A stretch of 32,598 nucleotides of DNA, taken from Trueperaceae bacterium (GTDB lineage: Bacteria; Deinococcota; Deinococci; Deinococcales; Trueperaceae). The translations under genes were made by a program, and so were the position numbers. Numbering within the stretch: position 1 is the stretch's first letter; every line of letters begins with the position of its first letter. Where the stretch lies: assembly GCA_035703635.1 (NCBI GenBank), contig DASSXV010000063.1:1-32598 (forward strand), given 5' to 3'. The notes beneath the pieces are model-generated. The model was not told the origin of the DNA. It ran no database searches and worked only from the letters and a program-made list of their open reading frames with translations. This document shows, one piece after another, positions 1 to 32,598 of this stretch.

Positions 1-1638
1 CGTCTCGACGGCGAAGATCGTCGCCGGGTTGCTGCGCGGGTCGAGCTTCGGGTTGCCCGTGAACGGGAAGGCGGTGGTGTCCTCGTTCCAGATCTCGACC
101 TGGAGTTCGTTGGCGTCACGCATGGTGAAGTGCGCGTTGCGTTCGCGGACCTGCACGTCGGTCGGGACACCTACGGCGGCCCAGTTGGCGGCTACGAGCT
201 GCGCGACGTCGGGCCACGGGCCGAATGCCGGCACTACGGAGAGCTCGATGCGCAGCGGCTTGCCGCTCGGCAGTAGGCGGTTGCCGTTGGCATCCTTCTT
301 CAGGCCGAGATCGTCGAGCATCTGGTTGGCGAGGGCCGGGTCGTACTCCGTGTACATCTTGGCGTACTCGTCACCCGGGTAGTAGGGGTGCCAAGGTGCG
401 GGAACGGGCTGGCGGATCTCGCCGAGGCCGAGGAACGCCGACTCGCGGATCTCTTCGCGGTCGACGGCGTGGGACATGGCGATGCGGAACTGCAGGTTCG
501 CTAGTACGTCGCCCAGTTCTGGGTCGAGGCGGTACTCCTGGTTGAACCAGACGGCGGCGTCGGAGCCACCGAAGCCTGGCCAGGTGATGACGTGGTAGTT
601 CGAGCGGTCGGAGTTCTCGACCAGCACGGAGTAGTTCGTCATCTGGATGTGGCGGGCCTGGAAGTCGAGCTCGCCGGCGACCGCAGCGAAGTTGAGCGCC
701 TCGACGTCGGCGAAGTAGCGGAACTGGACTTCGTCGATGTACGGGAGCTGGTTGCCGGCAGCGTCAACGCCGATGTAGTACGGGTTGCGGACGAGCTTGA
801 AGACCTGGTCTGAGATGGTCGAGTTCGACGGGACCCAGGCGGCCATCGTTGGGCGCGCGGGGTTCTCCGTTGGCATGGCCTTCGTCATGAACAGGTCGGT
901 CCAGCTAGCGAGGCCAGCGGCCTTGACGAGCTGGTCGAGGTCGGCTGCCGCCACGAAGTCAGGGTGGAACTGCTTGAGGTAGTGGCCTGGCAGGAAGGCC
1001 GCCAGGGTGCGGTCGCCGCCGTCACGGAAGGTGAGTTCCGTCATGAAGAGCGTGTTCGGGAAGTCGAACGTGATCTGGACGGTGTAGTCGTCCAGCGCGA
1101 CGACGGTGGCGGCGCTGCCGTCCTTGTTCTGGAACCAGGCGGGCACGCTCGGGGTGAGGTCCTTGTTGAGGAGCGTCTTCTCGTACCAGAACGTGATGGC
1201 GTCGGCCGTGAACGGCGCGCCGTCTGACCAACGGGCCCCCTCGCGGAGGTGCAGGGTCCAGGTATGGAAGTCAGCGGATGGCTCCCACGCGGAGACGATG
1301 TGCGGGACGATCTCGCTACCGTCTGAGCTGAAGCGGACGAGGCTGTCGTACACGACGCGCACGTAGTTGTTGGAGTCAGCCGGGCCGGTGAAGGCGCGGC
1401 GTAGGACGCCACCGTAGGTGCCGATCTCTTCGACGACGTCGATGACCAGTGGGTTGGTCGGCAGCCGCTCCGCGACGGGCGGAAGCTCGCCGCTGGCCAC
1501 GCGGGCGGCCAGGGACGGCGCCTCTTGGTACGTGCCCTGGGCGGAGGCGAAGCCAACGAGGAGCGCGGCTAGCGCCAGTAGTGCAAGCACCATCCGCCTC
1601 GAGTGGCCGTGCGCGAACGAAGTGAACCTGTCGGTCAT
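1..1638 (-). CDS. ABC transporter substrate-binding protein, family 5 (Opp/Dpp-like, oligosaccharide-binding type); 3' end runs off the window
   Basis: Not in the ORF track because there is no stop in the window. Translated manually from ATG 1638, preceded by SD AAGGAG: signal peptide MTDRFTSFAHGHSRRMVLALLALAALLVGFASAQ, then YQEAPSLAARVASGELPPVAERLP..IGTYGG, LREGARWSDGAPFTAD, RNPYY..VDAAGNQLPYID, typical of SBP_bac_5 sugar-binding subfamily. Confidence 0.92.
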   Translation of the reverse strand, partial: MTDRFTSFAHGHSRRMVLALLALAALLVGFASAQGTYQEAPSLAARVASGELPPVAERLPTNPLVIDVVEEIGTYGGVLRRAFTGPADSNNYVRVVYDSLVRFSSDGSEIVPHIVSAWEPSADFHTWTLHLREGARWSDGAPFTADAITFWYEKTLLNKDLTPSVPAWFQNKDGSAATVVALDDYTVQITFDFPNTLFMTELTFRDGGDRTLAAFLPGHYLKQFHPDFVAAADLDQLVKAAGLASWTDLFMTKAMPTENPARPTMAAWVPSNSTISDQVFKLVRNPYYIGVDAAGNQLPYIDEVQFRYFADVEALNFAAVAGELDFQARHIQMTNYSVLVENSDRSNYHVITWPGFGGSDAAVWFNQEYRLDPELGDVLANLQFRIAMSHAVDREEIRESAFLGLGEIRQPVPAPWHPYYPGDEYAKMYTEYDPALANQMLDDLGLKKDANGNRLLPSGKPLRIELSVVPAFGPWPDVAQLVAANWAAVGVPTDVQVRERNAHFTMRDANELQVEIWNEDTTAFPFTGNPKLDPRSNPATIFAVET

Positions 1639-1761
1639 TGGTACTCCTTCCGGGAGGTGAGCAACTACATGCCATCCGAGGCGCGGCTTTCCCCTTGCGG
1701 GGCCTAGAGTCGCCGTATGGATCGCCCAGTTCAGTCGGCCGTGGCGTGGCCGCACCGTCGT

Positions 1762-1777
1762 GCGTTAGCGATAACGC
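1762..1777. promoter_or_regulatory. Candidate LacI-family operator GCGTTAGCGATAACGC
   Basis: Near-perfect palindrome with central CG, just downstream of the SBP promoter; matches the site at 4370-4381. Confidence 0.75.
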
Positions 1778-1795
1778 GGATTGCTATGTGCCCGG

Positions 1796-1824
1796 AGGTT
1801 AGCACGGGCCATTCGGACGGTCAA
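1796..1824 (-). promoter_or_regulatory. sigma70-type promoter for the ABC transporter genes
   Basis: Minus strand TTGACC-17 nt-TAACCT with TG extended -10. Confidence 0.75.
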
Positions 1825-1924
1825 TACCGTTGCCACGTGGTCCAAAAAGTCGGCCGCATCTCGTCACTTCTCCGTGCAGGACGGCATCGCCGCCACTGGC
1901 GCTTCCAGGTTCGCCAGGGCGCGT

Positions 1925-3223
1925 TCAGGCGGCGCTCGTCCTTGCTTCGAGCCCTCCCTCGAGGAGTTCGACGAGCAACATCAAGTTGCGCAGGAGGTGG
2001 TATGGGTCCTTGACCGGCAAGCCGACCACGCGGTCAAGGGGCGCGCCGCTGCGGTCGCGGATCTGTATCCATTCCCCCACGTTGGCGTCGGGGTTGGGGA
2101 AAGTAGCGAACGTGTAGCTTTGGGTGCGGTCGTGAACGGCGCGCAGCTCTTCGTCGCCCGTCAACACGTAGCCCAACATGGCGGCGTAGAGCGTTTCAGA
2201 GTGGGGCCACCAGATCTTCGTGTCCCATGTTCCTAGGATGAGCGCCTCGAACGGGCCGTCTGCAGTGCCGCGAGGCGGCTGGCCGTCCTGCCCGACGTAA
2301 CGGAAGATACCGCCGTGAACTGGATCCCACCCGACGGCGAACGAACTCTTCACTACCTCTGCGGCCTTGGCGATGACGTCCGCGCGACCGTGCCTGGCGG
2401 CCTCCTCCATCAAGAACCACATCGATTCGATGGCGTGGCCTGGCGTGACGTGCGTGGTCAGCAGCCCAGAGCCGCCGCCGGAGCACGTGACCTCCCGCAC
2501 TAGCCCTGATGGCAAGACGAAGTTGTCGAGCACGTCGTCCGAGTGACCTTTGGCGTGCTGCGCGAAAGTCGTGGCGCGCTCGTCACCCCGCTCGACCAAC
2601 GCTAGCTCGAGCTCCTGAGCGACGTTGAGCAAGATCATGGGCTGGGCGTGCGCGCGGCACCCGGGAGGCAACGGGTACGGTTCGCTGCGCGCGTTACCGG
2701 CTGCCAAGCGCGCGACGACGCGGTCGTAGGCCGCAACGGCCTCATCGAGGTAGTGCCACTGGCCCGTCGCCCTTGCCGTCTCGCTCAGCCCCAAGGCAAC
2801 GAAGCAGTCAGCGAAGTAGCTGAGGTCGTGACCCTTGCCAGGCACGAACTCCTTCTTGGCGCCGTCCGCTGTGAGGAGGTAGCCGCTAGAGCCATCGTCG
2901 AGGTAGGCGTTGGCGCGCAGGAACTCCACCGTCTCGACCGCCCTGGTGGCGTACTCGTCCGCGCTGCCCGCCAACCAACCGCGGCGCGCCATCCGCGAGG
3001 CGTGCGCCATCAGCCACGCGAAGCGCCCCTGCGACCACACGAACTTGTCGTCGCTGACGCGTTCGCCTGTGACGTTGTCTAGGCAGGTGAAGACGCCACC
3101 GCGCTGCCTGTCACTCGGAGCGCCGAGCCAGAACGGCAGCGCCTGCTCCTCGAGTTGGTGCCTGTAGAAAGTGGCTAGCCTAGCTCGCTCGCTTGGTTCG
3201 AATGCGTCGGGGGTAGCGCTCAT
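1925..3223 (-). CDS. AGE-family epimerase (N-acylglucosamine 2-epimerase-like)
   Basis: Motifs GGVFTCLD, KFVWSQGR, PGHAIESMWF, WDTKIWWPHSE, GEW, KDPYHLLR. Start placed at ATG 3223 (SD AAGGAG) rather than 3271. Confidence 0.88.
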   Translation of the reverse strand: MSATPDAFEPSERARLATFYRHQLEEQALPFWLGAPSDRQRGGVFTCLDNVTGERVSDDKFVWSQGRFAWLMAHASRMARRGWLAGSADEYATRAVETVEFLRANAYLDDGSSGYLLTADGAKKEFVPGKGHDLSYFADCFVALGLSETARATGQWHYLDEAVAAYDRVVARLAAGNARSEPYPLPPGCRAHAQPMILLNVAQELELALVERGDERATTFAQHAKGHSDDVLDNFVLPSGLVREVTCSGGGSGLLTTHVTPGHAIESMWFLMEEAARHGRADVIAKAAEVVKSSFAVGWDPVHGGIFRYVGQDGQPPRGTADGPFEALILGTWDTKIWWPHSETLYAAMLGYVLTGDEELRAVHDRTQSYTFATFPNPDANVGEWIQIRDRSGAPLDRVVGLPVKDPYHLLRNLMLLVELLEGGLEARTSAA

Positions 3224-3311
3224 GCCTGACTCCTTAACAGCCGGACGTTGCCTGGCTGCGGTGTGCGGCAATTGAACCCCAGCCGCGCTGGTCTGACAAG
3301 CCGTCAGGGCG

Positions 3312-4268
3312 TCAAGTGATGGAGCGCGCCACCCTGAAACCCATGTGTCCCGTCGTGCTGTCCGGGGTGTTGAACGTCCTCGCGGCCACGCGGTAGCGGT
3401 TGCAGTAAGACGCGTGGCACAAGTAAGAACCGCCCTTCACCACTCGCCCAGGCCCGTCCGGCGGGCCGCTCGGGTCGGTAACGGGGCCACGCCCGCGTTG
3501 GTTGCCGAACCAATCCGAGCACCACTCCCACACGTTGCCGGCCGCGTTGTGAAGCCCGTGACCGTTCGGCTCGAACGACGTTACCGGCGCGGTGCCAAGG
3601 TAGCCGTCCGCCGCGCTGTTGTGCAGCGGGAACTCACCCTGCCAGATGTTGCAGCGGTGCTCGCCGTTGGGCCGCAGTCGATCGCCCCACGGGTAGCGGG
3701 CACCCTCCAGGCCGCCGCGCGCCGCGTACTCCCACTCCGCCTCGCTCGGCAACCGCGCGCCCGCCCAGGCGCAGTACGCCTGCGCGTCGTTCCACGAGAC
3801 GTGGACGACGGGGTGGTCGAGCCGCGCGTCGACGGCGGAGCCAGGGCCTTCCGGTTGGCGCCAGTTCGCGCCGAACACCTGACGCCACCAGCGCGCTGCC
3901 GGCACCGCCCTGTACGCCTTCGGAGCGGCGAGGAAGCCCTCGAACACGAACGACCAGCCGTAGGCCTCCGCCTCCGTCACGTGGCCGCTAGCTGCAACGA
4001 AGCGCGCGAAATCGGCGTTGGTAACGGCGTAGCGGTCGATCTCGAACGCCGAGAGCTGCACGGTGCGAACGGGCCCCTCACCGTCGGCTGCGAACCCTTC
4101 GCCTTCGGCGCCCATGGCGAAACTAGCTCCAGGTAGGCGTACGAAGCGCTCGCTTGGGTGGAGGCCGGCTTGGCCCGTTGGCGCCAGGGTTCGAGGCGGA
4201 GCGCTCTGCTCTTCCCTGCCCTCTTCGTGGCGCGGTAGGCAACAACTCTTGCTACTGGCGCTTGGCAC
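3312..4268 (-). CDS. Formylglycine-generating enzyme (sulfatase-modifying factor, SUMF1 type)
   Basis: HPVVHVSWNDA, RLPSEAEWEYAARGG, GNVWEW, KGGSYLCHASYCNRYRVAAR (both catalytic Cys present), GFRV; GTG start with SD AAGGAGG. Confidence 0.92.
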   Translation of the reverse strand: MPSASSKSCCLPRHEEGREEQSAPPRTLAPTGQAGLHPSERFVRLPGASFAMGAEGEGFAADGEGPVRTVQLSAFEIDRYAVTNADFARFVAASGHVTEAEAYGWSFVFEGFLAAPKAYRAVPAARWWRQVFGANWRQPEGPGSAVDARLDHPVVHVSWNDAQAYCAWAGARLPSEAEWEYAARGGLEGARYPWGDRLRPNGEHRCNIWQGEFPLHNSAADGYLGTAPVTSFEPNGHGLHNAAGNVWEWCSDWFGNQRGRGPVTDPSGPPDGPGRVVKGGSYLCHASYCNRYRVAARTFNTPDSTTGHMGFRVARSIT

Positions 4269-4311
4269 GCTGCCTCCTTTGCGTTACGCGCTCGTTTGAC
4301 GTCGGCTCGAC

Positions 4312-4340
4312 TTGACAGTCTAGTCGCAGCTACCTATCAT
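4312..4340 (+). promoter_or_regulatory. sigma70 promoter of the rightward sugar operon
   Basis: TTGACA-17 nt-TATCAT, near consensus. Confidence 0.85.
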
Positions 4341-4369
4341 CGCCTCACTGTAGCCACCGCGCGTTTTGT

Positions 4370-4381
4370 GTTAGCGGTAAC
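4370..4381. promoter_or_regulatory. Candidate LacI-family operator GTTAGCGGTAAC
   Basis: Imperfect palindrome with central CG about 30 nt downstream of the -10; same core as 1764-1775. Confidence 0.72.
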
Positions 4382-4515
4382 TCCGCGCTTCCGATGGGCA
4401 AGCACTAGACGGCCCTTCGGTAGGTACGGGCCGCGCGCAAGCAACGGTCAACGACTCCCTTGGTAAGGCGCGCTCTCCTCCACTTTGGGCCCTTAGCGCG
4501 CGAAAGGATAGCTGC

Positions 4516-5298
4516 ATGCCGAGTTCGCCACAACCAACCGCCCAGTTCAACGTCGACAAACTACCTGTCGCCGTCTACGCATCGACCGCTGACATGGGCC
4601 TGGCCGCCGCGCTCGCGGCGCGCGACGTCATCACTGAGTCCATCACGGCGCGCGGCGAGGCCAACGTCATTCTCGCTACCGGCAACTCGCAACTAGCCTT
4701 CCTGCACGCCCTTAGGGAGCTGCCGAACATCGACTGGCCGAAGGTGCGGATCTTCCACATGGACGAGTACCTCGGACTTCCGGCTGGGCACCCGGCCAGC
4801 TTCCCGAAGTTCCTGCTCGAGCACTTCATCGGCCACGTGCAGGTCGGTGCGTTCCACCCGGTACCAGGCGACGCCGACGCTGCGGAAACCAACTGCCGCG
4901 AGTACGAGGCGCTCCTGCGCGCCCACCCCGTCGACCTCGTCGCTCTCGGGTGGGGAGAGAACGGCCACCTGGCGTTCAACGACCCGCCTTACGCCTTCTT
5001 CGATGACCCGCACTGGGTGAAGGTGATCGAGCTGGCCCACGCTAGCCGCAAGCAGCAAGTCGGCGAGGGACACTTCCCCGACCTGGCCTCGGTGCCGACG
5101 CACGCCATAACCCTCACCATCCCGGCGCTGCTGGCAGCCAAGCAGGTCCTGTGCATCGTTCCAGAGGCCCGGAAGGTGGCGGCCGTTAGCGCCTGCCTCT
5201 ATGAACCCGTCGACGAGGCGCGCCCCGGCTCCATCCTGCGCACCGTCGACCACGCCCGCCTCTACCTCGACCCGGAATCTGGGAGGGGCGTGCGTTGA
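4516..5298 (+). CDS. NagB-like sugar isomerase/deaminase (glucosamine-6-phosphate deaminase family, divergent paralog)
   Basis: LATGNSQ, FHMDEY, GWGENGHLAFNDP, AITLTIP; SD AAAGGA. Confidence 0.85.
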   Translation: MPSSPQPTAQFNVDKLPVAVYASTADMGLAAALAARDVITESITARGEANVILATGNSQLAFLHALRELPNIDWPKVRIFHMDEYLGLPAGHPASFPKFLLEHFIGHVQVGAFHPVPGDADAAETNCREYEALLRAHPVDLVALGWGENGHLAFNDPPYAFFDDPHWVKVIELAHASRKQQVGEGHFPDLASVPTHAITLTIPALLAAKQVLCIVPEARKVAAVSACLYEPVDEARPGSILRTVDHARLYLDPESGRGVR

Positions 5299-6140
5299 AC
5301 AGCGCGGCAGGCGCTACCGCCGGCAAGGCGGAGCTCTTCGACCTGACCGGGCGCGTAGCCCTCATCACCGGCGCGACCGGGGTCCTTGGCGGCGCCATGG
5401 CGCGCGGTCTAGCCGCCCGCGGCGCCAAGGTAGCCGTCCTCGGCCGCAACGAGGAACGCGCCGCCGAGTTGGCCGCGCAACTTACGGCAGACGGCGCCGA
5501 GGCCATGCCCGCCCCGGCGGACGTGCTCGACCGCGCCAGCCTCGAGTCAGTGAAGGAACGCATAACCGCACGCTGGGGCCGCATCGACGTGCTCGTCAAC
5601 GCAGCTGGCGGCAACATGCCGGGCGCGACCCTGCAACCGGGCGCGAGCTTCTTCGACTTGGGCGCTGTGCCGATGCGCGAGGTCGTCGACCTCAATTACA
5701 TGGGCACCGTCCTGCCGATCCAGGTCTTCGGCCCCGCCCTCGCGGCTGGCGGCCACGGTTCGATAGTCAACATCTCGTCGATGGCGTCGCTGCGCTCCAT
5801 CACCAGAGTAGTTGGCTACGGCGCCGCGAAGGCGGCCATCGACAACCTCACCCGCTGGCTGGCGATGGCGTTCGGCACGGAGTTCGGCGGCGCGTTGCGC
5901 GTCAACGCCATGGCGCCAGGCTTCTTCATCGGCAACCAGAACCGCGCGCTGCTCCTCGAGCCGGACGGCTCGTTGACGCCTCGCGGCAAGCAGATCATCG
6001 ACCACACGCCCCTCGGGCGTTTCGGGGAGCCGGAGGAACTCGTAGGCACGCTCGTGTGGTTGTGCAGTGACGCCAGCCGCTTCGTGACCGGCGTCGTCGT
6101 GCCCGTAGACGGCGGTTTCGCGGTGACGAGCGGGGTGTGA
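5295..6140 (+). CDS. uxuB: SDR-family oxidoreductase, probable D-mannonate oxidoreductase / fructuronate reductase (SDR-type UxuB)
   Basis: TGATGVLG, NAAGGN, NISSM, YGAAK catalytic motif, RVNAMAPGFF..QNRALL, HTPLGRFG; TTG start overlaps upstream TGA; context with uxaC and uxaE. Confidence 0.75.
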   Translation: MNSAAGATAGKAELFDLTGRVALITGATGVLGGAMARGLAARGAKVAVLGRNEERAAELAAQLTADGAEAMPAPADVLDRASLESVKERITARWGRIDVLVNAAGGNMPGATLQPGASFFDLGAVPMREVVDLNYMGTVLPIQVFGPALAAGGHGSIVNISSMASLRSITRVVGYGAAKAAIDNLTRWLAMAFGTEFGGALRVNAMAPGFFIGNQNRALLLEPDGSLTPRGKQIIDHTPLGRFGEPEELVGTLVWLCSDASRFVTGVVVPVDGGFAVTSGV

Positions 6141-6147
6141 CCTGGCG

Positions 6148-7242
6148 ATGAAGAGTGGGGGACGAGCACGGGGGTATGCCGGCACGCTGCAGTCGCAGCG
6201 CGTGACCAACGCAGACGTCGCGCGCGCGGCCGGCGTGTCTTCCATGACGGTTTCGCGCGTCGTGAACGGCAACGGTCGGGTGAGCGACGAGACGCGTGAA
6301 CGCGTCCGCCGCGCCATCGAAGAGCTTGGCTACCAACCCAACCAGCTCGCGCGCTCCCTCACGCAAGGCCGCACCCGCACCATCGGCATCGTCGTGCCCG
6401 ACATAACCAACCCGTTCTTTCCAGAGATCGTGCGCGGGGCGGAGGACGCCGCGTGGGAGGCGGGCTACACCGTTGCGCTAGCCAACGCCGTGGAGGACCA
6501 GGCCCGCGAACGCGCAGCGCTGCGCAACCTAGCTGGCCACCGCGTGGACGGCGTCGTCCACTGCTCCCCACGCCTCCCAGACCACGAGCTGGCCGAGCTC
6601 TTGACCTCGCATACGGCGGCCGTGCTCATCAACCGTCACGCCGGCCCTGCTCCCGCGGTCAGCCTCATGGTCGACGACCCGCTAGGTGCCGATATCGCCG
6701 TGAAGCACCTGGTTGGCGCGGGCCGCACCCGCCTCGTGCACTTGGGCGGGCCGACCCGCTCGGCTAGCGCGGGCTACAGGCGCAGTGGCTTCCTCGCGGC
6801 AGCCAAGTCAGCGGGACTGCCAGTCGACAGCGAGTTGTTGCTCAACTGCGAACCGACGGAGGAAGCTGGCTACGCGGCCGTGTCTCACCTGCTATCAAGC
6901 TCGAAGCGCGAGTTCGACGGCCTCGTCGCTTACAACGACCTCGGCGCGCTAGGCGCCATCAACGCCATCAAACACGCTGGCTTGCGCGTGCCTGATGACG
7001 TCGCGGTGATCGGTTGCGACGACATCCGCATCGCCAGCCTCATCTCCCCTTCGCTCACCACCCTGCGCATCGAGAAGTACCGAATGGGGCACCTCGCCAT
7101 TCAGACGATCTTCGAGCTGCAGCGGGGCGGTCAACCAACCGATGTGACGTTCAAGCCCGAACTGATCGTCCGCGAAAGCGCGCCGTGGGTCCACGCGCAC
7201 GCCGCAGCGGCCACTACCGTAAGCAAGCCCCCAGAGGAGTAA
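6148..7242 (+). CDS. LacI-family transcriptional regulator
   Basis: HTH VTNADVARAAGVSSMTVSRVVN, LGYQPNQLARSL, PDITNPFF, VPDDVAVIGCDD, PSLTT; true start could be slightly downstream. Confidence 0.95.
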   Translation: MKSGGRARGYAGTLQSQRVTNADVARAAGVSSMTVSRVVNGNGRVSDETRERVRRAIEELGYQPNQLARSLTQGRTRTIGIVVPDITNPFFPEIVRGAEDAAWEAGYTVALANAVEDQARERAALRNLAGHRVDGVVHCSPRLPDHELAELLTSHTAAVLINRHAGPAPAVSLMVDDPLGADIAVKHLVGAGRTRLVHLGGPTRSASAGYRRSGFLAAAKSAGLPVDSELLLNCEPTEEAGYAAVSHLLSSSKREFDGLVAYNDLGALGAINAIKHAGLRVPDDVAVIGCDDIRIASLISPSLTTLRIEKYRMGHLAIQTIFELQRGGQPTDVTFKPELIVRESAPWVHAHAAAATTVSKPPEE

Positions 7243-7245
7243 CGC

Positions 7246-8766
7246 ATGAGAAGCGACGCCGACCACAACGACCCCATCGCCAGCACGCGCGCCGCGCGCG
7301 AACACGGCCGCGGCGTGGTGCAAGCAAGCGCCCGCGCGCACGACGGCCTGGGTTTCTGGGCCGAGGTCGAAGGCGAAAACGTGCGCATCGCCATCGCGGC
7401 GCAGGCAGGCGATCAGCGCTTGGCTTCACTGGCGGGAGAGCGGCACGCCGCGCCAGACGTGACCGTCGTGAGGGCAGCGCCCAGCTGCGCCGCCCTTCGC
7501 ACCCTGCGCGAGTTGCTCCCTTCCCTCACGCCTCGCCCGCTCGGCCTTGCGACGAGCGCCGGCTTCGGCGACCGGCTAGGGTTGGCGACGCCCGGTCACG
7601 TCGACGCCATGCGCGCCGCCGGCGCTACGGGGGTTGCCCCCATCTTCGCGCAGCAGAGCATGCGCGAGAACGCTCGCACCGGCCGCAACCCCCAAGAAGT
7701 CGTCGACGACGCCACCTGGGGCGCCTTCCTCGCCGGTTGGACCGGGCCGGTTGGCGCGGACGCCGATCACCTCAAGACAGAGGATGACATCGACCTCTGC
7801 CTGGCGGCCGGCTACTCGTTCTTCACCTTCGACCCTGGCGCGCACGTGAACGCAGAAGCGGACGTCATGACCAGCGCGGACCTGGAGCTGGCGTTCCAAG
7901 CGCTGCCATGGCACGACCTCGACACCTCGCCTGCCGACTTGAAGGCGCGCCTGGCGGGCGCCAGCCTCGACGCTGGTGAGCGCCTCGTAACGTTCGGGCC
8001 GGGAGAGCTAGAGCGCGCGGCCGTCAAGTACGGTCGGGCCGTCGCCCACGTAGCGCGCATGGCAGATCACTTGCGGCGGGCCGCCACCTACCCCACTGAG
8101 GTCGAGGTTTCCGTCGACGAGACGCCGACGGCCACGTCGTTGGCCGAGCACCTCTACTTCGCCACTGAGCTCAAGCGCCTCGGGGTCGAGTGGGTGTCGT
8201 TGGCGCCGCGCTTCGTCGGCGATTTCGAGAAGGGCGTCGAGTACCTTGGCGACCTCGGCCTGCTCTCCAGCAACCTCATCGGGCACGCGGCCATCGCGCG
8301 CCAGCTCGGGCCGTACAAGCTGAGCCTGCACTCCGGCTCCGACAAGTTCTCCGCCTACCCGATCGCCGCCGCGGCAGCAGACGGGCTCGTGCACTTGAAG
8401 ACCGCGGGGACGAGCTACTTGGAGGCGTTGCGGGTAGTCGGCGCGGTCCAACCCGAGTTGCTGCACCGCATCGCCCGCCTCGCCATCCAGCACTTCGCGG
8501 AGGACGTGAAGAGCTACCACGTGTCTGGCAGCCCCGCCGGCATGCCGAACCTCGGCGCCTTGCCCGGCACTGCGATCGGAGCGCTGCTCGAGCAGTTCGA
8601 TTCGCGGCAAGTGCTGCACGTCACGTTCGGCTCCGCGCTCAAGGCTCACGGCGCGGAGTTGCGCGCCGTTCTGCAGAGCCACCCTGCTGCCTACCGCGCG
8701 GCGCTCAGGCGCCACTTCGAGCGCCACCTCGCGCCGTTCGTCGTCGCCAAGGGCGCCCCGGCATGA
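7246..8766 (+). CDS. uxaE: Tagaturonate/fructuronate epimerase
   Basis: GFGDRLGLATPGH, AQQSMRE, GADADHLK, SVDE, APRFVGDFEKG, HSGSDK, HLKTAGTSYLEALR; SD GAGGAG. Confidence 0.9.
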   Translation: MRSDADHNDPIASTRAAREHGRGVVQASARAHDGLGFWAEVEGENVRIAIAAQAGDQRLASLAGERHAAPDVTVVRAAPSCAALRTLRELLPSLTPRPLGLATSAGFGDRLGLATPGHVDAMRAAGATGVAPIFAQQSMRENARTGRNPQEVVDDATWGAFLAGWTGPVGADADHLKTEDDIDLCLAAGYSFFTFDPGAHVNAEADVMTSADLELAFQALPWHDLDTSPADLKARLAGASLDAGERLVTFGPGELERAAVKYGRAVAHVARMADHLRRAATYPTEVEVSVDETPTATSLAEHLYFATELKRLGVEWVSLAPRFVGDFEKGVEYLGDLGLLSSNLIGHAAIARQLGPYKLSLHSGSDKFSAYPIAAAAADGLVHLKTAGTSYLEALRVVGAVQPELLHRIARLAIQHFAEDVKSYHVSGSPAGMPNLGALPGTAIGALLEQFDSRQVLHVTFGSALKAHGAELRAVLQSHPAAYRAALRRHFERHLAPFVVAKGAPA

Positions 8767-10184
8767 CGGCGGCGAGCGGCGCTTGGACGCTTAACCCTGA
8801 CCGCGGCTTCGCGCCTGACCCCGGGCAACGCTCGTTGGCGCGGGCACTGTACGGCGCAGTCGCCGACCTCCCGCTGCTGTCGCCTCACGGCCACGTCGCG
8901 CCCGGTCTGCTCCTGGACGACGCTCCCATGGCCGACCCGGCGACGACCTTCGTCGTTCCAGACCACTACCTGCTGCGGATGCTCTTCAGCCAGGGCGTGC
9001 AGCTCGAGCGCCTCGGCGTCGCCCGCAGCGACGGCGCTCCCGTCGAGACGGACCCGCGTGAGATCTGGCGCGAGTTCGCCGCGCATTACCACCTCTTCGC
9101 AGGCACCCCTTCCGGGCTGTGGTTGAAGCACGAGCTCGTCGACCTCTTCGGCCTAGACGAGCGCCCGAGCGCCGCGACGGCCGACCGCACCTTCGACCAC
9201 CTGAGCGCCAAGCTGGCGCAACCAGAGTTCCGCCCCCGCGCCCTCTTCCGTCGCTTCGGGATAGAACTGTTGGCGACGACGGACGCCGCCACGGACGACC
9301 TCACAGAGCACGTAGCGCTGCAGGCGGCCGGCATGCCGATCGTGCCGACTTTCAGGCCGGACGCCGTGATCGACCCGACCCGCGGTGATTTCGTGGAGGC
9401 GACTGAACTCCTTGCCGAACGTAGTGGCGTCGCCGTCACAGACTACGCGTCGTACCTAGAGGCGTTACGTCAGCGCCGCGCGGCCTTCAAGGCGGCCGGT
9501 GGAACGGCCACGGACCACGCGGCACTCACGGCGGACGTAGTGGAGCTACCCGCTGCAGAGAGGGTCTTCGCGCGCGTCCTGGCAGGGGACGCCAGCCAGG
9601 CTCACCGACAGGCGTTCGCGGCGCACATGTTGCTGCAGATGGCGCGCATGAGCGCAGACGACGGCCTCGTCATGCAACTCCACGTAGGTTCGCTGCGCGA
9701 CCACCACCGCCTCACCTTCGAGCGCTTCGGGCGGGACAAAGGCGCCGACATGCCGATAGCCACGAACTGGACGCGCGAGTTGCGGCCACTGCTCGAAGAA
9801 CTCGGCACCCACCCGCGCTTCCGCATGGTGCTTTACACGCTCGACGAAACGACCTACGCGCGTGAGTTGGCGCCCTTGGCTGGCTTCTACCCCACCCTGC
9901 GCCTGGGCGCTCCGTGGTGGTTCTTCGACTCGGTGCTCGGCATGGAACGCTACCTAGACGCCGTGAGCGAGACGGCAGGCATCTACAACCTGGCGGGCTT
10001 CGTCGACGACACGCGGGCGTTCCCTTCCATCCCTGCCCGGCACGACGTCTGGCGGCGCGTAACGTGCAACTGGTTGGCCGGCCGCGTCGTGCGTGGCCTG
10101 ATCGACGAGGACGAGGCCCCTGGCTTGGCGCGTGCGCTCGCGTACGACCTCACCAAGGAGACTTACCGTCTAGGCGGGGCTTGA
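8763..10184 (+). CDS. uxaC: Glucuronate (uronate) isomerase
   Basis: Start at ATG 8763 (ATGA overlap with uxaE stop); SPHGH, PDHY, TFRPD, MQLHVG, LGAPWWFFDS, GFVDDTRAF, ARHDVWRR. Confidence 0.93.
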   Translation: MTAASGAWTLNPDRGFAPDPGQRSLARALYGAVADLPLLSPHGHVAPGLLLDDAPMADPATTFVVPDHYLLRMLFSQGVQLERLGVARSDGAPVETDPREIWREFAAHYHLFAGTPSGLWLKHELVDLFGLDERPSAATADRTFDHLSAKLAQPEFRPRALFRRFGIELLATTDAATDDLTEHVALQAAGMPIVPTFRPDAVIDPTRGDFVEATELLAERSGVAVTDYASYLEALRQRRAAFKAAGGTATDHAALTADVVELPAAERVFARVLAGDASQAHRQAFAAHMLLQMARMSADDGLVMQLHVGSLRDHHRLTFERFGRDKGADMPIATNWTRELRPLLEELGTHPRFRMVLYTLDETTYARELAPLAGFYPTLRLGAPWWFFDSVLGMERYLDAVSETAGIYNLAGFVDDTRAFPSIPARHDVWRRVTCNWLAGRVVRGLIDEDEAPGLARALAYDLTKETYRLGGA

Positions 10185-10978
10185 GCGTCCCATACCTGCA
10201 CTTCAGCGTCGACGACGTCTTCGGCTGCGTCGAGGACCTGTTCACCGGGGGCTATGCATCGCCGTGGCAGCAGCCGACCTTCGCCTACTTGCGGCGGCTC
10301 CATGAGGCGTACGGTCTCGTAACGAGCCTCTACCTCTTCGCTGGCACCGCCACGTCGAGGTGGGAGTTGGCTGACGCGGACGAGCGCCACCGCCGCGCCT
10401 TCGCTGCCGCGTCTACTTGGCTCCGTTTCGGGTTCCACGCAGCAGACGACGCCACGCGCTACTCGCAAGACGCCGTCTCACCGACCGTAGCCGCACGACA
10501 TTACCGGACGATCGTGGCGAGCATCGCGCGTTTCGCTGGCGTCGAGTCGGTCGACCGCGCGCCACGCACTCACTACTTCACGGGGTCGGAAGCCACCGTG
10601 CGCGCCTGGCAGGGCGAGGAGTTGGGGCCGTTGGGGTTACTCACTCCTGATGACGAGCGTGAGGAGGCTTACCACCTCGCACCTGCAGCTAGCGCCGCGA
10701 TCAGGGCGCGTGGCACGGCCCGCGACGAGGCTCACGGCTTGTGGCTGTTCCGGACGGACGTGCGCTTGGAACGCAGCCCGGACGTCACCTCCACGCTGCG
10801 CGTCGCAGACGCGGCCCTTGAGACGGTCGGCGCGGTGCACGCCTTCACGCATGAACAGTACTTGCCAGAGGCCGCCGTTCGCAAGCGCCTCGAAGCGCTG
10901 GCGCGTTACCTCGCGCAGCTGGGGATAACTGGCGCTTTTCCGCTCGACGCCGCTAGGCGGGCGGGAGCTAGGGGTTAG
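10181..10978 (+). CDS. Hypothetical protein with polysaccharide-deacetylase (CE4/NodB)-like motifs
   Basis: TTG start at 10181 overlapping uxaC stop (TTGA); HFSVDD, SLYLF, WLRFGFH, PRTHYF, FTHE in the order of CE4 motifs; no signal peptide. Confidence 0.6.
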   Translation: MSVPYLHFSVDDVFGCVEDLFTGGYASPWQQPTFAYLRRLHEAYGLVTSLYLFAGTATSRWELADADERHRRAFAAASTWLRFGFHAADDATRYSQDAVSPTVAARHYRTIVASIARFAGVESVDRAPRTHYFTGSEATVRAWQGEELGPLGLLTPDDEREEAYHLAPAASAAIRARGTARDEAHGLWLFRTDVRLERSPDVTSTLRVADAALETVGAVHAFTHEQYLPEAAVRKRLEALARYLAQLGITGAFPLDAARRAGARG

Positions 10979-11942
10979 CCGCTTCGAACGCGGCCGGCGC
11001 AGATAGCGCCCTGAAGTTCCAGTGACCCTCGCGGCGTGGGGGCCAGATCACCGCCGTGGCGCGCCCTGCGATGGCCATGGCGTCTACCGGCCCGAAGTAG
11101 CGCGAGTCCTCCGACCCGCCAGCCGAGCGGTTGTCACCCATCACGAAGTACTTGCCGTCTGGCACCACGAAGTCGAGCACGACCGGCGTGCCCTCCACCG
11201 TGCCTGCCGGCACTGAGATGCTACTGACCACGTTGCCGTAGAAGAGCTGCACACGCGCGTCATCGACGCTAACGCTGGCCGGGAGGAAGCCGCCCATCGG
11301 CAGCATGGGCACCGAGTTGCCCTTCGGCGTCGTCTCGAAGCCCATCACGAGCGCGGCTACTTGACCACCGCGCACGACCACGAGCGGAAAGTCGACGGCC
11401 GCCACGCGCACCGTTCCAGGTTCGGTGATGAAACCCTGGTCGATGGCGACGTCGTTCACGTACACCTGGCCGCGCTCGATGCGGACGCGGTCGCCTGGCA
11501 GGCCGATCACGCGCTTGATGAAGAAGTTGCGCTTGCCCGATTCGAGGGCCGTCGGGGCGTTAGCTGGCTCCCGCAACACGACGACTGCCCCGCGCTCGTA
11601 CTTGCCAAGGACACCGACGCGGCGCAGCCACGTGTCGTACTTAGGGATGAAGACGCGGTCGCCGGTGAGCAGGGCCTGCAGAAGGTTGCCGCGGCCGTTG
11701 CCACCGTCGAGGTTAGGTTCCATCGAGGTGCCGACGACGCCAACGGTAGTGAACAGGAAGGTCACGACGAGGAACGCGATGACGAGCGCTTCCGCGTAAC
11801 CACGCACCTCGCGCCAGAAGCGTTGTTGGAAGGTCAAGGGCGCAACTGGCGCCTTGCCTGCGGAGCCACCACCGCCAGGGCGAAGGCGCGCGCGGGCGGC
11901 GGCGCGCGGGGAGTCCGGGCGAGTCGAGTCTGGTTTCGTCAT
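10968..11942 (-). CDS. lepB: Signal peptidase I
   Basis: TM segment then GTSMEP (Ser), FIKRVIGLPGD (Lys), YFVMGDNR..SEDSRYFG. Confidence 0.95.
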   Translation of the reverse strand: MTKPDSTRPDSPRAAARARLRPGGGGSAGKAPVAPLTFQQRFWREVRGYAEALVIAFLVVTFLFTTVGVVGTSMEPNLDGGNGRGNLLQALLTGDRVFIPKYDTWLRRVGVLGKYERGAVVVLREPANAPTALESGKRNFFIKRVIGLPGDRVRIERGQVYVNDVAIDQGFITEPGTVRVAAVDFPLVVVRGGQVAALVMGFETTPKGNSVPMLPMGGFLPASVSVDDARVQLFYGNVVSSISVPAGTVEGTPVVLDFVVPDGKYFVMGDNRSAGGSEDSRYFGPVDAMAIAGRATAVIWPPRREGHWNFRALSAPAAFEAANP

Positions 11943-12074
11943 GACGGTCTAGCCTACCGCGAACATCGCAGTTACCGTACTATCCTGCAGCAGGGGCAGG
12001 CAGAAGTGGTTCGAGGCGGCCGTAACGTCACGGCGCAGTTGACCCGTGCCAGCTCGCAACCGAAAGGAACAAGC

Positions 12075-12896
12075 ATGCTCCGTCGTTCAACGCTCTTGCT
12101 CGTCCTCACTCTCGTCACCGCCGCCGCGGCGCAGCGACCGTTCGTCGTGCCCAACTACTACGTCTCCCAGCTGCCGCTCCTCGTTTCCGGGGTTCCGGCC
12201 TTCGGTGAGTTGACGCCGGAGGACGGCCAGAACTACAAGGACGGTTCGCGCGTCGACCTCTACCAGTTCGAGGGCGAGGCGGGTAGCACCGCGACGCTCA
12301 CGCTGAGCAGTTACGACTTCGACACCTACCTGAGCGTCTTCGACCCAGACGGCTTCCGCCTCGAGTACAACGACGACGGCGACGCTCTCTCTAGCGACGC
12401 GTACGAGTCACGGCTCGACCTTTACCTCGACTACTCCGGCAAGTACACCGTAGTCGTCAGCGGCTACGCGGACTACGATCTCGGCGCCTATACGCTCGAG
12501 TTGGTCATGCAGGGCGCCGCCTCCTTCGCTGGCACGGAGTCGCTCACGGTTCCAGGCAGCGTCACCGGCATGTTGAGCAGTGACGATGGCGCCGTACCAG
12601 GCGGTTGGACCGGCCCAGGCAAGGGATACGACTTCACAGTCACGGAGAAGACCGTCATGAGGATCGACGCTGCCTCCAACGACTTCGACACTTACCTCTA
12701 CCTCTTCACGAGCGATGGTTACCTCATGAACTCCAACGACGACGCCGATTACAGCGAAGCGTCAGGCTACGCGACGGACTCGATGATGTTCATCGCCCTC
12801 GACCCCGGCTCCTACTTCGTGTACGTCAGCACCTGGAACGGCGACGACGTTGGAGCGTTCACGCTCAGCTTCGAGGAGTACGTTCCGAAGCGCTAA
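12075..12896 (+). CDS. Secreted protein with two pre-peptidase C-terminal (PPC)-like domains
   Basis: ATG 12075 with SD AAAGGA; signal peptide MLRRSTLLLVLTLVTAAAAQ; two repeats S..FDTYL.(V/L)F..DG....NDD...G.Y.V.VS....G.(Y/F)TL. Confidence 0.8.
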   Translation: MLRRSTLLLVLTLVTAAAAQRPFVVPNYYVSQLPLLVSGVPAFGELTPEDGQNYKDGSRVDLYQFEGEAGSTATLTLSSYDFDTYLSVFDPDGFRLEYNDDGDALSSDAYESRLDLYLDYSGKYTVVVSGYADYDLGAYTLELVMQGAASFAGTESLTVPGSVTGMLSSDDGAVPGGWTGPGKGYDFTVTEKTVMRIDAASNDFDTYLYLFTSDGYLMNSNDDADYSEASGYATDSMMFIALDPGSYFVYVSTWNGDDVGAFTLSFEEYVPKR

Positions 12897-12938
12897 GCCC
12901 ACCGCGGCCCACACGCGCCGCGCCAACTACCGGCTAGC

Positions 12939-15164
12939 ATGGCGGAGCGCATGACAGTCGACCGCACCGCCCCATCCCTCTTCGAGTCACCCGCGACCGA
13001 ACCACTCGCCGCCCGCATGCGGCCAAGGACCCTGGCTGAGTTCATCGGCCAGGGTCACATCCTTGGGCCAGGGCGGTTGCTGCGGCGCGCCATCGAGGCG
13101 GATCAGCTCTCGTCGCTCATCCTCTACGGGCCGCCTGGGACGGGCAAGACCACCCTCGCCCGCGTGATCGCCAACTCCACGCGTGCGCGCTTCACGGCCA
13201 TCAACGCGGTCTTGTCCGGCGTGAAGGAGATCCGCGAGGCCGTTACGGCGGCGCAGTCCTCGCGCCGCGCAGGCGTCAAGACCATCTTGTTCGTCGACGA
13301 GGTGCACCGCTTCAACAAGGCGCAGCAGGACGCGCTCTTGCCGTGGGTGGAGAACGGCACCGTCGTGCTCATCGGCGCCACCACCGAGAACCCGTTCTTC
13401 GAGGTCAACAAGGCCCTCGTGAGCCGCAGCCGCGTCTTCCGGCTACTCCCGCTCGAGGAGGACGACCTCCGCGCCGTGGCAAGGCAGGCGCTGGCAGACG
13501 CGGAGCGCGGCTACGGCCGCCGCGCAGTCGAGATCGACGAAGAGGCCTTGAGTCATCTCGCGAACGTCGCGAACGGCGACGCCCGCGCGCTCCTCAACGC
13601 TCTCGAGTTGGCTGTCGAAACGACCCCGCCCGTCGACGGGCGCGTTCACGTGACCGTCGCCGTCGCGGAAGAGTCGATCCAACGCCGCGCCGTCCTGTAC
13701 GACAAGGAGGGCGACGCTCACTTCGACACCATCAGCGCCTTCATCAAGAGCGTGCGCGGTTCGGACCCGGACGCCGCCCTCTACTGGCTAGCCAAGATGG
13801 TCTACGCAGGCGAGGACCCACGCTTCATCTTCAGGCGCCTCCTCATCCTCGCCAGCGAGGACATCGGCTTGGCGGACCCACGGGCCCTCAGCCATACGGC
13901 CGCCGCCGCGCAGGCCTACGATTACGTCGGTTTACCCGAGGGCCGCTACCACCTCGCGCAAGCGACCTTGTACCTAGCCACGGCGCCGAAGTCGAACAGC
14001 ACGATGGCGTTCTTCGACGCGTTGGCTGCGGTCGAGAGCGAGCGCGAGGAGGAGGTGCCCGTCCACCTGCGCGATGGCAGCCGGGACAAGGACACCCTCG
14101 GCCACGGCGCAGGCTACGCCTACCCTCACGCTTACCGCGACCACTGGGTGGCGCAGCAGTACCTGCCGGAGTCGCTGCAGGGCAAGGTCTTCTACGCTCC
14201 GAGCGGCAACGGCTTCGAGGCGAGCATCGCGGCCGACGTGACGCGGCGCCGGGAAGCGCAACTCGCCGCGATGCTCGAACCGGAGGCCGCCCCGGAGATC
14301 ATGACCGTCGCTCCGCGCTTCGGGCAGCGCGAGCGCTGGCTCGAGCGGGCGGTTTCGTCGCGGGGCCAGCGCCTTGGCGAGGTGCGCGACGACCTCTTCG
14401 AGTTAGCGCCGCCCGCCCCGCATCACGTCGTGCTCGACCTGAGGCCAGGTAGTGGGCTGATCACTTGGGAAGCGGTGAGGCGCACGCCGGAGGGTCAAGT
14501 TTGGGCGCTCGAGCCGGACGCCAAGGCCGCGGCCGAGTTGGAGAGCCAGGCGGCCAACCTCTCCGAGCTGACTCGCCCCATCTTGTTGCGCACCGACGTG
14601 CTTGACTTGGACGCCGATGCGCTTGGCGGGGTGCGCTTCGACGAGGCGTACGGCCGCGGCTGGTTGGCCGCCCTCCCTCCCCTGCCTGACCTGCAGGCAG
14701 CGTTCTCGCGCCTGCGGGCGGTCATGGCGCCTGGCGGAGTCGTCGTGCTGGCGGAAGTCGACAGGCGGCGGGCGCAACGCCTGCATGCGTTGGTGGACCT
14801 TTCTGACCGACCGGCGCTCGCCGCTAGCGTTGCCGCGGCCGAGGAGAGCATCTATTCCGGTACGGCAGTTGGGGCCGCTGAGCGCGTAGGGACGGCCCCC
14901 GAGTCGGTCGTGGCGGCCATCGAGAGCGCCGGCTTCTCACAGGTGCGGTTAACGCCCAAGGTGTATTACGACCAGCGAAGACTGCCGCGCAGCACGATCG
15001 TCGATTGGTTCGCGGTTGGCGGTGAACGGGCCTCCTACGCCGATCACTTGGGCAGGCACCTGAGCGCCGGGGAGCTGGCGGCCGTCAAGGAAGCGTTCAT
15101 GCTGCAGTTGGCCGACCGCGAGGTGCGGTGGGGTACGACCTACTACTTCGTGCGCGCGACATGA
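12939..15164 (+). CDS. rarA: Replication-associated recombination protein A (RarA/MgsA AAA+ ATPase) with a C-terminal methyltransferase-like extension
   Basis: PLAARMRP, GPPGTGKT, LFVDEVHRFNKAQQD, GATTENPFF, ISAFIKSVRGSDPDAA, ASEDIG, YPH, QQYLP; about 290 extra C-terminal residues. Start 12939 or 12951. Confidence 0.93.
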   Translation: MAERMTVDRTAPSLFESPATEPLAARMRPRTLAEFIGQGHILGPGRLLRRAIEADQLSSLILYGPPGTGKTTLARVIANSTRARFTAINAVLSGVKEIREAVTAAQSSRRAGVKTILFVDEVHRFNKAQQDALLPWVENGTVVLIGATTENPFFEVNKALVSRSRVFRLLPLEEDDLRAVARQALADAERGYGRRAVEIDEEALSHLANVANGDARALLNALELAVETTPPVDGRVHVTVAVAEESIQRRAVLYDKEGDAHFDTISAFIKSVRGSDPDAALYWLAKMVYAGEDPRFIFRRLLILASEDIGLADPRALSHTAAAAQAYDYVGLPEGRYHLAQATLYLATAPKSNSTMAFFDALAAVESEREEEVPVHLRDGSRDKDTLGHGAGYAYPHAYRDHWVAQQYLPESLQGKVFYAPSGNGFEASIAADVTRRREAQLAAMLEPEAAPEIMTVAPRFGQRERWLERAVSSRGQRLGEVRDDLFELAPPAPHHVVLDLRPGSGLITWEAVRRTPEGQVWALEPDAKAAAELESQAANLSELTRPILLRTDVLDLDADALGGVRFDEAYGRGWLAALPPLPDLQAAFSRLRAVMAPGGVVVLAEVDRRRAQRLHALVDLSDRPALAASVAAAEESIYSGTAVGAAERVGTAPESVVAAIESAGFSQVRLTPKVYYDQRRLPRSTIVDWFAVGGERASYADHLGRHLSAGELAAVKEAFMLQLADREVRWGTTYYFVRAT

Positions 15165-15171
15165 CGATTGT

Positions 15172-15222
15172 CTAGGCATTTGCCTAGCACCCCTTACTGG
15201 CTACTTGGCCCGTTGCTATGAT
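15172..15222 (+). promoter_or_regulatory. Inverted repeat CTAGGCA-TT-TGCCTAG (15172-15187) and extended -10 TGcTATGAT upstream of the MFS gene
   Basis: Palindrome and -10 hexamer (15217-15222) read directly from the sequence. Confidence 0.5.
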
Positions 15223-15350
15223 GCCGAGGACAAGGAGATCGAGATGGCGCGAACGGAGCGCTCGTTCGGGTTGGGGGCTACCCGCTGTACGGCCGCTCCC
15301 CCTGAGGGCCTGCAATTACATGGCGGCAACGTGCGGCCAAGAGGGATCAG

Positions 15351-16736
15351 GTGCCTTCGATAGCACACGACCCCAAGAGGGCGCTCACCTACCGTTACGC
15401 CTTCTTAGTCGGCATGCTGGAGCTCGCCATCGCGGTGCCGATGCCGGTGCTCGTGCTGCACATGACGGGCCGCGGCCTCGACCTCGGCGTCATCGGGTTG
15501 GCTTTCATGCTGCGGGCCATCCTCGTCGTGCTGTTGGAACTACCGACTGGCGGCATGGCAGACGCCATCGGCAGGCGGCCGATAGCGTTGGCGTCGCAGC
15601 TCTTCACCCTCTCATCTTTCGTTGCGCTCCTGTTCGTGTCAGGGCCAGCGCTTGCGCTCTTGTACGCGCTGCTTCAGGGCATCGGTTCGGCGCTGCACTC
15701 CGGCGCGCTAGACGCCTGGTACGTGGACGAGATCAAGCGCCTCGACAGCGCCGTCGAGCTAGAACCTCACCTGGCCACGGTCAACGTCTTCCAGGCGAGC
15801 GGCATGCTCCTCGGCACTGCGCTGGGCGGCGCCTTGCCGACGCTGACTGCTCAACTGGACCTGCCGTGGCCCCTTGCCGGCTTCGGGGTGGCGTTGTTCG
15901 CGGGCATCGTGCTGCGGCTCGTCACGTGGGTCCTCACGCTAGCGCTCGTGCGCGAGCCGGTCAAACCTCAAGGCGGCGCCGTCACCGGCGTCCGTGCGGT
16001 GCCAGGTATCCTGCTCGACGCAGGCAGGCTGGCGCGCAACATCCCCAGCCTTCGCTGGCTGCTCGTCGCGGCTGGGGCCAGCGGCCTCGCCATGGTGAGC
16101 ATAGAAACGTTCTGGCAGCCGATCGCCGCGTTCACCTTCGGTGACGACCCGAGTCGCTCCGTACCGTACGCCGTGCTGGGAACGGCCTCCGGGGTGGCGG
16201 TGCTACTTGGCAGTATCGCCGTCATGCGCTGGGGCAAGCGCTTCCCGGGAGGCAGCGTCGCCCTGGCTGGCACCAGTACCGTCATCCGCGGCCTTGCCAT
16301 GTTTCTCTTCGCGTCGATGGCGTCGGGCTGGGGCCTCGGAGTTGGGTTGTCGCTCACGTATTTCGCACTGGCGACCACCAACGTCCCCCATTACGCGCTG
16401 CTTCACGACGCCATTCCGTCGGCCAGGCGCTCGTCGCTGCTGTCCGTTCACTCGCTCGTGTTCTTCGGGGGCATCGCCATCGCATCTGGCCCGCTCGGTT
16501 GGCTCGCCGTTCAGGCTGGGCCTCAGCTGGCGCTCGCCATCGCTTCCGCCCTCACCATCGCCAGTGCCCTAGCCTACGTGCGGGTCGCGCGCCTCCAAAG
16601 CGAGCCAAGCTCCAGCAACCATACGGAAGCCAGTGAAGGCGAACTCGCCATGGTGGCGGCCGCCACCGCGCCACTTGGCGGCCCAGAGGGCGCGTTCGAG
16701 GCAGGCGCCCATGAGCAGTTCCACGATGGGCGCTAG
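15351..16736 (+). CDS. MFS transporter (about 12 TM)
   Basis: ELPTGGMADAIGRR motif A variant, SGALDAW, many hydrophobic helices; GTG start. Confidence 0.9.
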   Translation: MPSIAHDPKRALTYRYAFLVGMLELAIAVPMPVLVLHMTGRGLDLGVIGLAFMLRAILVVLLELPTGGMADAIGRRPIALASQLFTLSSFVALLFVSGPALALLYALLQGIGSALHSGALDAWYVDEIKRLDSAVELEPHLATVNVFQASGMLLGTALGGALPTLTAQLDLPWPLAGFGVALFAGIVLRLVTWVLTLALVREPVKPQGGAVTGVRAVPGILLDAGRLARNIPSLRWLLVAAGASGLAMVSIETFWQPIAAFTFGDDPSRSVPYAVLGTASGVAVLLGSIAVMRWGKRFPGGSVALAGTSTVIRGLAMFLFASMASGWGLGVGLSLTYFALATTNVPHYALLHDAIPSARRSSLLSVHSLVFFGGIAIASGPLGWLAVQAGPQLALAIASALTIASALAYVRVARLQSEPSSSNHTEASEGELAMVAAATAPLGGPEGAFEAGAHEQFHDGR

Positions 16737-16760
16737 CTTGCTGTAGGCTGCCTAACACTG

Positions 16761-17372
16761 ATGCCGAGCTCCAACCTGACCAGCAGACTCGCTCTCGCGT
16801 ACGCCGCTTACGAGCTGAAGGACGAACCACGCGGCGGGTGGGTGATGCACGGAGTGAGCCGGCCAGAGACCGTGGCAGCGCACTCGTGGGGAACGGCGTA
16901 CCTGTGCTTGATGTTCGGCCAAGACGCCGCCGTAGACGTGGCGCGCGCGGTTGCCATCGCAGTCGTGCACGACGTCGCGGAGGCCAAGACGGGCGACTTC
17001 ATCGCGCGCGCCACGGAGGCGGACCGCCGCGTGGCGGAAGTAGAGAAGGCCAGGCTCGAGCGTGAGGCGATTCTAGAACTACTCCCAGAAGGCCAAGGCG
17101 CGCTACGCGAGCTGTGGCAAGCGTACGAGGATAGATCAGACGAAGCCGCCCGCTTCGTGCGCGACATGAACCTGATCGACATGTGCCTCGAGGCGCTGCG
17201 TTATGAACGCGGTGCGCGCTACGACCCTGAGCGGTACGTGCCGTCAAGCGGCGGCCACCTGCACCTCGACGAGTTCTTCCTCAGCGCAGAGCAGCGGCTC
17301 GACAGCGACATCGCCAAGCGGCTCTACGCCGCCATCAAGAGGGACTACGACACCGAGCGCGCACGGCCTTAG
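16761..17372 (+). CDS. HD-domain phosphohydrolase (HD_3 / YfbR / HDDC2-like, possible 5'-deoxynucleotidase)
   Basis: LKDEPRGGW, PETVAAHSW, VVHDVAEAKTGD, EA.FVRD. Confidence 0.85.
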   Translation: MPSSNLTSRLALAYAAYELKDEPRGGWVMHGVSRPETVAAHSWGTAYLCLMFGQDAAVDVARAVAIAVVHDVAEAKTGDFIARATEADRRVAEVEKARLEREAILELLPEGQGALRELWQAYEDRSDEAARFVRDMNLIDMCLEALRYERGARYDPERYVPSSGGHLHLDEFFLSAEQRLDSDIAKRLYAAIKRDYDTERARP

Positions 17373-17445
17373 CCGAGCGCGCTCGGCCGTAGCCGCGAAC
17401 GCGCGTGTAAGAAACCCGAGACGCTCGGTGTCGCAGACTATTGAC

Positions 17446-17694
17446 ATGGCGCATACACCTTTCTACCTGGAGGCGCAGATCAAGAACCTCCTCCAAGATG
17501 CGCGCTCCCTGGCCGACACGAAGCGCTTGGCCGATGTCTTCGAGATCGAGCTGTTCAGCTTGGAGCAGGCGGTGCGCGAGGCGCTCAGTTCGCGCTCCGA
17601 AGCCGACTGCCGCGCCGCCTTGGCTCAGGGGCGCAAGCTCGTCAAGACGATCGAGGACGCGCCTGACAAGTCGGGAGGGTTGCTCATCCGTTGA
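17446..17694 (+). CDS. Small hypothetical alpha-helical protein (82 aa)
   Basis: MAHTPFYLEAQIKNLLQDARSLADTKRLADVFEIELFSLE...; GC3-rich codon usage; CAGACT-6 nt-ATG leaderless-type start. Confidence 0.7.
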   Translation: MAHTPFYLEAQIKNLLQDARSLADTKRLADVFEIELFSLEQAVREALSSRSEADCRAALAQGRKLVKTIEDAPDKSGGLLIR

Positions 17695-17772
17695 CGCCGA
17701 ATCGCGTGCGCGGCCTGCGAGCGTGGTTGGCGCGGGCGGCCACACGCCGTCCGGATTGGCTAGGCTGGTGGC

Positions 17773-18573
17773 ATGGAGATCTTGATCCTACCTACTGCCG
17801 CTCACGCTGAGCGCCTTGCCGCACGCCTCGTCGCCGATCGGTTGAAGGCCAAGCCTGACCTCGTCCTCGGTTGCGCGACCGGCCGCACCATGGAAGGCAT
17901 CTATGAGAGCCTGGTCGGGCTTGCTCGAGCAGAGCAGCTAGACTTCTCTCGCGCTCACACCTTCAATCTCGACGAGTACGTCGGTTTGGGCGCCGATGAC
18001 GAGCGCTCGTACCACCACTACATGGAGGAGAAGCTCTTCTCTCGCGTCAACTTGCGCGAAGAGCACACGCACCTCCCGAACGGCGTCGCCGCCGACCTAG
18101 CCGCGGAGGCCGCTAGCTACGAGCAACGCATCCGCGCCGTCGGCGGCATCGACTTGCAGCTGCTAGGTCTCGGGAACTCTGGGCACATCGGCTTCAACGA
18201 GCCGCTCTCCTCCCTCATGTCACGCACGCGCGAGAAGGCTCTCGCCCCGCAAACGCGGCAGCAGAACGCTGGCATGTTCGGAGGCGACCCGGAGAAGGTT
18301 CCGCCGCGCGCCCTCACCATGGGCGTTGGGACCATCCTCGAGGCCCGCGAGGTGATCATGGTCGTTACTGGCGCACACAAGGCCAACATCCTCGCGACGG
18401 CCACCGAGGGACCGATCACGTCCATGGTCAGCGCGACGGCCTTGCAGCTCCACCCTCACTGTCATGTGCTGGTCGACGAGGCCGCGGCAACTGAGTTGGT
18501 CGGGCGCGATTACTACCAGTGGACTTTCCATAACGAGCCAGACTGGGCGCCGTACCACGACCTGTTGAGCTGA
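17773..18573 (+). CDS. nagB: Glucosamine-6-phosphate deaminase
   Basis: LGCATGRTM, TFNLDEY, GGIDLQLLGLGNSGHIGFNEP, ALTMGVGTI, LQLHP; TAGGCT-6 nt-ATG. Confidence 0.93.
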   Translation: MEILILPTAAHAERLAARLVADRLKAKPDLVLGCATGRTMEGIYESLVGLARAEQLDFSRAHTFNLDEYVGLGADDERSYHHYMEEKLFSRVNLREEHTHLPNGVAADLAAEAASYEQRIRAVGGIDLQLLGLGNSGHIGFNEPLSSLMSRTREKALAPQTRQQNAGMFGGDPEKVPPRALTMGVGTILEAREVIMVVTGAHKANILATATEGPITSMVSATALQLHPHCHVLVDEAAATELVGRDYYQWTFHNEPDWAPYHDLLS

Positions 18574-18665
18574 GCTAGGTAACACTCGCCCGTTGCGCAC
18601 GGCGCAACCGGGTGTACGGTGAGGCACGGCACATTTCGTGTGCTCTTGCCTCAGGAGGTTGACTC

Positions 18666-18890
18666 ATGGAATCCTGGCTCACGACCCTCATGACGCCGGA
18701 CGCGCAAAGCGGCTTCGAGCTGGCCATCAAGATGGCGCGCATGGGCGTGAAGTACACGCAACCGTCAGCCGAAGCGCGCGACCGGTTGCGCCCCGCCTAC
18801 GCGAACGACGCGGATAGCCTGACGATGGCTTCGCAGGTCATCGCCCTCAACTTCCAGACGGTGGCGGCAGCCAACAACTACTGGCGCTAG
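18666..18890 (+). CDS. Hexameric tyrosine-coordinated heme protein (HTHP)
   Basis: WL.TL.T...GFELAIK.AR..VK.TQP...LR..Y..DA..L...A..FQT.AAAN.YW matches the HTHP family as recalled, including heme-ligand Tyr and partner Arg; SD GGAGG. Confidence 0.88.
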   Translation: MESWLTTLMTPDAQSGFELAIKMARMGVKYTQPSAEARDRLRPAYANDADSLTMASQVIALNFQTVAAANNYWR

Positions 18891-18953
18891 GCGCGCCCAC
18901 GACGGTCAGGCTGCACGGCACGACGTCAAACCATAGGTGGCGCCTCGACTCGC

Positions 18954-20960
18954 TCAGGCGGCCTGCTCGGCCCCCTCGAACTGCGAGCGGTATAGGTCGG
19001 CGTAGCTACCGCCGCGTTGCAGTAGTTCCTCGTGCGAGCCGCGCTCGACGATGCGCCCCTCCTCCATGACGAGGATGGTATCCGCCCCGACGATGGTCGA
19101 GAGGCGGTGCGCGATCACGAACGACGTGCGGTTACCGCGCAGCGCGATCATGGCCTGCTGCAGTAGCAACTCCGTGCGGGTATCGACGGAGCTAGTTGCC
19201 TCGTCGAGGATGAGCAGGGCCGGGTCGGCGAGGAAGGCGCGCGCGATGGTGATGAGTTGCTTCTCGCCAGCGCTAACGTTGCTGCCCTCGTCGTCGATCA
19301 CGGTGTCGTAACCGTCCGGCAGACTGTGCACGAAGCGGTCGACGAAGGCCGCGCGCGCGGCGCCCATTATCTCTTCCTCGCTGGCGTCAGGGCGCCCGTA
19401 CGCGATGTTGTCGCGGATGGTGCCCTTGAACAGCCAGGTGTCCTGCAGGACCATGCCGATGTTCGTGCGCAGCTCGGCGCGGCTCATGGCCGCGATGTCT
19501 ACGCCATCGAGCGTGATCCTGCCGGCGTCAAGCTCGTAGAAGCGCATGAGGAGGTTGACGAGGGTCGTCTTCCCCGCCCCGGTCGGTCCGACGATGGCGA
19601 CCGTGCGCCCCGGCTCGGCCGTGAGCGAGAGGTCCTCGATGAGCGGGCGGTCATCCTCGTAGCGGAAGGAGACGTTCTCGAACGTCACGCGCCCAGCGAC
19701 CTCGCCGGTGAGGCGCTGGCCAACGACTTCTGGGCTCTCCTCCACCGCGTCGAGGAGCTCGAAGACGCGTTCGGCGGAAGCCACGCCAGACTGCAGCATG
19801 TTGATCATCGATGCTATCTGCGTGACGGGTTGCGTGAACTGCCGCGAGTACTGGATGAACGCCTGGATCTCGCCGAGGCTAAGGATGCCGCTAGCGACGC
19901 GCAGGCCGCCTATCACGGCGACGGCCGCGTAATTGAGGTTACCGATGAAGCTAGCGGCGGGCATGATCAGGCCGGAGAGGAACTGCGCCCTGAAGCTCGC
20001 GTCGTAGACGGCGTCATTCTCGACCTCGAAGACCTTCTGGACTTCCTGCTGGCGCCCGAACACCTTGACGAGCGCGTGCCCCGTGTACGCCTCCTCGATG
20101 GCGGAGTTCAGGGTGCCGGTGCGCCGCCACTGCTGCGTGAACTGCTTGCCGCTGCGGCTCATGACGAGGATGGCGACGACCATGGTGAGCGGGATGCTGA
20201 GCAGCGCCACGAGCGTGAGCACTGGCGAGATGGTCAGCATCATCACGAGCATGAACACCACCGTCAAGGTCGCGGTGAGGAACTGGCTCATCGTCTGTTG
20301 CAGGCTCTGTGAGACGTTGTCGATGTCGTTGGTGACGCGGCTGAGGAGTTCGCCGCGGGGCTGGGCGTCGAAGTAGCGCAACGGCAAGCGGTTCAGCTTC
20401 TCCTCTATCGAGCGCCGGAAGCCGAAGACGGTGGCGTTCACGACGTCGTTGAGCAAGTAGCCCTGCACGAACTGCAGTAGCGAAGAGAGCACGTAGATGC
20501 CCATCACGATGAGCAGGACCTGACCGACCGCCGTGAAGTCGACGCCATGCCCCGGCACGAGGTCGATGCCGCTCAAAAGTTCGGCGACCTTGTTCTGCCC
20601 GGCGGCGCGCGTGGCCGCGATGGCCTGCTCCTTGGTCATGCCTGCCGGGAACATCTTGCCGATCACGCCGCCGAAGATGAGGTCGGTTGCGCGGCCGAGG
20701 ATGCGGGGGCCGAGCGAGGCGAGGGCGACCGACACGACGGCGGCGGCGACCAGCAGGCCGACCTTCAGCCTGTGTGGCGCCAAGTAGGAGAGCAGTCGCC
20801 GCAGCGACGGGCCGAAGCTGTTCGCCTTCTGCCCTACTCCGCCGCTACGCCCGAACATGCCTCCGCCGGTGACGCGCTCGGTTGTCTTCATGGTGCGGCC
20901 GGCCTTCGGGGTGGTCGCGGCTGCTTCGGCTGACGCCGCGGCCGCAGTGCGCCGGCTCAT
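18954..20960 (-). CDS. Heterodimeric ABC exporter, ATP-binding/permease subunit (Rv1272c/TM288-like)
   Basis: TMD plus NBD: GPTGAGKT, VSAGEKQL, LILDE, AHR. Confidence 0.95.
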   Translation of the reverse strand: MSRRTAAAASAEAAATTPKAGRTMKTTERVTGGGMFGRSGGVGQKANSFGPSLRRLLSYLAPHRLKVGLLVAAAVVSVALASLGPRILGRATDLIFGGVIGKMFPAGMTKEQAIAATRAAGQNKVAELLSGIDLVPGHGVDFTAVGQVLLIVMGIYVLSSLLQFVQGYLLNDVVNATVFGFRRSIEEKLNRLPLRYFDAQPRGELLSRVTNDIDNVSQSLQQTMSQFLTATLTVVFMLVMMLTISPVLTLVALLSIPLTMVVAILVMSRSGKQFTQQWRRTGTLNSAIEEAYTGHALVKVFGRQQEVQKVFEVENDAVYDASFRAQFLSGLIMPAASFIGNLNYAAVAVIGGLRVASGILSLGEIQAFIQYSRQFTQPVTQIASMINMLQSGVASAERVFELLDAVEESPEVVGQRLTGEVAGRVTFENVSFRYEDDRPLIEDLSLTAEPGRTVAIVGPTGAGKTTLVNLLMRFYELDAGRITLDGVDIAAMSRAELRTNIGMVLQDTWLFKGTIRDNIAYGRPDASEEEIMGAARAAFVDRFVHSLPDGYDTVIDDEGSNVSAGEKQLITIARAFLADPALLILDEATSSVDTRTELLLQQAMIALRGNRTSFVIAHRLSTIVGADTILVMEEGRIVERGSHEELLQRGGSYADLYRSQFEGAEQAA

Positions 20961-22687
20961 GCCGCCACCTGCGCCTGGGATTCGACGATCTCCTGATAAG
21001 TCGGCGAGCTCCTCAACAACTCGTCGTGGGTACCCATCCCGACCACCTTGCCGTCGTCGAGGACGACGATGCGGTCGGCTTCCTGGATGGTCGCCACGCG
21101 TTGCGCCACGATGAGCACGGCGGCGTCACGCGTTGCTGGGGCGAGGGCACGCCTGAGGCGCATATCGGTCGCCACGTCGAGCGCCGAGAAGGAGTCGTCG
21201 AAGACGTAGACGACGGGACGCCTTACTAGCGCCCGCGCGATCGCTAGGCGCTGGCGCTGCCCGCCTGAGACGTTGGTGCCGCCCTGCGCGATGGGCGATT
21301 CGAGGCCCTCCGGCATGGCGCTGACGAAACCGGTCGCCTGCGCGATATCGAGGGCGTGCCACAAGTCCGCGTCGGTTGCCTCAGGGTCGCCGTAGCGCAG
21401 GTTGCTCGCCACCGTGCCCGTGAACAAGTAAGCCTTCTGGGGCACGAGGCCGATGCGCTCCCAGAGCGCGTCTGGCTCGTACTCGCGCACGTCGATGCCG
21501 TCGACGAGCACGGCGCCACTTGTGACGTCGAATAGGCGCGGGATGAGGCTGATCAGGGTCGTCTTGCCTGCCCCAGTCGAACCGATCACGGCGACCGTCT
21601 CGCCCGGCGCCACGCTGAAGCTGACGTTGGCCAGCACCGGGTGGGTTGCGCCCGGATAGCTGTAGCTAACGTCACGGAACTCGACGGTGCCCGTGCGGCT
21701 GGTAGGGACTAAGCCTCCGCCGAGTGGCGCCGCCACGCTCGGCGTCGCGCTCAGCACCTCGCCGATGCGGCCGGCCGAGACCGAGGCGCGCGGCAGGAGC
21801 ATCAACAGCATGGTCGACATAAGCAGCGCCATGAGGATCTGGAGCAGGTAGCTGAGGTAGGCGGTCATCGACCCGATCTCCATCAGCCCGGCGTCTACGC
21901 GCATGCCTCCGAACCACAGCACCGCGACGGTGGAGGCGTTGAGGACGAGCATGACGAGGGGAAACAGCAAGGCCATCCAGCGACCTACGTAGAGCGTTAC
22001 GTCGGTCAACTCCTTGTTGGCCGCGTCGAAGCGCTGCTCCTCGAAAGGTTCGCGAACGAACGCGCGCACTACCCGGATGCCGCCGATCTGCTCGCGCAGC
22101 ACCTGGTTGACCCTGTCGATGCGCTTCTGCATCTTCTGGAAGCCTGGCACCATGCGCAGCAGCACCAACCCGACGGCCGCGACGAGCACGGGCACGGCGA
22201 CGGCCACGAGCCACGAGAGCCCAAGGTCCTGGCGCATGGCCATGATCACGCCGCCGACCATCATTATCGGAGCGGTGACGAGCATCGCGAAGCTCATGAA
22301 GAGCAGGGTCTGCACTTGCAGCACGTCGTTAGTCGTACGCGTGAGGAGCGACGGCGCACCGAACTGGCTCAGTTCGCGAGCGGAGAACTCGCCTACGTGC
22401 TTGAAGACGCCTGAACGGAGGTCGCGCCCGAAGCCCATCGAGGTGCGAGCGGAGAGATAGACGGCGACGATGGTGGCCGCCACCTGCAACAGGGACACGC
22501 CGAGCATGATGGCGCCTTGCTTCAAGATGTAGTTCGTGTCGCCAAGCACGATGCCCTTGTCGATGATGGCGGCGTTGATGCTCGGCAGCAGCAGGGTCGC
22601 GATCGTAGCCACGAACTGCAGACCGACGATGAACCAGAAGGGGCGGTAGTACGGCTTCATGTACCGCATGATGATTCTCAACAACAT
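20957..22687 (-). CDS. Heterodimeric ABC exporter, ATP-binding/permease subunit (Rv1273c/TM287-like)
   Basis: TMD plus NBD: GSTGAGKT, VSGGQRQR, degenerate Walker B VFDD and AQR switch; ATGA overlap with partner. Confidence 0.95.
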   Translation of the reverse strand: MLLRIIMRYMKPYYRPFWFIVGLQFVATIATLLLPSINAAIIDKGIVLGDTNYILKQGAIMLGVSLLQVAATIVAVYLSARTSMGFGRDLRSGVFKHVGEFSARELSQFGAPSLLTRTTNDVLQVQTLLFMSFAMLVTAPIMMVGGVIMAMRQDLGLSWLVAVAVPVLVAAVGLVLLRMVPGFQKMQKRIDRVNQVLREQIGGIRVVRAFVREPFEEQRFDAANKELTDVTLYVGRWMALLFPLVMLVLNASTVAVLWFGGMRVDAGLMEIGSMTAYLSYLLQILMALLMSTMLLMLLPRASVSAGRIGEVLSATPSVAAPLGGGLVPTSRTGTVEFRDVSYSYPGATHPVLANVSFSVAPGETVAVIGSTGAGKTTLISLIPRLFDVTSGAVLVDGIDVREYEPDALWERIGLVPQKAYLFTGTVASNLRYGDPEATDADLWHALDIAQATGFVSAMPEGLESPIAQGGTNVSGGQRQRLAIARALVRRPVVYVFDDSFSALDVATDMRLRRALAPATRDAAVLIVAQRVATIQEADRIVVLDDGKVVGMGTHDELLRSSPTYQEIVESQAQVAA

Positions 22688-22695
22688 CTTCTAGA

Positions 22696-23301
22696 TCACC
22701 CTTCCTGTGGGGACTTGAGGGCGCCCCTAAGGCAGAACCTGACGATATCTTCGGCCGTTGCGCGGTCCTCGGCCGCGAGGTGAGGCATGCGGCTGGCGAA
22801 GAGCAAAGTGCTGAACATGTGGGAGAAGCGCGCTGGCGTGACCCTGAGTTCGGCGGCGTGTGGGGTCGTGACGGCAACCACGGCGTCGGAAACCGCGCCT
22901 AGCCACTCACGTATGGCGCCTTGGCCGCGGACCTGGCTCTCGCGCGCAGGGTCTGCGAGGCCGTGAAGGGCGACTACCAACGGGTACACGTCCGTGATGC
23001 TCGGCAGTACGACGTTGGCTACGCCGACGAGGCCCGCGTCTAGCGTTTCGTCACCGACGAAGCGCGCGAGCTTCTCCCTCAGCGGGCGAGGGTCGAGCCG
23101 GTGCCCGATGACAGCCATGAGCAGAGAGTGCTTGTCCTCGAACGCGCAGAAGAGCGTGCCCTCCGCCACCCCCGCCGCTGCCGCTAGCTCGCGCGTCGTC
23201 ACGGCCGCGCCACGAGCCGCGAGGAGCGGCGTTACCCGTTCGATTATCTTGAGCCGCCGCGCTTCTCGGTCGAGAGGCGGCGCGCGTCTAGGTCTAGTCA
23301 C
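22696..23301 (-). CDS. TetR/AcrR-family transcriptional regulator
   Basis: N-terminal HTH TTRELAAAAGVAEGTLFCAFEDK; 8 nt gap to the ABC genes. Confidence 0.92.
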   Translation of the reverse strand: MTRPRRAPPLDREARRLKIIERVTPLLAARGAAVTTRELAAAAGVAEGTLFCAFEDKHSLLMAVIGHRLDPRPLREKLARFVGDETLDAGLVGVANVVLPSITDVYPLVVALHGLADPARESQVRGQGAIREWLGAVSDAVVAVTTPHAAELRVTPARFSHMFSTLLFASRMPHLAAEDRATAEDIVRFCLRGALKSPQEG

Positions 23302-23307
23302 CGCGAG

Positions 23308-23327
23308 AGTATAAGTGAGCGCTCACT
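23308..23327 (-). promoter_or_regulatory. Leaderless -10 (TATACT) with abutting perfect 14-bp palindrome AGTGAGCGCTCACT, candidate TetR operator
   Basis: TATACT at 23313-23308, 6 nt before the GTG; palindrome 23314-23327. Confidence 0.75.
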
Positions 23328-23379
23328 CAGTTAGCTGTGAGCGGCGATACCGTGCCTTTGGCCCTAGACCCGGTAGGAG

Positions 23380-23586
23380 TCAGCTGCGCTTGCGAGCCGT
23401 CAACGCCGCACCTAATGTCGCTCCGGCTGCAGCGATCATGACGATGGCGATCACGATGAAGGCAGTCCGCGTAGCGGACGGAGCGCCTGCGGCCGCCGCC
23501 ACGCCGAAGATGCCGCCGATCAGTGCGAGGAATATGGCCACCAGGTAACGACCCGTGTTGGTGCTCGAGCTTGGCTTCGAATCCAT
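23380..23586 (-). CDS. Small two-TM membrane protein (68 aa)
   Basis: Two hydrophobic helices, basic C-terminus; TAGGAT-6 nt-ATG. Confidence 0.7.
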   Translation of the reverse strand: MDSKPSSSTNTGRYLVAIFLALIGGIFGVAAAAGAPSATRTAFIVIAIVMIAAAGATLGAALTARKRS

Positions 23587-23629
23587 GCCACGATCCTATT
23601 CCGTTAGCGCTGCGGCCGTAACTACTGCC

Positions 23630-25453
23630 TCAATCGCCTCCGGTCAACACGCCTTCGGTAGCCTGGGCGTTCGTCTTCCGGAGCGGCACCTCGGGGATGA
23701 ACCACGTGACGAGCCAACCCACGAGGACGATGAAGATGGCGATGAAGTAGACGCGCGTGACCGCGGAAGCGAACGCTTTGCGCACGCCGAGCGTCACCTC
23801 CCCGATCACGGTCTGCGCCTGGGCGTCGAGCTCGGACTTCAGGTTGGTCAAGAGCGCAGCCGTTGCTTGCGGATCGCCTTTAGCTCGTTCGTAAGCCGCG
23901 GTGATGCCCGCGCGCGCCTGCTCCGGCAACCCCATGGCCGTGAGTTGCGCGGCTAGCGCAGCGTCGTCTCCCCCGTCGATCGCGGCGGAGAGGCTCCTGT
24001 ACCTCGCGGCGAACGCCTCGTCGACCTGCGCGGCCACCGCGGCGGTGCCAGCGGAGCTGACGCCTGCGGCGCTACCGCCAACGGCCGCTGGTGGAGCCCC
24101 GAGCCCTGCTGGCATGTTGAGGGCGATGTTCGCAAGCAACGAAGTGGTGAGCACGGTCCCGAGCAGCGCCGTCCCGAACAGCCCGCCTATCTGCCTGAAG
24201 AACTGCACGGCGCTCGTCGCCTGGCCTACCTTGCGCACGTCGACGGCATTCTGCACCGCCAGCGTGAGGAGCGGCAGCGACGGGCCGAGGCCCAACCCAG
24301 CAACGGCCATGTAAACGGCAACCTGCCAGAAGGGGATGTCGAAGTCCATGCGTGAGAGGAGGAACACGCCAACCAGGAGGATGAAACCGCCGATGAGTAA
24401 CAGCGCGCGGTAGTGACCGACTCGCGAGACGATCTGCCCAGAAACTATCGACCCGAACACGACCCCAAGCGACAACGGCACGAGGCTAAGGCCGGCGCTC
24501 GTGGCCGACACGCCTACCACGTTCACCATGAACAGCGGCAGGAACGCCACGATGCTGAGGAAGGCGGCGCCCACGAAGAAACCGGCCAAGTTCGACGTGC
24601 TGAAGACCCTGTTGCTGAACAGCCTCATGTCGAGGACGGGGTTGGGCACACGCAGGGAGCGCAGCACGAACAACGCCGTCAGCACCACGCCGCCAGCCAG
24701 GAGCGCGATCGTGAGCGGTGCGCCCCACGGGTGCGCCGTCTTGTCAAGCTGCAGGCCGAGCACGAGCGGCACCAACCCACCTACGAGCAGCACGACCGAC
24801 AGCGCGTCAAGCCGCCCCTTCTCACCGTGCGGCAGTAGCGCCGGCATGCGTGTAATCACGAAAATGAGCGCGAGGATGCCGAAAGGCAGGTTGACGTAGA
24901 ACACCCACCGCCAGCCTGCGATGCCGGGGATGATGGCGCCGCCGTGATCCGTCAGCAGCCCACCTATCAGTGGCCCGATCACGCTAGCGATGCCGAAGAC
25001 GCCGCCAGTCAAACCCTGGTACTTGCCGCGCTCGGACGGTGGGAACAGGTCGGCGATGATGATGAACGCCAACCCCAACAGCCCGGCGGCGCCTAGGCCC
25101 TGCAGCGCCCTGAAGACGATTAGTTGGTTCATGGCGTCGCCAAGGAGCGGTAGTTCGCCGAACTCGCCGGAGAGACCGCTGAGGAACGAGCCGGCAAGGA
25201 AGACGCTGATGGCCCACAACTCTATGGCGCGACGGCTGAACATGTCAGCGAGCTTGCCGTAGATTGGCACGAGCACGGTCGAGCCGACTAGGTACGCAGT
25301 GAACACCCAAGCGTAGCGCTCGAGTCCGCCAAGGTCGGCGACGATCTTCGGCAGGGCGGTCGCGACGATGGTCTGATCCAACGCCGCGAGGAACATGGCG
25401 AGGAGGATGCCGGTCAGCGTGAAGGCGCGGTCACGGTCGCTTAGGGGAACCAT
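23630..25453 (-). CDS. MDR-family MFS transporter (DHA2, 14 TM)
   Basis: LAALDQTIVATALP, YGKLADMFSRR, RALQGLG, GPLIGG, WRWVFYVNLPFG; extracytoplasmic helical insert before the last TM. Confidence 0.94.
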   Translation of the reverse strand: MVPLSDRDRAFTLTGILLAMFLAALDQTIVATALPKIVADLGGLERYAWVFTAYLVGSTVLVPIYGKLADMFSRRAIELWAISVFLAGSFLSGLSGEFGELPLLGDAMNQLIVFRALQGLGAAGLLGLAFIIIADLFPPSERGKYQGLTGGVFGIASVIGPLIGGLLTDHGGAIIPGIAGWRWVFYVNLPFGILALIFVITRMPALLPHGEKGRLDALSVVLLVGGLVPLVLGLQLDKTAHPWGAPLTIALLAGGVVLTALFVLRSLRVPNPVLDMRLFSNRVFSTSNLAGFFVGAAFLSIVAFLPLFMVNVVGVSATSAGLSLVPLSLGVVFGSIVSGQIVSRVGHYRALLLIGGFILLVGVFLLSRMDFDIPFWQVAVYMAVAGLGLGPSLPLLTLAVQNAVDVRKVGQATSAVQFFRQIGGLFGTALLGTVLTTSLLANIALNMPAGLGAPPAAVGGSAAGVSSAGTAAVAAQVDEAFAARYRSLSAAIDGGDDAALAAQLTAMGLPEQARAGITAAYERAKGDPQATAALLTNLKSELDAQAQTVIGEVTLGVRKAFASAVTRVYFIAIFIVLVGWLVTWFIPEVPLRKTNAQATEGVLTGGD

Positions 25454-25657
25454 GGTGACGCCCCATCTTTCAACCGCGGCATGTAGGTCCTACGTCCGAG
25501 TGTGAGCACGGGCTGGATGCTACGCCCGCAAACCGGCGGCGCGCGCGTCAGCGCTCACGCCGCTCGCGCCGTACGCGCTCCACCCCCGCACCCCCTCCAA
25601 CATGCGCCCAGCTGGTGCTTAAGTATGATGCCAGCTAATGCAGCGAGGAGGAACGCC

Positions 25658-26113
25658 ATGTCGAACGCCGTAACTCACCGCGCCATGCTGCAGGTGGCGC
25701 TCGCCGAAGCGCGCCTTGGCCTAAGTGAGGGCGGCGTCCCGATCGGCGCGGCACTCTACCGAAACGACGGCACGCTCCTCGGGCGCGGCCACAATCGGCG
25801 CGTGCAAGACGGCGATCCGAGCAGCCACGGTGAGACTGACGCGTTCCGCAACGCTGGGCGCCAACGCGATTACCTAGGCACCACCATGGTCACCACGCTC
25901 GAGCCGTGCTGGTACTGCAGCGGCCTCATCAAGCAGTTCGGCATTGGCACCGTGGTGATGGGCGAGTCGCGCACGTTCAAGGGCGGCGCCGACTGGCTGC
26001 GCACGCAGGGCGTGAAGGTCATCGACCTAGACGACCAGGAGTGCGTGCGACTCATGACCGAGTTCATCGCGGCCAGGCCGGAGTTATGGCACGAGGACAT
26101 CGGGGAGCGGTGA
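25658..26113 (+). CDS. Zn-dependent nucleoside/cytosine deaminase (yeast FCY1-like fold)
   Basis: EGGVPIGA, HNRRVQ, HGETDAFRNAGR, TTLEPCWYC, WHEDIGE; ATG 25658 with SD GAGGAGG and TATGAT at 25624-25629. Confidence 0.88.
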   Translation: MSNAVTHRAMLQVALAEARLGLSEGGVPIGAALYRNDGTLLGRGHNRRVQDGDPSSHGETDAFRNAGRQRDYLGTTMVTTLEPCWYCSGLIKQFGIGTVVMGESRTFKGGADWLRTQGVKVIDLDDQECVRLMTEFIAARPELWHEDIGER

Positions 26114-26407
26114 GTGGCAGGCAGTCCAGGCATCAGAACGGTCGAACGCACGCTAGCTGGCAGCGGCAGCACGGTGCGGCTGCTGCTCGAGGCGCTCCCA
26201 GGCCGGCGTGTGCGGGTGGTCGAGTACCACCGCAGGCGGGGGCCGGAGGGTAGGTTCGAGCGTGTTCGGGGTGAGGAGGGCGTTACATACCCGTTCGAGC
26301 AGTTGCGCCTCGATCAACCCTACGAGGCCGTCTTCCCGCAGCCTGGCCTCTTCGATGAGCTAGCCGCTCCCGCCGCAGCAGGCCGCCGGACCCGGAGGCG
26401 CCGCTGA
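26114..26407 (+). CDS. Hypothetical protein (97 aa)
   Basis: GTG directly after the deaminase stop; fills the gap to the next convergent gene; no family recognised. Confidence 0.55.
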   Translation: MAGSPGIRTVERTLAGSGSTVRLLLEALPGRRVRVVEYHRRRGPEGRFERVRGEEGVTYPFEQLRLDQPYEAVFPQPGLFDELAAPAAAGRRTRRRR

Positions 26408-26455
26408 TGGTTGGCGCCGAACGCCCGCAAGCGCCTGGTCTACCGACCTCGTCGC

Positions 26456-27778
26456 TCAAGCGCCGCCACTTAGCCCGAACCTCTCGAGCAAGTAACGCGC
26501 TGCTCCCGCCGCGCCCGGCTCCCGCGCCACGACGGCGGCTGCGCTAGCAGCGCGCTCCGCGACTTGTGGGCGCAACGCCGCCTCCAACGCCGCCTGCAAC
26601 CCGGCACCGCTGAACTTCGGGGAAACCAGTCGCGTGCCCAAGCGCAACTCCGTGATCTTCACGGACCAGTGGTACTGGTCGAAGAAGGCCGGCACGGCCA
26701 CTTGGGGCACGCCGGCGTGAACGGCGGCGCCGGTGGTGCCCGCGCCGCCGTGATGCACCACAGCACGCATGCGCGGGAAGAGCCAGTCGTGAGGCGCCTC
26801 GTCGAGCACGAAGCGATCGGCGGCGGTGCCGCCGAGGGCGGCGCGCGCGGCACCGGCACCGCCGCCACCAAGTCCCGCCCAGCCAGACGCCAGCACCAAG
26901 CGCAGGCCCATGCCCCGCACGACGCTGGCGACGGCCTCCTCCACCTGCGCAACGTCACGCACGGGCAGGTGGCTGCCGAAGCCGACGTAGACGGGCTTCT
27001 CCCCTGCCGCAAGGAAGGCGCTTAGCGCTGGGGATGGGCGCCAGTCCTGAGGGTGGGGCAAGCGCCACCAGCCACTCACGAAGCGGCCAGGCGGCCAGTC
27101 CGCTGGCGGCGGCGCCACAAGTGGGCTGTAGCCGTAGACGCGCACGACCTCTTCCCCCATCCGGCGCCATGGGGTCCCGAAGAACGGCACGCCGCCTAAC
27201 CCGAGCCGTTGCCTACGCCAACGGTTGACCGTCCAGCGCCACGGGAACCACACGACCTGCTCGCCCATCCAGTGGCTGGCGCGGTTGAAGATGCGCCGCG
27301 CGGGCCCCGGCTTGCGGGGGGCTTGGCGCATCGCGACGCTCGGGTACTCGGCGGTGACGTCCCACGGTTGCAGCGAGGCGAACGCGGTCGGCTTACCCGT
27401 TGCCTCGTGGAGGTGCGGGCCAGCGAGGGCGCCGTGGGCGAACACGATGGCGTCGCTCGCATCCGCAAGGTCGGCGGACTGCTCGAGCATCGTGCGCATG
27501 GTCGGCGCCCACTCAGCGGCGAACTCGCGCGCCGCCGTGAGCACCGCAGGGCTGCGCACCATGGCTCGCAGTTGCGCTTGGCTGCGCATCCAGGCAACGG
27601 GGTCGCCCGCCAACTCGGCGTACTCGATGCCGCGCCCCTCGATGAGCGCCCGATAGGCGGGGTGTGCCCCAAGCACTGGCCGCGCACCCAATTCCTGAAG
27701 CTCCAGAGCTAACGCCACGAACGGCTGGACGTCACCCCGCGAGCCGAAGGTGAGGATGGCGATGCGCGGCTCAGCCAC
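26456..27778 (-). CDS. GT1 glycosyltransferase (sterol 3-beta-glucosyltransferase-like)
   Basis: GSRGDVQPFVALA, VYVGFGS, PHDWLFPR, VVHHGGAGTT, FFDQ; start placed at GTG 27778 overlapping the upstream stop. Confidence 0.9.
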   Translation of the reverse strand: MAEPRIAILTFGSRGDVQPFVALALELQELGARPVLGAHPAYRALIEGRGIEYAELAGDPVAWMRSQAQLRAMVRSPAVLTAAREFAAEWAPTMRTMLEQSADLADASDAIVFAHGALAGPHLHEATGKPTAFASLQPWDVTAEYPSVAMRQAPRKPGPARRIFNRASHWMGEQVVWFPWRWTVNRWRRQRLGLGGVPFFGTPWRRMGEEVVRVYGYSPLVAPPPADWPPGRFVSGWWRLPHPQDWRPSPALSAFLAAGEKPVYVGFGSHLPVRDVAQVEEAVASVVRGMGLRLVLASGWAGLGGGGAGAARAALGGTAADRFVLDEAPHDWLFPRMRAVVHHGGAGTTGAAVHAGVPQVAVPAFFDQYHWSVKITELRLGTRLVSPKFSGAGLQAALEAALRPQVAERAASAAAVVAREPGAAGAARYLLERFGLSGGA

Positions 27779-28790
27779 GCTCAGCGCCCGCAGGTGCTTC
27801 CGCTGCGGCCCCGCCAACTTGCTTGACGACCAGGTAGCCACCTAACAGGGGCCCGAGTATGAAGAGGCTGTAGAAAGTGATGATGCGCCAAGCGAAAACG
27901 GCGGCCGGCCCGGCTTGTCCGCTACCGTTGCCAACGAGAAACCAGCTCAGGACGACCTCGAAGAAGCCGCTCCCGCCAGGGGTCGGCACGAAAGTGCTCA
28001 TGACGGCCACTACCGTCTGACCTGCTAGCGCGAGCAACGCCCCGATGCTCACGCCAAGGCCGCGCAGTAGGAAGTACAAGACCAAGAAGAAAGCCGCCCA
28101 GGCGCAGGCGGTGAGGCCCTGCACGACGGCGTGCTTCCATAGTGGGGCGGCGGCGAACGTCTGACTGCTCTCTATGAACCCATCGACGAAGCGCATCCCG
28201 CGGCGTCTGAAGCGCAGGAGCGGCCCGCGCAGAACGAAGCCGAACAGCGGCCTCAACCACACGACCTTGAAGAGCAGAACGTACGCGAGCGCGACCGTAA
28301 GCAGGATCACTACCGTGCCGAGCAGAGCCCAGCCCGGCGTGCGCGGGTAGACGCCCAACCCGTAGAGCACGACCAGCGACGCGGGCATGGCCCAGGCGTG
28401 GAAAGCAGTGTCAGCCGCCATGGTCGCGAGCGCCGCGGCCCACGACTTGGCGCGCTGCATGCCTTGCACGTCAAGGGTGAGCGCCAGGCCAGCGATGCTG
28501 CCGCTGCCGCCAGGCGTGACCGCAGCCGTGAACATGCCGAGCACGTGGGCGCGGAAGGCGTGACTCAAGCGCACGCGGAATCCGAGAGTGCGGCAGACGA
28601 ACACGAGCCGCGCCGCGGCGATCAGGAACGACGTCAAGAGAGCGAGGGCCGCCGCCGCCAACGAGAGCGGCGCCAGATCCTTCAAGCCCAGTAGCGCCCT
28701 CGGTCCGCCCACCTGCCATAACGCGAACGCCATCCCGGCGCCGGACAGCGCAAGTGACACGAGTAGGGCTTGCAGCACAGGGCGTTTCAT
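27771..28790 (-). CDS. Lysylphosphatidylglycerol-synthase TM / flippase-like (UPF0104) membrane protein
   Basis: About 8 TM; F..AVTPGGSG, PTPGGSGFFE, WRIITFY motifs. Confidence 0.85.
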   Translation of the reverse strand: MKRPVLQALLVSLALSGAGMAFALWQVGGPRALLGLKDLAPLSLAAAALALLTSFLIAAARLVFVCRTLGFRVRLSHAFRAHVLGMFTAAVTPGGSGSIAGLALTLDVQGMQRAKSWAAALATMAADTAFHAWAMPASLVVLYGLGVYPRTPGWALLGTVVILLTVALAYVLLFKVVWLRPLFGFVLRGPLLRFRRRGMRFVDGFIESSQTFAAAPLWKHAVVQGLTACAWAAFFLVLYFLLRGLGVSIGALLALAGQTVVAVMSTFVPTPGGSGFFEVVLSWFLVGNGSGQAGPAAVFAWRIITFYSLFILGPLLGGYLVVKQVGGAAAEAPAGAERG

Positions 28791-28934
28791 GATTCGAGTC
28801 GGCGAGGGCGCTGCGTCAGGTCGCTAGCTGCGCTCGCAGAGCTAGAGCATAACCGCGGTTCGCGCCCACCTCGCAGGGGCGGCGGTGAGGCAGCCAACGG
28901 CGTGGACGGCGCGCTCGCCGCCTATCCAGCTAAC

Positions 28935-30926
28935 TCAGTAGCCGTCAGGCAGCGCGGGCGGTTGCCACGCCACGTCTACGTCCGCGCTGCCAGCGGCACC
29001 TGCCGCCACCACGAGCGGCTGCCGCACTTGCACCTGCCTGATGAGGCAGAGTTCGGCCATCACCTCGCGGCAGTAGTAGACGAGCACGTCGCCCGTCACG
29101 ACGCCCTCACCAACAGCGAAGTTCGCGGGGAACTCGAGCACGAGCGGGTAGTCGGGGCTGGTCACCTCGGCGGCGGTCGGCTCGGCGAACTGCGCAACTG
29201 CGCCGGAACTGCTCCACTTGACCTGCAGGGGCGCGAGGTCGTTCGCCTTGTAACCGGCAGGCAGGGTGAGGGTCAGACGCACGCCGCCCGCGCCTGGCGC
29301 GAGCGTCTTGGCCGGCAGCTCTATGACCTCGTCGTAACGCACTTGGGTGTTCGGCGCCCCCACGAGCAGGCCGTTAGGGTCGCTGAGGGCGAGGGTCGTC
29401 ACCTGTCGGGACGCCAGATCGGCAACGCGGATGGCGCCGTTATTGGTGTCTGCCACGTACAGCTTGCCCGCCGCGTAACTCAGCCCGCCAGGTTCGGAGA
29501 ACTCCGCGCTGTCCCCGTCTCGCAACCCGGGGGTGCCAGTGCCGAACACGGTCGTGACCTCGTGGGTGGTGGGGTCTAGCCGCTTGATCTTGTTGTTGTA
29601 GGTGTCGGCGACGTACACGGCGCCGTCGACGTAGGCCAGGCCGAGAGGGTGCTGCAAGCGCACCGCCTTACCGACGCCGTCGACGTCGCCGAAGTCGAAG
29701 AGGCCAGTGCCAACTAGCGTCTCGACTCGACCGTTAGGGCCCTGGTCCACTCGCCTTACGGCGCTCGCCTCGCTGTCGGCGACGAAGAGCACACTGCCGT
29801 CGGTGGTGAGGCCGCTCGGTTGGTTGAGGCCCGCGCTCAAGAGGGCGCCGTCCTTCAGCTCTTCGCGGCCGCTGCCAGCGAGGAGTCGCACGACGCCGCT
29901 GCCAGGTCCAAGGCTCCAGAGTTGGTGCTGCCCCGCCATGGCGATGATCAGCTGGTCATCAAGCCAGAGGACGTCCCAAGGCGAGTTGAGTCCCCCACCC
30001 GCCTCCACCCCGTTGCGCCCGAACAGGTACTCCTGCTTGCCGTTGCCAGCTACCGTGGTCACCGTGCGCTTGGCGAGGTCAACGAGCCTGATGCTGTGGT
30101 TGCCCGTATCGGCCACATAGAGCGTGTCTGGACCCGCAAGCGCCATGCCTTGCGGGCCGTTGAAGCCGGCGCTCTCGAAGTCGCCGTCCTTCAACTCTTG
30201 GGCGCCCGAGCCGACGACGTCGAGCACCACGCCAGCGAGGTCCGTGATGACGATGCGGTCGTTGCTGCTATCGGCCACGAAGAGACGGGCGCCTGCCTCG
30301 TCTGCCAGGACCTTGCCGGGGAAGCTGAGCGCCGTCCTTGGGGTGACGACGCCGGTGGCGTTGAGCGTTAGGGGGGTGCGGTCGAGCGTGCCGCGCGCCG
30401 CGAAGGTGTCGATCATGCCAGCGATCACGTCGTCGAACACGCGGTAAACGCCTTCGCCAGCGTGACGGCCAAGGATGTGGCCCTCCGGGTCGATAAGTAC
30501 GAAGCTTGGCCACGCCGAGATGTTGTAATCCTGCCAGATCTTGAACTCGGCATCGTTGACGATCGGCTCCGTGCGGCCGTAACGCTCGGCAACGAGCCGA
30601 ATGTTCTCGGTGCGCGCCTCGTTGAGGAACTTGGCGGAGTGAACGCCGATGACGACGAGCTCGTTGGGGTACTTCTCCTCGAGCGCTTTGAGGTCAGGGA
30701 TGACGTGGATGCAGTTGATGCAGCCGTAGGTCCAGAAGTCGAGCAGGACTATCTTCCCGCTCAGGGAGCTGAGGGGGAGGGGCTTGTCTGTGTTGATCCA
30801 GTCGAGGCCCGTTGGGAACTCGTGCGCCGGGGCGCTGCCAACGTACGACTGGCCGGTGGAGCGCTGGGTCATGACGACCACGAGTATTACAGCGAGCACG
30901 GCAACGGCAAGGTACAGCTTGCGCAT
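28935..30926 (-). CDS. Exported thioredoxin-like plus NHL-repeat protein (NHLRC2/SOQ1-like)
   Basis: N-terminal signal/anchor; LDFWTYGCINC, IGVHSAKF.NE; NHL repeats (FPGKV, GPQG, NSPWD, NQPSG, LQHPLG, SEPGG); C-terminal YYC..C. Start ATG 30926 after TATCAT-5 nt. Confidence 0.9.
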   Translation of the reverse strand: MRKLYLAVAVLAVILVVVMTQRSTGQSYVGSAPAHEFPTGLDWINTDKPLPLSSLSGKIVLLDFWTYGCINCIHVIPDLKALEEKYPNELVVIGVHSAKFLNEARTENIRLVAERYGRTEPIVNDAEFKIWQDYNISAWPSFVLIDPEGHILGRHAGEGVYRVFDDVIAGMIDTFAARGTLDRTPLTLNATGVVTPRTALSFPGKVLADEAGARLFVADSSNDRIVITDLAGVVLDVVGSGAQELKDGDFESAGFNGPQGMALAGPDTLYVADTGNHSIRLVDLAKRTVTTVAGNGKQEYLFGRNGVEAGGGLNSPWDVLWLDDQLIIAMAGQHQLWSLGPGSGVVRLLAGSGREELKDGALLSAGLNQPSGLTTDGSVLFVADSEASAVRRVDQGPNGRVETLVGTGLFDFGDVDGVGKAVRLQHPLGLAYVDGAVYVADTYNNKIKRLDPTTHEVTTVFGTGTPGLRDGDSAEFSEPGGLSYAAGKLYVADTNNGAIRVADLASRQVTTLALSDPNGLLVGAPNTQVRYDEVIELPAKTLAPGAGGVRLTLTLPAGYKANDLAPLQVKWSSSGAVAQFAEPTAAEVTSPDYPLVLEFPANFAVGEGVVTGDVLVYYCREVMAELCLIRQVQVRQPLVVAAGAAGSADVDVAWQPPALPDGY

Positions 30927-31115
30927 GCCGGATGATAGTTCCCCGAAGTTGGCATGCATGTCGTGGTCGCGCCGCTTGCCGGCCCGCCATGGGCCGCCAG
31001 GCAGCCCGCATTTACGGTAATCTTCGGGTCAACACCGGTTTCCGGCGGCTCCTGGCCGTAGCGGCTTGGAGGCTCGCGCGCTACCTAGCGCGGAGCAATT
31101 CGAGGAGGTCAGCAG

Positions 31116-32429
31116 ATGTCTCTCGCAGCCACCACCCGCTCTCATAAACACGTGCTCACGCCGTGGAGCAAGCAGTCCGCTGTCGGAGGTCCGACTTTCG
31201 TCAGAGGTGAGGGTTCTTACCTCTTCGATGACGAGGGCAAGCGCTACCTGGACCTCTCGGCTGGCCTCGTCTCCACCAACCTCGGGCACGGCCACCCCGC
31301 GGTCGTCAAGGCCATCCAGGAGCAGGCGGCCAAGATCTGCTACCTACCCCCGTCACTCATCCACGACGTGCGCTCCGAGTTCGCAGAGCTGCTCTCCGAT
31401 GTCAGTCCCTGGAGCGAGGGCGCCCGCACCTTCTTCACCACCGGTGGCGGTGAAGCGAACGAGGACGCCATCAAGATGGCGCGCACCGTCACGGGTAGGC
31501 ACAAGGTGCTCGCCGCGTACCGCTCGTTCCACGGCTCGGCGCCGGGCGCAGGCAGCCTTACGGGTGAGGACCGCCGTTGGGCGAACGAGCCCGGCATCCC
31601 AGGTATCGTTCACTTCTTCGCGCCGTACCCGTACCGCAGCCCGTTCTTCACCGATGACGCGAAGGTCGAAGTCGAGCGCGCGCTCGAGCACCTCGAGCAG
31701 GTCATCACCTTCGAGGGCGCCAAGAACATCGCCGCCCTCGTCATCGAGCCGGTGGTCGGCTCCAACGGCGTGATCGTCTACCCGGAAGGCTACTTGGCTG
31801 GCATGCGCAGCATCACGGCCAAGCACGGCATCGTGCTCATTTTCGACGAGGTCATGACCGGATTCGGCCGCGTCGGCGACCGTTTCGCGGCCTCGCGCTT
31901 CGGCGTCACGCCCGACATGATCACGTTCGCCAAGGGCTCGTCCTCGGCGTACATCCCGCTTGGCGGCGTCATGGTCCGCGAGAGCCTCGCTAAGTACTTC
32001 GACGACCACGCCCTAATGTGCGGCCACACCTACGCAGGGCACCCGATGGCCATGGCCGCGGGCCTCGCCACCGTCACCACGCTGAAGAAGGAGGGCCTCT
32101 TCGAGCGCGCTCGCGAGATAGACCCATGGCTGAAGGAGGGCCTAACCGCCCTCAAGGACAAGCACGCGGTCATCGGCGACGTGCGCGGCATCGGCGCCTT
32201 CTACACCATCGAGCTCGTCAAGGACCGCACCACCAAGGAGCCGCTCGTGCCCTGGTACGGGGGCGACAACGCGCCCGTCGCGAAGCTGGTCGGGGCCCTG
32301 CGCAACGAGGGCGTCTACGCGTTCGGGCGCTACAACGTGCTGCTCGTCACGCCGCCGCTGAACATCAAACGCGAGGACCTGCAGGTTGGCCTCGATGGCC
32401 TCGACCGTGCGCTCAACGTACTCGCCTGA
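31116..32429 (+). CDS. Class III PLP-dependent aminotransferase (omega-amino acid:pyruvate type)
   Basis: GEGSYL.D..GKRYLD, GGGEANE, RSFHG, IEPVVG, FDEVMTGFGR, MITFAKG (PLP Lys), GHTY.GHP; SD GAGGAGG. Confidence 0.92.
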   Translation: MSLAATTRSHKHVLTPWSKQSAVGGPTFVRGEGSYLFDDEGKRYLDLSAGLVSTNLGHGHPAVVKAIQEQAAKICYLPPSLIHDVRSEFAELLSDVSPWSEGARTFFTTGGGEANEDAIKMARTVTGRHKVLAAYRSFHGSAPGAGSLTGEDRRWANEPGIPGIVHFFAPYPYRSPFFTDDAKVEVERALEHLEQVITFEGAKNIAALVIEPVVGSNGVIVYPEGYLAGMRSITAKHGIVLIFDEVMTGFGRVGDRFAASRFGVTPDMITFAKGSSSAYIPLGGVMVRESLAKYFDDHALMCGHTYAGHPMAMAAGLATVTTLKKEGLFERAREIDPWLKEGLTALKDKHAVIGDVRGIGAFYTIELVKDRTTKEPLVPWYGGDNAPVAKLVGALRNEGVYAFGRYNVLLVTPPLNIKREDLQVGLDGLDRALNVLA

Positions 32430-32480
32430 GAGAACACCGCGGTAGTAACGCGTAGCCAGACCAGTCGGTCTATCCAAACT

Positions 32481-32524
32481 GCGTGCGGGAGCGGCAACGG
32501 TGAGCCGCTCCCGCACGCGTTTTA
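32481..32524 (+). terminator. Rho-independent terminator
   Basis: 15-bp perfect stem GCGTGCGGGAGCGGC / GCCGCTCCCGCACGC, 8-nt loop, followed by a short T run. Confidence 0.85.
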
Positions 32525-32598
32525 CCCGCCAATGGCGCGCCACTTCGGCACCAGCCCACGCGCTCAGTAGACGCTCCTGTCTACCGCCGCGTCCGCTC

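Follow-up and report, generated by a model that had tools for sequence, protein, structure and literature searches.

The first 10,978 positions of the window (the whole stretch of 32,598 nucleotides that was analysed) hold a gene cluster that most likely imports and degrades acidic, sulfated, amino-sugar-containing sugar chains under repressor control. We put at about even the chance that they form the right-hand part of a LacI-repressed island for an acidic, sulfated, probably acetylated hexuronate/N-acetylhexosamine oligosaccharide. Its substrate would be of glycosaminoglycan type, or else a sulfated heteropolysaccharide from microbes or algae.

The minus strand of positions 1-10978 encodes a truncated family-5 binding protein, an AGE-family epimerase and a formylglycine-generating enzyme (FGE). 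The plus strand carries a six-gene operon for a NagB-like protein, an SDR mannonate oxidoreductase, a LacI-family repressor, UxaE, UxaC and a CE4-fold deacetylase-like protein. Every gene named in the first-pass annotation was found where it had been placed. The operon is tightly packed, with start/stop overlaps or gaps of at most 7 nt. The uxaC ATG overlaps the uxaE TGA (ATGA), and the two overlaps described earlier were both seen: TTG 5295, the uxuB start, overlaps the nagB-like TGA (GGGAGG lies 7 nt upstream), and TTG 10181, the start of the CE4-fold gene, overlaps the uxaC TGA. The nagB-like and uxuB genes are translationally coupled. A Pfam search with ORFs from anywhere in the window returned no kinase, sulfatase, NagA, lyase or glycosidase family, in agreement with the earlier remark that this part lacks a kinase. 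A canonical NagB is also encoded in the window (17773-18573).

The extracellular solute-binding protein (SBP_bac_5, Opp/Dpp-type, cluster C; 1..1638, minus strand) matched PF00496 at 1.4e-52. Its ORF spans 1..1755 and is cut by the left edge of the window, which removes the C-terminus. The translation from ATG 1638 reads MTDRF...RRMVLALLALAALLVGFASAQG; this ATG is the likely start and is followed by a signal peptide. The gene is the first of an ABC-importer operon that continues beyond the left end. Against solved proteins, the product matched T. maritima 'OppA' (5IPW) at 1.4e-100 and the pectin-oligosaccharide-binding SPH1118 at 8e-66, and is thus nearer to a putative oligopeptide binder (1e-100) than to SPH1118, a binder of acidic oligosaccharides (PMC9314435). 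Two SPH1118 arginines could be checked: the equivalent of Arg57 is kept and that of Arg438 is Phe. Homologues with 59-65% identity (tblastn) were found in three loci that carry a NagB-like gene (L002, L003 and L007).

The AGE-family (N-acylglucosamine 2-epimerase-like) enzyme (1925..3271, minus strand; start TTG 3271 or ATG 3223) matched PF07221 at 1e-28 and scored 192 bits against NF052547, under the cut-off of 600. It matched the solved AGEs 6f04, 1fp3 and 2gz6 at about 1e-43, and its PGHxIE and HxxR motifs line up with theirs. The FGE (3312..4268, minus strand) is of the copper- and O2-dependent type (PF03781, 1.2e-82) and matched T. curvata FGE (6s07) at 1.1e-114 and human FGE at 1e-104. 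It keeps the motif LCHASYCNRYR (LCHxSYCNRYR) with both cysteines, and no signal peptide is evident in its ORF. It is a true FGE, an enzyme that matures Cys-type sulfatases. The SDR-type D-mannonate oxidoreductase (UxuB-type fructuronate reductase; 5295..6140, plus strand) scored 360.3 bits against NF006132 (cut-off 281), and UxaC, the glucuronate/galacturonate isomerase (8763..10184, plus strand; start ATG 8763), scored 477 bits against NF002794 (cut-off 387). UxaE, the tagaturonate/fructuronate epimerase (7246..8766, plus strand), matched PF16257 at 2.4e-119, a solved tagaturonate/fructuronate epimerase (9lhu) at 3.3e-97 and Cohnella UxaE (6il9) at 1e-73.

The last operon gene (10181..10978, plus strand) encodes a 265-aa protein that had been called deacetylase-like. 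The label is borne out only at the level of fold, and no sequence match was found in Pfam, NCBIfam or PDB. The AlphaFold2 model (pLDDT 89.3) has a CE4/NodB-like fold, and its top Foldseek matches were CE4/NodB deacetylases and esterases (E 4e-6 and weaker, TMq 0.45-0.59), including ArnD, chitooligosaccharide deacetylase and the NDST1 deacetylase domain. The model makes the protein a candidate metal-dependent (N- or O-) deacetylase. Its family comprises 1568 representative clusters and conserves the motifs HxSxDD, WLRFGFH, PRxH and FTHE. Among 20 longer members tested, three carried a phage BppU_N domain, two Laminin_G_3, and one each GH106, Big_2/fn3 and a polysaccharide-synthesis domain.

The NagB-like protein (Glucosamine_iso family, PF01182 at 1.3e-23; 4516..5298, plus strand) scored 108 bits against TIGR00502, far under the equivalog cut-off of 236.9. 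Relatives numbered 7458 among 8000 candidates scored, and the clade was split from canonical NagB with an SH-aLRT of 100. The alignment conserves the DEY, GxGxxGH, Arg178 and Lys220 positions; the Arg and Lys aligned with NagB Arg172 and Lys208, which we take to be the phosphate-binding residues, are invariant, as are the additional basic residues His81, His186, Arg219 and Arg242. The protein is putatively an amino-sugar deaminase/isomerase of a divergent, widespread clade. In one fused protein from elsewhere, a NagB-like domain with 46% identity and a UxuB-like SDR with 48% identity over 272 residues share a single chain (five member sequences, two contigs); in another, a NagB-like domain is joined to a KDPG-aldolase-like one. 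Fusions or neighbours also include GH20, GH4 and NagA, which fit ordinary hexosamine chemistry. Ties to ketose-processing enzymes (SDR, TIM-barrel, SIS_2, UxaE) are frequent, and would be unnecessary if the product were fructose-6-P. Canonical NagB adjoins the NagB-like gene in two loci (L049 and L078).

The shared operator proposed earlier was confirmed as a motif. A search for the 12-bp palindrome GTTAGCGNTAAC with at most one mismatch returned two sites in the whole 32.6-kb window. One (GTTAGCGATAAC, 1764..1775) precedes the start of the binding protein by about 125 nt, and the other (GTTAGCGGTAAC, 4370..4381) sits between the divergent FGE and nagB-like genes, about 30 nt past the -10 element. 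Strand-matches numbered 4 against 0.25 expected, and at least 4 were obtained in 0 of 100 shuffles. The operon promoter is sigma-70-like (TTGACA-17-TATCAT, 4312..4340, plus strand; 11/12 positions match), and no second promoter-like site was seen in 1..11200, where 0.5 would be expected. The LacI-family repressor (6148..7242, plus strand; PF00356, PF13377, PF00532) is presumed to bind both palindromes, which would place the ABC operon, the FGE-AGE unit and the nagB-like/uronate operon under a single regulator. L002 has a related perfect palindrome upstream of its LacI gene.

The closest loci preserve part of this gene combination (ABC, NagB-like, AGE, UxuB, LacI, UxaC/UxaE) and add cytoplasmic sulfatases and NagA to it. 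In the Trueperaceae locus L001, whose NagB-like protein is 69% identical to that of the window and its sister (SH-aLRT 99), the order is OppBC, OppDF, NagA, NagB-like, sulfatase, several further genes, AGE, an unknown ORF, sulfatase, UxuB-like (69%), LacI (59%) and, by eye, the start of a UxaE-like ORF, where the contig stretch was cut. The Anaerolinea locus L007 reads LacI, SBP5 (62%), four ABC genes, sulfatase, NagA, NagB-like, three URO-D-like genes, UxaC, UxaE, a plus-strand UxuB-like gene (tblastn 55%, begins at 16803) and LarA-like. Shorter arrangements are sulfatase, sulfatase, NagA, NagB-like (L008) and LacI, SBP5, ABC, NagA, NagB-like (L002). Among the 10 relatives in the window's 11-row clade, NagA was found in six and sulfatase, SBP5 and a uronate gene in three each; these are lower bounds, as four of the 10 contigs measure 5.5 kb or less. 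In the related loci the sulfatase domain begins so near the ORF start (within the first 14 residues) that there is no room for a signal peptide, in keeping with import first, desulfation in the cytoplasm next and an FGE that is cytoplasmic too. Such cytoplasmic sulfatases would explain the FGE in the regulon. Choline sulfatases and arylsulfatases, rather than any characterised glycosaminoglycan sulfatase, are the closest kin of the sulfatases in L001 and L007. All seven NagA partners tested pass TIGR00221 (GlcNAc-6-P deacetylase), only just (228-294 bits against 225.65).

Across 80 loci of the NagB-like clade, contexts included GFO/IDH/MocA (27), GH4 (10) and Nramp-like (10), and 20 held none of the tested partner families. 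A sulfatase was near in 6/80, and FGE and the CE4-like gene in none of the 80. ROK proteins were near in 6/80, and no other kinase family recurred in at least four. A uronate gene (UxaC, UxaE, UxuB-like or UxuA) lay within 10 kb in 12/80, from at least six phyla. One of these is Cytobacillus L079, with AGE, ceramidase-like, NagB-like, NagA, SIS_2, UxuA and SDR genes and no UxaC. UxuA or UxuB without UxaC in the fetched stretch was found in seven loci (L001, L031, L045, L048, L051, L057, L067 and L079, minus those with UxaC). Four of the loci of this kind have an Amidohydro_2 gene, which could encode an alternative uronate isomerase (Bh0493-type).

The sulfated hexuronate/N-acetylhexosamine island would work in five steps, of which the first, the second and part of the fifth are modelled on relatives 59-70% identical. 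The secreted binding protein and an Opp-type ABC system would import the oligosaccharide (step 1), with permease and ATPase genes expected left of the window, as in L001, L002, L003 and L007; sulfatase and NagA genes are likewise predicted there. The FGE, itself present and co-regulated, would mature cytoplasmic Cys-type sulfatases, as predicted from the syntenic loci L001, L007 and L008, and these would remove sulfate (step 2). The CE4-fold protein, by its modelled fold, may remove acetyl groups (step 3). By a UxaE-type isomerase route whose family assignments lie above curated cut-offs, UxaC would convert free glucuronate or galacturonate to fructuronate or tagaturonate, UxaE tagaturonate to fructuronate, and UxuB fructuronate to mannonate (step 4). 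AGE (ManNAc/GlcNAc interconversion), a NagA deacetylase and the NagB-like deaminase would handle the N-acetylhexosamine, with a kinase assumed to be encoded elsewhere (step 5). LacI would bind one palindrome overlapping the transcribed leader of the nagB-like operon and facing the FGE-AGE unit, and a second upstream of the ABC operon. A glycosaminoglycan-like substrate had been offered earlier as an alternative, and is favoured here by the Opp-type ABC, NagA and cytoplasmic sulfatase genes of L001 and L007, the nearest relatives. The tightly packed operon, the palindromes and promoter, the kinship of the binding protein with SPH1118 and the NagA partners that pass TIGR00221 also speak for the island. 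Against the island stand the absence of sulfatase, NagA, glycosidase, lyase and kinase among the window ORFs searched, the affinities of the L001/L007 sulfatases, the closeness of the binding protein to 5IPW and its Phe at the Arg438 position, the rarity of sulfatases in the clade and the 0/80 count for FGE and the CE4-like gene; the NagB-like protein, moreover, falls under the NagB cut-off, coexists with canonical NagB and is tied to ketose-processing enzymes.

The pathway put forward in the first-pass annotation was upheld in gene content, overlaps, operator and lack of a kinase, but its AGE/deacetylase/NagB-type amino-uronate route stays a hypothesis. N-acetylamino-uronates (GlcNAcA, ManNAcA, GalNAcA) would be epimerised by AGE, deacetylated by the CE4-like protein or NagA-like partners, and deaminated directly to fructuronate or tagaturonate by the NagB-like protein as an amino-uronate deaminase/isomerase; UxaE and UxuB would then yield mannonate without a kinase. 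We regard this as unlikely. It gains from the nagB-like/uxuB coupling, the UxuB-like and KDPG-aldolase-like fusions, the 12 loci with uronate genes (such as L079) and the seven without UxaC, but co-location is equally expected for a polymer of separate uronate and hexosamine units, and Amidohydro_2 could substitute for UxaC in four of these loci. Canonical NagB beside the NagB-like gene or elsewhere in the window, the scarcity of kinases and the extra invariant basic residues also agree with it, yet a 6-O-ester would fit the invariant Arg and Lys of the presumed phosphate site better than would a carboxylate at C5, the NagA partners clear the GlcNAc-6-P deacetylase cut-off, if barely, and the nearest enzymes of the AGE are for neutral GlcNAc/ManNAc. 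That no catabolic route for amino-uronates was found in the literature searched leaves room for one; the GH4, GH20 and ROK contexts and the NagA fusions, however, resemble ordinary hexosamine metabolism, and the FGE and the sulfatases of the syntenic loci are left unexplained.

Those sulfatases are central to a route that we hold to be improbable, in which the divergent NagA/NagB-like pair would act on a 6-O-sulfated hexosamine (GlcNAc-6-sulfate to GlcN-6-sulfate to ketose-6-sulfate), with a cytoplasmic sulfatase acting afterwards and no need of a kinase. Sulfate is close to phosphate in shape, and the anion-site Arg and Lys are retained. The sulfatase gene adjoins NagA or NagB-like in L001, L007 and L008, FGE and the nagB-like operon have an operator in common, kinases are rare in the loci, and both proteins of the pair diverge from the canonical models. 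Sulfatases are near in just 6/80 loci, though, and are not assignable to any carbohydrate-sulfatase subfamily; no enzyme of such a kind was found in searches, and the link to UxuB, UxuA and UxaE is left without a reason. There may also be no single substrate, which we think rather unlikely: a hexuronate operon (UxaC, UxaE, UxuB, acetyl-esterase and an oligogalacturonide-type ABC importer) would have picked up a GlcN-6-P or GalN-6-P deaminase paralogue of the ordinary kind, together with an AGE and a housekeeping FGE, all under one repressor. The very diverse contexts of the clade, the 0/80 count for FGE and the CE4-like gene, and a pectin-oligosaccharide binder among the relatives of the binding protein are consistent with such accretion, and the CE4-like member fused to a GH106 rhamnosidase suggests pectin-type O-deacetylation. 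Both palindromes nevertheless connect all three units (ABC operon, FGE-AGE, nagB-like/uronate operon) through one regulator, the mixed set is found again in L001 and L007, two loci from different phyla, and the start/stop overlaps argue for co-expression by design.

ORFs of the window were listed and scanned against Pfam and NCBIfam, and every gene named in the first-pass annotation was found in the locus (window 1-10978; window G+C ~66-70%). The minus strand carries a family-5 solute-binding protein (SBP5; ORF 1..1755, likely start ATG at 1638 followed by a signal peptide, C-terminus beyond the window), an AGE-family protein (1925..3271) and a formylglycine-generating enzyme (FGE, PF03781; 3312..4268). 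The plus strand carries a divergent Glucosamine_iso-family protein, termed NagB-like (4516..5298), an SDR assigned by the D-mannonate oxidoreductase model NF006132 (5295..6140), a LacI regulator with HTH_LacI and sugar-binding domains (6148..7242), UxaE (PF16257; 7246..8766), UxaC (NF002794; 8763..10184) and a 265-aa ORF with a predicted CE4 fold (10181..10978). On the plus strand, the six genes are closely packed as a single unit. The overlaps previously described between nagB-like and uxuB and between uxaC and the last ORF were both present, with TTGA common to the two genes in each case and GGGAGG before the first; ATGA is common to uxaE and uxaC, and the spacing is 7 nt before lacI and 3 nt before uxaE. 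Kinase families were absent among the scanned window ORFs, in agreement with the earlier statement that this part of the locus has no kinase, and sulfatase, NagA, lyase and glycosidase families were likewise absent from these ORFs (Pfam/NCBIfam). No uxuA, KdgK or KdgA was found in the visible part of the locus. The scanned ORFs outside 1-10978 look unrelated to the locus; among them are genes for a canonical NagB (17773..18573), a glycosyltransferase, a signal peptidase, exporters of the MFS and ABC types and an MgsA-type ATPase. The CE4-fold ORF (plus strand) and the signal peptidase I gene (minus strand) converge with an 11-nt overlap (10968-10978), at which a simple scan gave no terminator-like site. 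In the MgsA/RarA-type AAA+ ATPase (12939-15164, plus strand, 741 aa), recognised domains stop near residue 435 and a C-terminal extension of ~300 aa without a family match follows.

The shared operator proposed from the first reading is real. GTTAGCGNTAAC, allowing ≤1 mismatch, occurs only at 1764-1775 and 4370-4381 (4 strand-matches versus 0.25 expected; 4 reached in 0 of 100 shuffles). The palindrome at 1764-1775 lies ~125 nt upstream of the binding-protein start. That at 4370-4381 lies in the divergent spacer between FGE and nagB-like, ~30 nt downstream of a sigma-70-like promoter (TTGACA-17-TATCAT, 4312-4340), the sole one found in 11.2 kb. In L002, the locus of a NagB-like relative in another genome, a perfect palindrome, GTTAGCGCTAAC, stands just upstream of a LacI gene heading an operon of LacI, SBP5, ABC, NagA and NagB-like genes. 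The window regulator was assigned to the LacI family on its HTH_LacI and sugar-binding domains together with the upstream palindromes. The shared operator thus appears to tie three transcription units to one repressor, and we infer that LacI binds it.

FGE scored 277.9 bits against PF03781 and matched FGE of Thermomonospora curvata (6s07, 1.1e-114) and human FGE (~1e-104). The active-site cysteine pair is kept (LCHASYCNRYR aligned with LCHESYCNRYR), and the protein is predicted to be an authentic FGE of the aerobic copper-dependent type. Control of an FGE by a repressor of the sugar type implies a regulon that also contains Cys-type sulfatases. The AGE protein is a member of its Pfam family (101 bits versus 23.4) and fell below the equivalog cut-off of NF052547 (192.4 bits versus 600); its nearest solved structures are true N-acylglucosamine 2-epimerases (~1e-43), with cellobiose 2-epimerase at only 1e-5. 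Within their families, neither FGE nor AGE nor LacI stands out as unusual.

UxaC scored 477 bits against NF002794 (cut-off 387) and covered profile positions 14-458 of 459. UxaE scored 399.6 bits against PF16257 and matched a solved tagaturonate/fructuronate epimerase (9lhu, 3.3e-97) and 6il9 (1.3e-73). The SDR scored 360.3 bits against NF006132 (cut-off 281), a model of 'subfamily' type that does not guarantee substrate specificity. With assignments above curated cut-offs, the uronate branch appears fully specified, whereas the amino-sugar branch is less certain. The uronate half would be the known UxaE-type hexuronate isomerase route (UxaC, UxaE, SDR-type UxuB), reportedly first described in Thermotoga maritima by Rodionova et al. 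in 2012. The window has all three enzymes of this route, above curated thresholds and in one operon; here, however, the genes are interleaved with NagB-like, LacI and CE4-fold genes and co-regulated with FGE and AGE. UxaE was also considered as a sugar-phosphate 4-epimerase, on the idea that UxaE relatives could act as tagatose-6-P/fructose-6-P 4-epimerases downstream of a GalN-6-P deaminase. This was rejected; an abstract-level literature search gave no support, and the window protein closely resembles authentic uronate epimerases.

The nearest solved structure to SBP5 was the T. maritima 'OppA' 5IPW (1.4e-100), followed by SPH1118 (8e-66). SPH1118 of Sphingomonas sp. A1 binds pectin oligosaccharides and works with its own ABC system, and Arg57, Arg438 and Trp594 are stressed for acidic-sugar binding (PMC9314435). 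When these residues were compared for clues to the ligand, SBP5 was found to keep one of the two checkable arginines: the equivalent of Arg57 is kept, that of Arg438 is Phe, and the Trp594 region falls beyond the window. SBP5 is, like SPH1118, a large cluster-C family-5 binding protein, but it is closer to 5IPW, which has no known ligand.

Neighbourhoods of NagB-like relatives were collected from one genome per species for the best 80 of 597 relatives (≤10 kb fetched on each side), and every ORF of these 80 loci was compared with the window proteins and with seed proteins. A GFO/IDH/MocA oxidoreductase was present in 27 of the 80 and a NagA-like protein in 23, all 23 within 7 kb and with a median position directly upstream. 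GH4 and an Nramp-like transporter were each found in 10 loci, a UxuB-like SDR in 8, UxuA and the AGE family in 7 each, sulfatase and ROK in 6 each, UxaC and a PcRGLX-like protein in 4 each, SBP5 in 3 and canonical NagB in 2. All tested partners were absent from 20 of the 80. The window protein belongs to an 11-row clade in which the 10 relatives have NagA (6), sulfatase (3), SBP5 (3) or a uronate gene (3) nearby, 4 of these 10 contigs being ≤5.5 kb. In L031, L045, L051 and L067 (~7000-18500; three Gemmatimonadota MAGs and one gammaproteobacterial MAG), NagB-like comes after an Nramp-family transporter gene and is itself followed by a ~900-aa PcRGLX-like protein of lyase/hydrolase fold. UxuA and a UxuB-like SDR are encoded nearby together with a PQQ dehydrogenase and an Amidohydro_2 protein, and L045 has a TonB-dependent receptor and a SusD-like protein upstream. 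An Nramp-like transporter is unusual in a sugar locus.

Three loci were the most informative, two of which (L001 and L007) contain a mixed set of genes. L001, from another member of the Trueperaceae, encodes OppB/C, OppD/F, NagA, NagB-like, sulfatase, a cupin-containing ORF, an NAD-dependent epimerase/dehydrogenase and an enolase-superfamily acid-sugar dehydratase, followed by AGE, a 451-aa unknown ORF, a second sulfatase gene, UxuB-like (69%) and LacI (59%); it ends in the first residues of an ORF that by eye resembles the N-terminus of the window UxaE. L007, from Anaerolinea, encodes LacI, SBP5 (62%), two permeases, two ATPases, sulfatase, NagA, NagB-like and three URO-D/MtaA-like proteins, and then UxaC, UxaE, UxuB-like (plus strand, tblastn 55%), a LarA-like putative hexonate epimerase and Gnd. 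L008 carries two sulfatases, NagA, NagB-like and a second NagB-like gene. In the sulfatases of L001, L007 and L008 the Sulfatase domain begins within the first 14 residues and so leaves no room for a signal peptide. The sulfatases of relatives were nearest to choline sulfatases and arylsulfatases in solved structures and NCBIfam, all below cut-offs and hence not diagnostic of subfamily. Gene-neighbourhood analysis, suggested in the first-pass annotation, bore out the mixed set, which recurs in L001 and L007, and did not extend to FGE or CE4-like genes, each found near NagB-like in 0 of the 80 loci. Up to three URO-D/MtaA-like genes lie between NagB-like and UxaC in Anaerolineae (L007 10626-14057, L006 1334-4828) and are absent from the window; this methyltransferase/decarboxylase family might serve demethylation of O-methylated uronates.

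NagB-like scored 108 bits against TIGR00502, below the equivalog cut-off of 236.9, and is ~25% identical to the canonical NagB of the window (17773-18573), which scored 270.5 bits. Of the 8000 candidates that were scored, at least 7458 are relatives at E 1e-3 or better; where a name is given, it is mostly 'glucosamine-6-phosphate deaminase', and Chloroflexota account for many of them. Its nearest solved structure was B. subtilis NagB (5e-34). Across 25 family members Asp83 (DEY), His151 (GxGxxGH), Arg178 and Lys220 do not vary, and all four align with canonical NagB; in E. coli NagB the corresponding residues are the catalytic Asp and His and the phosphate-binding Arg and Lys. The protein thus resembles canonical NagB (TIGR00502; B. 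subtilis 2bkv, E. coli 1cd5) in fold family, DEY, GxGxxGH and the anion-site Arg and Lys. It differs in forming a separate clade, in family-specific invariants (TGNSQ, FHMDEY, GEGHF, EARK, ILR), in the replacement of Glu of FNEP by Asp, in a short insertion, which we assume to fall in the lid region of NagB, and in adjoining canonical NagB in two loci. Because oxidoreductases of the GFO type are found nearby, as is an Edd/IlvD protein in L049, a function as 6-phosphogluconolactonase was considered and set aside as less likely; NagB was favoured by score (108 versus 55 bits), by structure matches (5e-34 versus 9e-16) and by motifs FNxP and DEY of NagB type.

In a tree built from 80 NagB-like sequences, for which 3 canonical NagBs served as outgroup, the NagB-like clade was separate from canonical NagB (SH-aLRT 100). 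The window sequence is sister to that of L001 (SH-aLRT 99), and both lie in the 11-row, otherwise Chloroflexota clade (98-99). Nesting of two Deinococcota-type sequences among those of Chloroflexota suggests that the locus has been transferred from one phylum to the other. The clade as a whole has thousands of members, in Chloroflexota, Deinococcota, Verrucomicrobiota, Actinomycetota, Bacteroidota, Cyanobacteriota, Bacillota and Gemmatimonadota. In two Verrucomicrobiota, canonical NagB is encoded immediately upstream of NagB-like (L049 8967-9992 / 9974-10783; L078 9125-9952 / 9986-10774); these canonical NagBs are 59-60% identical to that of the window, and an IlvD/Edd-family dehydratase is next in L049. 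Their juxtaposition suggests that the paralogues are not redundant. In the window, the canonical NagB gene (plus strand) is 12 kb from the NagB-like gene, near an HD-domain protein and ABC exporters, and without nagA or a transporter nearby.

The most economical substrate for the locus would be a sulfated oligosaccharide of uronate and hexosamine. This reading was drawn from the recurrence in two phyla of the mixed set (Opp-type importer with orthologous binding protein, NagA, NagB-like, sulfatase, AGE, UxuB, LacI, UxaC/UxaE) and from FGE in the window regulon, and it favours the glycosaminoglycan-type locus that the first-pass annotation had given as its alternative. Its headline had been a route for N-acetylamino-uronates, in which NagB-like deaminates amino-uronates to give fructuronate or tagaturonate. 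A non-canonical substrate is favoured by the canonical NagB paralogue, which the window encodes as well and which immediately precedes NagB-like in L049 and L078, and by the scarcity of kinases (ROK proteins in the neighbourhood of only 6 of the 80, and no other kinase family in ≥4). It is also favoured by repeated ties of NagB-like to ketose and keto-acid enzymes, which would be superfluous after fructose-6-P. NagB-like is fused to a UxuB-like protein (46% and 48% identical to the window proteins; 5 member sequences, 2 contigs), to a KDPG-aldolase-like protein, to xylose-isomerase-like TIM barrels (three cases, both orders occurring) and to SIS_2 (one case); fused gene calls from assemblies may be artefacts, yet even so they show conserved adjacency. 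The Cytobacillus locus L079 has a regulator-type ROK, SSF transporter, AGE, ceramidase-like protein, NagB-like, NagA, SIS_2, UxuA, SDR and GntR, and no UxaC. This pattern fits the amino-uronate route. However, it would arise equally from heteropolymers of separate uronate and hexosamine residues, and the route leaves FGE and the sulfatases unexplained; deamination of amino-uronates by NagB-like was therefore considered unlikely.

An ordinary 6-phosphate route was favoured by the NagA partners (7 of 7 tested passed TIGR00221, narrowly, at 228-294 bits versus 225.65), by the conserved anion-site residues and by fusions and neighbours of GH4, GH20 and NagA. That the NagB-like clade, instead of deaminating GlcN-6-P, acts as deaminase/isomerase on some other 2-amino sugar with a 6-substituent seems rather unlikely; 2-amino-2-deoxy-hexuronates would be its most attractive substrates and 6-sulfated sugars second, and action of NagB-like on a 6-sulfated amino sugar was judged very improbable. 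Deamination of 2-amino-2-deoxy-hexuronates would hand fructuronate or tagaturonate directly to UxuB or UxaE, in a kinase-free recycling of amino-uronate polymers, and could be the first catabolic route for amino-uronic acids. Among the matches listed, an abstract-level literature search gave no description of amino-uronate catabolism, and at abstract level none of this NagB-like clade and nothing pertinent on UxaE with sulfatase, GlcN-6-sulfate deaminase or the combination of AGE, UxuA, NagB and sulfatase. The UxuB fusions, the UxuA, SIS_2 and TIM-barrel partners and the adjacent canonical NagB suggest that the label 'glucosamine-6-phosphate deaminase', now applied wholesale to this large uncharacterised clade, may be wrong for many genomes.

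Glycosaminoglycan utilisation loci are known in Bacteroides, Streptococcus and Streptobacillus. The locus for sulfated uronate-plus-hexosamine oligosaccharides proposed here shares with them uronate and NagA/NagB-type hexosamine catabolism, an oligosaccharide importer and sulfatases, the last inferred from FGE and the syntenic loci. No polysaccharide lyase, unsaturated glucuronyl hydrolase (GH88/GH105) or KduI/KduD was found in scanned ORFs of the window, L001, L002, L003, L006, L007, L008, L012 and L019. Unlike lyase-type loci, the system has a saturated-uronate route (UxaC) and an Opp/Dpp-type ABC importer; the relatives' sulfatases are cytoplasmic and choline sulfatase/arylsulfatase-like, and the hosts are Deinococcota and Chloroflexota. 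If this proposal is right, breakdown of sulfated acidic glycans in these phyla follows an importer-first, cytoplasmic-sulfatase, hydrolase/isomerase style, in contrast to the lyase-based loci that gut Bacteroides use, and bears on how sulfated polysaccharides are turned over in soil, sediment and saline environments. The NagB-like clade and the CE4-fold family are its two components without a characterised close relative.

The 265-aa ORF, previously termed deacetylase-like, had no sequence-family match in Pfam (E 1e-3 or better, including PF01522), NCBIfam or the PDB (E 10 or better). Its AlphaFold2 model (pLDDT 89.3, pTM 0.90) matched CE4/NodB deacetylases and esterases, ArnD, chitooligosaccharide deacetylases and the deacetylase domain of heparan-sulfate NDST1 (prob 1.00, TMq 0.45-0.59, E 4e-6 or weaker, identity 8-13%). 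CE4 enzymes have a distorted (beta/alpha) barrel with an Asp-His-His metal site and catalytic Asp and His, and for these roles the alignment offers invariant Asp11-Asp12, His41, His86, His131 and His224 as candidates. The predicted fold, the DD motif after the first strand and the several invariant His are shared with CE4/NodB deacetylases; the lack of PF01522 or any Pfam match and TM-scores of only 0.45-0.59 set the ORF apart. Its family comprises 1568 representative clusters. When 20 longer relatives were compared with Pfam, phage BppU_N was found in 3, Laminin_G_3 in 2, and GH106, Big_2/fn3 and a polysaccharide-synthesis domain in 1 each, 12 having no further domain. These partners look like the signature of a carbohydrate-active catalytic module and, with the fold, make the term deacetylase-like reasonable, for either an N- or an O-deacetylase. 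In relatives P0156, P0176 and P0199 the CE4-fold domain is the C-terminal domain of BppU_N baseplate-domain proteins, and some members of the family may be deacetylases or esterases that act on polysaccharides as part of phage tails. Lacking a Pfam model and fused to phage baseplate domains, it is a candidate new carbohydrate esterase family.
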